Source: Oscillospiraceae bacterium (GTDB lineage Bacteria; Bacillota; Clostridia; Oscillospirales; Oscillospiraceae). From it: a stretch of 53,176 nucleotides of DNA. Below the pieces are notes generated by a model that worked only from the letters and a program-made list of their open reading frames with translations, was not told the DNA's origin and made no database searches. A program made the translations under genes and the position numbers. How positions within the stretch are numbered: the stretch's first letter is position 1; each line of letters begins with the position of its first letter. The stretch lies in assembly GCA_021442665.1 (NCBI GenBank), contig JABUSQ010000026.1, positions 1 through 53,176 on the forward strand, written 5' to 3'. This document shows, one piece after another, positions 1 to 53,176 of this stretch.

Positions 1-28
1 AAATAATAATATAAGAAAGGAATTCATA

Positions 29-2212
29 ATGAAGAAAAGAGTTTTTTGCGTCCTGCTGAGCCTTGTGATGCTTCTGTCCGTGGTGATGCCCGCAGCCCTC
101 GCTAATGCGGGTGATACCTACGACCCGAACAGAACTTACTACGGCGGCGATGTGGTGATCTACAACGGCGTGGAATACACCGCAAAGTGGTACACCAAGG
201 GAGAGACGCCCGGTGAGGGCTTCTCCGCATGGGAGCGCAGTCCCGAATATGACGGAGACGGTTATGAAGTATGGTACGACGGTCTGGTTTGCGTGAAGGG
301 CGACAGAGTGTCCTATAACGGCGCCGTGTACGAGGCAAGCTGGTGGACGATGTCCGTGCCCGGCTCCGATGCCGGCTGGATTCTGGTCACAGGCGATCCC
401 GTGGATCCGACCCCCACCCCGGAGCCTACTCCCGAGCCTACTCCCCGGCCCACCGATCCCGTGGAGCCCGAACCCACAGACCCCGTGACTCCGGAGCCCA
501 CAGATCCCGAGATACCTGCATGGTATGCAGGCATGTACTGCAACACCGGCGACAGAGTTTCCTACAACGGCTGCATCTATGAGGCAAAGTGGTGGACAAA
601 CTCCGTGCCCGGCTCCGACGCAAGCTGGCACAATGTCACCGATCCATCTCAGGACGTGGATCCCTCTGTTCCCTCCCACACGGTATACAGCGATTACACC
701 GTGGACTCCTCCCTCGTTGCCGAGGGAGCTGACGAGCATGTCGTGGTGGGCTATTTCCCCACCTACCGTGCCTCCTTTGAAAGCAGCATAGACTGGGCGG
801 CGCTGACTCATGTCATCTACTCCTTCGGTTCTCCCGACGGCGTTGACGGTCTGCAGCCCCTTGAAAGTCCTCAGCTTGCCCGCACTCTGGTCGCCCACGG
901 TCACGCAAACGGCGTTAAGGTACTCTTTGGCGTCGGCGGCTGGGCTGATAATTTCAGCGGCGTTCTGGAGAATGTGTTCTATCAGGGTACTGCCACCACC
1001 GCACAGATAGAGTCCCTCACTGATGAGATTGTGGACATTGTGGAAAGCTACGGCTTTGACGGCGTTGACGTGGACTGGGAGCATCCCCGCATCGGTACCG
1101 ACTCCTATCAGCGCTATGAGGCCTTTATGATAATGCTCCGCGAGAAGCTGGGCCAGGATATGATTCTAACCAGCGCGGTTCTCCCCGGAATCGACACGCT
1201 GGGCGGCATCTATGCCGACGGTGAGGCTCATACCCCCAATGTCATGGCGGTCTGCAACTGGTTCAACGTAATGGCATACGAGGCAAACAGCACCATGGCA
1301 TACAGTCAGGCGTGCATTGACTACTGGTGCGGCGTCCGTGAGATGCCCGGCAACAAGGTGGCGCTGGGTGCACCCTTCTACAGTCAGGGAGGCTATGCTC
1401 TGACCTACGCAGAGCTGCTGGCCCAGTATCCCGAGGCCGCAGTCAGCGACATGGAGGGCACGAATTTTTATCACAACTGCCCCCAGACCCTCTATGATAA
1501 GACCATGTGGGCACTTGAGTACGGTCTGGCAGGCATGATGGTTTGGGAGCTGGGTCAGGATATTGCAGATCCCGAGGACAGCCTTATCCGTGCTATCTAC
1601 AACGCAAAATGCGATTTTGAGGGCGTTGAGCCTACACCCTTTATCACTGTAGGCAACGATCCCATCCCCGGTGCAGACGAGCCCTATGTATGGAGCTCAG
1701 CCGCATACTACACCGAAGGCGACAAGGTAATCTATAACGGTGCCGTGTACATGGCAAACTGGTGGACACAGTCAGTCCCCGGCTCCGATGCGAGCTGGAC
1801 GCTCATCAGCGGCGAGCCCGTCGTTCCCGACCCCGTTGATCCCGATCCTGTGGATCCGGATCCGATTGAGCCCGACCCCGTTGATCCTCCCGATGTTCCC
1901 TCCGGCGAGATACCCGACTGGTACTCCGGACTTGTCTGCGTCAGCGGAGACATGGTGTATTATAACGGCGCGCTTTACAAGGCAAACTGGTGGACAAGCT
2001 CCGAGCCCGGTTCCGATGCAAGCTGGACGCTGCTGAGCGGGACTCCCGGCAACCCCTCGGGCGGAGATACTGAGCCAAACGCATGGGTCGAAGGCAGAGT
2101 GTACTGGGGCGGCGACGTCGTCAGCTACAACGGTGTGCTCTATGAAGCGAACTGGTGGACGACCGCCGTTCCCGGTTCCGATGCAAGCTGGAAGCTTGCC
2201 GTTGCGGCATGA
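29..2212 (+). CDS. Secreted glycoside hydrolase family 18 (chitinase-like) with six CBM5/12-type carbohydrate-binding repeats
   Basis: 727-aa ORF with an N-terminal signal peptide (MKKRVFCVLLSLVMLLSVVMPAALANA). GH18 catalytic signature FDGVDVDWEHP (DxxDxDxE) at nt 1058-1081. Six copies of YNGxxYxAxWWTxxxPGSDAxW, three on each side of the catalytic core. AAAGGA RBS upstream of the ATG. Confidence 0.85.
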   Translation: MKKRVFCVLLSLVMLLSVVMPAALANAGDTYDPNRTYYGGDVVIYNGVEYTAKWYTKGETPGEGFSAWERSPEYDGDGYEVWYDGLVCVKGDRVSYNGAVYEASWWTMSVPGSDAGWILVTGDPVDPTPTPEPTPEPTPRPTDPVEPEPTDPVTPEPTDPEIPAWYAGMYCNTGDRVSYNGCIYEAKWWTNSVPGSDASWHNVTDPSQDVDPSVPSHTVYSDYTVDSSLVAEGADEHVVVGYFPTYRASFESSIDWAALTHVIYSFGSPDGVDGLQPLESPQLARTLVAHGHANGVKVLFGVGGWADNFSGVLENVFYQGTATTAQIESLTDEIVDIVESYGFDGVDVDWEHPRIGTDSYQRYEAFMIMLREKLGQDMILTSAVLPGIDTLGGIYADGEAHTPNVMAVCNWFNVMAYEANSTMAYSQACIDYWCGVREMPGNKVALGAPFYSQGGYALTYAELLAQYPEAAVSDMEGTNFYHNCPQTLYDKTMWALEYGLAGMMVWELGQDIADPEDSLIRAIYNAKCDFEGVEPTPFITVGNDPIPGADEPYVWSSAAYYTEGDKVIYNGAVYMANWWTQSVPGSDASWTLISGEPVVPDPVDPDPVDPDPIEPDPVDPPDVPSGEIPDWYSGLVCVSGDMVYYNGALYKANWWTSSEPGSDASWTLLSGTPGNPSGGDTEPNAWVEGRVYWGGDVVSYNGVLYEANWWTTAVPGSDASWKLAVAA
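398..517 (+). repeat. Pro/Thr/Glu-rich interdomain linker encoded by short imperfect tandem repeats (coding, inside the GH18 gene)
   Basis: Translates to PVDPTPTPEPTPEPTPRPTDPVEPEPTDPVTPEPTDPEIP. The DNA contains the tandem 12-mer gagcctactccc repeated twice. Confidence 0.6.
1817..1900 (+). repeat. Pro/Asp/Val-rich interdomain linker encoded by short imperfect repeats (coding, inside the GH18 gene)
   Basis: Translates to PVVPDPVDPDPVDPDPIEPDPVDPPDVP. The unit gaccccgttgatcc occurs twice. Confidence 0.6.
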
Positions 2213-2258
2213 TTGGCGGCAGATATTCCGTATCGTACAATAACGAACAGTAAATAAA

Positions 2259-2304
2259 ACACCCCCGATGCAGACTGCCGTAGCTGCATCGGGGGTGTTG
2301 TTTT
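2259..2304. terminator. Bidirectional intrinsic terminator between convergent genes
   Basis: 15-bp perfect stem acacccccgatgcag / ctgcatcgggggtgt with a 10-nt loop, followed by tgtttt. It is A-rich on the 5' side, so it can also serve the minus strand. Confidence 0.6.
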
Positions 2305-2336
2305 GTGCAGATGAATGCGGAGCTTTGCCGTTCTGA

Positions 2337-3155
2337 TCAGAAGCGCCCGCCGTGACCGCCGTGGCTGCTGCCGCTGCTGCCGCTGTGGACACCGCCGCCG
2401 AAGGAACCGCTGTTGTTGTCTTTGGGCTTTTCTGTCCGTGTCACAGTGTGATACAGGAACACGTCCTGACTTTCGGTGACTCTGAGGCTGCCGTTGACGG
2501 TATAGTCGGCGGCACTCCTCTGAGGTCTGACGCTGCGCATCTTCTTTCTCATGGTCAGGGTAACGATCAGAGCAACGATAAGACCCAGACCGAGGCTCAT
2601 AAGAAACAAGGGGGCTATGAAGTAAAAGCCTGTGGATGAGCCGGGCTCATAGTCGCCGTCGTCGCCCCAATAATCGTCCTCGTCGGGGGTGTAGCTGCCG
2701 CTGTCATACTCTGAAAGCCTGTACTGACTGCTTTCGATGAACTGTCTGAAGGCGGTGTAATAATCGTCCTCACTCAACCAGTACAGCACATCGTCCATGA
2801 CCTCGTCTATGACCTCGTCGGAGAAAGCATAAATTCCCCGTCCTGCGGTGGAGACATACCACACACGTTCGTCAACATCTATGAGGAACAGCATACCGTC
2901 CTCGATATAGCCGCCGAAATCGTACATATCATCAGCATATGAGACGTAGTCGTCAATATTCTCACCGGTGACGGTCACCAGAACGATCTGGAATTCGTCC
3001 GAAAACAGCATGTCCTGCAGAAGACCCTCAAGCTCTGCGGACTCATCACTGCTGAGCTTACCGGCTCCGTCGATGACGCCGGCGCCTTCGGCAAGAGCGG
3101 AGAAGCTCAGTAGAAGCGCGCAAAGGAGGAAAAATACAATAAAGCGTTTCTTCAT
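2337..3155 (-). CDS. TPM-domain membrane protein with Gly/Ser/His-rich tail (YdjH-like)
   Basis: I placed the start at the internal ATG at 3155 (MKKRFIVFFLLCALLLSFSALA signal), which has a GGAGG RBS at 3162-3166. TPM-like core (VIDGAGKLSSDESAELEGLL...FQIVLVTV), one TM segment (FYFIAPLFLMSLGLGLIVALIVTL) and the tail GGGVHSGSSGSSHGGHGGRF. Confidence 0.65.
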   Translation of the reverse strand: MKKRFIVFFLLCALLLSFSALAEGAGVIDGAGKLSSDESAELEGLLQDMLFSDEFQIVLVTVTGENIDDYVSYADDMYDFGGYIEDGMLFLIDVDERVWYVSTAGRGIYAFSDEVIDEVMDDVLYWLSEDDYYTAFRQFIESSQYRLSEYDSGSYTPDEDDYWGDDGDYEPGSSTGFYFIAPLFLMSLGLGLIVALIVTLTMRKKMRSVRPQRSAADYTVNGSLRVTESQDVFLYHTVTRTEKPKDNNSGSFGGGVHSGSSGSSHGGHGGRF

Positions 3156-3166
3156 AAGGAGCCTCC

Positions 3167-4249
3167 TCACATAAGCAAGAGCCAGCTGAGCAGATAACCG
3201 ACAACGGTGATACCCGCAGTCAGACCGCCGAACCAGCCCCAAAATCTGCCCTTGTCAATAGGTAGATCGCCGACAAATTTACCGGTCTGACCGTTCATGG
3301 CGAAGGTATATTTTTCGCCCTTCCAGGTGGTGTTGAGTATCCACACGGGGAAGAGGGCATATTTCGTCCTGCCGCCCGAAAACCGCACGCTGCTGTTCTC
3401 TGCGATGACGGTATCGTAGCGGGCGGAGACGGTGCCCCTGAAGGCGTATTCGGTGGAGGTCTTGATTCTCCCGTTCACCCGTTCTCTGTTTTCATCCGCT
3501 GTAACGTCGTATCGGTCGGCAAGATAGCCCGAAAGATAGGCGGTCTGGAAATCCACTGCCTCGGAATAATCAAAGGGCTCAAGGGACTCCATAAGGGTAT
3601 CGTCCATCTTCGAGGAGCCGTCGGCGGGGACATTTTCAAAATCAAGAGAGCCACTTCGGATGATGCTGTAGTGGCGGGTCTCGGTGTAGTTGTAGTCTCT
3701 GTCACTCCAGTGACGGGTGTCGGTGGCACGGAAACGGATTCGTGCGTCGGTGTGGGTATCGTAGAGCCAGAAGGGAACATAAACACCCTTGATCTCGTCT
3801 ATGCGGTTTTCGCTTTTGAAAACCCTGGGCAGAAGCCTTTTGCCCTCAAAATGCTGCCTCAGGGCGGCCTTGGCGTCCTCCTTGTCCAGCTTGAAGGGGA
3901 TGACGGCATCGGGACGCAAATCGCCCATGAGCTGACCCTTAACGATAACGGGGTTGCCGCAGTAGGGGCAGGAGCTCGCCGCGGTGGTAGCTTCGGCGAT
4001 AATTTCACCGGCACAGCTCTCACATACAAAGATACGCAGGCCCTCGCTTTCGCCCTCTTTCCAGGGTTTGCCCTCCTCATCCCAGCCCATGCTGTCCGGG
4101 CGGTCGTTTTTAAGCTCCTCATCGTAGTGACGCAGGGCCTCGACCTCGAACTCGGAGTCGCAGTATGGACATTTCATCTTCTGCGAATCGCTGTCGAAGC
4201 TGATGGCACCGCCGCAGCAGGGACACTTATACTCAAGAATCACACTCAT
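3167..4249 (-). CDS. Zinc-ribbon protein with C-terminal membrane anchor (YdjG-like)
   Basis: 360 aa. N-terminal CPCCG...CPYC and a second CESC...CPYCG zinc ribbon. C-terminal TM segment (FWGWFGGLTAGITVVGYLLSWLLL). GAGGAA RBS. Tightly packed between the SPFH and TPM genes. Confidence 0.55.
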   Translation of the reverse strand: MSVILEYKCPCCGGAISFDSDSQKMKCPYCDSEFEVEALRHYDEELKNDRPDSMGWDEEGKPWKEGESEGLRIFVCESCAGEIIAEATTAASSCPYCGNPVIVKGQLMGDLRPDAVIPFKLDKEDAKAALRQHFEGKRLLPRVFKSENRIDEIKGVYVPFWLYDTHTDARIRFRATDTRHWSDRDYNYTETRHYSIIRSGSLDFENVPADGSSKMDDTLMESLEPFDYSEAVDFQTAYLSGYLADRYDVTADENRERVNGRIKTSTEYAFRGTVSARYDTVIAENSSVRFSGGRTKYALFPVWILNTTWKGEKYTFAMNGQTGKFVGDLPIDKGRFWGWFGGLTAGITVVGYLLSWLLLM

Positions 4250-4261
4250 TTGCCGTGTTCC

Positions 4262-5536
4262 TCACCAACGCTCACCGCAGTCAGGGCAGAACTTTGGAGT
4301 TTCGCCGCTCTTGGGGGTGTAGCCGCACTTGGGGCAGGAAGCCTTGACCTCGGGCCTCTTTGCGCCGCATTCGATGCAGAATTTGCCGTTGTTCACGGCA
4401 CCGCAGGCGCATACCCAACCGGTCTCGGGCTTCTTTGCACCGCACTCTGCACAGAATTTTCCTGTGTTCACAGCGCCGCAGGCACATTTCCAACCGTTGG
4501 CGGGAGCTGCGGGAGCCTCGGCTGCCTTCTGCGCGCCCATAGCGTAGAGGTTCTGAGGATTTGCTCCGCCGGCATTCATTGCCATGCCCATGCCCATGAA
4601 GCCGGTCATTGCCCCTGCCTCATTCTTTGCGGCGTCACGCATGGCGTCAGCCTGAGCCGCGGTTACGGCGGCAGCCGCCATGGTGGGATCACGCAGAACC
4701 GCACTCTTCTGGAGCTGCTTTATCATCTCCGCATCCTCTTCCGTGAGGGTTACAGAGTTCAGAGCGATGGACACAACAGCAAGACCTCTGAGCTCTGCCC
4801 ACTTGGCGGTGAGGGCGTTGTTCATGAGACCGCAGAGCTCTGTGGTATGGGCGGGTATCTGATTGGGACGCATCTGCAGCTCGGACAGACCTGCAAAGGC
4901 GGGCTGGAGAGCGTTTACGAATTCAGCCTTGAGTTGAGGCTCAATCTCGGAACGCTTGTAGACCTCGGCAACATTGCCGCAGACATTGGTGTAGAAGAGG
5001 ATAGGGTCGGCGATGCGGTAGGAATAGACACCGTTGCAGCGCAGAGAAGCGTCAACATCAAGACCGATTCCTCTGTCCACCACACGGAAGGGAACAGGCT
5101 CGGGAGTGCCGAACTTGTTGTCCAGTATCTCCTTGGTGTTGAAGTAGTACACACGCTGATCCTTGCCGGTGTCGCCGCCGAGGGTGAAACGCTTGCCTAT
5201 GGTCTTGAAGGTGTCCTTGATGGACTGACCCAGCTTGCCGGTGAAGATGCTGGGCTCGGTGGAGGTGTCGTAAGTGAACTGACCGGGCTCGGCGCAGACC
5301 TCGACTACCTTGCCCTGTTCCACGATGATCATGCACTGTCCGTCGGCCACGGCGATGCCGGAGCCGTTAGAGATGACGTTGTCGCTGCCCTTGGTGTTGG
5401 AGGAGCGGGAGCCTGTGCGCTTCTGACCCTTGACCATTAGAGTGTCCTTGTCAAGTGCGTCACAGTAGAAAAATTCCTTCCACTGATCGGCAAGAGTACC
5501 TGCAACGGCGCCTACGCCTGCTTTAATAAGTCCCAT
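4262..5536 (-). CDS. SPFH/Band-7-type (virion-core-protein-like, YdjI-like) protein with three C-terminal zinc ribbons
   Basis: 424 aa. The N-terminus MGLIKAGVGAVAGTLADQWKEFFYCDALDKDTLMVKGQKR...GQCMIIVEQGKVVE is characteristic of the Band_7_1 SPFH family. The C-terminal 76 aa hold three CxC/CxxC...CxxC ribbons. Confidence 0.7.
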   Translation of the reverse strand: MGLIKAGVGAVAGTLADQWKEFFYCDALDKDTLMVKGQKRTGSRSSNTKGSDNVISNGSGIAVADGQCMIIVEQGKVVEVCAEPGQFTYDTSTEPSIFTGKLGQSIKDTFKTIGKRFTLGGDTGKDQRVYYFNTKEILDNKFGTPEPVPFRVVDRGIGLDVDASLRCNGVYSYRIADPILFYTNVCGNVAEVYKRSEIEPQLKAEFVNALQPAFAGLSELQMRPNQIPAHTTELCGLMNNALTAKWAELRGLAVVSIALNSVTLTEEDAEMIKQLQKSAVLRDPTMAAAAVTAAQADAMRDAAKNEAGAMTGFMGMGMAMNAGGANPQNLYAMGAQKAAEAPAAPANGWKCACGAVNTGKFCAECGAKKPETGWVCACGAVNNGKFCIECGAKRPEVKASCPKCGYTPKSGETPKFCPDCGERW

Positions 5537-5565
5537 ATTCGTTTATCCTTTCTGATTTGTGTTTT

Positions 5566-6453
5566 TCAGCATATTATTTCCACCGCCTTGGGGCAGATTT
5601 CAAAATCCAGCTCTGTCATGGGGCTGCTCATCTCTCCGTCCAGCGACAGTATCTGAGGCTCGGCGAAGGTGAATTTTGCCCGGGCGGTTTTAACTATGGT
5701 GAGGTATTCGCTGTCGTAGTGATGGGTCAGTACCCTGGCTGCAAGACCTGCAAGAGACGTGAGGCCCGGTGTCTGACGGATAAGAGCCAGCTCGAACAAT
5801 CCGTCGTCCAGCTCCACGGTGTTGGGGGGCATATCCACAACACCGCCGAGAGAGAAGGAATTGTTCACTCCGCCGTGGATAAACTCACCCTCCATGACTC
5901 CTCCGTCGTATTCTACCCTCGCCCATATGGGCTTGAGCTTCAGCAGAGCCTTACCAGCCGCTGTGAGATAGGCAGCCTGACCGAACTGATTTTTGAGATT
6001 CTGAGGCGTGCCGTAGCTCACATCCGCAAGAGAACCGAAGGCGGCGACGTAATTAAAATATCCGCCCTGATAGTGACCCGTATCAAAGGCAAAGGACTTA
6101 CCGGTGATGAATCGCCTTGTGCCCTCGACTATGTCTCCCTTCACGAACCCAAAGGTTCGGGCAATGTCGTTTGCGGTGCCGATGGGAATGTAGCCTATCT
6201 GCGGCCTTGACTCCAACCGCATAAGTCCCGCCACAGCCTCACCCAGAGTTCCGTCTCCACCCAGCACCAGTACACGCTCGAAATCCGAAGCATGCTCTGC
6301 GGCAAGCTCGGCGGCATGCCCCCTGCGTTCGGTAAAAAATATGCTCGTCGTGTAGCCTGCATCGGAGAGCAGCTTCAGCGCCTCGGCGAGGCCTTCACGG
6401 AACTTGCACTTGCCTGCTGCGGGATTGATTATCATCATAAGCGGCTTGGACAT
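5566..6453 (-). CDS. Diacylglycerol-kinase-family lipid kinase (DagK/YegS type)
   Basis: 295 aa. MMIINPAAGK start and the GGDGT motif (LVLGGDGTLGEAV). GAGGGA RBS. Confidence 0.85.
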   Translation of the reverse strand: MSKPLMMIINPAAGKCKFREGLAEALKLLSDAGYTTSIFFTERRGHAAELAAEHASDFERVLVLGGDGTLGEAVAGLMRLESRPQIGYIPIGTANDIARTFGFVKGDIVEGTRRFITGKSFAFDTGHYQGGYFNYVAAFGSLADVSYGTPQNLKNQFGQAAYLTAAGKALLKLKPIWARVEYDGGVMEGEFIHGGVNNSFSLGGVVDMPPNTVELDDGLFELALIRQTPGLTSLAGLAARVLTHHYDSEYLTIVKTARAKFTFAEPQILSLDGEMSSPMTELDFEICPKAVEIIC

Positions 6454-6607
6454 GGCATTCCCTCGTTTTCATAAATATTCATACGATTTTACTTATTATA
6501 TCAAAAAACTTTAATATATACAATCATTTTTAAACCCTTTGCCGTGCTTGCAAGGGCAAAAGTTTTGTGATAAAATTCTTAAACACAGAATGATTTAGGA
6601 GTGCCGT

Positions 6608-7195
6608 ATGGATAACAATTTCTTTGCGCTTATTTCCCGCATGAGGTACATTCAGCGCTGGAGTCTCATGCGCAATTCCATAGAAGAGAACATTCAGGAG
6701 CACAGCCATATGGTGGCGGTGCTGGCACATGCTCTGGGAGTAATCCGCCGTGATGTTTTCGGCGTTCCCTGCGAGCCGGAGCTCTGTGCGGCGGCGGCAC
6801 TGTATCACGACGCCTCGGAGATACTTACAGGAGATCTGCCTACGCCCATAAAGTACCACGACAGCTCCATCACGGAGGCATACCGCAGAGTGGAGGGTCT
6901 CGCCTGCGAAAAGCTTCTGGAGATGCTTCCTCCGGAAATGCGGGGAGCTTTCGAGCCTCTGCTCATCGGCGAGACAGCGGCAAAGTATCACGATATCGTC
7001 AAGGCAGCGGACAAGATGAGTGCCTACATAAAGTGCATTGAAGAGCGCAAGGCAGGCAACAATGAGTTTGCCTCCGCCGAAAAGCAGACGCTTGCCGCTC
7101 TGAAGGCATATGATATGCGGGAGGTCGGGTACTTCCTCGAGAAATTCATACCCGCCTTTGAAAAAACTCTGGACGAATTAGGGAGCATTGAGTGA
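6608..7195 (+). CDS. yfbR: HD-domain 5'-deoxynucleotidase (YfbR family)
   Basis: 195 aa. RYIQRWSLMRN, QEHSHMVAVLAH and the HD motif ALYHDASEILTGDLPTPIK. AGGAG RBS 6 nt upstream. Confidence 0.75.
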   Translation: MDNNFFALISRMRYIQRWSLMRNSIEENIQEHSHMVAVLAHALGVIRRDVFGVPCEPELCAAAALYHDASEILTGDLPTPIKYHDSSITEAYRRVEGLACEKLLEMLPPEMRGAFEPLLIGETAAKYHDIVKAADKMSAYIKCIEERKAGNNEFASAEKQTLAALKAYDMREVGYFLEKFIPAFEKTLDELGSIE

Positions 7196-7398
7196 TGGAA
7201 AACAGCAAACTGGAGCGCATAAACGAGCTGGCGCATATTGCCAAAGGGCGGGAGCTCACCGCAGAGGAGCTTGCGGAGAGAGATGTTCTGCGAAAGGAAT
7301 ATATAGCAGAGTGGCGAGAGGGAGCAATGCGTATACTGGACAACACCTATATTCAGACTCCCGACGGGAAAAAGCATAAGCTTCAGAGGAAGAAATGA
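7195..7398 (+). CDS. DUF896/UPF0291 small protein (YnzC-like)
   Basis: About 67 aa. MENSKLERINELAHIAKGRELTAEELAERDVLRKEYI is typical of DUF896. The start overlaps the yfbR stop (TGATG). A GTG at 7192 is an alternative start. Confidence 0.7.
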   Translation: MENSKLERINELAHIAKGRELTAEELAERDVLRKEYIAEWREGAMRILDNTYIQTPDGKKHKLQRKK

Positions 7399-8333
7399 GC
7401 GATTTTCAGGTTTGTCTGCAGGCGGTCACGCCGATTTTTCTGATAATAGCTCTGGGCTTTCTTGCCCGAAGCTTAGGAGCGATAAGGAGGGATGACGTAC
7501 CGAGGCTCAACAAGCTCATGTTTCGGTACTTCATGCCCATAATGCTCTTCGGGTCCATTTACAGCTCGGACATCTCCTCTGCCGTACGCCCGCGAACGCT
7601 TATCTTTGCCGTTGTCAGCGTGCTCTGCGTCTTTTTCCTGAGCCTTGTCTACGTCCTGCTGACGGAGAAGGAGCCCGCAAAAAGGGGCGTAAAGATACAG
7701 GGAATCTACCGCTCTAACTTCGTCATAATCGGCATACCCTTGGCACAGCAGCTGGTGGAGGGGGCAGATATCGGCCCTGTTGTCCTGCTCATCGCCGTGG
7801 TAGTGCCACTGTTCAATGTCCTTGCGGTGATATGTCTGGAGGTCTTTAACGGAAAAAAACCCTCGATTAAGAAACTGCTGCTTGATATTCTGAAAAATCC
7901 CCTGATACTCAGCTCTGCGGCGGGAATTCTCTTTCTGCTGCTGGGCATCCGCCTTCCCAGACCCGTGGAGAGCACCATCAGTCAGATAGGAGCCGCCGCA
8001 AATCCGATGCTGCTGTTTCTGCTGGGTGCGTTTTTTGAGTTTGACGGTCTGCGGAAATATGCGAAGGACCTGATAGAAATCTGCCTTGGCAGACTGGTCA
8101 TCGTTCCCGGCATATGCCTGACGGCGGCGATGCTGCTGGGCTTCCGGGGTGTGGAGTTTGCGGGAATGATTGCAATTTTCGGATCTGCCACCGCAATCTC
8201 CTCCTTCACCATGGCGCAGCAAATGGGCGGCGATGCAGAGCTTGCGGGCGATATCGTTGTCGCCACCAGTGCCCTGTGCTCCTTCACCATGTTCGGCTGG
8301 TCGCTGCTGTTCAAAGCCCTCGGCATGTTTTAA
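7395..8333 (+). CDS. AEC (auxin efflux carrier) family membrane transporter
   Basis: 312 aa, polytopic. N-terminus ...TPIFLIIALGFLARSLGAIRRDDVPRLNKLMFRYFMPIMLF is typical of the AEC family. ATGA overlap with the upstream gene. Confidence 0.8.
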   Translation: MSDFQVCLQAVTPIFLIIALGFLARSLGAIRRDDVPRLNKLMFRYFMPIMLFGSIYSSDISSAVRPRTLIFAVVSVLCVFFLSLVYVLLTEKEPAKRGVKIQGIYRSNFVIIGIPLAQQLVEGADIGPVVLLIAVVVPLFNVLAVICLEVFNGKKPSIKKLLLDILKNPLILSSAAGILFLLLGIRLPRPVESTISQIGAAANPMLLFLLGAFFEFDGLRKYAKDLIEICLGRLVIVPGICLTAAMLLGFRGVEFAGMIAIFGSATAISSFTMAQQMGGDAELAGDIVVATSALCSFTMFGWSLLFKALGMF

Positions 8334-8340
8334 GAATATA

Positions 8341-8379
8341 AAGGACTTCAGGCTCTGCACTGCCTGAAGTCCTTTTTTA
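8341..8379. terminator. Bidirectional intrinsic terminator
   Basis: 12-bp stem aaggacttcagg / cctgaagtcctt with a 10-nt loop, followed by ttttat. It lies between convergent genes. Confidence 0.6.
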
Positions 8380-9483
8380 TAATGTCAGCGTTTTTGCAAA
8401 CTGTTTGTTCTTGTACATGGGGTCGTCGGTGACATTTTTAATAACCCGGATGCCGTCGGGAATCTCGGGCTCGTCGCTGCCCGTGTAGCAGAACAGCACT
8501 GCCTTGTCGGAGCAGAAGGGATACACGTCTATCTCATAGCGGCAGCTGTTGTACACAAAGCGGTACTTGGTCTTGCGCACGGCGTGGAAGCTTTCGTCGC
8601 ACTCCATTAGATAGCGTACATATTTCTTCTCGGAGATGGGCTTCTCCGTATCCCAACGGCTGCCGTCGGGAGAGAAATGCTTCTCGTTGTAGAAATACAG
8701 ATAGTCGTCGCCGTTCCTCTGCTGCCGCACACGGCGCTCCTTGTCTTTGGTGGTGTCCCGCAGATAGGTCTGCATCATGTCGATGGCGACTGCGCCGTAC
8801 TTCTCGGTTATATCCGAAAGCAACGGCATGGAGATAAGGAACTTGCTCTTCTTTACCTGCGGTGCGGGCTCGCCCACGATGCGGTATACCTCCTGTATCG
8901 CCCGGCGCATCTTCACCTCAAAGTTTTCGGAGTTGTCAATAATCTTCAGGTTAGGGTGACCCTGCCATGCCCGCAGAGTGCGGTCATCCATCTCCCGTGC
9001 GTATTCGATAGATTCAGTGCGGGCGGCATTGCCCAGATTGTAGGCAAATTCCGCGCCCTTGGCACAGGTTACGAGATGGAGCACGGCATCGTAATTTGCC
9101 AGCACGCTCTGCTCGGTGCGGCCGTCAAAGCGGGAAATGACCTCCGCAAACTCCTCGTCGGATATGTAGGCCTTGTCGTCCATCAGGGCACGGTCGTAGA
9201 TAATGATGATATTATCCTCAGGAACTGTTTCGGCTGCCTGCAGCGCCAGCTTCTCCTTGTGAAGCTGGTCGGCGATGACGAAATCCTGAAACGCCAGCAT
9301 GGACATACAGTTGCCGAAGGGCTTGATGCCGAAGCCGGAAATGAGGTCGGTGGCGCTCTCGGGGATGGTGATGACACGCCAACCGTTCTCTTGCTTGAAC
9401 TCCTTGAGAATACGGCTTATGAGGGTGGTCTTGCCTGCGGCGGGGCCTCCCGTGAGGACTATCTTGGTGACGTTTTTGCTCAT
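8377..9483 (-). CDS. P-loop NTPase (NadR-kinase/AAA_28-like) fused to a CYTH-like (triphosphate tunnel) domain
   Basis: I placed the start at ATG 9483 (MSKNVTKIVLTGGPAAGKTTL, Walker A), which has a GGAGGGT RBS. The C-terminal half has the CYTH pattern (QTYL, RRVRQQ, VRKTKYRF, YEIDVYPF). The N-terminal ExExK strand instead reads KKSKFLI. Confidence 0.65.
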   Translation of the reverse strand: MSKNVTKIVLTGGPAAGKTTLISRILKEFKQENGWRVITIPESATDLISGFGIKPFGNCMSMLAFQDFVIADQLHKEKLALQAAETVPEDNIIIIYDRALMDDKAYISDEEFAEVISRFDGRTEQSVLANYDAVLHLVTCAKGAEFAYNLGNAARTESIEYAREMDDRTLRAWQGHPNLKIIDNSENFEVKMRRAIQEVYRIVGEPAPQVKKSKFLISMPLLSDITEKYGAVAIDMMQTYLRDTTKDKERRVRQQRNGDDYLYFYNEKHFSPDGSRWDTEKPISEKKYVRYLMECDESFHAVRKTKYRFVYNSCRYEIDVYPFCSDKAVLFCYTGSDEPEIPDGIRVIKNVTDDPMYKNKQFAKTLTL

Positions 9484-9484
9484 C

Positions 9485-10138
9485 TTATTTACCCTCCAGA
9501 TGTTCCCTGAACTGGGAAACGGTTTTGAAGTAATGCTCACAGTTTGACCGCATGAAGCTCTCTATCTCGGGGATGTTGTTTGCCCAGCCTGCGGCTGCAA
9601 AGGGAATACCCGCAGCCATAGCCATATCGTAGCCAGGCTTCAGATCGTCGATGGCGAGAACCTCTCCGGGCTTCAGACCGTAGTGCCGGAGTATTTCAAA
9701 AACGGGATGCGGCGAAGGCTTTCTCTCCGAGGGAGGACACTCCCAGCCGAAGACCATGTCGGGCTCCGGAAGCCCGTTTTCACGGTAATCACGGAGAATG
9801 TTGTCTCCGTAGGAGTGGGAGATGACGCAGAGCTTCACCCCGGCATTTTTCTGTGCCCACAGCAGCTCGCGTATTCCCTCATAGCTCCTGGGAACATGGC
9901 GCTGAACGTAAGCATTCCAGTATTCCTGCTCCTCCAGCATCATTTTGTCATCAAGTCCGATGGAGCGGAAGAGAGTCACAATACCGGGATCGAAGTTAAG
10001 ACGGAAATAATCCTCAAGCGAATAGTTCACATGGGGGAAAAATTGCCGTGTGTATTCCACGAAACAGGGATAATGTACCGTGGCGGTGCTGTTGACGACG
10101 GTGTCATCGTGATCGAGAATGAGACAGGAATATTTCAT
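9485..10138 (-). CDS. HAD-superfamily phosphatase
   Basis: 217 aa. Motif I LILDHDDTVV and motif IV-like AIDDLKPG. GGGGGAG RBS. The stop lies 1 nt from the downstream start. Confidence 0.8.
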   Translation of the reverse strand: MKYSCLILDHDDTVVNSTATVHYPCFVEYTRQFFPHVNYSLEDYFRLNFDPGIVTLFRSIGLDDKMMLEEQEYWNAYVQRHVPRSYEGIRELLWAQKNAGVKLCVISHSYGDNILRDYRENGLPEPDMVFGWECPPSERKPSPHPVFEILRHYGLKPGEVLAIDDLKPGYDMAMAAGIPFAAAGWANNIPEIESFMRSNCEHYFKTVSQFREHLEGK

Positions 10139-10234
10139 GCAGCTCCCCCTTGACTATAATAATACCATTTGATTATATTGTAGAACTGTGAAATTGTCAA
10201 ATACAGATACATCTGCTGAGCAGCAATCAAAAGG

Positions 10235-10262
10235 AAAAAGCTCCCCTGCCGGGGAGCTTTTT
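10235..10262 (-). terminator. Intrinsic terminator of the enoate reductase gene
   Basis: Stem aaaaagctcccc / ggggagcttttt with loop tgcc. There is a U-run on the minus-strand reading. It lies 23 nt after the stop at 10285. Confidence 0.65.
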
Positions 10263-10284
10263 GTATGTAGGTTTCCGTATGGAC

Positions 10285-12348
10285 TCAGATGCCCATGCAG
10301 ACGTCCCATGCGCGCCAGATAGCGGTACGCAGGTTGCCGACAGCAACACAGTCGCCGACACGGTGGATGTTCTTGCCCTTGCCGCCAACGGGCTGGGGAA
10401 CGAAGCCGATGCCGTTTACGATGTTGTCGTACTCCAGCTCGAACACATTCTTGCCATCCTTGGAGGCGACAACAACGGTGTTCTCCTTGATCTCACGGAT
10501 GGTGTGCTCCAGATAGGTGGGAACCTTGTGGAATGCAAGCACGTCACGGAGGAAGGATGCGTTGGAAAGGCAGACGTTCTGTGCGGGAACGAGGTCGCGG
10601 GCATACTCTACGATCATGGGGTGCTTGCCCTGCAGGACCATTTCGTATGCAGCTTCGCAGGCAGACTGACCGCCGCCGAAGAACAGAACCTTGTCGCCCA
10701 CGGGCTTCTTATCCTTCAGGAGGTCGGTGAAGGTGAGGCACTTCTCGAAGCCGGGGATAGCCATCTTTCTGGGAACTGCGCCGGTGGCAACGATGATCTC
10801 GTCAAAGCTGCGGGCGATGACACCCAGATCGTTAATCTCAGTGTTGAAGCGGAATTCGATGCCGGCCTTCTTGACTTCGTTCTCATACCATGCGATGAGC
10901 TTCTTGTCGTTTTCCTTAAAGCTCATTGCAGAAGCGGTGAGGAACAGACCGCCGATGCGATCGTTCTTCTCAAAGACAACGGGATGATGTCCGCGCTGCT
11001 TGAGAACCAGTGCGCACTCGCAGCCGCCGATACCGGCGCCGATGATTGCGACCTTCTTGGGCTTCTTGGCGGGAACGATCTTGTAGCGGTTGTGCTGCAT
11101 AGTGGGAGGAGTAAGAGCGCAGCGGCCAAGGTGGAGGGAGTCCTCAAGACCCTGGATATTTGCGGTGCCCTTGTACTTTGCGAAGTTGAAGCAGCCGTTG
11201 TGGCAGCGGATGCAGGGCTTGATCTCGTCTTCCTTGCCTGCCTGAATCTTGAGAATCCACTGAGGATCGACCAGATTCTGACGTGCGAAGGCAACAGCGT
11301 CCAGACGGCCTGCTGCGATTTCCTCTGCAGCGACCTCGGGAGTCATACGGCCTGCACAGGCAACGGGCTTGTCGGTGAACTGCTTTGCCCACTCGACGTC
11401 CTTCAGGTTGCAGTTATCGGGCATGTACTGAGGGGGATGTGCCCAGTACCAGGAGTCATAGGTACCGTTGTCGCAGTTGAAGAAGTCGTAACCCATGTCG
11501 CCGAGGTACTTGATAGCCTTTGCGGACTCTTCGTAGTCACGGCCCCACTCCTCGAACTCCTCACCGGGGACAGCGCCCTGATACCAGCCCTTGCAGTAGG
11601 ACTTGATGGAGTAACGGAGGGATACGGGGAAGTCTGCGCCGGCCTGCTTCTTAATCTCCTGAACGATTTCAACGGGGAAGCGGAAGCGATTCTCGAAGGA
11701 GCCGCCGTACTGGTCGTCACGATGGTTCCAGTTTTCCATGGTGAACTGGTCAAGCAGATAGCCCTCGTGAACAGCGTGAATCTCAACGCCGTCGATGCCT
11801 GCGTCACGCAGCATCTTGGCGGTCTTGCCGAAGGCGAAGACCATGTCCTGAATCTCCTTGACGGTGAGAGGACGGGTGGGAATCTCCTCGGACCAGCGGT
11901 TGGGAGTTGCGGATGCGGAAGCGCAGCTGTACTGAACGTCAACGATGGGGGAGGCAATCTTGTTGAGAACGGGGCTCTTTGCAAGAGCTACCATCCAGGG
12001 GGTAACTGCCATGGAGCGGCCGAAGCCTGCTGCAAGCTGGATAAAGAGCTTGGAGCCGGTCTTGTGGTACTCTTCCATGAAGGGTTTAAGCTCCTTGAAC
12101 ATCTTCTTGTTCTGATAGAGCCAGCGTCTGCCCATGGTATCACGGACACACTGCATACCGGGGAGAACCAGACCTACGCCGTTCTTTGCTCTATCGAGGA
12201 GGAAGTATGCGGCTTCCTTGTCGAAGTGGCAGGGCTCCAGCCAGCCGAAGAGGGAGGTGCCGCCCATAGAACACTGGACTATGCGGTTTTTGATCTCGCA
12301 CTCGCCGATCTTAAAGGGGGTAAAAAGAGGACTATACTTTTCGTTCAT
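10285..12348 (-). CDS. Three-domain enoate reductase / 2,4-dienoyl-CoA-reductase-type NADH:flavin oxidoreductase (OYE FMN domain + [4Fe-4S] + FAD/NAD(P) domain)
   Basis: 687 aa. OYE-like N-terminus (FTPFKIGECEIKNRIVQCSM...GVEIHAVHEGYLLDQF). Cys cluster CIRCHNGC...C. Two Rossmann motifs (VAIIGAGIGGCE, VLFFGGGQSACE). AAAGGAAG RBS. Confidence 0.85.
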   Translation of the reverse strand: MNEKYSPLFTPFKIGECEIKNRIVQCSMGGTSLFGWLEPCHFDKEAAYFLLDRAKNGVGLVLPGMQCVRDTMGRRWLYQNKKMFKELKPFMEEYHKTGSKLFIQLAAGFGRSMAVTPWMVALAKSPVLNKIASPIVDVQYSCASASATPNRWSEEIPTRPLTVKEIQDMVFAFGKTAKMLRDAGIDGVEIHAVHEGYLLDQFTMENWNHRDDQYGGSFENRFRFPVEIVQEIKKQAGADFPVSLRYSIKSYCKGWYQGAVPGEEFEEWGRDYEESAKAIKYLGDMGYDFFNCDNGTYDSWYWAHPPQYMPDNCNLKDVEWAKQFTDKPVACAGRMTPEVAAEEIAAGRLDAVAFARQNLVDPQWILKIQAGKEDEIKPCIRCHNGCFNFAKYKGTANIQGLEDSLHLGRCALTPPTMQHNRYKIVPAKKPKKVAIIGAGIGGCECALVLKQRGHHPVVFEKNDRIGGLFLTASAMSFKENDKKLIAWYENEVKKAGIEFRFNTEINDLGVIARSFDEIIVATGAVPRKMAIPGFEKCLTFTDLLKDKKPVGDKVLFFGGGQSACEAAYEMVLQGKHPMIVEYARDLVPAQNVCLSNASFLRDVLAFHKVPTYLEHTIREIKENTVVVASKDGKNVFELEYDNIVNGIGFVPQPVGGKGKNIHRVGDCVAVGNLRTAIWRAWDVCMGI

Positions 12349-12546
12349 TCGATTCTTCCTTTCTTACTTCTTACTTAATTGCCGGTGCAATATAGTTATG
12401 CGTTAAAAGTATATCACAAGTATCCAAATTGTGCAATACAACACATTTGAAGATTTGTCAATAATAGTGCAAATTTTTTCAAAATTTTGCCGAGGTTTGT
12501 TTTAAAATTTTAAGCAACCCCGTAGCTCGGGAACCGGCTGCGGTAC

Positions 12547-12576
12547 TTGCAATCGGCGACCGGGCTGTAGTATAAT
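12547..12576 (+). promoter_or_regulatory. Candidate sigma-A promoter for the Nif11-like gene
   Basis: TTGCAA (12547-12552), an 18-nt spacer, then TATAAT (12571-12576). It lies 31 nt upstream of the ATG, with an AGGAGGG RBS at 12593-12599. Confidence 0.4.
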
Positions 12577-12606
12577 TGTGCCAAAGGCAAATTAGGAGGG
12601 AAGTAC

Positions 12607-12948
12607 ATGAGCGAAAAAATGAACATAAATGTCAGCAAATTCTTTGCGCGGTACAATTCCGACGAGGCTCTCCGGGAACGTATCCGTATAGCGGAGGAGA
12701 ACTATCCCGGTTCGCTGGAGCTGAGAGAGGCTCTGGCGGAGGATATACTGCTGCCTGTGGCGGAGGAACTGGGTATGCCCTTTACCGTCATGGACCTCTA
12801 TGTATACGAAAGCCGCCTGAAAAGCATGAGACAGGCGGACGAAGAGCAGCCCGAGGATGCGGAGGAAAGACCCGAGGAGGAGTACCGCTACTGGCTTGTG
12901 GACCGTGGCTGGAAGAATGATGAGGCAGCCTTCTGCGGAGATAAATGA
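12607..12948 (+). CDS. Small acidic protein with Nif11-like N-terminal domain
   Basis: 113 aa. FFARYNSDEALRERIRIAEE...LLPVAEELGMPFTVMDL follows the Nif11 helix pattern. Then an acidic stretch, then YRYWLVDRGWKNDEAAFCGDK. Strong RBS and its own terminator. Confidence 0.45.
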   Translation: MSEKMNINVSKFFARYNSDEALRERIRIAEENYPGSLELREALAEDILLPVAEELGMPFTVMDLYVYESRLKSMRQADEEQPEDAEERPEEEYRYWLVDRGWKNDEAAFCGDK

Positions 12949-12954
12949 GAAGGA

Positions 12955-12982
12955 AAATGCGCCCTGAGCGGGTGCATTTTTT
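12955..12982 (+). terminator. Intrinsic terminator
   Basis: Stem aaatgcgccc / gggtgcattt (one G-U pair), short loop, then a T-run. It lies 7 nt after the stop. Confidence 0.55.
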
Positions 12983-13191
12983 ATCGGTTTATGACAGACA
13001 AATTAAGGAAATCGGACTTTTTCAACGAAGCATGGGCCGGAGCTGACAACCGCAGATGCGCCTCGGATGCCAAGATCTCGCTGCTGTAACTTATGCCTGC
13101 GGAGCATGGCTAAGGGCTTCGGATTTGCTGAAATTAATACAAAATTTACATTATTCCCCGCTGAAAAAGAGGACTATCTTATACTATATGG

Positions 13192-13221
13192 TTGAACTTG
13201 TCAATGTAAATGTGGTATAAT
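13192..13221 (+). promoter_or_regulatory. Candidate extended -10 sigma-A promoter for thyA-folA
   Basis: TTGAAC (13192-13197), an 18-nt spacer, then TGgTATAAT (TG at 13213-13214, TATAAT at 13216-13221). It lies 31 nt upstream of the thyA ATG. Confidence 0.45.
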
Positions 13222-13251
13222 AATCTGAATAATCATGCGGAGGGAGCAGCT

Positions 13252-14082
13252 ATGAGCAAAGCAGACGAAATATTCATCCAAAACTGCCGGGACATCATCG
13301 AAAACGGAATATGGGATACCGACCTTGACGTCCGTCCCCGATGGGAAGACGGGCAGGCGGCTCACACTGTGAAAAAATTCGGTGTAGTCAACCGCTACGA
13401 CCTTTCGGAGGAATTCCCCATACTCACCATTCGCCGCACCTACTGGAAAAGCGCCATTGATGAGCTCCTGTGGATATGGCAGGCAAAGAGCAATAATGTA
13501 AACGAGCTGCGCACCAGAGTCTGGGATGCGTGGGCAGACGAAAGCGGCTCCATCGGTAAGGCCTACGGCTATCAGCTCGGCGTGAAGCATCATTATAAAG
13601 AGGGCGACATGGACCAGGTGGACAGAGTTCTCTACGACTTAAAGCACAATCCCGCCTCCCGGCGCATAATGACTAATATCTACAACCACGCAGACCTCAG
13701 TGAGATGGCTCTTTATCCCTGTGCATACTCCATGACCTTCAATGTCAGCGGAAACAGACTCAACGCCATACTCAACCAGCGCTCGCAGGACATGCTTGCC
13801 GCAAACAACTGGAATGTGGTTCAGTACAGTGTGCTGACCATGATGATGGCGCAGGCCTCGGGGCTTGAGGCCGGGGAGCTCGTCCACGTCATTGCCGACG
13901 CACATATCTACGACAGGCACGTCCCTCTCATAGAGGAGATTATAGCCAATGAGCCCAAGGCGGCTCCAAAATTCATTGTGGACAAATCCGTGGACGATTT
14001 CTATAAATTTACCCGGGACAGCTTCAGCCTTGAAGACTATGAGCCGCACGCTTTTGACAAGAAAATACCCGTTGCGGTGTGA
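13252..14082 (+). CDS. thyA: Thymidylate synthase (ThyA)
   Basis: I placed the start at ATG 13252 (MSKADEIFIQNCRDII), which has a GGAGGGA RBS. Catalytic Cys context LYPCAYSMTF. Also NQRSQDML and DAHIYDRH motifs. Confidence 0.9.
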   Translation: MSKADEIFIQNCRDIIENGIWDTDLDVRPRWEDGQAAHTVKKFGVVNRYDLSEEFPILTIRRTYWKSAIDELLWIWQAKSNNVNELRTRVWDAWADESGSIGKAYGYQLGVKHHYKEGDMDQVDRVLYDLKHNPASRRIMTNIYNHADLSEMALYPCAYSMTFNVSGNRLNAILNQRSQDMLAANNWNVVQYSVLTMMMAQASGLEAGELVHVIADAHIYDRHVPLIEEIIANEPKAAPKFIVDKSVDDFYKFTRDSFSLEDYEPHAFDKKIPVAV

Positions 14083-14091
14083 GGAGAAAAA

Positions 14092-14577
14092 ATGGACGCA
14101 ATAGTCGCAGTATTTTCCGATTGGGGCATCGGAGCCAAGGGTACACAGCAGCTTGTACTCAAAGCCGACAGAGCCCGTTTTGTGGAGCTTACCCGGGGCA
14201 AAACCGTCATCGTGGGGCGCAAAACTCTCGGCGACTTCCCCGGTGGAAGACCGCTTAAAAACCGGCGAAATATCGTCATAACCCGTCAGTGCACGGAAAT
14301 CGAAGGAGCAGAACCGGCACACGGCGTGGAGGAGGCAATCGCTATGGTCGGCGATGAGCCCTGCATGATACTGGGCGGAGCCGGAGTGTTCCGTGATTTC
14401 TTCCCACACATGGACAGAGTCTATGTCACAAAGATAGACGCAGCTCCCGTATCCGACTCCTTCTTTCCCAATCTGGACGCAGACCCTGCATGGAGCATCA
14501 CCGAGGACAGCGGCGAGCTCAATGAGGACGGCGTCAGCTACCGTTTTTTATGCTACGAAAGGAAACAGGAAGAATGA
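14092..14577 (+). CDS. folA: Dihydrofolate reductase
   Basis: 161 aa. IVAVFSDWGIGAKG, VIVGRKTLGDFP and LKNRRNIVITR. It lies immediately downstream of thyA. Confidence 0.9.
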   Translation: MDAIVAVFSDWGIGAKGTQQLVLKADRARFVELTRGKTVIVGRKTLGDFPGGRPLKNRRNIVITRQCTEIEGAEPAHGVEEAIAMVGDEPCMILGGAGVFRDFFPHMDRVYVTKIDAAPVSDSFFPNLDADPAWSITEDSGELNEDGVSYRFLCYERKQEE

Positions 14578-15191
14578 AAAAGACCCTTGCGATAATATTT
14601 ATAACCACCGTAATGCTCATACTCTGTGCCTGCGGCATGGGAGTGGAGCCCCTTGAGCCCGACGAGGCTCCCGTGGAGGTCGTCGTTGCCGAGGGGGATT
14701 GCTTCGCCGTTTACTCCATTACCGGAGAGGACGGCATAGAAAAATACAGCTACGAGGTCAGAACTCAGGACGGCGAGGTAATGGAGCGTGTCATGTGCCT
14801 TGAAAAGCCCCGCTTTGCTGAAATAAACAAGGACCTGGTGGGTCTGCGCTTCTCCGCCAACGACCACATTTTCAGCCGCTATTTTGACGTTAAAAACGGC
14901 GTAATTTCTGAGTCCTTCAAGAACGCTTTCTGGGACAACGGGGTGCTTGTTGCCCGTCACGATTACGCCAACGGCCATTATTTCGTGGTGGAGAGCATCT
15001 TCGGAGACGACTATGAGTACACAGTGAAGGTGGAGAGCCTGTCATGGCTAATTACCGTCCTCGGCGTTGAGACCGTGAACGACGGCGCAGCCATCGAGGT
15101 GACCTTTGTTCACGGCGACGGCAGCGATTCCCACGAGAAGGTGGATACCGTGGTGCTGCCTGTTACCGAAGAACAAGTTAACGAAAATTAA
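14574..15191 (+). CDS. Putative lipoprotein of unknown function
   Basis: I placed the start at ATG 14574, overlapping the folA stop (ATGA). MKKTLAIIFITTVMLILCACG carries a lipobox-like LCAC. I recognised no other motif. Confidence 0.55.
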   Translation: MKKTLAIIFITTVMLILCACGMGVEPLEPDEAPVEVVVAEGDCFAVYSITGEDGIEKYSYEVRTQDGEVMERVMCLEKPRFAEINKDLVGLRFSANDHIFSRYFDVKNGVISESFKNAFWDNGVLVARHDYANGHYFVVESIFGDDYEYTVKVESLSWLITVLGVETVNDGAAIEVTFVHGDGSDSHEKVDTVVLPVTEEQVNEN

Positions 15192-15209
15192 CCTTAGGAG
15201 GTTCCGCTT

Positions 15210-15413
15210 ATGCAAAACAAAAAGCTTCACAGATCAAACAGACAGAAAATGATTGCGGGAGTATGCGGAGGACTGGCAGAGTATTTTGACATGGACGTAA
15301 CGATTGTTCGCCTTGCATGGGTCGGCCTGAGTCTTGTGGTAGGCAGCGGTATTCTGGCGTACATAATCTGCCTCATCATTATCCCCGCAGATACGGGTAC
15401 AGGAGTGTATTAA
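15210..15413 (+). CDS. PspC-domain small membrane protein
   Basis: 67 aa. KMIAGVCGGLAEYFDMDVTIVRLAWV is the PspC signature, followed by one TM segment. Confidence 0.8.
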   Translation: MQNKKLHRSNRQKMIAGVCGGLAEYFDMDVTIVRLAWVGLSLVVGSGILAYIICLIIIPADTGTGVY

Positions 15414-15414
15414 T

Positions 15415-16119
15415 ATGCTGAGAATAGAACATCTTACAAAAAAATACGGTGACAGCAAGGCCGTGGACGACCTCAGTCTGCACATTGCCCCCGGCGAAAT
15501 TTACGGCTTCATCGGCCACAACGGCGCAGGCAAGACCACAACTCTGAAATCCGTAGTCGGCATCCTGAAATTCGACGAGGGCGAGATATACGTAGACGGA
15601 GTATCCGTCAAGACCTCCCCCCTTGAATGCAAGAAAATGCTCGCCTACATCCCCGACAACCCCGACCTCTACGAATTTATGACGGGCATACAGTATCTCA
15701 ACTTTATCGCCGACATCTTCGGTGTGGAGGCTCAGGTGCGCACCGAGCGCATCCGCAGATATGCGGACACCTTTGAGATAACCGAAGACCTTGCCCAGCC
15801 GCTCAGCGCCTACTCACACGGCATGAAGCAGAAGCTTGCCATCATATCCGCCCTGATACATGAGCCGAGGCTCATAATCATGGACGAGCCATTTGTGGGT
15901 CTTGACCCCAAGGCAGCCCACACGCTCAAGGGCATCATGCGTGAGCTGTGCGAAGCGGGCTGCGCCATCTTCTTCTCCACCCATGTGCTGGAGGTCGCCG
16001 AGAAGCTATGTGACAAGGTGGCTATAATCAAGGGCGGAAAGCTTGTGGTGGCAGGCACCATGGAAGAGGTCAAGGGTGACACTTCCCTTGAAGAGGTGTT
16101 CCTTGAACTGGAGGAATGA
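15415..16119 (+). CDS. ABC transporter ATP-binding protein
   Basis: Walker A GHNGAGKTT, signature YSHGMKQKL and Walker B LIIMDEP. Starts 1 nt after the pspC-domain gene stop. Confidence 0.9.
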   Translation: MLRIEHLTKKYGDSKAVDDLSLHIAPGEIYGFIGHNGAGKTTTLKSVVGILKFDEGEIYVDGVSVKTSPLECKKMLAYIPDNPDLYEFMTGIQYLNFIADIFGVEAQVRTERIRRYADTFEITEDLAQPLSAYSHGMKQKLAIISALIHEPRLIIMDEPFVGLDPKAAHTLKGIMRELCEAGCAIFFSTHVLEVAEKLCDKVAIIKGGKLVVAGTMEEVKGDTSLEEVFLELEE

Positions 16120-17717
16120 ACATGCTGAAGGCTCTGTTTAGAAAGCAGTTCATGGAGCTGACCACCTTCATGTTCATGGACAGAAAGACGGGGAAGCTCC
16201 GCAGCAAAGGGAAGATTGTACTCACCATCGTGGGCTACGTCGCACTGATGCTTTATCTTGCGGCAATGATGTTCCTGATGTGCCGTGCCTTTGCCGCTCT
16301 GCTGTATACCGGGCAGGCGTGGCTGTACTACTCACTGACGGGTATGGCAGCCATCATGCTGGGCGTATTCGGCAGTGTATTCAACACCTATTCGGGCATG
16401 TACCACTCCAAGGACAATGAGCTCCTGCTGTCCATGCCCATTCCACCGTCGAAAATACTTGCGGCGAGGCTCTCCGGCGTTGCTGCCATGGCTCTGATGT
16501 TTGAAGCAGTGGTATTCATACCCGCTATCATCGTGCGTTTTGTCTATGCGCCGGTGACTCCGACCGTGGTGATATTCTCTCTGCTCATCATGCTGACGGC
16601 GCTGGTCATCATTCTGGTGATAACCTGCTTCCTAGGCTGGATAATCGCCGTTGTTGCGGCAAAATTCAAAAACCGCAGCTTCCTCACTGTGATTTTTGCG
16701 CTGGTATTTTTTGCTCTGTATTATTACTTCTTCTCTCAGTCATATAATATCATTCAGAACCTCATCACCAGCAGCGATGAAGTGGGCGATGCGCTGAGAA
16801 CATGGGTCTACCCCTTCTACCTCATGGGTATGGCGGGCGAGGGCGATGCGGTCAGCATGCTGCTGTTTATCCTCATTGCCGCGTTTCTGTTTGCGCTGAC
16901 GTGGTTTATCCTGTCCCGGACCTTCGTGTCCATCACCACCAGAAAAGAAACCGTGGCGAAGAAGGTCTACAGGGAAAAGACGGTAAAGGCTGCGTCCGCC
17001 GACAAGGCTCTGCTCCGTAAGGAGCTCAAACGCTTCACCTCCAGCGCAAACTATATGCTCAACACCGCTCTGGGCAGCGCATTCATGGTGGCAGGTGCGG
17101 TGGCCCTCTTGATATTTAAAAATGACCTTGCTCCGCTGGCACTGCTGCTTGAGGAATCCGGCTACGGCGATATGAAGGCACTTATCGTTGCGGCGATTCC
17201 TATGATTGTCGGTGCTATGAACGACATAAGCGCGCCCTCTGTATCTCTGGAGGGGAAAAACATATGGATTGTCCAATCTCTTCCCGTTCCCACGGACAGG
17301 GTGCTGGAGGCAAAGCTCCGGCTGCACAGACTCATAACCCTGCCTCCAGCAATTCTGCTGGCAGCGGCAAGCGTGTACGTCCTCAGACCCTCCGCAGTTG
17401 ATTCGGTCTGCGCCGTCCTTGCGACGGTGGTGTTTGTTTACCTGACCGCAGCATTCGGTCTGGTGATGAATCTCAAGCGCCCCAACCTCACATGGACAAA
17501 CGAGAGTATCCCGGTGAAGACCGGCTTTGCTCCCTTTGTGGCTATTTTCGGATCCTGGGCTTTGGTGGCATTATTCTGCATCGGCGGCTTCCTGCTGAGA
17601 AATAAATTTGCATCGGTCATTTACGTGCTGATATTTGCGATGCTTATGCTTGGAGCGACTGCGCTGCTTACCCGCTGGGTACGGCGCAAGGGCGTGCAGA
17701 TATTCGAGGAGCTGTGA
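16116..17717 (+). CDS. Large polytopic membrane protein, putative ABC exporter permease
   Basis: 533 aa with many TM segments. ATGA overlap with the ATPase gene. No specific motif recognised. Confidence 0.65.
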   Translation: MNMLKALFRKQFMELTTFMFMDRKTGKLRSKGKIVLTIVGYVALMLYLAAMMFLMCRAFAALLYTGQAWLYYSLTGMAAIMLGVFGSVFNTYSGMYHSKDNELLLSMPIPPSKILAARLSGVAAMALMFEAVVFIPAIIVRFVYAPVTPTVVIFSLLIMLTALVIILVITCFLGWIIAVVAAKFKNRSFLTVIFALVFFALYYYFFSQSYNIIQNLITSSDEVGDALRTWVYPFYLMGMAGEGDAVSMLLFILIAAFLFALTWFILSRTFVSITTRKETVAKKVYREKTVKAASADKALLRKELKRFTSSANYMLNTALGSAFMVAGAVALLIFKNDLAPLALLLEESGYGDMKALIVAAIPMIVGAMNDISAPSVSLEGKNIWIVQSLPVPTDRVLEAKLRLHRLITLPPAILLAAASVYVLRPSAVDSVCAVLATVVFVYLTAAFGLVMNLKRPNLTWTNESIPVKTGFAPFVAIFGSWALVALFCIGGFLLRNKFASVIYVLIFAMLMLGATALLTRWVRRKGVQIFEEL

Positions 17718-17718
17718 T

Positions 17719-17931
17719 ATGGAGATAGAATGCGGAAGATACCGCCATTTCAAGGGCAGGGAGTACGAGGTGCTGGGTATGGCGCATCACTCCGAGACCG
17801 AGGAGGAAATGGTCATCTACCGGGCGCTCTACGGAGAACGGGGTATATGGGTCCGCCCTGCGGACATGTGGAACGACACCGTCACCCGGGACGGCGTCAG
17901 CTTTAGGCGTTTTACGAAAATCGAAGACTGA
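17719..17931 (+). CDS. DUF1653-like small protein
   Basis: I placed the start at the internal ATG 17719, directly after the permease stop. RYRHFKGREYEVLGMAHHSETEEEMVIYRALYGE...WVRP matches the DUF1653 pattern. Confidence 0.65.
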   Translation: MEIECGRYRHFKGREYEVLGMAHHSETEEEMVIYRALYGERGIWVRPADMWNDTVTRDGVSFRRFTKIED

Positions 17932-17938
17932 AAAACCG

Positions 17939-17976
17939 ACTCCGCAGCGCACGTTCGTTTGTGCTGCGGAGTTTTG
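17939..17976 (+). terminator. Intrinsic terminator
   Basis: Stem ctccgcagc.cac / gtgctgcggag followed by tttt. It lies 8 nt after the DUF1653 stop. Confidence 0.55.
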
Positions 17977-18155
17977 CAGAATTCATTCCCGCCCTCCCGG
18001 TTACACCGCAGCAGACCCGGAATATACCCGAACGGTTCAGTGCTGCGGGAGGAGCTCGTCATCAATGCTTCTGCTCCAAAATTCAAACAAAGGTTAATGG
18101 TGATTAACCAGACGTGAAAAAGAGTGCCTTTGCAGGATGCTCTAAAGTTCAGCAA

Positions 18156-18201
18156 AACAGGAAAACGGTGCAGCCCGTTCGGGCTGCACCGTTTTCCTGT
18201 T
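18156..18201. terminator. Bidirectional intrinsic terminator (perfect 21-bp palindrome)
   Basis: aacaggaaaacggtgcagccc-gttc-gggctgcaccgttttcctgtt. A GC-rich core is followed by a U-rich tract in both orientations. It ends 4 nt from the CoA-transferase stop. Confidence 0.7.
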
Positions 18202-18204
18202 ATA

Positions 18205-19401
18205 TCAGATTATGTTACTCGCATAGAGCTCGTTTAGAGCCGCCTCATCGAGACCGAGCAGTTCCCCGTAAACGGCGGCGTTGTCTTGACCGAGAGACGG
18301 CGCGGGGCGGTTAATGACGGCCGTGGTGTCCAACAGCTTCACAGGGTTTCCGTTAACCTTCATTTCCCCTATAATCGGATGAACAATTGGTACGAACATT
18401 TCTCGCGCGCCTGCGATGTGTTCGTCTTCAGTAACCCGGGACAGCCCGTTTATCGGGGCGGCGGGCACGCCTGCGGCGTCAATTATTGCAACGCATTCAT
18501 CTACAGTATGCAGACTTGTCCACTTTTCCACCTCTGCCTTCAGGGCGACATGATTTTCACAGCGTGCGGGATTCGAACTGAAACGATCGTCATCAAGCAG
18601 ATCCTCACGCATCAGAGCCTTGGTGCAAAGAAGCTTAAACAGCTTGTCGTTACCGCAGCCTATGACGAAGCGGCCGTCGGATGCGGTGAACGCGTCGTAA
18701 GGGTATGCTGAGGCATAGCGGTTGCCGATGAGCTCCGGATTTTTGCCGGAGGCAAAGTAGCGCTGAGTGCCTGTCTCAAGGCTTGCCACAACAGAGTCAA
18801 CAAGGGATACATCGACACGCTGGCCCCGTCCTGTTAGGGTTCTTGCGTGGAGTGCGGTTAACACGCCGATGGTGAGATTCATTCCGCCGAGAACGTCGCC
18901 CATAGCATTGCCTACACGCAGAGGATTGCCGCCGGCTTCGCCGGTGATGCTCATGAGTCCTCCGGTTGCCTGCGCGATGATATCGTACCCGGGGCGCTGG
19001 CTGTAAGGTCCGTAGCAGCCGAAGCCCGAAACGGCCGCGTAAATAATCCGGTCATTGACATTCTTGAGTACATCATATCCCAAGCCGAGCTTATCCATAA
19101 CACCCGGCCGGTAGTTTTCAACAATTACATCCGCTTTTTTGACCATATCGAGGAAAATTTTTTTACCCTCTTCTGTCTTGAGATTAAGCGTTATGCCTTT
19201 CTTCCCGCGGTTCACGTTTGCATAGTACATGCTCTCGCCGTTTTTGAAGGGCCCCATGCCTCTCGTGTCATCGCCCTTACCGGGTACTTCTATCTTTATT
19301 ACGTTTGCGCCGTAATCGGCTAGCATCATGGTGCAGTAGGGCCCTGCCAGAACTCTGGTGAGGTCGAGAACGGTAATATCCTGTAAAGCTGAAATATTCA
19401 T
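18205..19401 (-). CDS. Family III CoA-transferase (CaiB/BaiF/Frc type)
   Basis: 398 aa. ITVLDLTRVLAGPYCTMMLADYGANVIKIE is the family III N-terminal signature. GYDIIAQATGGLMSITG follows it. GGAG RBS. Confidence 0.85.
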   Translation of the reverse strand: MNISALQDITVLDLTRVLAGPYCTMMLADYGANVIKIEVPGKGDDTRGMGPFKNGESMYYANVNRGKKGITLNLKTEEGKKIFLDMVKKADVIVENYRPGVMDKLGLGYDVLKNVNDRIIYAAVSGFGCYGPYSQRPGYDIIAQATGGLMSITGEAGGNPLRVGNAMGDVLGGMNLTIGVLTALHARTLTGRGQRVDVSLVDSVVASLETGTQRYFASGKNPELIGNRYASAYPYDAFTASDGRFVIGCGNDKLFKLLCTKALMREDLLDDDRFSSNPARCENHVALKAEVEKWTSLHTVDECVAIIDAAGVPAAPINGLSRVTEDEHIAGAREMFVPIVHPIIGEMKVNGNPVKLLDTTAVINRPAPSLGQDNAAVYGELLGLDEAALNELYASNII

Positions 19402-19418
19402 AGTTTAATCTCCGCTTA

Positions 19419-20324
19419 TCAGCAGCAGGGCTGCTTTGATTCATTTATACAAATTTGATGTCCGCTGTAAATACCGTCAACAAAGCTTTTCTGATATTTC
19501 GAAAGAGCAAGGAGCTTATCAAAATCGATCCCTGTATCATAGCCCATTTTTTCCAGCATATAAACGAGATCCTCCGTTGCAGTATTGCCCGATGCTCCGG
19601 GAGCGAAGGGGCAGCCGCCGAGACCACCGAGCGTGGACTGGACTGTGCTTATACCGCACTCAATGGCGGCCAGAGTGTTTACGAGTCCCATGCCTCTGGT
19701 GTCGTGAATATGTATCTGAAGCTCTGCCTCGGGGAGGGCTTCTCTGAGTGCAGTTACTATGCGGCGCACGAGTCCGGGATCTGCCACGCCGATGGTATCT
19801 GCAGGGTACATTTTACGAACGCCAGCGTCCCAGAGCCGTTCGGCAAAGGCAACAACCTTTGCAACGCTCTGCTCGCCCTCGAAGGGACATCCGAGCGCTG
19901 TTGCCATACCAACGGTAATGTCAACGTTCGGGAAGTCTCTTATTATTTGCTCAAGGTCGGCAAAGGATTGGTCGTGACTGCGATTTATATTCCTCATATT
20001 GTGCTTTTCGCTGACAGAGATGACATAAGACATATGCCTCACTCCGGCGGCGTAAGCATTCTCCACGCCCCGTCTGTTAGGAGTAAGCGCGTATAGCTCC
20101 AGCTGAGGGTATTTTTCAGTACAGATTCTCGAAATCTCTGCCGCATCGGCCATCTGGGGAATTGCCTTGGGGCTGACGAAGGAGGTTATCTCCATCTTGG
20201 TTACACCGGTGCTGATGAGACCGTCGATAATCTCGAGCTTCTTTTCTGTGGGCAGGAACTGTTTAAGGTTCTGAAAGCCGTCACGGGGTCCTACCTCTAA
20301 AATGCTGATTTTTTTCTTATTCAT
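19419..20324 (-). CDS. HMG-CoA-lyase-like (HMGL family) acyl-CoA lyase
   Basis: 301 aa. ILEVGPRDGFQN, TSFVSPKAIPQMAD and the metal motif HIHDTRGMG. ATGA overlap with the upstream gene. Confidence 0.85.
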   Translation of the reverse strand: MNKKKISILEVGPRDGFQNLKQFLPTEKKLEIIDGLISTGVTKMEITSFVSPKAIPQMADAAEISRICTEKYPQLELYALTPNRRGVENAYAAGVRHMSYVISVSEKHNMRNINRSHDQSFADLEQIIRDFPNVDITVGMATALGCPFEGEQSVAKVVAFAERLWDAGVRKMYPADTIGVADPGLVRRIVTALREALPEAELQIHIHDTRGMGLVNTLAAIECGISTVQSTLGGLGGCPFAPGASGNTATEDLVYMLEKMGYDTGIDFDKLLALSKYQKSFVDGIYSGHQICINESKQPCC

Positions 20325-20839
20325 AATTCTTCCTGACTAATTGCCGAGGCCTGAGCCTTTCCGGCGATATAGTTCATTAGGCCTCCTTTTTCGATAATTT
20401 CCATTATAAAAGGAGGAAACACTTCAACAGCATACTCCTCATTGAGAGTTTGATTAAATATTACACCTTGCTCAAGGTCTATTTTCAGCTCGTCACCTGT
20501 GCGTATCCTGCGGCTTGCCTCTTCTGACTGAAGAATAGGCAGACCTATATTGATAGAGTTCCTGTAAAAAATACGCGCAAAGCTTTCTGCAACGACAGCT
20601 GAGATCCCTGAGGCCTTTATTACTGCCGGCGCGTGTTCCCTTGAAGAACCGCATCCGAAATTTGAACCGGCAACAATAACATCGCATTTTTTTACTCTTC
20701 CGGCAAATTCCGGATCAATATCCGACATGCAGTAAGGGACAAGCTCCTCCATGACTGAGTTTGTTAAGTATCTTGCCGGGATAATAACATCGGTGTCTAT
20801 GTTATCTCCGTATTTGTGTGCTGTTCCCTGTAAAATCAT
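20321..20839 (-). CDS. Aconitase-family dehydratase small subunit (LeuD-like)
   Basis: I placed the start at the internal ATG 20839, overlapping the large-subunit stop (ATGA). DNIDTDVIIPARYL and GSNFGCGSSREHA motifs. Confidence 0.8.
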   Translation of the reverse strand: MILQGTAHKYGDNIDTDVIIPARYLTNSVMEELVPYCMSDIDPEFAGRVKKCDVIVAGSNFGCGSSREHAPAVIKASGISAVVAESFARIFYRNSINIGLPILQSEEASRRIRTGDELKIDLEQGVIFNQTLNEEYAVEVFPPFIMEIIEKGGLMNYIAGKAQASAISQEEL

Positions 20840-22098
20840 AGAAACCTCCTCGGATCGGTAAGCCTGCCGCATATTGCGGATGCGGCAGCTGTAGCCGGGC
20901 TTGCAAGTATAATCTTTGAAGTAACGGGCCCCATGCGTCCGATAAAATTCCTGTTGGTCGTTGAGACCGCCCACTCATCATCGGACAGAACGCCCATGTG
21001 ACCGCCGCAGCACGGACCGCAGGTGGGGGTGGAAACGGCACAGCCTGAATTTACAAATACTTCAACAAGACCTTCTCTGATTGCATCGGAATAGATTTTC
21101 TGCGTTGCCGGGATAATGAGACACCTCACGTTTTCGGAGACTTTGCGTCCCCTAAGTATTTCGGCTGCAGCACGCAGGTCATCAATACGTCCGTTTGTGC
21201 AGGAGCCAATAACTACCTGTTGGATAATAATATCCTCTGTATCGCACACTTTTTTTACGTTGGAAGGAAGATGAGGCATTGCAGCCACCGGGACAAGCTC
21301 ATCCAGATTGATTTCTACGGAGTACGCGTATTCTGCGTCCTCATCAGCCTGTAAAGTCGAAAAAGTTTTGCCCACGGTTTCCTTCAGATATGTGTTTGTA
21401 ATATCGTCTACGGGAAAGATGCCGTTTTTTGCACCGGCTTCAATTGCCATATTGCAGACGGTGAATCTGTCGTCCATGCCCAGCGAGGAAATGCCTTCCC
21501 CGGTAAATTCTATTGATTTGTACCGGGCACCGTCAACTCCTATTATTCCTATAAGCTCAAGAATCACATCTTTACCGCTGACGCCCGGCTGCAAGCTTCC
21601 CGACAGAACCACCTTAACTGCCTCAGGAATCTGAAACCAAAGCTTTCCCGCAGCCATAGCAGCAGCAGCGTCCGTTGAGCCGACGCCCGTTGAGAATGCA
21701 CCAAGCGCACCGTAGGTGCAGGTGTGAGAGTCCGCTCCTATAACAAGCATTCCGGGACGGATATAGCCTTTTTCAGGAAGAAGAGCGTGCTCTATGCCCA
21801 TTCTGCCCACATCGTAAAAGTTTTTGATGCCATGCTCAACGGCAAAACTCCTTGCTCTGCTGCACAGCTGAGCTGTTTTTATATCTTTACAGGGCGTGTA
21901 ATGATCCAGTACAATCACTACCCTGTCGCTGTCATGGAGTGTTTTTATGTTAGATTTGCCAAGAACATCGGCAATAACCGAGGTCATAATATCATTGCTC
22001 AGCACGAGATCCACTTCAAGCTCCGCAAGCTGCCCGGCATGAACTTCTGACTTCCCGGCTTTTTCTGCGAGTATTTTCTGTGTAAGAGTCATTCCCAT
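20836..22098 (-). CDS. Aconitase-family dehydratase large subunit (LeuC/homoaconitase-like)
   Basis: 420 aa. MTLTQKIL start, DHYTP, IGADSHT and Fe-S ligand contexts GSCTNGR and TCGPCCGGHMG. GGAG RBS. Confidence 0.85.
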   Translation of the reverse strand: MGMTLTQKILAEKAGKSEVHAGQLAELEVDLVLSNDIMTSVIADVLGKSNIKTLHDSDRVVIVLDHYTPCKDIKTAQLCSRARSFAVEHGIKNFYDVGRMGIEHALLPEKGYIRPGMLVIGADSHTCTYGALGAFSTGVGSTDAAAAMAAGKLWFQIPEAVKVVLSGSLQPGVSGKDVILELIGIIGVDGARYKSIEFTGEGISSLGMDDRFTVCNMAIEAGAKNGIFPVDDITNTYLKETVGKTFSTLQADEDAEYAYSVEINLDELVPVAAMPHLPSNVKKVCDTEDIIIQQVVIGSCTNGRIDDLRAAAEILRGRKVSENVRCLIIPATQKIYSDAIREGLVEVFVNSGCAVSTPTCGPCCGGHMGVLSDDEWAVSTTNRNFIGRMGPVTSKIILASPATAAASAICGRLTDPRRFL

Positions 22099-22112
22099 AA
22101 TTTATCTCCTAT

Positions 22113-22148
22113 GCAGATGGAAGCTGCGCATCGACAGCTTCCATCTGC
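22113..22148 (-). other. Intra-operon perfect 14-bp stem-loop without a sense-strand U-tract
   Basis: gcagatggaagctg-cgcatcga-cagcttccatctgc. It sits between the transporter stop (22163) and the LeuC-like start (22098). On the coding (minus) strand it is followed by ATAGGAGAT (the RBS), not by U residues. Confidence 0.5.
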
Positions 22149-22162
22149 TTTTCGGTAGTTAA

Positions 22163-23404
22163 TTAGTAGAAGAGTCCGTAGATTCCCAAAGCGGAGGCCG
22201 CGGTGGCAAGTACGGTGAAGACGATTGCTGCGATAAGCAGGACATTGAACATGCGGTTGGGGTTTACGCTGCCTTCGGGCGTGCAGCCGATGCACATGGC
22301 GCCTATGCTGCTGAGAGGGCTGATAACAACGCCGTGAGTTCCCACAACGATGCCGACGCACATGGCGTAGAGATCAAGAGAAGAATTGCCTGCGGCAAGC
22401 TCGCCTGCAAGGGGGAACATGGTGGGCATTACAACGCCGGTGGAGCTTGAAACTGCGCCCATAAGGCCGCTGAGAACCGTCATGACAGGCTGAGCATTCT
22501 TTTCGTTGAGAATGTTGGACATTGCGTCCTGCAGAAGCTGGAAGCCGCCTGCTGCTACAACTACATTTATGAAGACGCCCATGCCGCAGATGAGGAACAG
22601 GGTGTTCCAGGGAATAGAAAGGATAACCTTCTTCTGATCCGCCGCATTGAAGATAAGAAGCAGTGCCGCAAATACCACGCACACAAGACCTACATCATAC
22701 TTGAAGGTCACAAGAATAATGATTACCACTGCTATGACCGCGAGAGTAAGCTTCTGCATTTTGTTAAAAGGAGCGGGTTTCTCGAGGAAGGCCACGGTAT
22801 TTTCCGACTTGCCCAGCTTCCAGCCCTTGAACACGATCCAGATGAGTACGGAGAACAGTATCATGCTTACGGCGTAGGCTGCCCACATGGGAGTATAATT
22901 TATTGCTCCCTGCTCTGCGGAAAGAGCCTTTGCAACAATGCCGTTTACCGCAAGAGGAGAAAGAGAACCCGCCATAATAAGGCACATCACGATGAGAGCG
23001 GTCATAAGAACGTCAAGTCCGCTTGCTATGGCAACGCTCAGAGCGATGGGCATTACGATGAGAAGCACGAAGCAGGAGCCGCCGGCAGCGGAAAGGACAC
23101 CGCCAACAGCACCGAAAACAAAGGGCAGTCCGCGAACTTTTCCGCGGCAGTAGTACATTACGTTTTTGGTAATGGCTTCGGTAGTTCCGTTAACATTAGC
23201 AACGCCGAACAGCAGGGTTGATGCAATGATGACAAAGAACACATATGTCGGCCAGCCGGCAACGTATATTTCCTTTGCGCTCATTCCCACAAAGAAGAAG
23301 CCGAAAACGGACGCAACAGCAAGACCGATGATGCCGATGTTTTTCTTGGTGATGATTCCCAGAACGATAACTGCAACAAAGAGAAGCAATGATATAACAG
23401 CCAT
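22163..23404 (-). CDS. Polytopic anion permease, ion-transporter-superfamily-like (CitMHS/DASS/ArsB-like)
   Basis: 413 aa, about 10-12 TM segments. Two-lobed layout with a hydrophilic central linker (KLGKSENTVAFLEKPAPFNKMQK). GGAGG RBS. The family assignment is by overall look only. Confidence 0.5.
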   Translation of the reverse strand: MAVISLLLFVAVIVLGIITKKNIGIIGLAVASVFGFFFVGMSAKEIYVAGWPTYVFFVIIASTLLFGVANVNGTTEAITKNVMYYCRGKVRGLPFVFGAVGGVLSAAGGSCFVLLIVMPIALSVAIASGLDVLMTALIVMCLIMAGSLSPLAVNGIVAKALSAEQGAINYTPMWAAYAVSMILFSVLIWIVFKGWKLGKSENTVAFLEKPAPFNKMQKLTLAVIAVVIIILVTFKYDVGLVCVVFAALLLIFNAADQKKVILSIPWNTLFLICGMGVFINVVVAAGGFQLLQDAMSNILNEKNAQPVMTVLSGLMGAVSSSTGVVMPTMFPLAGELAAGNSSLDLYAMCVGIVVGTHGVVISPLSSIGAMCIGCTPEGSVNPNRMFNVLLIAAIVFTVLATAASALGIYGLFY

Positions 23405-23440
23405 TTTATAATCCTCCTAATTTCACTTAATACTATAGAC

Positions 23441-25321
23441 TCAGACGGTCATGTTTGCGGCGCACTCCGCACCGGACAGGATAGCTTTGAATGCGGTTGA
23501 AACTTCCCTGGCATCGCCGATAGTAAATACCTCAACGTCAGGAATTGCCTCTTTGAGCTTTGCTTCAAGGTCGTTGACCTTTACGCGGCCGAAAGCCATA
23601 ATTGCGGAGTCAAAGCCGCCCAGCTCATAAGCATAATCTCCTGCGGAAACCGTGACCTCGGGGAGCTTTACAGATAAAAGCTTTGTTCCCACGAGAGTCC
23701 TTACTCCCGCTTTCTGCATACGATTAAAGAAGAAGCCTCTTCTCAGCGGGTGTATCTCAGTGGCAATTTTGGGACCCATTTCAATTATGGTACATTTTTT
23801 TCCTAAGGTGCCAAGATATTCTGCTGTTTCACAGCCCACAAGTCCTCCGCCGAAGACGGCAACATTTTCTCCAACGAGCTGAGGATTCTCAAGGACCTCA
23901 TCCGCGGTGAACACGTTTTTGCCGTCCAGACCCTGAATTGCCGTGGGTACAAGAGGAGCGCTTCCGGTGGCGACAACAACTTTCTTTGCACCTTCTGCAA
24001 GAACAGTCTCCGCAGTTAGCTCCGTATTGAACCTCACCTCCACGTTCAGTTCTCTAAGCTCAGCAATTCTTGCGGAAACGAGGCAATCAAAATCCTCCTT
24101 GCAGGGAGGAATTTTTGCAAAGTTTACCGTGCCGCCGGCGCGGCCGGTCTTTTCAAATACCACAGGCTTGAACCCTCTCCTTGCCAATGCTGCGGCAGCC
24201 TCCATTCCGGCTACGCCCGCTCCGGCAATAAGAACCTTTTCGCCTTTTTTGTTCTCCGGCAGCGGAGTATACTCGAGATAGTCTCCGCGCCCGGTCAGGG
24301 GCTGCTGCATACAGAATATTCTGAGTTTATCATCGCCCTTGCAGCCCTGATAGCAACCGATGCACTGACGTACGGAGAGTCCGGTACCGTACTTGTTAAC
24401 CGCGTTGGGATCGGCAAGAAGAGCTCTGCCCATTGCCACGAAGTCTGCGTCTCCGGATTCAAGGATTTCATTTGCAAGCTCCATCGTTGTAATGCGGTTA
24501 ATAGCAATTACGGGGATGCTGACAGCGTTCTTTATTGCCTTAATGTCGCTGCGGTTAAAGGCTTTGGGTAAATCCATAGGGCCGGATACATATTCCTCGA
24601 GCAGAGATGTACCTGCCGATGCGTTAATCGCTGAAGCTCCGGCCTCCTCAATCAGAGCTGCGACCCTGACGCTGTCCTCGATCGTAATGCCGCCTTCCAT
24701 GTACTCACTGGTGCTCATCTTGAATATGATGGGATAATCGGGACCGACTGCCTCACGCATGGCCTTAACCATATCCACACCCATTTTAGCACGGCCCTTA
24801 TAATCTCCGCCATACTCATCGGTTCTGTGATTGTAGAAGGGGGAGAGGAACTGATGCAGTTCATGACCGTGAGCGCCGTGAAGCTCAACGCCGTCAACGC
24901 CGAACTCCTTTGCTCTTGCAGCGGCAAGTGCATACTGCTCTACGAAGAAGTTTATCTCTTCGACGGGCATAAGGTCGGGTTCCTTTTTGCTTTTGTCCAT
25001 TTCGGTGTGATGCTTGAAGGGGTGGAGCTGGACAAAAAGCAGAGCTCCGTGCTTATGGCAAAGCTCTGCTGCTCTTTCCCAATCCGCGCGGTAGTATTCG
25101 CCGCTGAGAGAAAGACGAGCCATGCTGGGAGGACCGTAGGGGCTGCCGGGGATTGTAACAACAGCAGCGCCGCCTTCGGCTCTGGCCTCAATGTAACGCT
25201 CAAGCTCTCTTGTCATTTTACCTTTTGGGGAAGCGTGATAGTGGCACATTGAGGGGAAAATAATGCGGTTCTTCAGCGTGACGTTTCCGATGCTTGCGGG
25301 CGTCAATACAATGTCTGTCAT
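23441..25321 (-). CDS. Three-domain enoate reductase / NADH:flavin oxidoreductase (OYE FMN + [4Fe-4S] + FAD/NAD(P))
   Basis: I placed the start at ATG 25321 (MTDIVLTPASIGNVTLKNRIIFPSM). The listed 25342 start is a TTG. GVELHGAHGHELHQFL, Cys cluster CIGCYQGC...C, and Rossmann motifs VLIAGAGVAGME and VAVFGGGLVGCE. Confidence 0.85.
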   Translation of the reverse strand: MTDIVLTPASIGNVTLKNRIIFPSMCHYHASPKGKMTRELERYIEARAEGGAAVVTIPGSPYGPPSMARLSLSGEYYRADWERAAELCHKHGALLFVQLHPFKHHTEMDKSKKEPDLMPVEEINFFVEQYALAAARAKEFGVDGVELHGAHGHELHQFLSPFYNHRTDEYGGDYKGRAKMGVDMVKAMREAVGPDYPIIFKMSTSEYMEGGITIEDSVRVAALIEEAGASAINASAGTSLLEEYVSGPMDLPKAFNRSDIKAIKNAVSIPVIAINRITTMELANEILESGDADFVAMGRALLADPNAVNKYGTGLSVRQCIGCYQGCKGDDKLRIFCMQQPLTGRGDYLEYTPLPENKKGEKVLIAGAGVAGMEAAAALARRGFKPVVFEKTGRAGGTVNFAKIPPCKEDFDCLVSARIAELRELNVEVRFNTELTAETVLAEGAKKVVVATGSAPLVPTAIQGLDGKNVFTADEVLENPQLVGENVAVFGGGLVGCETAEYLGTLGKKCTIIEMGPKIATEIHPLRRGFFFNRMQKAGVRTLVGTKLLSVKLPEVTVSAGDYAYELGGFDSAIMAFGRVKVNDLEAKLKEAIPDVEVFTIGDAREVSTAFKAILSGAECAANMTV

Positions 25322-25468
25322 GGTCAGTATTCCTTTCGACAACTTAATTTTGCTTTAACTTAACTTATATAAGCTTAATATAAAGCAACGTTTGTAAATT
25401 GTCAACATTCATTTCCAAAATTACGGTTTTTCGGCTAAATTCATATTTTTACTAACCTCACTTTGTGC

Positions 25469-25487
25469 ATTGTGACACAATTGTCAA
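25469..25487. promoter_or_regulatory. Candidate operator: 13-bp dyad ATTGTG-A-CACAAT overlapping an AATTGTCAA repeat
   Basis: Perfect 6-1-6 palindrome at 25469-25481. AATTGTCAA at 25479-25487 is repeated at 25397-25405. It lies in the divergent region between the LacI gene and the catabolic operon. Confidence 0.35.
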
Positions 25488-25580
25488 TGGATGTTTTTAA
25501 ATTCGCGGCATAGTAGACTTGATTATTAGCTTAAATAATGATATAGTTAAGCTGAATTTAGCGTTAAGGATAGGTGTTCT

Positions 25581-26597
25581 ATGGCAACAATACAAGATAT
25601 TGCTGAAAAATGCGATGTTTCGTCTGCGACGGTTTCTTATGTTCTGAACGGGCGCAGCGAAGAAATGCGTATTTCAAAAGCTAAGCAGGCTCAGATATTG
25701 GATACAGCGGCACTGCTGGGATATAAATCAAAAAGAAAAGCAAAGATTGAGTCCGATTCAAAACGCATTCCTTCTATTGCTATTTTTTGGCGCAGTGAGA
25801 ACTACGATATGGTCGTTCCTTCAGTTGTAAAGGGTATCAACAGAGTTCTTGCTACAGAGGCGTCGAAGGTAAATGTGGTCATCAGGCCTTATGAGGTTGG
25901 TCACATATTTGACTCTGACATCTATCTTTACAGCAACCAGTTCGATGCGGCGGTTCTTACAGGTCTCAACCAGGCAGACCTTGATTATATACAAAGAAAC
26001 AGACCGTCAACTCCCACAGTTCTGGTAAACAGAAGCCTCAGTGGTTTTTCTGATGTTTCAATAGACAGCCGGGAAGTTGGACGTTTGGCTGCTGTGCATG
26101 CATTGGGAGTAAGTGACGACGTTGCATTGGTAATGAATCCGTCTTCCCTGTCGAGTATGAAGAGTCAGGGGAACGCTTTCATTCAAACTTGCAGGGATAA
26201 CGGGATTGATATATCAGAAAACATATACTATTGTGATAACAAAATCGGAAGTGCTTATGCTCTTGCACAGGACTTAATAAAGCGGGATGCAATACACAAG
26301 GTGTTTTACTGCAGCTACGATATGGTGGCGTTGGGGATGATAAATGCATTCATGGCAGCCGGACTGGATGTTGGGAAAGAGGTCCACGTTCTTGCAGCAA
26401 GTAACGGCCCGAGCGATCTGTTTTTATACTCCAATCCGTCAATAACCGTTATCAATCAGAAGATGGCTGAAATTACAGAGAGAAGCCTCCGCATGGCTCT
26501 CGATATTGTTACGAATAAGATTTCCGATGAACGTCATCAGCTTGTTTATCCCGTTATAAGCTACGGGAAGTCAAGCCCTGCGAACTATCATATGTAA
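25581..26597 (+). CDS. LacI/GalR-family transcriptional regulator
   Basis: 338 aa. N-terminal HTH ATIQDIAEKCDVSSATVSYVLNG followed by a periplasmic-binding-protein-like effector domain. It is divergent from the catabolic operon. Confidence 0.85.
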   Translation: MATIQDIAEKCDVSSATVSYVLNGRSEEMRISKAKQAQILDTAALLGYKSKRKAKIESDSKRIPSIAIFWRSENYDMVVPSVVKGINRVLATEASKVNVVIRPYEVGHIFDSDIYLYSNQFDAAVLTGLNQADLDYIQRNRPSTPTVLVNRSLSGFSDVSIDSREVGRLAAVHALGVSDDVALVMNPSSLSSMKSQGNAFIQTCRDNGIDISENIYYCDNKIGSAYALAQDLIKRDAIHKVFYCSYDMVALGMINAFMAAGLDVGKEVHVLAASNGPSDLFLYSNPSITVINQKMAEITERSLRMALDIVTNKISDERHQLVYPVISYGKSSPANYHM

Positions 26598-26660
26598 AAG
26601 GTCTTGCCATCCTGCTGAAATACAAAAAATCTCATTGCAAATCTGATGGAGGCTCCAAAA

Positions 26661-26686
26661 TAAAAACCGGGGACGAAAATCCCCGA
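26661..26686 (-). terminator. Intrinsic terminator (minus-strand orientation)
   Basis: Stem cgggga / tccccg with loop cgaaaa. The minus-strand reading is followed by GTTTTTATTTT. Confidence 0.5.
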
Positions 26687-26890
26687 TTACATTTTACGCG
26701 TATTTGACTTTCTTGATCGGTGATTTCTGCCCCACCGTTTACCAAGACATCCGTCACACCATTTCAAACCAATCAGTGGCTTTTAGAAGCTGCGAAATAC
26801 ATCGCTTTCGGCAGCCTGAATAATTTCTACTTGAATTTGTCGTCTAACTTTTTGGGGTAACTTCAGCATGAAGTGACCCGGTTTTCCGCT

Positions 26891-27274
26891 TTAGATTTCA
26901 ACAGCTTTTCCATAATTTCCGAAATGCGCCTTTATCGCCTCAAAGGTTTTGTCAGAGATGACGTGCTCTATGCGGCAGGCGTCCCCCACGGCGGTTTTTT
27001 CGTCCACACCGATAGCCCTCAGCAATGCCGCAAGGACACGGTGGCGCTCGTATATCTTCTCCGCCACGGAAAGACCCGCTTCAGTCAGAAGGAGCCTTCC
27101 CCTTTCATCTGCTTCCACATACCCGCCCTGACGCAGGACTCCGAGAGCTCTGCTGACACTGGGCTTTGAAAAGCCCATGTACTCGCCCACGTCGATGGCA
27201 CGGACGGCGGCGGAGCTCTGTGAAAGCACATATATAGTTTCAAGGTACATTTCGCCGGATTCCTGTAAGTTCAT
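26891..27274 (-). CDS. DtxR/MntR-family metal-dependent transcriptional regulator (short form)
   Basis: 127 aa. EMYLETIYVL...AIDVGEYMGFSKPSVSRALGVLRQGGYV, then ERHRVLAALL...ACRIEHV. GGAG RBS. Confidence 0.8.
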   Translation of the reverse strand: MNLQESGEMYLETIYVLSQSSAAVRAIDVGEYMGFSKPSVSRALGVLRQGGYVEADERGRLLLTEAGLSVAEKIYERHRVLAALLRAIGVDEKTAVGDACRIEHVISDKTFEAIKAHFGNYGKAVEI

Positions 27275-27298
27275 ATTTAAAGCTCCTGTTAATTTTAA

Positions 27299-27958
27299 TT
27301 AACCAGCGGCGTGAAGAATAAAGCCGCATACTATGAGAAATTCTGCTGCGATGTAGGTCAGCATGACAGGGAAATGGCTTTTGAATACGGTGTCCTGCTT
27401 GAATCGGACATAGAACAGCATACTGTCCGAGACGAAAAACAGCAGTGCGCCGATAAAGGTGATTAAAGCTGCGGTGTTTGCCTGACTTATCAGCTGATAC
27501 AGCGCAAAGCAGTTCATCGCGCCGTTTACTAACAGGTATCCGAGCATGGAATAGAAGAGAATCCCGGAAAGACTGTCCTTAAGACCCCTGAATACCAGCA
27601 GAGACACGGTAAAATAAAATACGGCGCATAGCACCACCGCCCAGAGTGGGATCACAGAGAAATCCACAAAACTGACATAGGCACTGATGAAGCAGATGTG
27701 GGAAACCGTGAAACTGAAGCCTCCGAGAGCAAAGCATTTGGAACTCTTGAGAACGAGCAGAACATCGCCAATCCAGCTTGCGAGGAGGGCGGCAATGACG
27801 AGCCCCAGGGGTTCGGGGCAGACCGTGCAGTACCAGCCCAGCAGAGAAGGCAGGAGAAACGGCTTTGTGACGGTACGGAGCAAGTTGTTTTGCTTCAGGC
27901 TTGCGTACAGGTGGACAAGGGCAGAGACCACGAATACAGCCGGAAAGAAAAATATCAT
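27299..27958 (-). CDS. YhhN-family membrane protein (lysoplasmalogenase family)
   Basis: 219 aa, about 7-8 TM segments. TKPFLLPSLL and GDVLL motifs are typical of YhhN proteins. GGGAG RBS. Confidence 0.65.
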   Translation of the reverse strand: MIFFFPAVFVVSALVHLYASLKQNNLLRTVTKPFLLPSLLGWYCTVCPEPLGLVIAALLASWIGDVLLVLKSSKCFALGGFSFTVSHICFISAYVSFVDFSVIPLWAVVLCAVFYFTVSLLVFRGLKDSLSGILFYSMLGYLLVNGAMNCFALYQLISQANTAALITFIGALLFFVSDSMLFYVRFKQDTVFKSHFPVMLTYIAAEFLIVCGFILHAAG

Positions 27959-28069
27959 AAATTGAACTCCCTGTTTAGTTGTTAAATAGATTTTAACATA
28001 TTAAACCATACATTTCAATCTTTTTTCGCCTTAAAAAGCGAGTATGTACGGAAAAACGGGGAACGGCTT

Positions 28070-28096
28070 AAAAGAGTCTGCGGAGCAGACTCTTTT
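28070..28096 (-). terminator. Intrinsic terminator after the PfkB-family kinase gene
   Basis: Stem aaaagagtctgc / gcagactctttt with a 3-nt loop. It lies 5 nt beyond the stop at 28101. Confidence 0.6.
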
Positions 28097-28100
28097 AAAT

Positions 28101-28988
28101 TCACATGAGTATTTTGGGGCTGAGACGGGTGTTGACGGTCTCTTCGCATTGGCTCACAAGAGCGGCAGCTCTGGTGGCGGCATCGGCTGTTTCAGCCAGA
28201 GACAGGCCCTGCACGCCCGACCAGACAATGGCAGAGATGGCGGCGTCGCCGCAGCCCGTGGTGTTGACGACGTTGGTTTTCATGCAGGGCAGCTTTACGA
28301 TCTCGCCGTCCTCGACGGCAAGCAGGCCCTCGCTGCCCAGAGTGACGAACACCCGTTTAACGCCCTTTCTCAACAGAGCCTCCGCGGCTAACAGAGCGGA
28401 TCTTTCTCCAGTTATGCCCAGAGCCTCAATCTCATTGGGCTTGAGGGCGGTTAGCCTGTCTATGATAGGCAGCAGTCTGTGAGCCTTGGCACGGGACACG
28501 GTATCCGCATACAGAGGGACGGTGACGTTTGCACCTATCCATTTAAGTGCCTCCTCGGAGAGATTGGCCTCCACGACTACGGCGTCGGCGGAGTTGAGCT
28601 CATCCTTCAGCAGAGTGAGGTACTCGGGGCTGATGTACGCAGCGATATCGGAATCGCAGGCGGCGAGGAGCATTTCGCCCTTTTCGTCGGTGATGTACAT
28701 ATAGGTGGAGGTCTTTCCACCCTTCACACGCCGGGCGAGACTCATATCAATGCCCAGCTCCTTGCAGCTTCTCATGACGCCGGCGCCGAAGTCGTCATCA
28801 CCGACGGCGGTGACGAGCTTCACGTTCAGATCCAGCAGACGAAGGTTGTGAGCGATGTTTCTTCCGACACCGCCGGGGACTGTGGTGACGGCAGCGGGAT
28901 TTGAATCCTTCATGGCGGGAGCCTTGAAGGGACGTCCGCAGATGTCCATGTTCACGGCTCCGACAACGATTACGGTTTTATTTTCCAT
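28101..28988 (-). CDS. PfkB-family carbohydrate/nucleoside kinase
   Basis: 295 aa. VVGAVNMDI, GGVGRNIA and the C-terminal NTTGCGDA motif. It overlaps the glgP 3' end by 19 nt. Confidence 0.8.
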   Translation of the reverse strand: MENKTVIVVGAVNMDICGRPFKAPAMKDSNPAAVTTVPGGVGRNIAHNLRLLDLNVKLVTAVGDDDFGAGVMRSCKELGIDMSLARRVKGGKTSTYMYITDEKGEMLLAACDSDIAAYISPEYLTLLKDELNSADAVVVEANLSEEALKWIGANVTVPLYADTVSRAKAHRLLPIIDRLTALKPNEIEALGITGERSALLAAEALLRKGVKRVFVTLGSEGLLAVEDGEIVKLPCMKTNVVNTTGCGDAAISAIVWSGVQGLSLAETADAATRAAALVSQCEETVNTRLSPKILM

Positions 28989-31375
28989 ATATTATCGGCG
29001 TATTCCCTGACGGCACGGTCGGCGGCGAAGATTCCGCTCTGAGCAGTGTTCACCAGAGAGAGGCGGGCAAGCTCCGCGTCGTCAGAGATGACGGAATAGA
29101 GCCTGTCGTGGGTGAGAACGTAATCACGGTAGTCGGCGATGAGCATATAAGGGTCGCCCTTGTAGAGCAGGTCGGAGACAAGGTCGGAGTAGCTCTTGCC
29201 GTCAGAGAAGCCGGCGGAGAAGCGGTTCAGCACCTCCGTGAGCTCCGGGTCGCTGCGGGACATGGCAAGAGGATCGTAGCCGTTTTGCTTGAGGGCTATG
29301 ACCTCCTCCGCACGGAGACCGAAGAGGAACATGTTTCTGTCTCCAAGACGCTCGTACATCTCAACGTTTGCGCCGTCCAGCGTGCCGATGGTGACGGCTC
29401 CGTTGAGCATGAGCTTCATGTTGCCGGTACCGGAGGCCTCCTTGCCTGCAGTGGATATCTGCTGGGAGATCTGAGCGGCGGGCATGAGAGCCTCTGCGGC
29501 GGACACACGGTAGTTTTCGAGGAAATATACCTGCAGCTTACCCTTGCACAGAGGATCGTTGTTGACGTCCTTTGCCAGAGAGCAGATGAGCTCTATTATC
29601 CGTTTGGCGGTGCGGTAGCCGGCGGCTGCCTTTGCGCCGAAGACGAAGGTGCGGGGCTTGAACTCCGCATTGGGGTAGCAGTGGATAAACATCTGCAGAC
29701 GGGTTATGAGCATGGCGCAGAGAAGCTGACGCTTATACTCGTGCAGACGCTTCACCTGAACATCCACGATGGCGTCGGTGTTGAGCATGAAGCCGTCGTT
29801 TTTCATAGCGAAGTCCGCAAAATCCTCTTTATTGAGCTGCTTTATCGCCAGAACCACCTTCTGAACATCGGATTCCTCGGAGAAATCCGCCAGTTTTATG
29901 AGCTCCTCGGGGCGGGTGAGGAAGTCCTCGCTGCCCAGCAGCTCTGCAGTGAGAGAGTGGAGACGGGGGTTTATCTGAGACAGCCATCGGCGGTGGTCGA
30001 TGCCGTTCGTAACATAGGTAAAGCGCTCGGGACGCAGCTCATTGATGTCCCGGAACAGGTCGTTTTTCAGAATCTCGCCGTGGAGACCGGAGACGCCGTT
30101 GACCTTGTAACAGGCGGCAAGACATAGATTTGCCATGTGGACCTGACCGCCCCTGATTATAAGGTTGCGGCCGACCTTTTCGGTGTTGCCGAAGCAGTCC
30201 ACCAGATAATCGCACCAGCGGCGGTTTATCTCACAGAGAATCTCCCACACTCTGGGGAGAAGCTGCTGAACAAGCTCCTGAGGCCATTTTTCCAGTGCCT
30301 CGCTCATGACGGTGTGGTTTGTATATGCCACTGCCCCGGTGACTACGCTCCATGCCTCGTCCCAGCCGAGACCGTGCTCGTCCATGAATATGCGCATGAG
30401 CTCGGGGATGACGAGGGTGGGATGAGTATCGTTTATCTGAATAACATGGTGCTCGGCAAAGCTCGAAATATCTCCGTACTCGGCGATGTGCTTTTTGACG
30501 ATGGTCTGCACCGTGGCGGAAACGAAGAAATACTGCTGCTTGAGGCGCAGAGTCTTACCCTCAATGTGGTCGTCGGCGGGGTAAAGCACCTTGGTAATGA
30601 CCTCGCTCATGGTGCGCTGCTCCATGCTTTTGACATATTCGCCCTCGGAGAAGAGGTACATATCAAGGGCGCTGGTGCTGCGGGCGTCCCAGAGCCTCAG
30701 AGTATTTACGGTCTTTCCGCCGAAGCCGGCAATGAGCATATCTCTGGGTACGGCGGTGACGGTGGTGTAGCCCGTGTGCTCAGCGTGGTAGCGTCCGAAA
30801 TAGTCCCAACGGGGAGTTATCTGACCGCCGAAGCGGATTTCCACGGCGTCCTCGTTGCGGGGGATAAGCCAGCTTTCGGAGCTTTTGCGCCAGTCGTCCG
30901 CAAGCTCTGTCTGCCTGCCGTCCTGAAATTTCTGACGGAAGATGCCCAACTCGTAACAGATGGAATAGCCTGTTGCAGGAATACCCAGAGACGCCATGCT
31001 GTCCATGTAGCAGGCGGCGAGACGGCCCAGACCGCCGTTGCCGAGACCCGCGTCGTTCTCCGCCTCGAAGATGTCTGAGGCGTTGCGCCCCATGTCCTCC
31101 AATGCTCCGGTGAGAGCATCGGAAATGCCGAGGTTGAAGGCGTTTTTCATGAGGCTTCTGCCCATGAGGAATTCCATGGACATATAGTGCACCTCACGGC
31201 GGTCGTGACGGGGAGCCTCCGCTGCCATCAGTCGGCTCATTATCTCACGAATGACCATGGCGCCGGCCTGAAATACCTGGTCGTCGGTGGCTTTTTCGCT
31301 TGTTATGCCGAAGTGGGCGCAGAGCTTATCCTCTATTGCGCTGCGGACTTCGTCACGGGAGATTTCACTTCTCAT
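28970..31375 (-). CDS. glgP: Glycogen/alpha-glucan phosphorylase
   Basis: 801 aa. Pyridoxal-phosphate Lys motif EASGTGNMKLMLNGA. GLGNGGLGRLAAC near the N-terminus. Confidence 0.9.
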   Translation of the reverse strand: MRSEISRDEVRSAIEDKLCAHFGITSEKATDDQVFQAGAMVIREIMSRLMAAEAPRHDRREVHYMSMEFLMGRSLMKNAFNLGISDALTGALEDMGRNASDIFEAENDAGLGNGGLGRLAACYMDSMASLGIPATGYSICYELGIFRQKFQDGRQTELADDWRKSSESWLIPRNEDAVEIRFGGQITPRWDYFGRYHAEHTGYTTVTAVPRDMLIAGFGGKTVNTLRLWDARSTSALDMYLFSEGEYVKSMEQRTMSEVITKVLYPADDHIEGKTLRLKQQYFFVSATVQTIVKKHIAEYGDISSFAEHHVIQINDTHPTLVIPELMRIFMDEHGLGWDEAWSVVTGAVAYTNHTVMSEALEKWPQELVQQLLPRVWEILCEINRRWCDYLVDCFGNTEKVGRNLIIRGGQVHMANLCLAACYKVNGVSGLHGEILKNDLFRDINELRPERFTYVTNGIDHRRWLSQINPRLHSLTAELLGSEDFLTRPEELIKLADFSEESDVQKVVLAIKQLNKEDFADFAMKNDGFMLNTDAIVDVQVKRLHEYKRQLLCAMLITRLQMFIHCYPNAEFKPRTFVFGAKAAAGYRTAKRIIELICSLAKDVNNDPLCKGKLQVYFLENYRVSAAEALMPAAQISQQISTAGKEASGTGNMKLMLNGAVTIGTLDGANVEMYERLGDRNMFLFGLRAEEVIALKQNGYDPLAMSRSDPELTEVLNRFSAGFSDGKSYSDLVSDLLYKGDPYMLIADYRDYVLTHDRLYSVISDDAELARLSLVNTAQSGIFAADRAVREYADNIWKIKP

Positions 31376-31396
31376 ACAATATACCTTTCGGGATAA

Positions 31397-32509
31397 TCAG
31401 ATTTTGCTGAATTTAGGCACCACAAGAGGCAAAGCGGGAGAGCCTGCAAGGGTCTGATCCGCACCGATGGTGACGTATTTGTCCACGATGCAGTTTGTCA
31501 GACAGACGTTCTCGCCTATCTCGCAGCCTCGCATGAGGATGCAGTTTTTAAGCTTTGCGCCCTTGCCTATACGCACGCCGGAGAAGATAACGGAGTTTAT
31601 TACCTCTCCTTCAACCATGCAGCCGTCGGAAATGAGGCTGTTTCTGGATACGGCGCTCTCGCTGTAATAGGTGCTCACATCCTCGTGGCTCTTGGTGCGC
31701 ACGGGTCTCTCCACGGGGAAGAGGTCGGCACGAACCTCGGGGCGTAGGCTTTCCATGCTGCTGCGGAAGTAACTTTCCGTGCTCATGATACGCTTGGCGT
31801 AGCCGTTATGCATGTAGATATTCACCCTACCGCCGCCTTCAAGATAATTTGCGATGGCGTCACGATGGAAGTGATGTTTATTTTCGGTGTAGCAGTAATC
31901 CATGAGCTTCAGCAGCAGCTCCTTGGATACTATGTATGCCTCCAGAGAGGCGATGCCCTCGCCCGCCTCATAGCGGTTGAATACCATCCTGCGGGCAAAG
32001 CCGTCCGCGTCGGGAACGAAGCGGTGGTGACGGTATTCGGGAGTGGTGTCGGTGCAGATGGCTGTAAGCTCTGCCTCGCTCTTCTTGTGGTTTCTGAGAG
32101 CGGCCTCAAGGTCGATGTTTCCGGCAAGGTTGCCCTGCATCATGACCACGGTGTCTTCTTTTATGTCTTCAATGTAGGTCCTTACACCGTTCAATGCCTC
32201 CATTGTACCGCTGTAGTTGCCGTTGTGATATTCGGGCAAACCGAAGGGGGGAAGCATTCTCAGACCGCCCATTCTTCTGCCCATATCCCAATCCTTGCCG
32301 CTGCCCAGATGATCCAGCAGGGACTGGTAATCTCTCTGCATGATGACGCCCACATTGTGAATGCCTGCGTTCATGAGGGAGGAGAGCGCAAAGTCGATGA
32401 GTCTGTATCTGCCGCAGTAGGGGATGGAGGCGGCGGTACGGTTGCGAACCAGCTCGGTGAGATTGGGGGTTGCGCCGTAGGCGTAGATTATTCCGTGAAC
32501 ATTGACCAT
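31397..32509 (-). CDS. glgD: Glucose-1-phosphate adenylyltransferase regulatory subunit GlgD
   Basis: 370 aa, paralogous to GlgC but lacking the GGxGxRL motif. Contains GRYRLIDFALSSLMNAG. It lies directly downstream of glgC, as in Firmicutes. Confidence 0.85.
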   Translation of the reverse strand: MVNVHGIIYAYGATPNLTELVRNRTAASIPYCGRYRLIDFALSSLMNAGIHNVGVIMQRDYQSLLDHLGSGKDWDMGRRMGGLRMLPPFGLPEYHNGNYSGTMEALNGVRTYIEDIKEDTVVMMQGNLAGNIDLEAALRNHKKSEAELTAICTDTTPEYRHHRFVPDADGFARRMVFNRYEAGEGIASLEAYIVSKELLLKLMDYCYTENKHHFHRDAIANYLEGGGRVNIYMHNGYAKRIMSTESYFRSSMESLRPEVRADLFPVERPVRTKSHEDVSTYYSESAVSRNSLISDGCMVEGEVINSVIFSGVRIGKGAKLKNCILMRGCEIGENVCLTNCIVDKYVTIGADQTLAGSPALPLVVPKFSKI

Positions 32510-32513
32510 TTGC

Positions 32514-33707
<1,194 letters not shown>

Positions 33708-33786
33708 GTGTTCATCATCCTTTCAAGCAGCCGTTTGCCGGCAGATTAGATTGCGCAAACGGCGGAGGCAGAAATTTCCTCCACCG

Positions 33787-34386
33787 TCAGTTCCGGTTAT
33801 ATATATTCATGGCCCTGTCAGCACCCTCGGTTATATAGCACTGCACGGCCTTGCTAACGCGTTCAGCCAGTTCCTCCATGTCGGCGGCATCCTGATTCTT
33901 AAAGGTGCTCATCACCCAGTCCGCCATGTCATAGTCGGGGTGAGGCGCGCTGCCCACACCCATACGTATACGGGGGAAGGTCTCCGTTCCCAGATGGAGT
34001 ATGATATTCTTCAGCCCGTTGTGACCGCCGGCGGAGCCGCTTTTGCGTATGCGCAGCTTACCTATGGGCAGAGCCACCTCGTCGGAGACGACGATGATGT
34101 GCTCGGGGCTGACTCTGTAGAATTTTGCGGCCTGAATGACCGCCTCGCCGGAGAGATTCATGAAGGTCTGAGGCTTCATGAGCAGGACCTTTTCGCCGCC
34201 CACGGTGACAGTGGCGGTGAGCGCCTTGAAGCGAAGCCGGTTTACGGAGATTCCGAACTCCTTCTCCATGGCGTCACAGGCCATGAAGCCGGCATTGTGC
34301 CGTGTTCCGTTAAATCTCAAGCCGGGGTTGCCAAGGAAGACGACTATCCATGATACGCAGCCTCCGCTGCGGAGTTTATCAAACAT
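33787..34386 (-). CDS. pth: Peptidyl-tRNA hydrolase
   Basis: 199 aa. VVFLGNPGLRFNGTRHNAGF and GSAGGHNGLKNI motifs. Confidence 0.9.
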   Translation of the reverse strand: MFDKLRSGGCVSWIVVFLGNPGLRFNGTRHNAGFMACDAMEKEFGISVNRLRFKALTATVTVGGEKVLLMKPQTFMNLSGEAVIQAAKFYRVSPEHIIVVSDEVALPIGKLRIRKSGSAGGHNGLKNIILHLGTETFPRIRMGVGSAPHPDYDMADWVMSTFKNQDAADMEELAERVSKAVQCYITEGADRAMNIYNRN

Positions 34387-34451
34387 GATTACTTTGTCAA
34401 TACCTCGTTGCTGCTGCAGGGCAGCTGTTAACTGCCCTGCCCGGAATCAGA

Positions 34452-35414
34452 TTACTCAAAGAGAATGGAGAGGGGCTCTTCCTCGTAGATACGGCGAATA
34501 GCCTCGGCAAATACGTTTGCCACGGACTTGTAGTGTATTTTTTCACACTTGGGCTTGTCTGCGGGATACGGGATAGTGTCCAGAAGCAGAAGCTCCTTGA
34601 TGCAGCTGTTCTCGATACGCTCGATTGCGGGACCGGAGAGCACGCCGTGGGTGGCGCAGGCGTATACTTCCTTTGCGCCGCCTATCTCCTTTATGGCCTT
34701 GGCGGCTCCGCAGAGAGAGCCTGCGGTGTCAACCATATCGTCCAGCAGGATGCAGGTCTTGCCTTCCACGCTGCCGATGATGTTCATTACCTCGGACTGG
34801 TTTGCCTTTTCACGGCGCTTGTCAACAATGGCCATGTTGCAGCCCAGCTTCATGGAGAAGCTGCGGGCCCGGGCGGTGGAGCCCACGTCGGGGGAAACGA
34901 CCATTATGTCGTCGTTGTTCTTGCCGTAGATGCTGAGGTAATGCTTTGCAAAGAGAGGTGCGCCGTAGAGATTGTCCACGGGGATGTCGAAGAAGCCCTG
35001 AATCTGAGCTGCGTGCAGGTCCATGGTGAGAACTCTGTCTGCTCCGGCGGCGGTGATAAGGTTTGCCACCAGCTTTGCGGAGATAGGATCACGGCTCTTG
35101 GCCTTGCGGTCCTGACGGGCGTATCCGAAGTAAGGGATGACGGCGGTGATTCGTCCTGCGGAGGCTCTGCGCATGGCGTCTATCATGATGAGCAGCTCCA
35201 TGAGACTGTCGTTGACGGGCTTGCAGGTAGACTGAACGATGAAGACGTCGGTGCCTCTGACGGGGTCGTATACGGAAACTGAGCATTCGCCGTCAGCAAA
35301 GTGCGTGCACGCACAGTCGCCCAGCTTCCGGAACAGAAGGTCGCCGATGTCCTTAGCAAGCTCGGGATTCGAGTTGCCGGTAAAAACCTTAATATCCTTG
35401 CCGTGAGAAATCAT
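34452..35414 (-). CDS. prs: Ribose-phosphate pyrophosphokinase
   Basis: 320 aa. DLHAAQIQGFFDIPVDNL, VSPDVGS and the PRPP loop ILLDDMVDTAGSL. Confidence 0.9.
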   Translation of the reverse strand: MISHGKDIKVFTGNSNPELAKDIGDLLFRKLGDCACTHFADGECSVSVYDPVRGTDVFIVQSTCKPVNDSLMELLIMIDAMRRASAGRITAVIPYFGYARQDRKAKSRDPISAKLVANLITAAGADRVLTMDLHAAQIQGFFDIPVDNLYGAPLFAKHYLSIYGKNNDDIMVVSPDVGSTARARSFSMKLGCNMAIVDKRREKANQSEVMNIIGSVEGKTCILLDDMVDTAGSLCGAAKAIKEIGGAKEVYACATHGVLSGPAIERIENSCIKELLLLDTIPYPADKPKCEKIHYKSVANVFAEAIRRIYEEEPLSILFE

Positions 35415-35560
35415 TGGAAGTGTCCTCTCTTTGTCTGTAATTGCGCAGTTTTTGCGCTGGTATTAAATTTCAATCAAAGTATAACAAATCCGTCTGGAAA
35501 AATAAAGGGCACAGAGAAAGAAAAATTTAAATTCTGAAAGAAAAAATTCATTAAGCACAT

Positions 35561-36031
35561 TCAGACAGGGCATATCTCGCAGGAGATTTCGCCCTTGCTG
35601 CCTATTTCGAGCTTTGCCCAGCTCCTGTCTGCGCCGGAGCCGACAGACCCGGGGTTTATGACTGTCATGCCCTCCGCGTTGTCGAAAACCGCCCGATGGG
35701 TATGTCCGTACATGACTATACGGCAGTCGCTGAGCTCTGCGGCATAGAGCAGAGTGTAAAGATTTCCGTACCGCACGCCGTAACGGTGACCGTGGGTCAC
35801 GAAGCACCTTACGCCGTTGAGGCTGATGACCCTGTACTCAGCCTCCGTACAGTCAATGTCGCAGTTTCCGCTGACGGCACAGACGGGGATGCGGGGAAAA
35901 GCACGCTCAAGAGCACGGAGATCACGGTTTCCGTCGCCCAGATGTATTATCTGCTCGGGCGCATAGTTCTCCACGGCCTTTATCATACCCGCAGAAACGC
36001 CGTGACTATCTGAAAAAACTGCGATTTTCAT
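35561..36031 (-). CDS. YfcE-family metallophosphoesterase
   Basis: I placed the start at ATG 36031 (MKIAVFSDSHG), which has a GGAGG RBS. HLGDGN, GNCD, THGH and GHTH motifs. Confidence 0.8.
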   Translation of the reverse strand: MKIAVFSDSHGVSAGMIKAVENYAPEQIIHLGDGNRDLRALERAFPRIPVCAVSGNCDIDCTEAEYRVISLNGVRCFVTHGHRYGVRYGNLYTLLYAAELSDCRIVMYGHTHRAVFDNAEGMTVINPGSVGSGADRSWAKLEIGSKGEISCEICPV

Positions 36032-36140
36032 TGTAAACCTCCATTGCATTGCTGTATATAATGGTTCGGGAGCTATGCTTTGTGCAAAATCTCAAAAATA
36101 CATACGAGCGTCCCGGCTTCATCCGGGTGTTTGCTTAGTC

Positions 36141-36167
36141 AAAAAAGACCGCACTGCGGTCTTTTTT
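36141..36167 (-). terminator. Intrinsic terminator after wecB
   Basis: aaaaaagaccgc-act-gcggtctttttt, with A and T runs on both sides. It lies 11 nt beyond the stop at 36178. Confidence 0.6.
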
Positions 36168-36177
36168 GCGTTATCCA

Positions 36178-37320
36178 TCATATGCGGAATTCATCGGGAC
36201 GAGCTTCTTTCAACCCTGCGTTATACAATATAGCATCGGCGATGCGGCGGCAGGCATTGCCGTCTCCGTAGGGATTCACGGCTTTTGCCATGGCATCGTA
36301 GGCGTCTGCATCCGTCAGCAGGAGCTCGGCGTCACGCACGATATCCTCCTTCACCACGCCGCTGAGTCTTACCGTGCCCGCCTCCACAGCTTCGGGACGT
36401 TCCGTCTCCCGGCGCAGCACCAGTACGGGCTTGCCGAGAGAGGGAGCCTCCTCCTGAAGCCCGCCGCTATCGGTCATGACCATATAGCTGCGGCTCATGA
36501 GACGGTGCATATCCATGGCGTCCAGAGGCTCAATGAGTCTCACGTTGTCCTGCCCGTCGAGTATGCCGTGGGCGGCGTCCCGGACGATGGGCGACATATG
36601 GATGGGATACACGAATTCCGCCTCGGGATGGCGTTGAGCTATATCCTTCACGGCGGAGAAGATATTCTGCATCGGCTCACCGTAATTCTCCCTGCGGTGG
36701 CAGGTCATGGCGATGACCTTTTTTGAAAAGTTAACGTTTTTTAACTCATCGGAATTGAAGCTCCCGTCCCCGATGGTGTACTTCATGGCGTCGATAACGG
36801 TGTTGCCGGTGATGAAGACCTCACCCGTCACAGCCTCGGCACGGAGGTTTTCGGCATTCCTCGCCGTGGGAGCAAAATGCAGAGTGGCAAGGCGTCCCAC
36901 CAGACAGCGGTTCATCTCCTCAGGATAGGGGCTGTAGCGGTCATAGGTGCGCAGACCCGCCTCCACATGACCCACGGGGATTTTAGCATAGAATGCGGCA
37001 AGTGATGCGGAAAATGTAGTGCTGGTGTCGCCGTGGACGAGAACCAGATCGGGCTGAGCGGTCTTGAAGCAATCCTCCAGACCCTTAAGCGCCCGGACGG
37101 TCACATCCGTGAGGGTCTGATTTCTGCCCATGATATTAAGATCGTAGTCTGCGGTGAGACCGAAGCAGTCCATAACGGAGTCAAGCATCTGACGGTGCTG
37201 TGCCGTGACGCAGATGAGGCTTTCAATCTCCGGACGGCTGCCCAACTCCAGCGCCAGCGGAGCCATTTTTATGGCCTCGGGTCTGGTGCCGAAAACGGAC
37301 ATGACTTTAAGCTTCTTCAT
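36178..37320 (-). CDS. wecB: UDP-N-acetylglucosamine 2-epimerase (non-hydrolysing)
   Basis: 380 aa. VFGTRPEAIKMAPL, HVEAGLRT and DSGGLQEEAP motifs. Confidence 0.9.
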   Translation of the reverse strand: MKKLKVMSVFGTRPEAIKMAPLALELGSRPEIESLICVTAQHRQMLDSVMDCFGLTADYDLNIMGRNQTLTDVTVRALKGLEDCFKTAQPDLVLVHGDTSTTFSASLAAFYAKIPVGHVEAGLRTYDRYSPYPEEMNRCLVGRLATLHFAPTARNAENLRAEAVTGEVFITGNTVIDAMKYTIGDGSFNSDELKNVNFSKKVIAMTCHRRENYGEPMQNIFSAVKDIAQRHPEAEFVYPIHMSPIVRDAAHGILDGQDNVRLIEPLDAMDMHRLMSRSYMVMTDSGGLQEEAPSLGKPVLVLRRETERPEAVEAGTVRLSGVVKEDIVRDAELLLTDADAYDAMAKAVNPYGDGNACRRIADAILYNAGLKEARPDEFRI

Positions 37321-38410
37321 TATTTTCCTCCTCTGTGAGGTTATGCTCGTGATGGAGATGTATGTTTTTGTTATTGCGGAAAATAAACAGCCAGATGCTC
37401 ACGGCGATGACGAAGGCAATGAGGGCGACTACGGTGCGGAGCAGTCCCGAGGTGGTGAGCAGGACGCTTGCCAGACCGAGAATTGCAGACACGGCGTAGA
37501 GTACGGCGACCGCCTGCTTCTGACTCAGTCCGATGTCCAGCAGCTTGTGATGGAAATGCCCTCTGTCGGCATGGAAGGGGCTCTGCCCTCTGAGCATACG
37601 GCGGGTGAAGGCAAAGATGGTGTCCATAAGAGGCACCGCCAGAGCCAGAACGGGAAGAATGAAGGTGATTATCGCATAGAACTTGAACATTCCGATGACG
37701 CTCACCGTGGCAAGCACATAGCCCAGAAGCAGAGCTCCCGTATCACCCATGAATATCTTTGCCGGGTTGAGATTATAGGGCAGAAAGCCGAGGCAGGCGC
37801 CGCAGAGAGCGGCAAGCACAACGGCGATGTTGCCGTTTGCCTCGCTCACCAGCATTGACACCACCAGCATGGAGATACAGGCGATGGTGGAGACACCGCA
37901 GGCAAGACCGTCCAGACCGTCGATGAGGTTCACGGAGTTGGTCACCGCCACTATCCATATGACAGTCACCGGAACGGACAGCACGCCGATGGTTAATGCC
38001 TGTTCACTTGTTATGAGCAGGGGATTCGATACCACGTTGATAAGTACGCCGGAGAGTACAGCGATGACGGCGGCGAGGATTTGCACGCCGAATTTGAGCC
38101 AGGCGTTGAGGTTGAGCACGTCGTCGATGGCTCCCACCACTACAATGAGGACGGAGCCCAACAGTATGCCTCTTATCTGGGATGTGACCTTTGCCAGCAG
38201 TAGCACAGCCACGATGAAGCCGAGAAAGATGGCGAGACCGCCCATGCGGGGAGTGGGGGATTTATGGATGTGGCGCTTGTTGTCGGGGATGTCCACCGCA
38301 CCCACCTGCTTCGCAAAGCTCTTTACAATGGGGGTAATGCAAAAGGAAACGATGAAGGCGGTGACGATGGCAAGGGTGATTTTTTTAATGATTACGGAGC
38401 TGAGGAGCAT
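37307..38410 (-). CDS. tagO: Undecaprenyl-phosphate GlcNAc-1-phosphate transferase (TagO/WecA, MraY superfamily)
   Basis: 367 aa, polytopic. NSVNLIDGLDGLA and MGDTGALLLG motifs. It overlaps the wecB start by 14 nt. Confidence 0.85.
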   Translation of the reverse strand: MLLSSVIIKKITLAIVTAFIVSFCITPIVKSFAKQVGAVDIPDNKRHIHKSPTPRMGGLAIFLGFIVAVLLLAKVTSQIRGILLGSVLIVVVGAIDDVLNLNAWLKFGVQILAAVIAVLSGVLINVVSNPLLITSEQALTIGVLSVPVTVIWIVAVTNSVNLIDGLDGLACGVSTIACISMLVVSMLVSEANGNIAVVLAALCGACLGFLPYNLNPAKIFMGDTGALLLGYVLATVSVIGMFKFYAIITFILPVLALAVPLMDTIFAFTRRMLRGQSPFHADRGHFHHKLLDIGLSQKQAVAVLYAVSAILGLASVLLTTSGLLRTVVALIAFVIAVSIWLFIFRNNKNIHLHHEHNLTEEENNEEA

Positions 38411-38449
38411 AAGCGTTCTCCTTGATTATCCCGCAAGGGGGAGAATGTT

Positions 38450-39463
38450 TCAGAAGGGCTTTTCCACGAGTCCAACCTTTTTATAGACCTTGCGAAGCGT
38501 TTTTCTTGCGATATGGCTTGCCTTTTCGGCACCGTCGGTGTACACCTGCTGAAGATATGCCTTGTCAGCCAGCAGACGGCTTGCCTCCTCGCGGATGGGA
38601 CGCAGGGTCTCGATAACGGCGTCGCCCACGGCGGGCTTGAATACGCCGTAGCCGCAGCCGTCGAATTCTTTTTCAATCTCCTCAAAGGTCTTGCCGGTGA
38701 CGGCAGAGTAGATATTCATGAGATTTGCCACGCCGGGCTTTGCCTCGCGGTCATAGCGGACGCAGTGCTCGGTGTCGGAGTCGGTGACGGCGCGCTTGAA
38801 TTTGCGGGCGATATCCTCGGGCTTCTCCATGAGGAACACACAGCCGTTGGGGTCGGACTTGCTCATTTTGGAGACGGGATTGCCCAGACCCATGACTCTT
38901 GCGCCTGCCTTGGGGATATAGGGCTCGGGTACCCTGAACACGTCGCCGTAGATATTGTTGAAGCGGATGGCAACGTCACGGGTGAGCTCACAGTGCTGAC
39001 GCTGATCCTCGCCCACTGGCACGAAATCAGCCTGATACAGCAGAATATCCGCCGCCATGAGGGAAGGATAGGTGAACAGACCGCCGTTTATGTTGTCGGC
39101 ATTTTTTGCGCTCTTGTCCTTGAACTGGGTCATGCGGGAAAGCTCACCGAACATGGTGTAGCAGTTGAGTATCCAGCCCAGCTCCGCATGCTCGTGAACA
39201 TGGCTCTGAACGAAGAGGGTATTCTTCTCAGGTTCGAGACCGCAGGCAATGTACTGAGCAAGCTGCTCAAGAGTGCGGCGGCGAAGCTCTGCGGGATTCT
39301 GACGCACCGTGAGGGTGTGGAGGTCTGCCATGAAGTAGTAGCAGTCAAACTCATCGGCTCGCTCGCCCCAGTTTTTAACCGCACCCAGATAATTTCCCAG
39401 GTGCAGGTCGCCGGAGGGCTGAATACCCGAGAGCATTACTTTCTTTCTGATTTCGTTATCCAT
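38450..39463 (-). CDS. trpS: Tryptophan--tRNA ligase
   Basis: 337 aa. SGIQPSGDLHLGNYLG (HIGH-type motif) and KMSKSD. Confidence 0.9.
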   Translation of the reverse strand: MDNEIRKKVMLSGIQPSGDLHLGNYLGAVKNWGERADEFDCYYFMADLHTLTVRQNPAELRRRTLEQLAQYIACGLEPEKNTLFVQSHVHEHAELGWILNCYTMFGELSRMTQFKDKSAKNADNINGGLFTYPSLMAADILLYQADFVPVGEDQRQHCELTRDVAIRFNNIYGDVFRVPEPYIPKAGARVMGLGNPVSKMSKSDPNGCVFLMEKPEDIARKFKRAVTDSDTEHCVRYDREAKPGVANLMNIYSAVTGKTFEEIEKEFDGCGYGVFKPAVGDAVIETLRPIREEASRLLADKAYLQQVYTDGAEKASHIARKTLRKVYKKVGLVEKPF

Positions 39464-39541
39464 ACTTAATATATCTCCGTTTTAAGTTAAAATTACATGC
39501 AGAATTTTACTAAAACAGCATTCTACCATTTTAACAGCCAC

Positions 39542-39570
39542 TTGACAATGACTAAAATGTAAAATAGACT
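39542..39570 (+). promoter_or_regulatory. Candidate sigma-A promoter for gltX
   Basis: TTGACA (39542-39547), a 17-nt spacer, then TAGACT (39565-39570). It lies about 40 nt upstream of the gltX ATG. Confidence 0.35.
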
Positions 39571-39609
39571 AATAAGGCAACAGAATTTTACGGTTTCGGA
39601 GGAAAAAGC

Positions 39610-41082
39610 ATGAAAGACTTGAAATGGTACGAGGAGATGGAGGCACGCATCCCAAGAGGAGAGGTGCGTACACGCTTTGCTCCCAGCCCTACGGGATATA
39701 TGCATGTCGGTAATCTGCGCACCGCTCTGTACACCTGGCTCATCGCCCGCCACGCCGGAGGAAAATTCATTCTCCGAATAGAGGACACGGATCAGGGCAG
39801 ACTGGTGGAGGGCGCCGTGGACGTCATCTACCGCACTCTGGCGGAATGCGGACTTGACCACGATGAGGGTCCCGATGAGGGCGGTCCCGTAGGCCCCTAT
39901 ATCCAGACCGAGAGAAGACCGCTGTATGCGGAATATGCAGACCTGCTGGTGGAAAAGGGCTTTGCCTATCGTTGCTTCTGTGAGAAAAACGAAGACGAGG
40001 AGCCTGCCGGCTTTGAAAAGACCGCCGACCCATGCCGTTTCATGACAAAGGCCGAGTCCGATGCAAGAGCCGCCGCAGGCGAGCCCTATGTCATTCGCCA
40101 GAGGATACCCGAGGAGGGCAGCACCACCTTCCGTGACGAGATATTCGGCGACATCACCGTGGAGAACAAGACGCTGGACGATCAGGTGCTCATAAAGAGG
40201 GACGGGCTTCCCACCTACAACTTCGCAAACGTGGTGGACGACCACCTCATGGGAATAACCCACGTCGTCAGAGGCAGCGAATATCTCTCCTCCTCCCCCA
40301 AATACAACCTGCTGTACGAGAGCTTCGGCTGGGATGTCCCCGCCTATGTCCACTGTTCGCCGGTCATGCGTGATCAGCACAACAAGATGAGCAAGCGTCA
40401 CGGCGATCCCTCCTACGAGGACCTTATCGCCGGAGGCTACATCACCGACGCTGTGGTGAATTATGTCGCTCTGCTGGGCTGGAGCCCCGGAGGAGAGCGA
40501 GAGGTCTACTCCATGCAGGAGTTGGCGGAGTGCTTTGAGCTCAAGGGTCTCAGCAAGTCCCCCGCGATTTTCGATATTGAAAAGTTAAAGTTTTTTAACG
40601 CTGAATATATCCGTGCCATGAGTCCCGAAAAATTTGCGGAGCTGGCGGAGCCCTTCATAAGAAAAGCTGTGAAGAATCCGGAAATCGACGCATCTGCCGT
40701 GGCGGCACTGCTTCAGCAGCGCACGGAGGTGCTTAACGACATCCCAGAAAAGCTGGACTTCTTTGACGTTCTGCCCGAATACGACACATCACTGTTCGTG
40801 CACAAGAAGAGCAAGACCGACGAGGCAGGCTCTCTTGATATGCTGAGGAAGCTGCTCCCGGTCTTTGAGTCCGTGGAGGATTGGTGCGATGATAGCATCC
40901 TTGCCGTCATGACGGATATGGCGGAGAAGGAGGGCTGCAAGAACGCCAAGGTCATGTGGCCCGTGCGCATTGCCGTGGCGGGCAAGGCGGTAACTCCCGG
41001 CGGAGCCGTGGAGATATGCCGGATACTGGGCAAGGCAGAGAGCCTGCGCCGCATGAACATCGCCATCGAAAAGCTGTCATAA
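39610..41082 (+). CDS. gltX: Glutamate--tRNA ligase
   Basis: 490 aa. RFAPSPTGYMHVGNLRTAL (HIGH) and KMSKRHG (KMSKS). GGAGG RBS. Confidence 0.9.
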   Translation: MKDLKWYEEMEARIPRGEVRTRFAPSPTGYMHVGNLRTALYTWLIARHAGGKFILRIEDTDQGRLVEGAVDVIYRTLAECGLDHDEGPDEGGPVGPYIQTERRPLYAEYADLLVEKGFAYRCFCEKNEDEEPAGFEKTADPCRFMTKAESDARAAAGEPYVIRQRIPEEGSTTFRDEIFGDITVENKTLDDQVLIKRDGLPTYNFANVVDDHLMGITHVVRGSEYLSSSPKYNLLYESFGWDVPAYVHCSPVMRDQHNKMSKRHGDPSYEDLIAGGYITDAVVNYVALLGWSPGGEREVYSMQELAECFELKGLSKSPAIFDIEKLKFFNAEYIRAMSPEKFAELAEPFIRKAVKNPEIDASAVAALLQQRTEVLNDIPEKLDFFDVLPEYDTSLFVHKKSKTDEAGSLDMLRKLLPVFESVEDWCDDSILAVMTDMAEKEGCKNAKVMWPVRIAVAGKAVTPGGAVEICRILGKAESLRRMNIAIEKLS

Positions 41083-41086
41083 ATTA

Positions 41087-41130
41087 AACCGCTCCTTTTG
41101 GTTAAAATAAGCCAAAAGGAGCGGTTTTTA
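41087..41130 (+). terminator. Intrinsic terminator after gltX
   Basis: 15-bp stem aaccgctccttttgg / ccaaaaggagcggtt with a 10-nt loop, followed by ttta. Confidence 0.7.
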
Positions 41131-41187
41131 TGAAGCTTAGAAAGCAAATATCCGAAGCGAATAATCGCAGGAATTCACAGAAAAAGT

Positions 41188-41213
41188 GATAAATGTGATT
41201 GATAAATGTGATT
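41188..41213. repeat. Perfect tandem duplication of a 13-mer (GATAAATGTGATT x2)
   Basis: Read directly: 41188-41200 and 41201-41213 are identical. It lies in an AT-rich spacer between the gltX terminator and the 3' end of srtB. Confidence 0.8.
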
Positions 41214-41253
41214 ATTAAATATTTATTGTAATATCATCAGATAGTAGTATAAT

Positions 41254-41985
41254 CTAACTGACAACATCGGTCAGCACCGCATATACCGCATAGCGGTAAT
41301 CGGGATTGACCCAGCAGGTGGCAAGGCTAAGAATCCTGTCGTCTGCTGTGACTTGGACATCCCTGTCCTGCACGAGATTACCCGCAGACAGCACGGCATT
41401 AAGATATCGCCGGCAGCTATCGGGGTCTGAATTGTCGCACAGTGAGAGAATGTGCCTGTTGCTGACGATGCGGCTGGCGAATACCTTATAAATTAACTCT
41501 CTGTCGGGGAGGTATATCCTCACTGTCTGATGCCCGAAAAAGAACTCCCCGTCCTCGTACCTGTGAAGGTCTGCGAACATGGTCCCGGCTCTCATGTTAT
41601 GACCGTAGATGACGGTGTTGAAGTCGGAAAAATCGGGGCTGTTGAAGCTCTCGATATAGATGCTGCCCGCCTTATCCTCCCTGCCGCGGAAATCGGTGTT
41701 CAGGTACTTGGAGTTGTCCTCGGGACAGCAGAGGATGGGGTAGTCGATCTCCGTGCCGTCTATGCATATCCAGCCGACGACCTCGGGATTTACAGCCCTG
41801 AGCGCCTCAAAATCAACGGGAGAGACGTAGCCTGCCTCCACGGGCGGAGCCGTGACCTCCGGTGCGGCTTTGAATTCCTCCGCCGACGGAGCCTTACGCA
41901 TATATGACCCTGCAATAAGAATAACGCAGACGGCGAATATCACCGCACAGACGCACAGTACAGCTATTGAGATTCTTTTACGCAT
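41254..41985 (-). CDS. srtB: Class B sortase
   Basis: I placed the start at ATG 41985 (MRKRISIAVLCVCAVIFAVCVILIA, TM anchor), which has a GGGAGG RBS. VVGWICIDGTEIDYPILC, SKYLNTDF, GSIYIE, the His motif VIYGHNMRAGTMFADLHRY, and the catalytic Cys in LSLATCW. Confidence 0.85.
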   Translation of the reverse strand: MRKRISIAVLCVCAVIFAVCVILIAGSYMRKAPSAEEFKAAPEVTAPPVEAGYVSPVDFEALRAVNPEVVGWICIDGTEIDYPILCCPEDNSKYLNTDFRGREDKAGSIYIESFNSPDFSDFNTVIYGHNMRAGTMFADLHRYEDGEFFFGHQTVRIYLPDRELIYKVFASRIVSNRHILSLCDNSDPDSCRRYLNAVLSAGNLVQDRDVQVTADDRILSLATCWVNPDYRYAVYAVLTDVVS

Positions 41986-42032
41986 GATATCGCCTCCCGG
42001 GAAGATTATACACAGAAAACGGAAACGGAGCA

Positions 42033-43022
42033 ATGAGAAAAATCAAAAATGCCGTCATTTTAATATTGCTTCCCATGCTTTGCATCCTCGCCTCTCTGAT
42101 GGTGGGCAGGTATTCCATGAGCCTGCGGGAGATATTCGACACTCTGCTGTTGCCAGCGGCAGCGGACATCGAGCACTACCGAGTGGTGTGGTATCTTCGC
42201 CTGCCCCGCTCGGTGGCTGCCGCAATGTGCGGAGCAGCTCTGGCGGTGTCGGGTGCAGCCTTTCAGGGAGTGTTCCGAAACCCTCTTGTGAATTCCGGGC
42301 TGCTGGGTGTTTCCAACGGCGCAGGCTTCGGTGCCTGCGTCGCCATAATATTTCTCGGCGGAGGAACTTTCACCTATATTCTCTCCTTCGCCTTTGCGGT
42401 GCTGGCAGTGGCGATGAGCTGGTTTGCCGGGAGAGTGAGCCGGGTGACTACCTCGGTCACCCTCATTCTGGGCGGTGTCATAGTATCGAGCTTTTTCAGC
42501 GCACTCATATCCGTCATGAAATTCATGGCTGACCCCTACAGTCAGCTTCCGAGTATAACCTTCTGGTTTATGGGAAGCTTTGCCTCCGTAAACTATGTGC
42601 ATTTTTATTCCTTTATCCCCATGACACTTGGGATGCTGCTGATATATCTGTCCCGCTGGCGGATAAACGTGCTGTCCATGGGCGACAGGGAGGCCGCAGC
42701 TCTGGGTGTGGACGTGAAGCGGTATAAATTCCTGATTGTGGGCGGAGCGACGCTGGCTACCGCCTCGGCAGTGTGCATAAGCGGAACTATCGGCTGGGTG
42801 GGCCTTGTGGTACCGCACATCGGCAGGATGATAGTGGGCAACAATAATGTGAAGCTAATTCCCGTAAGCATGTCTCTGGGGGCCTGCTTCCTCACGGTGA
42901 TGGACATACTCTCTCGCAATCTGAGCACCGCGGAGCTGCCCATCGGCATTCTCTGTGCGCTTGTGGGCACGCCCTTCTTCGTGTATCTGCTGAAGAAGAC
43001 GAAGGGAGGCGGCTGGACATGA
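42033..43022 (+). CDS. FecCD/BtuC-family chelate ABC importer permease
   Basis: 329 aa, about 9-10 TM segments. RLPRSVAAAMCGAALAVSGAAFQGVFRNPL and GTIGWVGLVVPHIGR are typical FecCD motifs. Confidence 0.85.
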   Translation: MRKIKNAVILILLPMLCILASLMVGRYSMSLREIFDTLLLPAAADIEHYRVVWYLRLPRSVAAAMCGAALAVSGAAFQGVFRNPLVNSGLLGVSNGAGFGACVAIIFLGGGTFTYILSFAFAVLAVAMSWFAGRVSRVTTSVTLILGGVIVSSFFSALISVMKFMADPYSQLPSITFWFMGSFASVNYVHFYSFIPMTLGMLLIYLSRWRINVLSMGDREAAALGVDVKRYKFLIVGGATLATASAVCISGTIGWVGLVVPHIGRMIVGNNNVKLIPVSMSLGACFLTVMDILSRNLSTAELPIGILCALVGTPFFVYLLKKTKGGGWT

Positions 43023-43807
43023 TACTTGAGGTGAGAGAGCTTAGCTTTTCCTACGGAAAAAGTGAGGCGCTGAAGAATGTGAGCCTCGGTCTCAGCGCCG
43101 GTGAGATACTCTGTGTCATGGGACCCAACGGCAGCGGCAAAAGCACCCTCATAGACAGCATCATGGGCATACATAAGCCCGCCTCGGGCAGCATTCTGCT
43201 CTCCGGCAGAGAGCTGCGCAGCTATTCCCGGCAGGAGCTGGCAAGACAGGCGTCCTATGTTCCCCAGAACCACAGCGTCACCTTCCCCTACACCGTCCGT
43301 GAGGCGGTGATGATGGGACGCACCGCCTACGTCTCCGCCTTCGGTGAGCCTCCCGAATCCGATGGGGTGTTTGCCGAGGACGCCATGAAACGTGTGGGCA
43401 TCTCGGAGCTTGCGGACAAAAGCTACGGGGGAATATCCGGCGGCGAGCTTCGCCTTGTTCTGTTGGCGAGGGCGCTGTGTCAGGGCTCTCCGCTGATGCT
43501 CATGGACGAGCCGACGGCGCATCTTGACTACCGCAATGAGCTAAGATTTCTGGAGACCGTCCGCTCTCTTGCCATTGAGGACGGCAAGGCGGTGCTCATA
43601 TCAACCCACTCACCCGTGCATGCCTTCTATTTTGCTTCCCGGGGAGTACCCACCGGGGCGATATTTCTCAAAAAAGGTGCCGTTGCGGCTCGGGGAGAGC
43701 CCGACGACATAATCACAGCCGAGCTTCTGGAGGAGGTCTACGGAGTCCGTGCCCGTATTCTTGAGAGCGACGGCGAAAAAACCGTACTGCTGCAAAACTC
43801 TCTGTGA
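43019..43807 (+). CDS. Chelate-type ABC importer ATP-binding protein
   Basis: Walker A GPNGSGKST, signature ISGGELRL and Walker B LMLMDEP. ATGA overlap with the permease gene. Confidence 0.9.
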   Translation: MILEVRELSFSYGKSEALKNVSLGLSAGEILCVMGPNGSGKSTLIDSIMGIHKPASGSILLSGRELRSYSRQELARQASYVPQNHSVTFPYTVREAVMMGRTAYVSAFGEPPESDGVFAEDAMKRVGISELADKSYGGISGGELRLVLLARALCQGSPLMLMDEPTAHLDYRNELRFLETVRSLAIEDGKAVLISTHSPVHAFYFASRGVPTGAIFLKKGAVAARGEPDDIITAELLEEVYGVRARILESDGEKTVLLQNSL

Positions 43808-43816
43808 GGTGATATT

Positions 43817-44899
43817 ATGAAAAGAAAACTAACGGCGCTGCTTATCATACTCTGCATGGTGCTGACCCTGCTGTGCGGCTGCGCACCGGAGGCTCCCGAC
43901 GGGAGCGGCGAAACGGTGAGCATAACAGACTGCGCAGGCAGAACGGTGGAGGTGCCGAAGGATCCCCGCTCTATCTGCTGCATATGCCCGTTTTCGGGAG
44001 CTATGATAGTGATGTTCGGCTTCGGAGACCGACTTACGACCTCCTGCAATAACATGGTGCGGAGCAGGCTGCTTACAAATATATGCCCTGCCATTGCCGA
44101 CACCGTGGTGGTGAAAAACAGCGGCAGTGTCAACGCCGAGACGGTGCTGGAGAAGAAAACCGACCTGATCTTCGTCAACGACGGGACCTATGAGACCGAT
44201 GACGAGCGGGCGAAGCTGGACGCACTTGGCATACCCTATGTGGTGGTGGGCTTCACCGACCTTGCAGGTCAGATGGAGGCCATGATGGTCATCGGACGGG
44301 CTCTCGGCGCCGAGGACAAGGCACAGAGCTACGTTGACTGGTGCAGGGGAGTGTATGCCGATGTTCAGGAAAAGCTTGAGGGTGCGGACACTGCATCTGT
44401 GCGGCTGTATCACGCCGTGAACGAGGCAACCCGTACCGATTACAGAGGAAGCATCTGCGCAGAATGGATAGCCATGACCGGGGTCACCAACGTCTCTCTT
44501 GACGGGGAGCTCAGCATGGAGAATGACAAGGCGTATGTGTCTCTGGAGCAGGTGTATTCATGGGCGCCGCAGATGATGATATGCAACGAACCCGGCGTGG
44601 ACGAATATATAATGTCCGACGGCAAATGGGCGGGATTGGAGTGCGTCCTCAGCGGCAGAGTGTATCAGATGCCCGTGGGCATCAGCCGCATGGGGCATCC
44701 AACCAGCACGGAGACGCCGCTTGCCCTGATTTGGCTTGCAAATCTTCTCTGTCCCGAGCTTTATCCCGTGGATTACCCGCAGGTGCTGAAGGATTATTAC
44801 AGGGATTTCTACGGCTATGAGCTTGATGACGAAACTGTGCAGGCGATAATAAGCGCCGAGGATATGCGTGCGGAAAAGACCAATTCGTCCGTGGAGTGA
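43817..44899 (+). CDS. Lipoprotein substrate-binding protein (periplasmic binding protein type 2, chelate class)
   Basis: 360 aa. Signal plus lipobox LTLLCGC. The ITDCAGRTVEVPKDPRSI start is typical of FepB/BtuF-like binding proteins. The protein is unusually Cys-rich. Confidence 0.8.
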   Translation: MKRKLTALLIILCMVLTLLCGCAPEAPDGSGETVSITDCAGRTVEVPKDPRSICCICPFSGAMIVMFGFGDRLTTSCNNMVRSRLLTNICPAIADTVVVKNSGSVNAETVLEKKTDLIFVNDGTYETDDERAKLDALGIPYVVVGFTDLAGQMEAMMVIGRALGAEDKAQSYVDWCRGVYADVQEKLEGADTASVRLYHAVNEATRTDYRGSICAEWIAMTGVTNVSLDGELSMENDKAYVSLEQVYSWAPQMMICNEPGVDEYIMSDGKWAGLECVLSGRVYQMPVGISRMGHPTSTETPLALIWLANLLCPELYPVDYPQVLKDYYRDFYGYELDDETVQAIISAEDMRAEKTNSSVE

Positions 44900-44902
44900 A
44901 AT

Positions 44903-45628
44903 ATGAAAATACTGATTTGCATTGACGATACCGATAATCTTGACAGCATCGGCACGGGTCAGCTTCTGGAGGACCTCTGCGCCGAGCTGGAGAACAGGGG
45001 ACTTGCGAAGGGTGGCTTTGTCACCCGGCATCAGCTCCTGATACATGAGGATATAGAATACACCTCCCACAACAGCTCCATGTGCTGTGAGGCGGAGACG
45101 GAGAGATTTGAGGAAGCCGTGTCCGCCGCCCGGGAGTATCTTGCAAAGCATTCGGCGGAGGGCAGCGACCCGGGTATCTGCGTGCTGAGGCTCGATACCG
45201 CAGCAGACATAGAGAAGCTCCGTGAGTTCGGCCGCAGAGCCCAGACGGAGGTGCTGAAAAAATCCGAGGCATACGAGACAGCGGCACTGTTTCCCGGGAG
45301 CCTCTGTCTGTCCGAGCACGGCGGCACCGGTGACGGTGTTATAGGAGCTCTTGCGGGAGTAGGGCTTCGCCTTACCGGCGAGGACGGCAGAGTCAAGGGA
45401 AAGATTCGCCCGAGGAAAGAGGACGAGGTGCTGACGGCGGCGGATTTCTGCTCTGTCTACAGTGTGGAGCAGATAGTCACCGAGGACGGAGAGCTTCTCA
45501 GCGGGGACGCCGTGCTGCATTTTTCCGAGCCCACCAAGGCGGTGTTCAGAGACAATAAGGTCACGCTGACAGTTCTGCGGGGCGATGGCTTTTGGATACC
45601 CAGACCGCACAGAGGGAATAAAAAATGA
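44903..45628 (+). CDS. Stand-alone protein resembling the N-terminal kinase (TCKD) domain of archaeal TiaS; function unknown
   Basis: 241 aa. MKILICIDDTDNLDSIGTG (IDDTD, Thr at position 18), GFVTRHQLL...IEYTSHNSS, DPGICV and GDGVIGALAGVG parallel the TiaS blocks as I remember them. It starts 4 nt after the binding-protein stop. Confidence 0.45.
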   Translation: MKILICIDDTDNLDSIGTGQLLEDLCAELENRGLAKGGFVTRHQLLIHEDIEYTSHNSSMCCEAETERFEEAVSAAREYLAKHSAEGSDPGICVLRLDTAADIEKLREFGRRAQTEVLKKSEAYETAALFPGSLCLSEHGGTGDGVIGALAGVGLRLTGEDGRVKGKIRPRKEDEVLTAADFCSVYSVEQIVTEDGELLSGDAVLHFSEPTKAVFRDNKVTLTVLRGDGFWIPRPHRGNKK

Positions 45629-45840
45629 GCGTCTGGGAAAAGGGAAAGCGGGGCATGCTCTTCACCAGCGGAAGAGAGGCCACCGGCACTGCTGCGGAGG
45701 AGGCGGAAAAATGCGAAAATTTTTCTCGGGATTATGAAGAGGAATGCTTTGCATTCGAGGATGTAAGCTGTTATAATTGCAGATACAGAAGATGGACCCG
45801 GGACAGCTTCGAGTGTATGAACAGGGAGAAAATGATATGA
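45625..45840 (+). CDS. Cys-rich 71-aa protein of unknown function
   Basis: ATGA overlaps at both ends (45625-45628 and 45837-45840). Five Cys residues, including CYNC, in an acidic/aromatic context. AGAGGGA RBS. Confidence 0.5.
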   Translation: MSVWEKGKRGMLFTSGREATGTAAEEAEKCENFSRDYEEECFAFEDVSCYNCRYRRWTRDSFECMNREKMI

Positions 45841-46526
45841 AAAAGCTTGCGACACTTTCAGCAGTGATTGTTCTGATATTATCCTTGGGCACGGCAGCCC
45901 TTGCCGACGGTGACGGAGACGGCTCCGGAGGCGGAAGCGGAGAGCCCCTTATGCTGGCGGGCAGCTCCGTCGCAGACGGAAGCACAGGTATTTCAACGGA
46001 CGTATATATAACCCTGACCTTCTCCAAAAATGTGGTGAATTTCACCGTAAAGGACAACAATGCGGCATGCATCAGCCTTACGGATTCTGCGGGAGGCACC
46101 GTTCCCGTGAGCGTGGTCATGGGTGACGATCAGGTGGACCCCGGCATCAAGCGTATAATCGGCGTGCAGACAAGCGGACTTAAGGAGGGTGAGACCTACA
46201 CCCTGAACATCAGCGGAGCTCTTACCTCAAAGAGCGGAGTGAGCCTCGGCAGTCCCATAGCCATCAGCTTCACAACCGCAGAGGCCGCCGTCGCCGAGCC
46301 GGACGAACCCGTCAGCAGCGAAGACACTCCCGAGGACGCCGAGGAAATGACGGGGGAAGGAGAAGACATCCTTCTGATTACTAGTGCAGAGGGAGTGGAC
46401 GCAGAGCTTGTTATCGCTCCCGCGCCCGAAGCTCCGGCAGACAACACACTGTGGATAGTCAACGGCGTATGCGCAGCGGTGCTGCTTGCGGCTTATCTCG
46501 CAACAAGAAAAAACATACATAATTAA
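45837..46526 (+). CDS. Secreted Ig-like (Big_5/SbsA-like) domain protein with C-terminal hydrophobic anchor
   Basis: I placed the start at ATG 45837 (MKKLATLSAVIVLILSLGTAALA). DGDGDGSGGGSG tract, one Ig-like module (DVYITLTFSKNVV...ETYTLNISG...ISFTT), an acidic stalk and the tail LWIVNGVCAAVLLAAYLATRKNIHN. Confidence 0.7.
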   Translation: MKKLATLSAVIVLILSLGTAALADGDGDGSGGGSGEPLMLAGSSVADGSTGISTDVYITLTFSKNVVNFTVKDNNAACISLTDSAGGTVPVSVVMGDDQVDPGIKRIIGVQTSGLKEGETYTLNISGALTSKSGVSLGSPIAISFTTAEAAVAEPDEPVSSEDTPEDAEEMTGEGEDILLITSAEGVDAELVIAPAPEAPADNTLWIVNGVCAAVLLAAYLATRKNIHN

Positions 46527-46550
46527 TAAAAAAGAAAAGGAGAAACAGAC

Positions 46551-47138
46551 ATGAAAAAGACGCTTTCCGCAGTGCTCGCTCTCGTTCTGACAATTGCTTT
46601 GCTGGCGTGCCCCGTTCTGGCGGCAGGCGATGGGTCCGGCGGCGGCTCCGGCGGTGGTACAAAGCAGCTTCAGGTGGTATCCGTAACTCTGGACGGCGCA
46701 GCTCTTGAGGGCGCAGAGGCATCCGCCGACGGTGTTATCACCGTCACCTTCTCCAACGGCATGGCAGACAACAGCGAGGCAACCAAGACGCTCATCGCAG
46801 TAAAGAACGCCGGGGGCGAGGATATGATGGCAGCCGTCAGCTACGACCCCGCAGTGAAGAGCGACTTCGTCGTCAGCTTCAGCGGACTTGAGGCGGGTGC
46901 ATACACTCTGGTCATCGGTGCAGACGCCAAGGCCAACAACGGCACGACGCTGGGCAAGGACTATACCGTAAGCTTCACCGTAGCCGCAGGGGCGGAAGCA
47001 CCGGAGCCCGCTCCCGAGGTAAAGCCCGAGGATGAAGCTCCCGCCACCGGCGAAAGCAAAGCGGTGTTTGCGGTTGCTGCCGTTGCTCTTCTGGGCGTGT
47101 TCGGCGCAGCATGGAGCCTGAAAAAAGCGGAAGACTGA
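46551..47138 (+). CDS. Secreted Ig-like (Big_5/SbsA-like) domain protein with xPxTG-type cell-wall sorting signal
   Basis: 195 aa. Signal peptide with a possible lipobox LLAC, a GDGSGGGSGGG tract and an Ig-like module (VITVTFSNGM...AYTLVIGA...VSFTV). APATG (47037-47051) is followed by a hydrophobic segment and KKAED. Confidence 0.7.
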   Translation: MKKTLSAVLALVLTIALLACPVLAAGDGSGGGSGGGTKQLQVVSVTLDGAALEGAEASADGVITVTFSNGMADNSEATKTLIAVKNAGGEDMMAAVSYDPAVKSDFVVSFSGLEAGAYTLVIGADAKANNGTTLGKDYTVSFTVAAGAEAPEPAPEVKPEDEAPATGESKAVFAVAAVALLGVFGAAWSLKKAED

Positions 47139-47163
47139 CAGCAGATAAATACATTAAAAGCTT

Positions 47164-47199
47164 AAAACGGCAGCACGCATGGCGCGCTGCCGCTTTTTT
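47164..47199 (+). terminator. Intrinsic terminator closing the ABC/surface-protein operon
   Basis: Stem cggcagc / gctgccg with an 11-nt loop, followed by cttttttc. Confidence 0.55.
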
Positions 47200-47317
47200 C
47201 GCCCGCCTGACGACTTAAATCTCAGAATTTATCATATTTGACTGCACCGGAAACGAAAAAACATGAAAAATTTTAAGCTTGCGACTTAAATTCGGCATAA
47301 TTTGGTATACAAGCATC

Positions 47318-47346
47318 TTGAAATGTACATTTTTCTCTGATAGAAT
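47318..47346 (+). promoter_or_regulatory. Candidate sigma-A promoter for galK-galT
   Basis: TTGAAA (47318-47323), a 17-nt spacer, then TAGAAT (47341-47346). It lies 32 nt upstream of the galK ATG. Confidence 0.45.
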
Positions 47347-47377
47347 ACCTTAAACATCAGAATCGGAGGAAGTGTAC

Positions 47378-48655
47378 ATGAAATATACTTTTGCCTCTCG
47401 AATAAAATCAGGGGAGACCGATGCTGCACTCTCTTACCTCTACGGCAAAAGAAATGCGGAAAGAGCCCGTGAAAGGTGCCTTCGCCTTTCAGCGGACTTT
47501 GAAAATATTTTCGGCTGCGAGCCGGAGGCGATATTCAGTGCACCGGGACGCTCGGAGCTGGGCGGAAATCACACCGACCACCAGTGCGGTCATGTGTTGG
47601 CGGCGGCTGTTGATCTTGACATACTTGCGGCGGTGAAGCCCAACGGCAGCGGAGTCATCCGTATGAAGTCCGAGGGCTACCCCATGATAACCGTGGATAC
47701 CGAGAGCCTCACTCCCGTTAAGAGAGAGGAGGCGACCTCCGAGGCACTGGTCAGAGGCGTTGCCTCCGCCTTTGCCGAAAAGGGAGTGGACATGAGCCGC
47801 TCGGGCTTTGACGCCTGCCTTGTGTCCGATGTCCCCGGCGGCAGCGGGCTGAGCTCCTCGGCGGCGTTTGAAATCCTTGTGGGAACCATATTCAACGAGC
47901 TGTATTTCGGCTCGACGGTTTCTCCCGTGGAGCTTGCAAAGATAGGTCAGAGGGCTGAGAATGTGTATTTCGGCAAGCCCTGCGGACTCATGGATCAGAT
48001 AGCCTGCTCCGTGGGAGGAGTTGCCGCGGTTGACCTGAAGGACCCTGCCGTACCGGTGGTGGAGAAGATAGATCTTGAGCTGGATTCTCTGGGCTACGCC
48101 CTGTGCATCATGGACTCCCACGCCAGCCATGCAGACCTCACCGACGAATACGCCGCCATTGCGGGAGAGATGGCTGCCGTGAGCCGCCACTTCGGAAAGC
48201 GCTTTCTGCGGGAGGTGCCCGAGGCGGATTTCCTTGCGGAGCTCAGCTCCGTAAGAGCCGAGACCGGGGACAGAGCCCTGCTCCGTGCGATGCATTTTTA
48301 CTCCGATGACAAGCTTGCGGTTTCAGAGGCGGAGTCTCTAAAAAACGGGGATTTTGACGGATTTCTCCGGCTCGTGAAGGAGTCGGGAAAATCATCTGCC
48401 ATGTACCTGCAGAATGTCGTTCCCACAGGTCACACGGAGGATCAGGCACTGATGCTGACGGTGGCACTGGCTGAGCGACTGCTGCTAGGCAGAGGTGCCG
48501 CCCGGGTACACGGCGGAGGCTTTGGAGGAACGGCACAGGCATATGTGCCGCTGGACATGCTGAATTCCTTCATAGAGGGCATGGAGGCTCTCCTGGGCGA
48601 GGGCAGCGTTCATGCTGTCCGTATCCGTCCCGTCGGAGGATACCGCATTATATAA
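47378..48655 (+). CDS. galK: Galactokinase (GHMP kinase)
   Basis: I placed the start at ATG 47378, with a GGAGG RBS 8 nt upstream. APGRSELGGNHTDHQ and the GHMP motif PGGSGLSSSAA. Confidence 0.9.
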   Translation: MKYTFASRIKSGETDAALSYLYGKRNAERARERCLRLSADFENIFGCEPEAIFSAPGRSELGGNHTDHQCGHVLAAAVDLDILAAVKPNGSGVIRMKSEGYPMITVDTESLTPVKREEATSEALVRGVASAFAEKGVDMSRSGFDACLVSDVPGGSGLSSSAAFEILVGTIFNELYFGSTVSPVELAKIGQRAENVYFGKPCGLMDQIACSVGGVAAVDLKDPAVPVVEKIDLELDSLGYALCIMDSHASHADLTDEYAAIAGEMAAVSRHFGKRFLREVPEADFLAELSSVRAETGDRALLRAMHFYSDDKLAVSEAESLKNGDFDGFLRLVKESGKSSAMYLQNVVPTGHTEDQALMLTVALAERLLLGRGAARVHGGGFGGTAQAYVPLDMLNSFIEGMEALLGEGSVHAVRIRPVGGYRII

Positions 48656-48664
48656 GGAGACGCT

Positions 48665-50158
48665 ATGGACAGAAATACTGCAATTGCACAGCTTACGGAA
48701 TATGCTCTGCGCAGCGGACTCATTGAGCCCTGTGAGAAAACATGGGCGGTGAATACCGTGCTGGACGTACTGAAGCTGGACAGCTTTGAGGAGTGCGGCG
48801 AGCTTCCCGGCGGGGTAGAGCTTGAGGAAGTGCTCGGGACTCTGCTGGACGACGCCGCAGAGCGGGGGATAGTGGAGGACGATATAAGCCACCGTGACCT
48901 GTTTGATACCGAGCTTATGGGCCGCCTTACCCCGAGACCTGCACAGGTCATTGCAAAATTTCGTGAGCTGTATGGGGAAAACCCCGAGAAAGCCACGGAC
49001 TGGTACTATAAATTCAGCATAGCCACGGATTATATACGCTCCTACCGTGTGAAAAAGGACATGAAGTGGACGGCTACCACCGAATACGGCGAGCTGGACA
49101 TCACGGTGAATCTCTCCAAGCCCGAGAAGGATCCCAAGGCCATCGCCGCAGCAAAGAAGGCTCCTCAGGGAGACTATCCTAAGTGTCAGCTCTGCCCCTC
49201 CAACGAGGGCTACGCAGGACGCATAAACCATCCCGCAAGGCAGAATCACCGAATCATCCCCATCACGATAGACGGCAGGGAATGGTTTTTCCAATACAGC
49301 CCCTATGTCTACTATAACGAGCACTGCATAGTCTTTAATAAGCAGCACGTCCCAATGGTCATCGACCGTTCCGCCTTCCGCAAGCTGTTGGATTTTGTCA
49401 GGCAGTTCCCCCATTATTTTGTGGGCTCCAACGCAGACCTGCCCATCGTGGGCGGATCGATTCTCAGCCACGACCATTTCCAGGGCGGACGCTACGATTT
49501 TGCCATGGCTAAGGCTCCCGTGGAGCGGGAGATATCCTTTGCAGGCTTTGAGGATGTATCGGCGGGCATCGTAAAGTGGCCCATGTCGGTCATTCGTCTG
49601 CGCTGCGCCGATTCAGAACGCCTTGCGGAGCTGGCAGATAAGATACTTCTGCGCTGGCGGGGCTACACGGACGAAGCCGCCTTCATCTTTGCGGAGACGG
49701 AGGGTGAGCCTCACAACACCATTACCCCCATCGCAAGACGGCGGGGAGAGGATTACGAGCTGGATCTGGTCCTTCGTAATAATATAACCACCGAGGAGCA
49801 TCCTCTGGGCGTATACCATCCCCATCAGGAGCTGCACCACATAAAGAAGGAGAATATCGGACTTATTGAGGTGATGGGTCTGGCGGTACTGCCCGCAAGA
49901 CTGAAGACCGAGCTATCCGAGCTTGGAGAAGCTCTGGTGGCGGGGAGAGATATCCGCTTCGATGAGACACTCTCAAAGCATGCCGACTGGGCGGAGGCAC
50001 TCAGGGAGAAATACAGCTTCACCGCAGACAATGCGGACGGCATACTGAAGTATGAGGTCGGCAGGGTGTTTGCCGAGGTGCTTGAGCACGCAGGTGTGTT
50101 CAAGCGCACCGTTTCGGGTCAGGAGGCATTTCTGCGCTTTGTCGCAGACTGCCGGTAA
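48665..50158 (+). CDS. galT: Galactose-1-phosphate uridylyltransferase (long, Gram-positive type)
   Basis: 497 aa. SILSHDHFQGGRY (HxHxQ). It lies directly after galK. Confidence 0.9.
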   Translation: MDRNTAIAQLTEYALRSGLIEPCEKTWAVNTVLDVLKLDSFEECGELPGGVELEEVLGTLLDDAAERGIVEDDISHRDLFDTELMGRLTPRPAQVIAKFRELYGENPEKATDWYYKFSIATDYIRSYRVKKDMKWTATTEYGELDITVNLSKPEKDPKAIAAAKKAPQGDYPKCQLCPSNEGYAGRINHPARQNHRIIPITIDGREWFFQYSPYVYYNEHCIVFNKQHVPMVIDRSAFRKLLDFVRQFPHYFVGSNADLPIVGGSILSHDHFQGGRYDFAMAKAPVEREISFAGFEDVSAGIVKWPMSVIRLRCADSERLAELADKILLRWRGYTDEAAFIFAETEGEPHNTITPIARRRGEDYELDLVLRNNITTEEHPLGVYHPHQELHHIKKENIGLIEVMGLAVLPARLKTELSELGEALVAGRDIRFDETLSKHADWAEALREKYSFTADNADGILKYEVGRVFAEVLEHAGVFKRTVSGQEAFLRFVADCR

Positions 50159-50220
50159 TTTCGTACTGAATCCCCGACAGGGGATTACAGATAGCAAAAA
50201 TTCAGAAAAGGAGAATATGT

Positions 50221-51591
50221 ATGGAACAATTGCAGAAATTGTCATGGAAAGCCAAGCTCAGCTTTGGTCTCGGCGCATTCGGTAAGGACGCCGTCTACGC
50301 CATAGTTTCCACCTTCCTGATGTACTACCTCACAGACGTCAGGTTCGTTGCCCCCGCATTCGTAGGTACCCTCTTCCTGGTGGCACGTATATTCGATGCC
50401 ATCAACGACCCCCTCATGGGTGTTATCGTTGACAACACCCGCTCAAAATTCGGACGCTTCCGCCCCTGGATAATGATAGGCACGGTGCTCAACGCCATCG
50501 TTCTTGTGCTTCTGTACTTAAACGTTGATCTGTCCGGCAAGTCCTACGCCATCTACGTTGCCGTGCTCTACATACTCTGGGGCATGACCTACACCATCGA
50601 GGATATCCCCTACTGGTCCATGGTTCCCGCTCTCTCCGAGGACCCTCAGGAGCGTGACCAGATATCCTCCATCCCCCGCTTCTTCGCCTCCTGCGCATGG
50701 CTTATCGTAGGCTCCGCAGGCTTCTCCATCATCGCATTTCTGGGCAAGGGCGACAGTGCAACCGGCTTCTCCCGCTTTGCAATGATAATCGCCGTGCTCT
50801 TCGTGGTGGCCTCCACCATCACCTGCCTAAACTGCAAGGAAGCCCGTGATGTTCCCCCCACCGCAGAGAAGACCACCGTTAAGCGCATGCTGGACATACT
50901 TTTCAAGAACGATCAGGTGCTCGTAATGCTGGGAATCGCCGTGCTCTTCAATCTGGGCTACCAGCTTGAGAACAGCTTCGCCACCTACTACTTCAAGTAC
51001 GTTGCGGGAAGCTGGAACGGCGCACTTTTCTCCGTGTATACCGGTGTGGCGGGCATAGCTCAGATGGCAACGCTGGCTCTGTTCCCAACCATAGCCATGA
51101 AAATCGGCCGTCCCAAGGTGTTCTTTGCCGCCATGGCAGCACAGGTCATCGGCTTCGGACTGCTCTTCGGTCTGGGTTTCGTGGGCGGCGGCTACACTGC
51201 GGTTTCCGTAGGTGTCTGCTCCGCTATCGTAAATATCGGTGTGGGCTTCATGCTGGTTCTCGTCACCGTATCTCTGGCAGATGTTGTCGACTACGGCGAA
51301 TATAAGTTCGGCACCAGAAACGAAGCCATCATCTTCTCCATGCAGACCTTCGTCGTCAAGCTTGCCGGCGCGGTCTCCGGTCTTATCTCCGGTATCGGCC
51401 TGACCCTCATCGGCTACGTTGCAGAGCAGGAGCAGACCGCCGGTGCGATCAACGGCATGCGCATAATCATGCTGGTGGTTCCCGCAGTCCTCGCCGTCAT
51501 CACTTACCTCATCTATGTGAAGGGCTACAAGCTTCGGGGCAGCTTCCTTGACGAGGTCAAGAGCACCATAGCCGCAAAGAACGCACAGTAA
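50221..51591 (+). CDS. Glycoside-pentoside-hexuronide (GPH):cation symporter
   Basis: 456 aa, 12 TM segments. KLSFGLGAFGKD and DNTRSKFGRFRPWIM are GPH/MelB/LacS signatures. Confidence 0.85.
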   Translation: MEQLQKLSWKAKLSFGLGAFGKDAVYAIVSTFLMYYLTDVRFVAPAFVGTLFLVARIFDAINDPLMGVIVDNTRSKFGRFRPWIMIGTVLNAIVLVLLYLNVDLSGKSYAIYVAVLYILWGMTYTIEDIPYWSMVPALSEDPQERDQISSIPRFFASCAWLIVGSAGFSIIAFLGKGDSATGFSRFAMIIAVLFVVASTITCLNCKEARDVPPTAEKTTVKRMLDILFKNDQVLVMLGIAVLFNLGYQLENSFATYYFKYVAGSWNGALFSVYTGVAGIAQMATLALFPTIAMKIGRPKVFFAAMAAQVIGFGLLFGLGFVGGGYTAVSVGVCSAIVNIGVGFMLVLVTVSLADVVDYGEYKFGTRNEAIIFSMQTFVVKLAGAVSGLISGIGLTLIGYVAEQEQTAGAINGMRIIMLVVPAVLAVITYLIYVKGYKLRGSFLDEVKSTIAAKNAQ

Positions 51592-51619
51592 TTAGTAACA
51601 ATGAGAGGAGAGCCTGGTA

Positions 51620-53176
51620 ATGTATTTAGGTGTTGATTACTATCCCGAGCAGTGGGCTCCCGAGCTCATGGAAGCCGACCTTGACAACATCGTCGAAATG
51701 GGCGGAAATGTTATCCGCATCGGCGAATTTTCATGGCATCTCATGGAGAAGACCGAGGGTCAGTACGATTTCTCCTTCTTCGACGGAGTTGTTGCCGCCG
51801 CAAAGAAAAAGGGCATCAAGGTCATAATGGGAACCCCCACCGCCACCATCCCCGCATGGCTGGTGAAAAAGCATCCCACCATATTGTCCGAGTTTGAAAA
51901 CGGTCAAAAGCGTGCCTTCGGCGGCCGGCATGTCTACTGCTTCAACAGCCCGGAGATGTACGGCTATTCCGAGCGCATAATCCGTGCTCTTGTGGGTCAC
52001 TACAAGGACGAGGAGCAGATTGTCGCATGGCAGATTGACAATGAGATAGGCCACGAAGGCAGCGACCTGTGCTGGTGCCCCCGCTGCCACAGAGCCTTTC
52101 AGAGCTTCCTCAGCGACAAGTTTGAGGGTGACATAGATAAGCTCAACGAGGTCTACGGCACAACCTTCTGGTCGCAGGAGTATAACGGTTTTGACGAGAT
52201 ACCTCTGCCCAAGGCAACCATAACCACCCACAATCCCGCCCTGCGTATGGACTGGGAACGGTTCCGCAGTAAGAGCATTGTGGACTTCATCGCATTTCAG
52301 GCGGCACTAATAAGAGAGGTGGCCCCCAATGCGGTAGTCATGCACGATTTCCCCGGCGGCGGACTTGACAAGCATGTGGATTACTCCCTCTGCGCAGCTC
52401 CGCTGGACTTTGCTGCATACAACAACTATCCCGTATGGGGAGGCCAGAAGGTTCCCATAGAGCCTCATGAAATAGCCTTCGGACTGGACTATATCCGTGG
52501 CCTCAGACGGCAGAACTTCATGATAACCGAGGCCATAATGGGCGCACAGGGTCACGACGTCACGGGTTTCCTTCCCCGCCCCAGGCAGGCGCAGATGTGG
52601 TCGTATCAGGGTATGGCTCACGGCTGCGATTCCATGATGTACTTCCGCTACAGAGGCGGTACCAAGGGGGCCGAGCAGTTCTGCTACGGCGTACTGGACG
52701 CCGACAACCGCAAGGGCAGAAAATTCTACGAGGTTCAGGAGTTCTTCAAGACCATCTCCGGGTATTCCGAGGCAATGGAGACTCCCATGAAGGCAGATGT
52801 CGCCATCGTCTACGACTACGACTCTCTGGCTGCCTTCCGCATCCAGCGTCAGAGCATACTGCTGGACTGCCAGAACGAGATGAAGAAGTTGTATAAGCCC
52901 TTCTATGATGTAAACGTACCTGTGGACGTTGTTCCCGCAGACGCCGACCTCAGCGCCTACAAGGTGCTAATCCTGCCTCAGATGATAATCGTGAAGCCGG
53001 AGCTGTATAAGAAGGTCTGCGATTTCGTGGCGAAGGGCGGCACGCTTGTGATGACCTACCGCAGTGCAGTGAAGGATACCGACAACAACCTGCCCTTTGA
53101 GCAGGTGGTTCCCGTGGGCTTTACCGAGCTTGCCGGTGTGGAGGTGGTGGAGACCGAGAGCCTGCAGGCCGGCCAG
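51620..53176 (+). CDS. GH42 beta-galactosidase (3' end truncated by the window edge)
   Basis: I translated it by hand from ATG 51620 (GAGAGGAG RBS). The frame stays open to the window end (519 codons). LGVDYYPEQW, WQIDNE and the Zn-type Cys cluster CWCPRCH are typical of GH42. Confidence 0.9.
   Translation, partial: MYLGVDYYPEQWAPELMEADLDNIVEMGGNVIRIGEFSWHLMEKTEGQYDFSFFDGVVAAAKKKGIKVIMGTPTATIPAWLVKKHPTILSEFENGQKRAFGGRHVYCFNSPEMYGYSERIIRALVGHYKDEEQIVAWQIDNEIGHEGSDLCWCPRCHRAFQSFLSDKFEGDIDKLNEVYGTTFWSQEYNGFDEIPLPKATITTHNPALRMDWERFRSKSIVDFIAFQAALIREVAPNAVVMHDFPGGGLDKHVDYSLCAAPLDFAAYNNYPVWGGQKVPIEPHEIAFGLDYIRGLRRQNFMITEAIMGAQGHDVTGFLPRPRQAQMWSYQGMAHGCDSMMYFRYRGGTKGAEQFCYGVLDADNRKGRKFYEVQEFFKTISGYSEAMETPMKADVAIVYDYDSLAAFRIQRQSILLDCQNEMKKLYKPFYDVNVPVDVVPADADLSAYKVLILPQMIIVKPELYKKVCDFVAKGGTLVMTYRSAVKDTDNNLPFEQVVPVGFTELAGVEVVETESLQAGQ

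Follow-up and report, generated by a model that had tools for sequence, protein, structure and literature searches.

We identified, in a 53,176-nt window of Oscillospiraceae DNA, a six-gene locus that probably encodes the uptake and catabolism of a branched dicarboxylate. In its general form the scheme, i.e., uptake, hydration by a LeuCD-like enzyme, CoA transfer and cleavage by an HMGL-type lyase, with an enoate reductase (ER) providing a reductive branch, was put forward in the original prediction; comparative genomics favors it, and we regard it as quite probable. The more specific reading, in which the operon is inducible and serves the breakdown of a dicarboxylate of the 2-alkyl-maleate/2-alkyl-malate type (citraconate and/or (R)-citramalate being the likeliest), has in our judgment about an even chance of being correct. 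A description of this enzyme combination was not found in the literature.

The six minus-strand ORFs run from 25321 to 18205, in the order ER, permease, LeuC-like, LeuD-like, lyase and CoA-transferase (CoAT), with a LacI gene in divergent orientation. Their location, tight spacing, terminator and divergent regulator were all found again in the sequence where they had been predicted, and the proposed gene identities agreed with domain calls, as profile matches were obtained for all six products and for LacI. Adjacent genes are separated by at most 64 nt or share ATGA overlaps: the permease/ER gap is 36 nt, the LeuC/permease gap is 64 nt, the LeuD/LeuC and lyase/LeuD junctions are ATGA overlaps, and the CoAT/lyase gap is 17 nt. 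A 14-bp hairpin (22113..22148) lies within the 64-nt gap, between the permease stop codon and the LeuC ribosome-binding site, and is possibly a processing or stability element. The operon ends at a strong intrinsic terminator (18156..18201, minus strand) with a 21-bp perfect stem, a GAAC loop and a T-rich tail, which was read directly in the sequence and was partly detected by a scan.

A scan placed a near-consensus promoter (TTGACA-17-TATATT; 25377..25405, minus strand) ahead of the ER gene; with a score of 11/12, it was the top promoter-like site of the region. A candidate LacI operator, TTAAGCTTATATAAGTTAAGTTAA (25350..25378), overlaps its -10 element and the transcript start. The same layout, with -35 and -10 elements followed by GCTTAA/TTAAGC sites, was also seen in the metagenomic lineages L087 and L089 and in C. 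difficile (L001). From one to seven of these half-sites occurred per control region, and six of the seven regions in the comparison had at least three; by rough estimate, chance would give ~0.1 per region. An inverted pair, GCTTAA-N12-TTAAGC (25529..25552), just upstream of the LacI start is a candidate auto-regulatory operator. Across the whole 53-kb window, where 0.04 matches to GCTTAA-N(0-14)-TTAAGC were expected, it is the only one. The regulator itself (338 aa; 25581..26597, plus strand; LacI and Peripla_BP_3 domains, PF00356 and PF13377) shares 45-54% identity with the LacI proteins encoded next to orthologous operons and 45% with that encoded next to a three-gene cluster of C. difficile.

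Expression of the operon in the gut was shown by metatranscriptome contigs, which may include DNA, that are >99% identical to it and cover positions 18217-24677. The co-transcription implied by the original prediction was borne out in part: contigs span the CoAT-lyase-LeuD, LeuD-LeuC and permease-ER junctions, but none crosses 22051-22153, where the hairpin separates permease and LeuC. The terminator is also where contigs from this operon and from the neighboring unit end.

The first gene encodes a three-domain OYE/FadH-type enoate reductase (626 aa; 23441..25321, minus strand) that consists of an OYE FMN barrel (Oxidored_FMN, PF00724), a 4Fe-4S motif of the form CX2CX3CX9C (CIGCYQGCKGDDKLRIFC) and an FAD/NAD(P) domain (Pyr_redox_2, PF07992), and whose best solved relative is the 2,4-dienoyl-CoA reductase of E. 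coli. The canonical HGAHGYL motif reads HGAHGHE, and because the active-site Tyr is thereby replaced by His, the chemistry may depart from that of textbook enoate reductases. The enzyme is predicted to reduce citraconate, or an isomer, to 2-methylsuccinate; its placement on a side branch and not as a linear step we infer from chemistry alone. Reductases that are 43-44% identical to it adjoin TctCBA transporters, LeuCD-like pairs and other C-C lyases, of the ICL/PEP-mutase type in L091 and the HpcH/HpaI type in L095. The second gene encodes a MatC_N/CitMHS-type anion permease (413 aa; 22163..23404, minus strand; PF07158 and PF03600), a predicted importer of the dicarboxylate and possibly also a methylsuccinate exchanger, with 69-75% identity to its counterparts in orthologous operons and only ~33% to the one in the three-gene cluster of C. 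difficile.

The LeuC-like large subunit (420 aa; 20836..22098, minus strand; aconitase domain) scored 625 bits against TIGR02083 (cutoff 610.65) and retains the cluster ligands C300, C360 and C363. It is 65-67% identical to the housekeeping LeuC of Oscillospiraceae, a homolog found in a leuC-leuD-leuB context, and in a tree it sits on a long branch, related to the short-branched housekeeping proteins. At 20 positions, L192R and L364C among them, all three catabolic LeuC copies depart from a residue with at least 95% conservation among housekeeping LeuC proteins. The subunit is a fast-evolving derivative of housekeeping LeuC that has kept its Fe-S ligands, and it is predicted to act as a citraconate hydratase/(R)-2-methylmalate dehydratase. 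The small subunit of the Fe-S hydro-lyase is LeuD-like (172 aa; 20321..20839, minus strand; Aconitase_C) and scored 231 bits against TIGR02084, below the cutoff of 245.85. Its true start is the ATG at 20839, which overlaps the LeuC stop codon and is preceded by a GAGGAGG ribosome-binding site. The specificity loop, ARYLTNS, has no Arg at the position where this residue presumably marks homoaconitase small subunits.

The HMGL-type acyl-CoA lyase (301 aa; 19419..20324, minus strand; PF00682) scored 298 bits against PRK05692 (cutoff 246), and its equivalents of human R41, D42, H233, H235, C266 and N275 are invariant. Judged by its sequence it is therefore a good HMG-CoA lyase; we predict, however, that it is an (R)-citramalyl-CoA lyase yielding pyruvate and acetyl-CoA. 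In a tree that set lyases other than the Chloroflexus enzyme against canonical HMG-CoA lyases (human, actinobacterial and alphaproteobacterial), it fell in a clade, CoAT-linked in 22 of its 25 members, that is split from the canonical group (support 98/97) and differs from it solely in F for Y268 and in a C-terminal Cys. The last gene encodes a family III (CaiB/BaiF) CoA-transferase (398 aa; 18205..19401, minus strand; PF02515, E 1.5e-126), which fell under every NCBIfam equivalog cutoff. Among relatives of solved structure, it matches YfdE (acetyl-CoA:oxalate) and the human succinate-hydroxymethylglutarate CoA-transferase (275 bits) best, it is equally near other dicarboxylate transferases, and it is 72-82% identical to the CoATs adjoining related lyases. 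Its predicted role is activation of the hydroxy-dicarboxylate with CoA taken from acetyl-CoA or succinyl-CoA.

Synteny elsewhere, a check set by the original prediction, was found: all seven genes recur, at 45-75% identity, in three further metagenomic lineages (L087/L088, L089/L092/L093 and L098/L099), and the gene set is therefore not a chance neighborhood. In L087/L088 and L089/L092/L093, LeuD has moved behind CoAT and closes the operon; these are the two lineages in which its position can be read, as the contigs of L098/L099 stop before it. That the set was kept despite this relocation argues for selection on gene content, not inherited order. Moreover, the lyase and CoAT form a widespread mobile two-gene module. 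They are accompanied only by LacI and a permease in C. difficile and in Oscillospiraceae/Clostridiales MAGs, by PrpF-LeuC-LeuD and a PrpR-type activator in Anaerospora and Family XIII, and, next to the nearest relative of the lyase (L004-6, 73%), by ferredoxin and a 2-oxoacid:ferredoxin oxidoreductase, a context that fits a 2-oxoacid product such as pyruvate. The hydratase was recruited to the pair independently, from two unrelated LeuCD lineages. Esterase genes are also present in related clusters, as would be fitting if the acid, HMG for example, were bound in an ester.

In the pathway that we propose, the acid would be imported by the MatC/CitMHS permease, and citraconate and (R)-citramalate would be interconverted by the LeuCD-like hydro-lyase. 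The CoA-transferase would then form (R)-citramalyl-CoA, probably from acetyl-CoA or succinyl-CoA, for cleavage to pyruvate and acetyl-CoA by the lyase. On the reductive branch ER, as an NAD(P)H-dependent Fe-S flavoenzyme, would convert citraconate, and possibly mesaconate or itaconate as well, to 2-methylsuccinate, an electron sink re-oxidizing the reducing equivalents from pyruvate oxidation, so that the whole may be seen as a branched fermentation (dismutation). The LacI-family repressor would bind the GCTTAA/TTAAGC sites over the promoter until released by a pathway intermediate. The stereochemistry fits, because LeuCD-type enzymes give the R isomer of citramalate, (S)-HMG-CoA has the spatial arrangement of (R)-citramalyl-CoA, and the Chloroflexus lyase/transferase pair provides a precedent. 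An engineered route from citramalate via LeuCD and citraconate to 2-methylsuccinate by an enoate reductase works, and nearly all healthy human fecal samples contain 2-methylsuccinate and itaconate (PMC12290011; bioRxiv 10.1101/2022.12.26.521950).

The substrates listed in the original prediction fared unequally, with citraconate and (R)-citramalate favored over HMG and 3-methylglutaconate. Aconitase-family hydro-lyases require a 2-hydroxy acid, with hydroxyl and carboxylate on one carbon, and neither of the latter two meets this demand. We thus consider it distinctly unlikely that HMG is imported, converted to HMG-CoA by a SUGCT-like transferase and cleaved to acetoacetate and acetyl-CoA, with LeuCD and ER as accessory or unrelated steps, even though the lyase has every catalytic residue and scores above the cutoff for the HMG-CoA lyase subfamily, the CoAT resembles the human HMG enzyme, and the esterases could free HMG from its esters in plants. 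The module is nonetheless joined to LeuCD pairs of two independent lineages, the lyase clade stands apart from canonical HMG-CoA lyases, and an acetoacetate-handling gene is absent from all clusters seen, where a 2-oxoacid oxidoreductase is present. Less improbable, though still unlikely, is that the same scheme, reductive branch included, handles another 2-substituted maleate or malate, i.e., maleate/D-malate, 2,3-dimethylmaleate, ethyl- or isopropylmalate, or aconitate/citrate via citryl-CoA. LeuCD-type enzymes hydrate several 2-substituted maleates (e.g., maleate hydratase, E. barkeri DmdAB), ER relatives have ICL-type lyases and transporters for tricarboxylates (Tct) as neighbors, the CitMHS citrate-transporter family is among the matches of the permease, and the operon LeuC is still above the isopropylmalate isomerase equivalog cutoff. 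On the other side, the LeuD loops (YLTN, YLNT, YLAT) lack the Arg that we take to accommodate an extra carboxylate, a point against tricarboxylates; the oxidoreductase by the nearest lyase fits pyruvate-type products, not glyoxylate; PrpF-linked versions fit an isomerization of itaconate to citraconate; and we know of no evidence that isopropylmalate or dimethylmaleate is abundant in the gut.

There is only a slim chance that ER acts in line, either as the first step, making the LeuCD substrate by reduction of a precursor that is dienoic or otherwise more unsaturated, or, as a redox-neutral isomerase in the place of PrpF, converting itaconate or mesaconate to citraconate. Its gene is the first of the operon, PrpF precedes LeuCD-CoAT-lyase in Anaerospora and Family XIII, its clade has the unusual His for the Tyr proton donor, and ER, LeuCD and lyase occur together in three different designs. 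However, the complete FAD/NAD(P) domain and 4Fe-4S motif point to net electron transfer, and we know of neither a natural diene dicarboxylate candidate in the gut nor a precedent for this family as an isomerase on dicarboxylates. Slimmer still is the chance that the genes work synthetically, from pyruvate and acetyl-CoA via citramalyl-CoA, citramalate and citraconate to exported 2-methylsuccinate as a fermentation product. Every step is reversible in principle, all genes are accounted for in one line, and the same chain was engineered in bacteria (Wang 2018, as cited in PMC12290011). It would be a poor electron sink, though, taking one NADH per five carbons at the loss of pyruvate and acetyl-CoA; tight regulation by a LacI-type repressor, together with a permease, is the pattern of substrate-induced catabolism; and the three-gene versions without LeuCD or ER are sensible only catabolically. 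We give least credence to LeuCD being the organism's leucine/isoleucine biosynthetic isomerase that is here by happenstance, for which the LEU2 equivalog score and housekeeping identity of LeuC speak. Neither leuA nor leuB adjoins the operon LeuC, unlike in the housekeeping leuC-leuD-leuB arrangement; in two other lineages both subunits stay with CoAT, lyase, permease and ER although the gene order has changed, and a third keeps LeuC with the operon genes on contigs that end before the LeuD position; the branch is long, with 20 positions altered in all three catabolic copies; and LeuD falls under its own equivalog cutoff.

Citraconate and/or (R)-citramalate catabolism thus remains our preferred reading. 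To our knowledge, the sole characterized R-citramalyl-CoA lyase is that of Chloroflexus (EC 4.1.3.46), an HMGL-type enzyme paired with a family III CoA-transferase (EC 2.8.3.20), and the operon described here encodes a predicted pair of this kind. Both EC numbers are existing entries (PMC8307300). The C. difficile cluster combines the lyase and CoAT with LacI and a permease but has neither LeuCD nor ER, whereas the present operon has both.

Six co-directional genes on the minus strand and a divergent LacI-family regulator, as described in the original prediction, were borne out by the ORFs and domain calls. In the order of transcription, the genes encode a three-domain enoate reductase (ER; 23441-25321; Oxidored_FMN and Pyr_redox_2), a MatC_N/CitMHS permease (22163-23404; PF07158, PF03600), LeuC-like large (20836-22098) and LeuD-like small (20321-20839; Aconitase_C) hydratase subunits, an HMGL-type lyase (19419-20324) and a family III CoA-transferase (CoAT; 18205-19401); the regulator lies on the plus strand at 25581-26597. 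The LeuD start was assigned to the ATG at 20839, not to the GTG at 20974 of the ORF list; this ATG overlaps the LeuC stop codon (ATGA) and has a GAGGAGG site upstream. The lyase and LeuD genes also share an ATGA overlap, and the remaining junctions are gaps of 17 nt (CoAT/lyase), 64 nt (LeuC/permease) and 36 nt (permease/ER). Of the promoter-like sites in the region, the best (TTGACA-17-TATATT, 25405-25377) is located upstream of the ER gene, and the strong terminator predicted at 18156-18201 was found to consist of a perfect 21-bp hairpin with a T tail. A perfect 14-bp hairpin occurs at 22113-22148, between the permease stop codon and the LeuC ribosome-binding site.

Gut metatranscriptome contigs with >99% identity covered positions 18217-24677 (two runs, one sample). 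Single contigs bridged CoAT-lyase-LeuD (18371-20464), LeuD-LeuC (20426-21604) and permease-ER (22949-24657), and coverage ended at the operon terminator and was almost nil over the LacI gene. Contigs ended on either side of the 22113-22148 hairpin (at 22051 and 22153), where the mean depth dropped, and none crossing it was seen in the two runs from this gut sample. The hairpin may act in processing or stability, or the contig ends may simply mark an assembly break. These contigs, which may include DNA and derive from a single sample, show that the operon is expressed in vivo and is partially co-transcribed; the proposal that all six genes are transcribed together held for the three bridged spans, and not across the permease-LeuC hairpin. 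A neighboring plus-strand unit (ABC ATPase/permease plus a small downstream gene; 16000-18160) was represented by one metatranscriptome contig at a depth of ~13.7, compared to ~5-10 for the operon, indicating that the organism was transcriptionally active in that gut sample.

Few close relatives of the ER were found among 5.8 billion proteins, and the same gene set was present beside every one whose contig runs beyond the ER gene. In the metagenomic loci L087/L088 and L089/L092/L093, a LacI gene is followed by a divergent ER-permease-LeuC-lyase-CoAT-LeuD operon, and in a further lineage (L098/L099) the gene order is identical as far as the contigs reach. Identities to the window's proteins across these orthologous operons were 73-75% for the ER, 69-75% for the permease, 62-68% for LeuC, 57-69% for the lyase, 62-74% for the CoAT, 60-68% for LeuD and 45-54% for the LacI regulator. 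LeuD lies at the operon end in L087/L088 and L089/L092/L093 (the loci that were read that far), and after LeuC in the window. A gene content that stays constant despite a changed order marks the set as functional and under selection, and the survey of neighborhood conservation called for in the original prediction found the set in three other lineages. Two metagenome contig scans with the permease and the ER as queries gave no matches. In L098 (1685-4848), and identically in L099 from a second sample, an in-frame TGA takes the place of the Gly74 codon (GGA) of the other ER genes, and the N-terminal part of the permease is in a different reading frame; these defects reflect either decay of the copy or assembly errors common to both samples. 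Relatives indicate an Oscillospiraceae-like member of the Clostridia as the host.

The lyase matched PF00682 (E = 1.5e-48) and NCBIfam PRK05692 (298.1 bits; cutoff, 246). A maximum-likelihood tree resolved two groups (split 98/97), one without CoAT neighbors, including human HMGCL and the actinobacterial and alphaproteobacterial enzymes, and the other containing the window lyase, in which 22 of 25 members are CoAT-linked and two of the remaining three lie on very short contigs. Phylogeny, to which the original prediction had looked for a placement of the lyase, thus set it apart from human HMGCL, in a tree that took in one characterized sequence only. The equivalents of human R41, D42, H233, H235, C266 (in GGCP) and N275 are invariant across both clades, and the only clade-specific differences are Y268F and a C-terminal Cys; hence, the lyase substrate is not fixed by sequence alone. 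The CoAT is a full-length match to PF02515 (profile positions 1-366 of 366; E = 1.5e-126) and scored below all equivalog cutoffs, so its specificity is not set by NCBIfam.

Lyase homologs number in the thousands, and a tblastn survey of 86 loci showed that, in many anaerobes as well as some enterobacteria, the lyase gene adjoins a CoAT gene whose product shares at least 45% identity with that of the window. The CoAT and lyase DNA of E. albertii had no match among complete E. coli genomes. Only lyase-permease-CoAT and a divergent LacI gene are present in C. difficile and in several Oscillospiraceae/Clostridiales MAGs. The C. difficile locus (L001:8731-13566) encodes a lyase, permease and CoAT that are 64, 33, and 72% identical to the window's, carries GCTTAA/TTAAGC sites, and is without LeuCD or an ER. 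A literature search using C. difficile locus tags and HMG/CoA-transferase clusters returned nothing functional and one entry in a co-culture/antibiotic transcriptome table (PMC10174544), which lists the lyase gene CDR20291_0728 with those strongly down-regulated. The closest lyase (73% identity; CoAT, 81%) is encoded at L004:5373-15398, and likewise in L005 and L006, together with a sigma-54 activator, a DUF997 plus SSF symporter, an alpha/beta hydrolase, an unannotated 225-aa protein, a ferredoxin and a three-subunit 2-oxoacid:ferredoxin oxidoreductase, the last of which fits pyruvate as a product. An ICL/PEP-mutase gene lies divergently upstream of the L004 cluster. The order LeuC-LeuD-CoAT-lyase was observed in Anaerospora and in Family XIII, Desulfovibrionaceae and Synergistaceae MAGs, with a PrpF-family gene directly upstream in both low-GC loci annotated and a PrpR-type activator adjoining the module in the Anaerospora and Desulfovibrionaceae loci. 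In NCBIfam, there was no specific name for the PrpF-linked LeuCD, CoAT and lyase or for the proteins of L091, a locus of a distant ER relative. A Marinobacter locus (L084:8788-18880) has two genes each for HMGL-type lyases and CoATs, as well as a distant LeuC/LeuD-like pair (~34% identity); as its lyase at 10001-10849 groups with canonical HMG-CoA lyases, it looks like a different pathway.

The window LeuC is 65-67% identical to the housekeeping LeuC of Oscillospiraceae, of which one relative, P0335, is encoded in leuC-leuD-leuB; leuA and leuB were absent from the operon and its flanks. LeuC scored 625.2 bits against a TIGR02083 equivalog cutoff of 610.65, and LeuD 231 bits, below the TIGR02084 cutoff of 245.85. 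In the LeuC tree, housekeeping proteins are very short-branched, and the window, L087 and L089 copies, with branches of 0.33-0.63, lie at the group's unresolved base. These three copies keep the 4Fe-4S ligands C300, C360 and C363, and at 20 positions all of them differ from a residue that is at least 95% conserved in housekeeping LeuC, with the same replacement in all three at nine. Two of the changes common to the three catabolic copies are L192R, adjoining an invariant Tyr, and L364C, adjoining ligand C363. Judged by sequence, this pattern agrees with the recruitment and retuning of a duplicated leuCD. The Arg position that binds an extra carboxylate in methanogen homoaconitase is not occupied by Arg in the LeuD specificity loops, which argues for an alkyl substituent and against a tricarboxylate. 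The PrpF-linked LeuCD belongs to a different, distant lineage (LeuD loop PPQYMEL vs. ARYL in the others), implying that LeuCD-type hydratases joined the lyase and CoAT at least twice.

The ER consists of an OYE FMN domain, a CX2CX3CX9C Fe-S motif and an FAD/NAD(P) domain (PF00724, PF07992). Its best solved relative is the E. coli 2,4-dienoyl-CoA reductase FadH (1ps9, 203 bits), and its score for the BaiCD equivalog was 423 vs. a cutoff of 825. At window positions 24810-24840 (ER residues ~160-170), it reads HGAHGHE and not the HGAHGYL that is canonical for enoate reductases and OYEs. The ER clade has H(G/A)HE and a shortened FMN domain, and more distant relatives retain GYL; the usual Tyr proton donor is thus His in this clade, which on its predicted active site is a distinct subfamily. 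The HAGR-type motif of the clade reads HPFK/HPAK. Genomic context was read for five more distant members (43-53% identity), and in two cases the ER gene is accompanied by genes for a carboxylate transporter, a LeuCD-like pair and a C-C lyase from another family; the contexts of the other three (L090, L096, L097) were uninformative. The two loci are L091 (6822-14508), with TctCBA-ER-ICL/PEP-mutase type lyase-LeuC-LeuD, and L095 (7001-15603), with ER-TctCBA beside LeuC-LeuD-HpcH/HpaI, and their ERs are 43-44% identical to the window's. L091 also carries an isocitrate/isopropylmalate-dehydrogenase-like gene, and L095 a 2-hydroxyacid dehydrogenase gene. An ER with a transporter, LeuCD-type hydratase and lyase therefore occurs in three designs, including that of the window. 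By their gene content, L091 and L095 appear to encode parallel orphan pathways that act on unsaturated tri- or dicarboxylates; these are candidates for aconitate-to-tricarballylate reduction.

The regulator has an N-terminal LacI helix-turn-helix and a periplasmic-binding-protein-like effector domain (PF00356, PF13377), and scored below all NCBIfam equivalog cutoffs. Control regions were compared for the window, L087, L089, C. difficile and three MAGs (n = 7). Each has a TTGACA -35 box and 1 to 7 copies of a GCTTAA/TTAAGC half-site over or just past the -10 (at least three in six of these regions). The 53-kb window has a single GCTTAA-N12-TTAAGC pair, located at 25529-25552 (number expected, 0.04). 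The regulators of the orthologous operons and C. difficile are 45-54% identical to the window's, and those of the three MAGs ~32%. This relatedness, together with the common half-sites, suggests that a dedicated LacI subfamily governs the three-gene and six-gene versions and probably responds to an intermediate that both have. A LacI regulator had been remarked upon as atypical for an organic-acid operon, and its use for non-sugar acids is indeed unusual, yet consistent here.

Aconitase-family enzymes act on 2-hydroxy acids with hydroxyl and carboxylate on the same carbon, and HMGL-type lyases catalyze the retro-Claisen cleavage of 3-hydroxy-acyl-CoA. Combined with the known range of LeuCD, these requirements point to citraconate/(R)-citramalate as the substrate. 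LeuCD would interconvert the two acids, the CoAT would put CoA on the C4 carboxylate to give (R)-citramalyl-CoA, which is spatially equivalent to (S)-HMG-CoA, and the lyase would split this product into pyruvate and acetyl-CoA. In the sister module, the PrpF gene is in keeping with a conversion of itaconate (or another isomer) to citraconate, a reaction that Mii of Eubacterium barkeri carries out slowly. Since NAD oxidation of an alkyl-succinate is very unfavorable, the ER is most likely to operate in the reductive direction. Together with LeuCD, it would form a branch from hydroxy acid via enoate to saturated acid, ending in 2-methylsuccinate and taking up electrons from pyruvate oxidation. 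Both 2-methylsuccinate and itaconate occur in nearly all healthy human fecal samples (bioRxiv 10.1101/2022.12.26.521950). We consider it likely that the general scheme of uptake, hydration, CoA transfer, cleavage and a reductive branch holds; for citraconate/(R)-citramalate as the particular substrate, our confidence is evenly balanced.

The same scheme might act on another substituted maleate or malate, which we regard as rather improbable. A LeuCD-catalyzed hydration of 3-methylglutaconate or itaconate was ruled out on mechanistic grounds. Utilization of HMG would agree with the lyase annotation, the resemblance of the CoAT to human SUGCT and the esterase neighbors in related clusters, and the window lyase shares its fold and catalytic residues with canonical HMG-CoA lyases (human HMGCL, B. 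subtilis YngG, Pseudomonas LiuE). However, the lyase forms part of a separate, CoAT-linked clade and has no leucine-catabolic (liu) context, HMG is chemically at odds with its linkage to LeuCD, and a 2-oxoacid oxidoreductase lies beside its closest relative, making this reading unlikely. A linear or isomerase role of the ER is very unlikely, and operation of the pathway in the biosynthetic direction is more doubtful still. That the LeuCD pair is simply the housekeeping leuCD, despite its identity of 65-67% to housekeeping LeuC, has a very low probability; synteny and branch length ruled out a chance juxtaposition of housekeeping genes.

If the citraconate/(R)-citramalate reading is true, gut Clostridia dismutate these acids to acetate, CO2 and 2-methylsuccinate, and the operon is a second microbial source of fecal 2-methylsuccinate and adds to the itaconyl-CoA pathway a second way of degrading C5 branched dicarboxylates. 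The compounds concerned (itaconate, citraconate, mesaconate, 2-methylsuccinate) rank as immunometabolites or occur abundantly in feces, and the microbial turnover of itaconate isomers and 2-methylsuccinate in the anaerobic gut has barely been mapped. The reading would also give a function to the widespread module annotated as "HMG-CoA lyase + CaiB/BaiF transferase," including the C. difficile LacI cluster. The reductase would found a distinct dicarboxylate/tricarboxylate-specific Fe-S enoate reductase subfamily, of possible use in biocatalysis, in which His replaces the catalytic Tyr and whose members partner LeuCD-type hydratases and interchangeable C-C lyases; its Tct-linked relatives would be candidates for the aconitate-to-tricarballylate reductase of gut and rumen bacteria.

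All enzyme families of the operon are known. LeuCD-type citraconase or maleate hydratase activity is established, as are methylsuccinate-forming enoate reductases, and the lyase plus CoAT chemistry finds a precedent in Chloroflexus. The combination of free-acid hydration, late CoA activation, R-specific cleavage, a dedicated Fe-S ER and LacI control in gut Clostridia was undescribed in the literature searched, in line with the earlier remark that the gene combination was not known as a described pathway. Taken as a whole, a natural counterpart of an engineered route, an undescribed dismutation, a new ER subfamily, a second source of 2-methylsuccinate and Tct-linked aconitate reductases make up a joint reading that we advance only tentatively.

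The Ict-Ich-Ccl pathway of itaconate degradation and mesaconase-linked mesaconate use in Burkholderia also convert C5 branched dicarboxylates to pyruvate and acetyl-CoA via citramalyl-CoA. In the itaconate pathway, however, activation comes first, hydration is of the MaoC type at the CoA level, and the S isomer is cleaved by a CitE-type lyase; the CoA-transferase family, family III in some species, is the only element in common. No MaoC-type itaconyl-CoA hydratase or CitE/HpcH-type (S)-citramalyl-CoA lyase domain was found among the seven proteins of the window locus. The end steps of nicotinate fermentation in E. barkeri (Mii, DmdAB, Dml) likewise use a LeuCD-like hydratase on a substituted maleate followed by C-C cleavage, and a PrpF/Mii-type isomerase is also present in the sister module, but cleavage in E. 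barkeri is on the free acid by an ICL-family lyase, with no CoA-transferase, HMGL lyase or ER. The gut itaconate reductase IrdA of Eggerthella lenta (Little et al., bioRxiv 10.1101/2022.12.26.521950) resembles the proposed branch in reducing a C5 unsaturated dicarboxylate to 2-methylsuccinate as an electron sink, whereas it is a respiratory fumarate-reductase-type flavin reductase, not of the OYE/FadH-type Fe-S kind, and has no link to a cleavage pathway.

An engineered route of CimA, LeuCD and enoate reductase from citramalate via citraconate to 2-methylsuccinate works (Wang et al., 2018, as cited in PMC12290011). The chemical chain through LeuCD and enoate reductase is the same, but that route is synthetic and relies on a citramalate synthase and small OYE-type reductases, whereas the genes of the window form a natural set that includes a three-domain Fe-S flavoenzyme together with a CoAT plus lyase pair and is predicted to be catabolic. 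Closest to the cleavage steps are EC 2.8.3.20 and EC 4.1.3.46 of Chloroflexus aurantiacus, a family III succinyl-CoA:(R)-citramalate CoA-transferase and an HMGL-type (R)-citramalyl-CoA lyase, paired as in the window by enzyme family. The predicted products, pyruvate and acetyl-CoA, are the same, and the R stereochemistry is that of the LeuCD product. Both activities are listed in PMC8307300. The Chloroflexus pair is without LeuCD, ER or permease partners and belongs to phototroph carbon metabolism, whereas that of the window is part of a LacI-controlled uptake operon.

Follow-up and report, generated by a model that had tools for sequence, protein, structure and literature searches.

A conserved operon around a MolBC-A-type ABC importer as a candidate tungsten/molybdenum acquisition system in an Oscillospiraceae bacterium

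The locus raises the question of what is imported by an operon in which a type II ABC importer is combined with two Ig-like surface proteins and two cytoplasmic partners, next to a gene for a class B sortase. A preliminary description of the window (the whole 53 kb stretch of DNA that was analysed) had proposed an Isd-like relay for heme or another chelate. We consider it somewhat better than even that the locus is an operon for W/Mo acquisition with a MolBC-A-type (type II, FecCD-fold) ABC importer at its centre, a reading that draws on the conserved cassette, the MolB/MolA subfamily of the transporter, the riboswitches and tungsten islands of orthologous loci, the TiaS-like/miniprotein pair, and expression data from Eubacterium limosum.

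Layout and conservation of the locus

The sortase gene and a tight operon of seven genes are divergently oriented, and the operon is closed by a terminator (Table 1). All eight ORFs are confirmed at their coordinates, and the gene identities given to them in the preliminary description are supported by Pfam/NCBIfam profile matches for all but the Cys-rich miniprotein. The spacing of 47 bp between the sortase gene (ATG 41985) and the permease gene (ATG 42033) is as described before, and a GGAG-type ribosome-binding site can be read before each. As derived from the coordinates, ATGA start/stop overlaps are present at 43019, 45625, and 45837, and the remaining gaps in the operon are 9, 3, and 24 nt, which together with the terminator bears out the proposal of a single transcription unit.

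Table 1. Features of the locus, with profile matches or other characteristics
Feature	Coordinates	Strand	Evidence or remark
srtB, class B sortase	41254..41985	-	TIGR03064 155.7 bits (cut-off 153.75); Pfam Sortase 6e-13
Divergent intergenic region, 47 bp	41986..42032	.	Both ribosome-binding sites inside; without riboswitch
MolB-like type II ABC importer permease, FecCD fold	42033..43022	+	Pfam FecCD 9e-85
ABC ATPase	43019..43807	+	ABC_tran 1.7e-32; start overlaps permease stop (ATGA)
Lipoprotein substrate-binding protein, MolA-related branch	43817..44899	+	Peripla_BP_2 5e-14
TiaS-TCKD-like ATP-utilising enzyme, 241 aa	44903..45628	+	Weak Pfam TiaS_TCKD (1e-4), NCBIfam TiaS/methan_mark_11
Cys4 miniprotein, 71 aa	45625..45840	+	Partner of TiaS-like enzyme; called obligate
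Inner Big_5 Ig-like protein	45837..46526	+	Big_5 2e-10
Outer Big_5 Ig-like protein	46551..47138	+	Big_5 1e-5; faint LPXTG-anchor matches
Intrinsic terminator closing operon	47166..47199	+	GC hairpin, stem CGGCAGC...GCTGCCG, then TTTTTT (T6)

The same succession of genes is met again in dozens of genomes that are unrelated, and it is therefore not a chance arrangement. Across 89 related loci from several phyla, the conserved core consists of the permease, the ATPase, the binding protein, the TiaS-like enzyme, the Cys4 miniprotein, and one or two Big_5 proteins; 85 loci were fetched by the TiaS-like gene, and two more with the same arrangement were fetched by the Big_5 protein. Acetobacterium, Desulfitobacterium, Alkalibacter, and Neobacillus are among the cultivable carriers. 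This gene-neighbourhood survey, in which the ABC, TiaS-like, miniprotein, and Big_5 genes keep their synteny in many Clostridia and also outside this class, establishes the cluster as real and widely conserved. The sortase gene adjoins the cassette only in the window, in L002/L006, and in L007 (4 of about 90 loci), and is a lineage-specific add-on outside the conserved core. Its placement beside the operon, as described before, holds for the window and its closest relatives, but not for the family as a whole.

The transporter and its regulatory context

The best solved relative of the permease is HI1471/MolB (2nq2_A; 234.7 bits, E 1.7e-68), whereas the heme, FhuB, and BtuC permeases score 132–147 bits, i.e., 90–100 bits below MolB. 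By sequence comparison, the permease is assigned to the MolB (HI1471) molybdate/tungstate subfamily, and not to the heme, siderophore, or B12 permeases. Comparison of the ATPase with solved ATPases, including HI1470/MolC at 111 bits, does not discriminate between subfamilies. The binding protein, which carries a signal peptide and the lipobox LLCGC in its translation, matches the PDB sequences 4ovk (80.5 bits), 4hn9, and 4pag, followed by HI_1472, i.e., MolA (3psa/3psh). Its similarity to MolA is modest (53.4 bits, E 2e-13), with the three closer solved relatives being without known ligand, and FhuD2 reaches only 31 bits. Molybdate/tungstate transport has been shown experimentally for the type II importer MolBC-A (PMC4031551).

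In 19 of the loci, a Moco/Tuco riboswitch (RF01055), mostly of the P3-less type, is present on the cassette strand (L004/5, L014, L027, L032, L044, L052, L057, L062, L064, L066, L069, L072, L074, L080, L082, L083, L084, and L089). Eighteen matches are confirmed at the Rfam gathering score, and a model derived from these 18 supplied the remainder. The riboswitch adjoins the cassette or lies just upstream of it in most of its loci, the exceptions being L014, where the match follows the cassette at a distance of about 7 kb, and L057, where it precedes it by about 5.5 kb. A segment of about 22 nt present in the two L027 copies is missing from 15 of 17 aligned RF01055 copies, and the Rfam alignment shows directly that P3 is present in L027 and missing from L032. 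A correlation of the P3-less form with the tungsten cofactor has been reported (PMC2408646; PMC11725836).

Orthologous cassettes are also found within tungsten islands that contain AOR, TupA-like genes, MoeA, MoaC, MogA, and ModD. Locus L027 has the gene order of the window and is flanked by TupCBA-like genes, MogA, MoeB, AOR, and ferredoxin, while L066 and L072 feature AOR, MoeB, TupABC-like genes, MoeA, and MoaC; FmdE, ModD (222.7 bits), and a TupA-like gene accompany L057, and L083 has a TupA-like gene as well. At least one Mo/W marker lies within 10 kb in 25 of 89 loci, the riboswitch is present in only about 20% of the loci, and either riboswitch or marker in about 40%. The window has no RF01055 match; there is no Rfam match at gathering score, and a search of positions 40900–47500 at E<=1 returns nothing but two chance miRNA matches on the gltX terminator. 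No Mo/W gene is present in the 53 kb, and the closest relatives, L002, L006, and L007, have neither an RF01055 match nor a Mo/W marker within 10 kb. Because the window has no riboswitch or Mo/W gene, its functional assignment rests on orthology, at 45–60% identity.

These results bear directly on the Isd-like relay, in which Ig-like receptors would stand in for NEAT domains and deliver their ligand to an importer for heme or B12. The proximity of SrtB to a FecCD importer and anchored surface proteins agrees with such a relay, as do NCBIfam matches of the permease and ATPase to BtuC, corrinoid, and heme models, although all of these are far below their cut-offs. We nevertheless consider it highly improbable, since NEAT domain, heme oxygenase, and cobalamin riboswitch are all absent, the heme and B12 permeases fall well short of MolB, nearly all orthologous loci are without srtB, and the riboswitches found are RF01055, never cobalamin. 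What stands of the earlier proposal is the single operon with surface Ig-like partners of the importer; Isd as a guide to the ligand does not, and a heme, siderophore, or corrinoid ligand is disfavoured by a permease far nearer MolB, a binding protein that matches MolA, and orthologues under Moco/Tuco riboswitches.

An iron ligand deserves separate consideration. In E. limosum, Tuco riboswitches are located upstream of fetABC1/2, described as 'Fe ABC-type' (PMC11725836), and iron uptake is the only interpretation published for FecCD transporters under Tuco control. The importer would, as proposed for these two transporters, carry an iron chelate and be merely co-regulated with tungsten-cofactor status, supplying iron to Fe-S-rich tungstoenzymes (PMC11725836). 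In addition to the riboswitch positions, a higher iron content in lactate-grown cells (PMC11725836) is consistent with this proposal, most members of the FecCD and Peripla_BP_2 families belong to iron-chelate systems, and the TBDT of L045 best matches siderophore-receptor subfamily models. On the other hand, the permease is much nearer MolB than FhuB or the heme permeases, the binding protein is nearer MolA than FhuD2, and no Fur-type context is seen in the window. Furthermore, the TiaS-like/miniprotein pair of L072 stands alone behind a riboswitch in a W island, with no adjacent ABC importer. Limitation of W induces the E. limosum 'Fe ABC' operon that has the Tuco riboswitch (PMC11725836), and an OFF-type cofactor riboswitch with such induction better suits W scavenging; the response fits feedback control of W uptake, if the operon is orthologous to the cassette. 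On balance, we regard iron supply as quite unlikely. In Pelobacter carbinolicus, TonB-dependent channels have been noted near molybdopterin riboswitches (PMC3543383).

Surface proteins and cytoplasmic partners

The inner Big_5 protein is composed of a signal peptide, a GDGSGGG-PL tract, the Big_5 domain, an acidic stalk, a C-terminal TM helix, and a basic tail. Invariant motifs are DG[ST]GGG..PL, FxKN, NNxxCF, DDQ, and SKSG, and the orthologues end in a TM helix followed by KKK, with no sorting motif. The outer protein is a paralogue, as described before (36% identity over 185 aa), and ends in APATG, a hydrophobic segment, and a KKAED tail. The APATG signal noted in the preliminary description is confirmed. 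Its place is taken by SPKTG in L002, L006, and L007, which are the closest relatives, by SPQTG in L013, by NPTTG in L001, and by LPNTA in L049; in other clades, the outer orthologues have SLH domains or, at the C-terminus, an amphipathic helix instead. The 'PADNT' tail of the inner protein, previously taken as a possible sorting signal, is absent from its orthologues, and the inner protein is rejected as a sortase substrate. Because those orthologues end in a plain TM helix and KKK, only the outer protein has a sortase-type signal. The sortase, which contains GTEIDYPILC, VIYGHNM (His motif), and LATCW (Cys motif), plausibly anchors the outer protein, judging from APATG in the window and SPKTG in the closest srtB-keeping relatives. 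Two Big_5 homologues picked independently of the TiaS gene also adjoin MolBC-like genes, and the view of the Ig-like proteins as surface-attached partners of a type II (FecCD) ABC importer is supported, although lineages differ in the mode of attachment (membrane helix, sortase signal, SLH domains, or amphipathic helix).

Both cytoplasmic partners are, as stated earlier, uncharacterised. The AF2 model of the TiaS-like enzyme (pLDDT 89.5) has TiaS structures as its top Foldseek matches (4rvz/3amt/5xob, E ~1e-10); residues D8, D9, T10, D11, and T18 line up with the TiaS motif, and the catalytic core is conserved. The family comprises more than 4000 cluster representatives, named 'hypothetical', with relatives in 531 species genomes. 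The miniprotein has no match in Pfam, NCBIfam, or PDB, and AF2 gives no confident fold for the Cys4 module. It follows the TiaS-like gene as 73 ORFs across 85 loci, with the pattern C...DxEDE...SCYNCRYRRWTxxSFxC in which all four cysteines are invariant. Fusion with the enzyme is seen in L075 and in many proteins of about 290 aa, and the miniprotein family has 83 representatives at 50% clustering. In L066 and L072, the pair lies directly downstream of the riboswitch.

The TiaS-like fold and motifs, and one UniRef homologue named tRNA(Ile2) agmatidine synthetase, would also agree with a bacterial tRNA/RNA-modifying enzyme that is a mere passenger in transporter operons. This is scarcely credible, since the OB and zinc-ribbon domains for tRNA binding are lacking, the NCBIfam TiaS score is 25.7 bits against a cut-off of 600, and synteny with the importer is invariant across phyla, with ATGA translational coupling and riboswitch control. 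In bacteria, the equivalent tRNA modification is performed by TilS.

A kinase-like enzyme suits an organic substrate better than an oxyanion, which brings in salvage of the pyranopterin cofactor, i.e., import of Moco/Tuco, molybdopterin, a breakdown product, or a precursor from neighbouring cells. The TiaS-like enzyme would then re-activate the substrate, e.g., through phosphorylation of a dephosphorylated pterin, or through activation of a ring carbonyl of the kind that TiaS carries out on cytidine. The riboswitch and island evidence applies equally here, and carriers inhabit dense anaerobic communities. In Desulfuromonadales, the pair is accompanied by a TonB-dependent receptor, an ECF-like importer, and TonB in place of the ABC system, a setting typical of vitamins and cofactors. 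In L052, L064, L056, and L071, the Big_5 position is occupied by a small lipoprotein that contains an Oxidored_molyb (pterin-binding) domain, and an ECF-like gene with a faint Oxidored_molyb match lies near the Dehalobacter cassette. We still judge salvage unlikely: the nearest characterised relative of the transporter moves oxyanions, TupA-like oxyanion binders are encoded within some operons, the cofactor is extremely labile, and full cofactor biosynthesis genes adjoin the cassette in many carriers. To our knowledge, bacterial uptake of a pyranopterin cofactor has not been described.

Proposed function and comparison with known systems

For W/Mo acquisition, we propose that the two Big_5 proteins would form a capture layer at the surface, one held in the membrane by its C-terminal helix and the other attached to the wall, here by sortase B via APATG. 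A W/Mo species would be passed from them to the lipoprotein binding protein, and then to the permease and ATPase. Since many carriers also encode TupABC, the high-affinity tungstate system, and those that are Gram-negative rely on a TonB-dependent receptor, the substrate probably goes beyond the free oxyanion to a form that is scarcer or complexed. In the cytoplasm, the TiaS-like enzyme, with the ATP-binding/phosphotransfer core of TiaS kept and the tRNA-binding domains gone, may act jointly with the Cys4 miniprotein; at the expense of ATP, the pair would process the imported metal species or hand it over, so that it can be used in the synthesis of the pyranopterin cofactor. We know of no biochemical precedent tying a TCKD-type enzyme to metal or pterin metabolism. 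The roles in metal-cofactor supply of three uncharacterised partners, i.e., the TiaS-like enzyme, the four-cysteine miniprotein, and the Ig-like proteins, are now testable.

The Haemophilus influenzae MolBC-A system (HI1470/HI1471/HI1472) likewise comprises a FecCD-fold permease, an ABC ATPase, and a cluster-A binding protein. It coexists with the high-affinity ModABC, as many cassettes here adjoin TupABC or ModABC-like genes, and the ModD gene associated with the cassette in one locus is a further likeness. Unlike the window system, MolBC-A operates in a Gram-negative periplasm and lacks Ig-like surface proteins, TiaS-like enzyme, Cys4 miniprotein, and sortase; the likeness is one of sequence, with modest similarity between the binding proteins. 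The Tuco/Moco regulons also feature FecCD-type ABC operons and TonB-dependent receptors directly behind RF01055, mostly P3-less, beside AOR/WOR, TupABC, and cofactor biosynthesis genes. Those systems carry the riboswitch, whereas the window does not, and fetABC1/2 are likened to the cassette by their published description. The transporters were read as iron or unidentified-solute systems, and the TiaS-like, miniprotein, and Big_5 genes are unmentioned (PMC11725836; PMC3543383).

The Staphylococcus aureus Isd system (srtB, NEAT receptors, and IsdEF) shares the placement of srtB beside a type II ABC importer and the layering of surface proteins at different envelope depths, which makes it a useful architectural analogy. 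The window differs in having no NEAT domains or heme oxygenase, another transporter subfamily, a sorting signal of the type (S/A)PxTG rather than NPQTN, and an srtB that is dispensable for the cassette in most lineages. Clostridioides difficile SrtB, with the published substrate motif (S/P)PxTG, is of the same sortase class as the enzyme of the window, which is assigned to class B by TIGR03064; in the window, the sortase is linked to a transporter operon, and the predicted signal APATG of its neighbour has Ala at position 1, where the closest relatives have SPKTG. Archaeal TiaS, the tRNA(Ile2) agmatidine synthetase, matches the TiaS-like enzyme over about 200 columns that span the N-terminal TCKD fold and the next small domain, with the DDTD motif, Thr18, PY..N, (N/D)PG, and G.G.IGALA in common. 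TiaS has about 420 residues, including an OB fold and an intrinsic zinc ribbon, whereas the protein described here is shorter, comes from bacteria, has its gene in importer operons, and occurs as the partner of a different Cys4 module or fused to it.

Gene organization and conservation of the locus

Every gene that the preliminary description had listed for the locus was recovered by the ORF map and profile searches (see table), and the operon architecture it had reported was found as claimed: a 47-bp divergent spacer separates srtB from the plus-strand genes, which are joined by three ATGA overlaps or by gaps of 3–24 nt and end at a terminator. The srtB translation scores 155.7 bits in its profile search, only just over the cut-off of 153.75 bits, and holds the His and Cys motifs VIYGHNM and LATCW, which place it among the class B sortases. 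A candidate sigma-70-like site at 45748–45777 on the plus strand (TTTGCA, 18 nt, TG-TATAAT; 10 of 12 matches) sits within the miniprotein gene, 60 nt 5′ of the inner Big_5 start, and could, judging from its sequence, be an internal promoter for both surface-protein genes.

Features of the locus, with their positions in the window and the matches or remarks on which each assignment is based
Feature	Position	Strand	Match or remark
srtB	41254–41985	-	TIGR03064
FecCD permease	42033–43022	+	profile search
ABC ATPase	43019–43807	+	profile search
Peripla_BP_2 lipoprotein (substrate-binding protein, SBP)	43817–44899	+	profile search
241-aa TiaS-like protein	44903–45628	+	weak TiaS_TCKD, TiaS, and methanogenesis-marker-11 similarity
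71-aa Cys-rich ORF (Cys4 miniprotein)	45625–45840	+	ORF map; without family match
Inner Big_5 protein	45837–46526	+	Big_5
Outer Big_5 protein	46551–47138	+	Big_5; APATG
Terminator	47166–47199	+	closes operon

The flanks of the locus are housekeeping in character (a MraY-like gene, trpS, gltX, galK, and galT), and neither the ORF map nor profile searches revealed metal- or cofactor-related genes elsewhere in the 53-kb window. Other genes include that of a secreted GH18 chitinase-like protein with several CBM5/12 modules (29–2212, plus strand), glycogen genes for a glucan phosphorylase and two ADP-glucose pyrophosphorylase-type subunits (28970–33707, minus strand), and two paralogous Old-Yellow-Enzyme/pyridine-nucleotide-disulfide oxidoreductase fusions of the enoate-reductase type (10285–12348 and 23441–25342, both minus strand). 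The latter copy lies within a stretch of lower GC content (~47–50% over 20–28 kb) that also encodes a family III CoA-transferase, an aconitase-family protein, a citrate/dicarboxylate carrier, and a LacI-type regulator.

The synteny survey covered 85 retrieved loci, whose ORFs were called and then searched in iterative rounds using the eight proteins encoded by the window locus (related loci from other genomes are designated by L-numbers, and individual homologous proteins by P-numbers). In Firmicutes, the genes for the permease, ATPase, SBP, TiaS-like enzyme, and miniprotein form a near-invariant string, with one or two Big_5 genes at its 3′ end in rumen and gut Clostridia. The Big_5 genes of Alkalibacter, Desulfitobacterium, Thermincola, Phosphitispora, Sporotomaculum, Bacillus/Neobacillus, and Acetobacterium are instead placed 5′ of the permease or between the miniprotein and the permease. 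As a reverse check, two Big_5 homologues chosen without regard to the TiaS-like gene were found to adjoin FecCD, ATPase, and SBP genes. The co-occurrence initially envisaged for this gene set stands for the ABC genes, the TiaS-like gene, the miniprotein, and Big_5, which are syntenic across many loci, but not for srtB, which the 85-locus survey placed only in the window, L002/L006, and L007. Because srtB is confined to these loci, whose TiaS-like proteins share at least 70% identity with that of the window, it is best seen as a lineage-specific addition.

The inner and outer Big_5 proteins are 36% identical and represent two types that can be told apart by their C-terminal tails. The inner type lacks a conserved motif and always ends with a hydrophobic helix and a Lys/Arg tail; the sequence PADNT, put forward earlier as a possible sorting signal in the inner protein, is rejected because it is not conserved in the tails of orthologues. 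For the outer type, the mode of attachment varies by lineage, with APATG in the window, SPKTG in L002, L006, and L007, all of which keep srtB, SPQTG in L013, NPTTG in L001, and LPNTA in a Bacillus, while SLH domains or an amphipathic C-terminal helix are present in other lineages. The tail types support a two-layer surface arrangement, where SrtB is predicted to act on the outer Big_5 protein only. The motif G-[DN]-G-[ST]-G-G-G-x-PL stands ahead of the Big_5 domain in 75 of 100 ORFs, and the inner subfamily features invariant FxKN, NNxxCF, DDQ, and SKSG elements, a pattern that looks like a candidate ligand site. Some inner-type homologues (P0295, P0298, and P0301) give EF-hand or dockerin Pfam matches, possibly located on the Gly/Asp tract that follows the signal peptide; if so, the tract could be a calcium-binding loop and not a linker.

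Importer identity and the molybdenum and tungsten context of orthologues

Among all solved structures, the best match to the permease is HI1471/MolB of H. influenzae (2nq2_A; 234.7 bits, E = 1.7e-68), compared with ~146 bits for BhuU/HmuU, 144 for FhuB, and ~132 for BtuC (range 132–147). The permease, which has a FecCD/BtuC fold, therefore groups with MolB and not with heme, siderophore, or B12 permeases. The SBP gives a modest match to MolA (HI_1472; 3psa/3psh) over residues 88–333 (53.4 bits, E = 2e-13); three structural-genomics proteins without an assigned ligand outscore MolA, and FhuD2 reaches 31 bits. For the ATPase, solved structures do not allow a choice between subfamilies. In MolBC-A, a type II importer that contributes to molybdate uptake in vivo, the binding protein binds molybdate and tungstate (PMC4031551). 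Based on these matches, the window importer is best placed with the MolBC-A-type systems.

The Moco/Tuco riboswitch (RF01055) was not detected in the window at the gathering score, nor at E ≤ 1 around the locus, where the operon leader is only 47 nt. It is present with orthologous cassettes in 19 loci. A covariance model built from the Rfam matches found 5′ of the cassettes in L044, L052, L057, and L084 revealed further copies in the remaining loci, and 18 of its matches were confirmed at the Rfam gathering score. The riboswitch lies directly before the first cassette gene in L027, L032, L044, L062, L069, L074, L084 (in tandem), and L089, between Big_5 and the permease in L004 and L005, directly before the TiaS-like/miniprotein pair in the Geobacter-type loci L066 and L072, and one to several genes upstream in L052, L057, L064, L080, and L083; it was not found in L075, L086, L087, or L088. 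In L084 (Sporotomaculum syntrophicum), the tandem pair (3047–3428) is followed by an 837-aa multi-Big_5 protein that comes first in the cassette. A segment of ~22 nt present in both L027 copies is missing from 15 of 17 aligned copies, and in the Rfam alignment the P3 stem is present in L027 and absent in L032. The riboswitch form without P3 correlates with the tungsten cofactor (PMC2408646; PMC11725836).

The genes between and around these riboswitches are molybdenum/tungsten (Mo/W) genes. L027 matches the window in gene order, and its flanks hold a TupCBA-like operon, which has a riboswitch of its own, as well as MogA/MoaB, a ThiF/MoeB-type gene, aldehyde:ferredoxin oxidoreductase (AOR), and ferredoxin. 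AOR, MoeB, TupABC-like genes, MoeA, and MoaC are found in L066 and L072, FmdE, ModD (TIGR01334, 222.7 bits), and a TupA-like protein in L057, a TupA-like protein in L083, and a second riboswitch ahead of a ModA-family ABC system in L089. At least one Mo/W marker occurs within 10 kb in 25 of the 89 loci, and a marker or riboswitch in ~36 of 89; for a random 20-gene neighbourhood, the rough expectation is ~5%. Because RF01055 and Mo/W markers (within 10 kb) were found neither in the window nor in its closest relatives, the putative assignment of the window locus to tungsten or molybdenum rests on orthology.

Cobalamin and heme are rejected as likely substrates on the basis of the transporter subfamily and the type of riboswitch, and the joint presence of FecCD, Peripla_BP_2, and sortase B should not by default lead to annotation as heme or siderophore uptake. 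The Tuco-controlled FecCD transporters of E. limosum (fetABC1/2) have been interpreted as iron importers (PMC11725836). Provided that the E. limosum operon is orthologous to the cassette, induction of fetABC1 under tungsten limitation would fit tungsten scavenging at least as well. Our comparison raises the possibility that ABC transporters reported as “iron” systems under tungsten-cofactor riboswitches are in fact W/Mo systems.

The TiaS-like enzyme, the Cys4 miniprotein, and a proposed function

The TiaS-like family comprises more than 4000 cluster representatives, each labelled “hypothetical”, and relatives are present in 531 species genomes among those scanned. The AF2 model of the enzyme is confident (pLDDT 89.5), and the sole strong structural relatives in a Foldseek search are TiaS structures (E ~1e-10, ~200 columns). 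The profile alignment to 3amt/4rvz covers residues 1–157. The DDTD motif, Thr18, and other TCKD motifs are kept, with D8, D9, T10, D11, and T18 invariant in the family. In nearly all loci the miniprotein gene is located 3′ of the TiaS-like gene; the product has four invariant cysteines (C-x20-C-x2-C-x11-C) and an SCYNCRYRRWT motif, and no relatives were found in PDB, Pfam, or NCBIfam. A remote search for informative fusions returned only stand-alone copies, TiaS-like fusions, and one 5607-aa protein (P0367) that matches the miniprotein in 11 separate stretches (E 1e-9); this protein is possibly of a Cys-repeat type with no relation to the cassette.

Fusions of the enzyme and the miniprotein exist in L075 (9995–10903), as P0203 and P0121, and in many other proteins of ~290 aa; Eubacterium sp., Dehalobacter (including Dehalobacter sp. 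DCM), Fusibacter, and many metagenomic sequences are represented. Such fusion argues that the two act together. The AF2 model of a natural fusion has pLDDT <50 at residues 253–292 and is thus uninformative on the Cys4 fold and its docking. Desulfuromonadales carry the pair in one operon with a TonB-dependent receptor, a double ABC ATPase, a CbiQ-type T component, a small membrane protein, and ExbB/ExbD/TonB. Given this different importer, the pair tracks import of one substrate class and not one transporter type. An ECF-like gene set resembling that of Desulfuromonadales lies ~5.5 kb downstream of the Dehalobacter cassette (L087, 15424–18871), with a double ATPase, CbiQ, and an ABC_cobalt-family membrane protein that gives a faint Oxidored_molyb match.

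What is established at the gene level is the operon, the conservation of the cassette, membership in the MolB/MolA subfamily, and the linkage of orthologues to riboswitches and tungsten islands; the mechanism that follows is a proposal. At the surface of the wall and membrane, the Big_5 proteins would capture a W/Mo species and hand it to the lipoprotein and the MolBC-like importer, after which the TiaS-like/Cys4 module, using ATP, would process the species or pass it on for pyranopterin cofactor assembly. Because carriers often have TupABC as well, and Gram-negative carriers need a TonB-dependent receptor, we favour a scarce or complexed form as the substrate over the free oxyanion. Possible candidates are a metallophore complex, thio-anions of the kind that sulfidic habitats typically contain, and a pterin cofactor. 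Salvage of the last as the function of the cassette is kept alive by an Oxidored_molyb-like small lipoprotein that occupies the place of Big_5 in L052, L064, L056, and L071. This lipoprotein (156–175 aa) is encoded between the riboswitch and the permease in L052 (6504–6974) and L064 (6374–6901).

A more specific version of the proposed W/Mo function, which we put forward tentatively and consider somewhat improbable as a whole, is that the pair catalyses a previously undescribed ATP-dependent step in W/Mo cofactor supply, with the Big_5 proteins as the first Gram-positive surface receptors for the species concerned. The step may convert a non-oxyanion metal species, such as thio-tungstate or thio-molybdate from sulfidic habitats or a metallophore complex, to a form usable by MoeA, or it may be salvage of imported pyranopterin; the Big_5 proteins may then be functionally equivalent to the TonB-dependent receptor of Desulfuromonadales. 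Tungsten enzymes (AOR/WOR, FDH) are attracting growing attention as important enzymes of gut and rumen anaerobes and, to our knowledge, tungsten acquisition and processing beyond TupABC are poorly known. Three unannotated families of the cassette, which is present in at least 531 species genomes, are candidates to fill this gap: the TiaS-like enzyme, the Cys4 miniprotein, and the Big_5 subfamily with its invariant polar/Cys signature. In the cytoplasmic pair we see a real candidate for new biochemistry; if the proposal is true, the TiaS kinase fold would extend from archaeal tRNA modification to bacterial metal-cofactor metabolism.

Relation to TiaS, Isd, and MolBC-A

The preliminary description knew of no system with this composition, and the combination with Big_5 surface proteins, a TCKD-type enzyme, a Cys4 partner, and, in this lineage, sortase B does appear to be undescribed in the literature searched; searches for TiaS with molybdenum cofactor, or tungstate with FecCD, returned nothing relevant. 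The window enzyme has the TCKD kinase domain in common with TiaS, but it stops at residue 241 and lacks the two domains by which TiaS holds the tRNA, the OB fold and the C-terminal zinc ribbon. It is therefore not a TiaS enzyme; its scores are 25.7 bits against NCBIfam TiaS (cut-off 600) and 22.5 against Pfam TiaS_TCKD (cut-off 27).

Nor is the locus, first described as Isd-like but NEAT-less, an Isd system. Profile searches detected no NEAT domain in either secreted protein, both of which match Big_5 only, and no heme oxygenase among the eight locus genes. In addition, the permease belongs to the wrong subfamily, being nearer to MolB than to HmuU/BhuU, whereas a heme-specific importer is expected for Isd. 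A sortase B with a dedicated substrate encoded in the locus is a feature in common with Isd, as the APATG and SPKTG motifs of outer Big_5 proteins would indicate. The closest counterpart of the importer is MolBC-A, with which the window shares a permease that groups with MolB and a cluster-A SBP that is modestly related to MolA.

Follow-up and report, generated by a model that had tools for sequence, protein, structure and literature searches.

Why is a relative of an archaeal tRNA-modifying enzyme encoded in a bacterial transport operon, and on what could it act? This question is raised by a gene of an Oscillospiraceae bacterium (assembly GCA_021442665.1, contig JABUSQ010000026.1, forward strand), which we analysed within a stretch of 53,176 nucleotides, hereafter the window. 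An earlier note, made from the sequence of the window, had read the product as a stand-alone homologue of the kinase domain (TCKD) of TiaS, the archaeal tRNA(Ile2) agmatidine synthetase, and had assigned its operon to the uptake of a metal chelate.

A stand-alone TiaS-like protein and its four-cysteine partner

The 241-codon open reading frame at 44903..45628 on the forward strand encodes P0001 (241 aa), a predicted TiaS-TCKD-like ATP-dependent enzyme according to Pfam, NCBIfam, profile searches and an AlphaFold2 model. The product begins with MKILICIDDTDNLDSIGTG, carries a threonine at position 18 and continues with the internal blocks GFVTRHQLL, IEYTSHNSS, DPGICV and GDGVIGALAGVG, so that all motifs quoted in the earlier note are present in the translation. 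A TCKD-like domain covers approximately residues 1-166 and is followed by a β-rich C-terminal domain (167-241), for which no relative is assigned. P0001 matched the Pfam family TiaS_TCKD with E 1.2e-4 and 22.5 bits, below the cut-off of 27, and the NCBIfam TiaS family (NF040849) with E 4e-6 and 25.7 bits compared to a cut-off of 600, its residues 1-157 falling onto TiaS 1-154. A phmmer search of the PDB with the single sequence returned no match. Since these single-sequence searches remained sub-threshold or empty, the kinship with TiaS is visible through profile and structure only. A profile built from 22 sequences of the family (A1) matched the TiaS structures 3AU7, 4RVZ and 3AMT over residues 1-157 with E 2.5e-5, and the profile alignment with A. 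fulgidus TiaS places T18 on T18 and DDTD on DDTD, column by column. The AlphaFold2 model of P0001 has a pLDDT of 88.9, and all six best VIA-align rows were TiaS entries. Residues 1-166 of the model superposed onto TiaS 1-161 with Z 19.5, an rmsd of 2.2 Å over 149 residues and 26% identity, and Foldseek matched the model to TiaS with E 7e-10 and probability 1.00. HPPK, the runner-up fold family in VIA-align, reached Z 7.0-7.5 with an rmsd of 3.5-3.8 Å and 8-10% identity, values that fall in the range of a common arrangement. The profile and structure comparisons, both of which the earlier note had recommended, thus establish P0001 as a stand-alone relative of the TiaS kinase domain, for which a kinase or other ATP-dependent activity is predicted.

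To our knowledge, the TCKD fold family is known from TiaS alone. The close bacterial relatives of P0001 are counted in thousands, almost all named hypothetical, and the family comprises more than 4000 proteins at 90% clustering in more than 500 species genomes. In two members, P0153 and P0227, the P0001-type enzyme is fused to a DAO/BFD oxidoreductase. Conservation was assessed on 746 matches retrieved from 1.8 billion proteins and reduced to 124 representatives at 50% clustering. D8, D9, T10 and D11 are 98-100% conserved in this sample and T18 is conserved at 95%, which answers the question put by the earlier note on the ATP-binding residues and Thr18. These five positions belong to a larger set conserved family-wide at 91-100%, with G19, R42, H43, Q44, Y53, T54, S55, H56, N57, S58, P90, G91, G145, I147, G148 and A149; D161 and G162 are likewise listed as invariant. 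As read from these alignments, the catalytic signature of TiaS (DDTD, Thr18) is retained in the P0001 family.

Homology of sequence and fold to TiaS could mean that P0001 modifies tRNA or RNA in bacteria as TiaS does in archaea, and automatic annotation names some members accordingly; the UniRef name of P0117, for instance, is tRNA(Ile2) 2-agmatinylcytidine synthetase. However, the NF040849 score of P0001 is a small fraction of the family cut-off, its matches to TiaS stop at residues 157-166, and no OB or zinc-ribbon Pfam domain was found in it, so that the tRNA-binding half is missing. The window's own genome also carries a normal TilS (188.8 bits, cut-off 93.6; G000:C53) and would not depend on a TiaS-type enzyme for AUA decoding. 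Related loci were found in species genomes at least 515 times, and in all of the best 80, on which our context counts are based, the neighbours are transporters and Mo/W genes. Translation or tRNA genes, whose regular presence beside the homologues would have spoken for such a role, surrounded the TiaS-like gene in none of these 80 loci. P0001 is no TiaS orthologue, and a role in tRNA or RNA modification, which the earlier note had already argued against, is highly improbable. The members named tRNA agmatidine synthetase in public databases are almost certainly not such enzymes and their annotation should be corrected.

The ferredoxin-like, OB and zinc-ribbon domains of TiaS had been described as absent. 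This is correct for P0001 itself, but its gene is followed by one for a conserved four-Cys mini-protein, and many lineages carry the two as a fusion. In the window the mini-protein is P0271 (71 aa), encoded at 45625..45840 on the forward strand with ATGA overlaps on both sides. Its alignment (A2) shows the invariant residues C30, D36, E40, C49, C52, R53, R55, W57 and C64, an invariant R-x-R-R-W motif flanking the cysteines. In 66 of the best 80 of at least 515 loci, the TiaS-like gene is followed by the mini-protein gene, and in 30 of about 150 representative clusters, as well as at locus L065, enzyme and mini-protein share a single reading frame with the mini-protein at the C-terminal end, P0154 being one such natural fusion. 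The P0271 sequence had no match in Pfam or the PDB, and the Atlas gave unnamed clusters only; its model (pLDDT 80.9) resembled no solved fold in Foldseek or VIA-wide searches, with a best Z of 3.1. As no solved chain matches it, labelling it a TiaS-type zinc ribbon is unsupported. We conclude that the mini-protein is the obligate partner of the TiaS-like enzyme and, given the C-terminal fusions, that it behaves as a domain of it.

The partner might instead be the substrate. YcaO-like enzymes activate the backbone or side chains of peptides, and P0001 could act in a similar way, or as a protein kinase, in the maturation of a Cys-rich metal-binding peptide. The partner gene is adjacent and translationally coupled, the acidic and Arg/Trp motifs around its cysteines are invariant, and TiaS itself phosphorylates both RNA and protein (PMC11938285). 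The C-terminal fusions of 30 representative clusters nevertheless fit a domain and not a released substrate, the mini-protein has no leader/core organisation, and the operon contains neither exporter nor protease. We therefore regard modification of the partner as improbable.

The operon and its importer

The operon of the window opens on the forward strand with a type II ABC permease, MolB-like and of the FecCD family (42033..43022, Pfam FecCD E 9e-85), followed by the ABC ATPase of the importer (43019..43807, Pfam ABC_tran E 1.7e-32) and a substrate-binding protein of the Peripla_BP_2 class (43817..44899, Pfam E 5e-14). The P0001 gene starts 3 nt after the stop codon of the binding-protein gene and shares an ATGA overlap with the mini-protein gene, in agreement with the translational coupling noticed earlier. 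Downstream of the pair, two genes on the same strand encode surface proteins. Surface protein 1 (45837..46526, assigned from Pfam and sequence) comprises a signal peptide, a Gly/Ser/Asp tract, a Big_5 Ig-like domain, an acidic linker and a C-terminal hydrophobic anchor, and surface protein 2 (46551..47138) a signal peptide, a Big_5 domain and an APATG-type sorting signal. A terminator-like hairpin with a T run (47180..47202, forward strand) marks the operon end. A sortase gene diverges from the operon on the reverse strand (41254..41985, Pfam Sortase E 8e-13); its likely ATG, at 41985, is preceded by a GGGAGG ribosome-binding site and lies 47 nt from the permease start.

This arrangement is conserved. 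The related loci are found in Clostridia, Desulfuromonadales/Geobacter, other Desulfobacterota, Kiritimatiellales and Delongbacteria, and in one Bacillus. Among the best 80 loci, a binding-protein gene lies directly 5' of the TiaS-like gene in 53 of the 74 that could be tested, confirming that the gene goes with an importer and not with translation genes; a MolB-like permease gene lies upstream in 45 of 64 testable loci, and 51 of the 80 loci contain Big_5 genes. An ECF transporter (double ATPase, CbiQ/EcfT and S-like component) is found instead in 10 loci, mostly from Desulfuromonadales, and a TonB-dependent receptor is present in 11, locus L057 having TonB as well. The association of the enzyme/mini-protein pair with two unrelated importer classes indicates a cytoplasmic module that serves import and is not a part of one particular transporter.

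MolBC-A of Haemophilus influenzae (HI1470/HI1471/HI1472) is a type II ABC system that imports molybdate and tungstate (PMC4031551). HI1471/MolB (2NQ2_A) was the best PDB match of the window permease, with 234.7 bits and E 1.7e-68; the next one, a heme permease, scored 146.8 bits, and no other exceeded this value. HI1470/MolC was among the PDB matches of the ATPase (E 4.6e-31). For the binding protein, the PDB matches were 4OVK, 4HN9 and 4PAG, then MolA (3PSA) in fourth position with E 2e-13. We take the relevant MolA residues to be K221 and R264, coordinating the oxyanion, and Y114 and Y301 in the pocket; in a low-identity pairwise alignment with unreliable loops, the window protein has Y at Y114, E at K221, a gap at R264 and H at Y301. 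This weak likeness to MolA, with K221 and R264 unmatched in such an alignment, was counted against a tungsten or molybdenum substrate. Judged from its sequence, the permease is of the MolB lineage and not of those of BtuC, HmuU or FhuB. Cobalamin or iron-siderophore uptake, to which the best NCBIfam names of the ABC parts pointed, was rejected because the permease resembles MolB and the genomic context, described below, points to Mo/W.

Association with tungsten and molybdenum genes

We tested 30 genomes for the Moco/Tuco riboswitch (RF01055) and found it 5' of the operon, in the same orientation, in 10 of them. Five cases were detected by Rfam on the loci themselves (L046, L075, where it is in tandem, L019, L054 and L057) and five by whole-genome search just beyond the fetched flank (L038, L059, L079, L051 and L036), contiguity being verified. 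Possible riboswitches suggested by coincident coordinates at L002, L067, L061 and L058 were unconfirmed by Rfam on the loci and were left uncounted. Many of the riboswitch-bearing genomes hold just one to three copies of RF01055. The Geobacter locus L057 gathers all three riboswitches of its genome on 14.7 kb. One stands ahead of MoeB and the gene for tungsten aldehyde oxidoreductase (AOR), another directly ahead of the TiaS-like gene and the genes for the mini-protein, a TonB receptor, an ECF transporter and TonB that come after it, and the third ahead of MoaE and a TupA-like gene. With AOR, MoeB and MoaE of this locus as queries, 8, 9 and 3 of the best 80 loci, respectively, had a match no more than 7 kb away. 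The P3 stem is missing in three of the four operon-leading aptamers that we inspected, and the P3-less variant of RF01055 has been associated with the tungsten cofactor (Regulski et al. 2008, PMC2408646). The same study already mentioned genes of unknown function in an operon under such a riboswitch. No riboswitch was found at the operon in the other 20 of the 30 relatives, 7 of which had none in the genome, and Rfam at gathering score detected none in the window; we counted both results against a link with tungsten or molybdenum.

The genome to which the window belongs (95.9% complete) encodes four AOR genes, MoaC and a ModA/WtpA-like gene. Two MoeA genes lie beside one AOR gene and a TupA-like gene beside another, and the single RF01055 riboswitch of the genome directly precedes an AOR gene on another contig. 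Because of the TupA-like and ModA/WtpA-like binding proteins, the importer of the window is not the sole Mo/W route of this bacterium, which we likewise counted against our reading. In a sample of 81 genomes of the order, each at least 90% complete, AOR is found in two and the TiaS-like gene in one, the window's own genome; this co-occurrence is a single coincidence that carries no statistic, but it points in the same direction. MoaC is present in 29 of 30 carriers of the TiaS-like gene and frequently adjoins the locus. The importer was described in the earlier note as a metal-chelate system. Our sequence comparisons suggest otherwise: the importer would be no generic system of this kind, as its permease is nearest to MolB and the related operons stand under Moco/Tuco riboswitches among tungsten-cofactor genes.

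What is imported may still be larger than a metal oxyanion. Kinases coupled to vitamin importers phosphorylate the imported ligand, and the TiaS-like enzyme could likewise trap or salvage a W/Mo chelate, a fragment of pterin or dephospho-cofactor, or a vitamin-like ligand, by phosphorylating or ligating it; of the readings considered, this one stands nearest to that of the earlier note. Free oxyanions are less typical cargo of TonB receptors, ECF (vitamin-type) transporters and surface capture proteins than larger or chelated substrates are, and the presence of such components at these loci, including dedicated surface capture proteins, was counted against a plain oxyanion. TiaS is known to act on the carbonyl of a heterocycle: it activates the C2 oxygen of cytidine in a reaction that reportedly yields AMP + PPi (Terasaka et al. 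and Osawa et al. 2011). HPPK, a pterin pyrophosphokinase, likewise cleaves ATP to AMP, and it is the second-best fold family of P0001. The MolA oxyanion ligands left unmatched in the low-identity alignment of the binding protein also fit a salvage enzyme. Against this, the best HPPK score, Z 7.5, is one that common arrangements reach, and the permease is clearly nearest to the small-substrate pump MolB. The nearly universal MoaC of the carriers, together with MoaC and the two MoeA genes of the window's genome, makes the import of cofactor unneeded: carriers of MoaC make the pterin themselves and need the metal only. The MolB similarity and the distribution of MoaC were accordingly counted in favour of a plain oxyanion. 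We rank the handling of metal first and the salvage of a ligand or cofactor second, as a distinctly less probable explanation.

Proposed role and comparison with known systems

Our analysis shows a TiaS-type fold with a conserved catalytic signature, a partner protein, an operon that is conserved and, in relatives, a link to Mo/W regulons; from these we infer a two-part ATP-dependent enzyme that handles an imported W or Mo species, and we give this reading a probability of about 0.6. P0001 would be the catalytic half of this cytoplasmic enzyme and the mini-protein its other part. The TCKD fold would bind Mg-ATP through DDTD, and Thr18, which is autophosphorylated in TiaS, is kept. The pair would be a conserved accessory of tungsten/molybdenum importers, which appear to be MolBC-A-type ABC pumps with dedicated Big_5 surface proteins in this bacterium and in most Bacillota, and TonB-dependent receptors with ECF transporters in Desulfuromonadales. 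The most likely role of the enzyme is to consume ATP in acting on the metal species as soon as it has been imported. It could, for example, transfer a phosphoryl or adenylyl group to an oxygen of tungstate or molybdate and so activate it, by analogy with TiaS and the cytidine oxygen, after which the metal could move to the cysteine thiolates of the partner and onward to cofactor assembly by MoeA. We know of no biochemical precedent for the action of a TCKD enzyme on a metal oxyanion, which counts against the proposal. The complete scheme, in which the pair serves the supply of tungsten (and molybdenum) cofactor through a hitherto undescribed ATP-dependent step, loading a phospho- or adenylyl-metalate onto thiolates for MoeA, is only tentatively put forward.

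The route of tungsten and molybdenum from the transporter to the pterin cofactor, and the way in which the two metals are discriminated, are only partly understood. The ATP-dependent steps that we know of are the adenylylation of MPT and, in a few bacteria, storage by MoSto. The presence of a rare TiaS-type kinase fold in tungsten-cofactor riboswitch regulons probably reveals a missing enzyme step. If our proposal is true, anaerobes would possess a dedicated metal hand-off between transporter and cofactor synthesis, which perhaps contributes to metal discrimination. The tungsten enzyme AOR is of importance for aldehyde detoxification in gut and rumen, and also in syntrophic and metal-reducing anaerobes. 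The TiaS fold, the MolBC-A importer class and the Moco/Tuco riboswitch regulon are already known. The TiaS-like/four-Cys enzyme as a conserved part of W/Mo acquisition appears to be undescribed, as we found no paper on it: the literature searched never names the pair as part of the Moco/Tuco regulon, and searches for TiaS with TCKD and bacteria, or for TiaS and tungsten, returned nothing relevant.

Compared to MolBC-A (2NQ2, 3PSA, 3PSH), the window has the same set of permease, ATPase and binding-protein genes. MolB is by a wide margin the closest solved relative of its permease, while its binding protein is only distantly related to MolA. The operon adds to this set the Big_5 surface proteins, the sortase and the TiaS-like enzyme with its four-Cys partner, none of which, as far as we know, is part of the described MolBC-A system. 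The Moco/Tuco regulon (RF01055) is a second point of comparison: its riboswitch leads related operons, whereas the operon of the window is without one.

On the enzyme side, TiaS is the only family that P0001 matches better than methanogenesis marker protein 11 (TIGR03280). Its residues 134-282 align with P0001 2-155 with E 7.6e-6, at a score of 25.2 bits compared to a cut-off of 255.8. The marker protein is archaeal and has an N-terminal half of another kind, but is, through its C-terminal half, a further stand-alone TCKD relative. With TiaS (3AMT, 3AMU, 3AU7, 4RVZ, 5XOB, 3U02), residues 1-166 of P0001 have in common the fold of the N-terminal TCKD, and the two correspond block by block in the IDDTD Mg/ATP motif, Thr18, the Y-T-x-x-N loop, the PG turn and the G-x-G-x-IGALA helix. 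P0001 lacks the FLD, OB and zinc-ribbon domains of TiaS and has 241 residues compared to about 420; unlike TiaS, it has its own 75-residue C-terminal domain and a separate four-Cys partner. RHQ and YTSHNS are invariant motifs of the P0001 family that are absent from TiaS. Finally, TiaS is archaeal, whereas the P0001 family is bacterial and encoded in Mo/W uptake operons.

Fusions and annotation of the TiaS-like enzyme

Elsewhere, a single polypeptide can contain both the TiaS-like enzyme and its small operon partner, the four-Cys protein. A natural in-frame fusion of the two is encoded in a Eubacterium MAG (L065:6995-7903), where the genes of the MolB-type importer follow the fused pair rather than precede it. 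In a further two representative clusters, P0153 (826 aa) and P0227 (922 aa), both are joined to an FAD oxidoreductase that is GlpA-like and carries a BFD [2Fe-2S] domain. These oxidoreductase fusions hint that a redox step is connected with the TiaS-like/four-Cys module. Another family member, P0117 from Alkalibacter rhizosphaerae, carries the UniRef name tRNA(Ile2) 2-agmatinylcytidine synthetase, which is probably a misannotation propagated through similarity.

Surface proteins and flanking elements

A sortase gene (window 41254-41985, minus strand) diverges from the operon, 47 nt from the permease start, a spacer too short to leave room for a riboswitch. The second Big_5 protein ends with an APATG-type sorting signal, suggesting that the Big_5 surface proteins are probably anchored by sortase. 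On the 3' side, the galactose-utilisation cluster (window 47372-53176: galK, galT, a GPH/MFS sugar transporter and a GH42 beta-galactosidase) appears to form a transcription unit apart from the operon and has a separate promoter-like site (47318-47346). The contig of the closest relative carries a cobalamin riboswitch (L001:12063-12276) some 5 kb downstream of the operon, to which it has no relation.

Moco/Tuco riboswitches

The sole Moco-type riboswitch of the window's genome (G000:C91:412-546, locus L081) directly precedes a gene for a tungsten aldehyde oxidoreductase (C91:763 onward) and retains its P3 hairpin. A P3-bearing riboswitch in this position does not fit a simple rule by which P3-less forms denote tungsten. 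In Syntrophomonas wolfei, a seven-gene operon is reported to be preceded by three P3-less riboswitches (PMC2408646, Tuco section, 2008).
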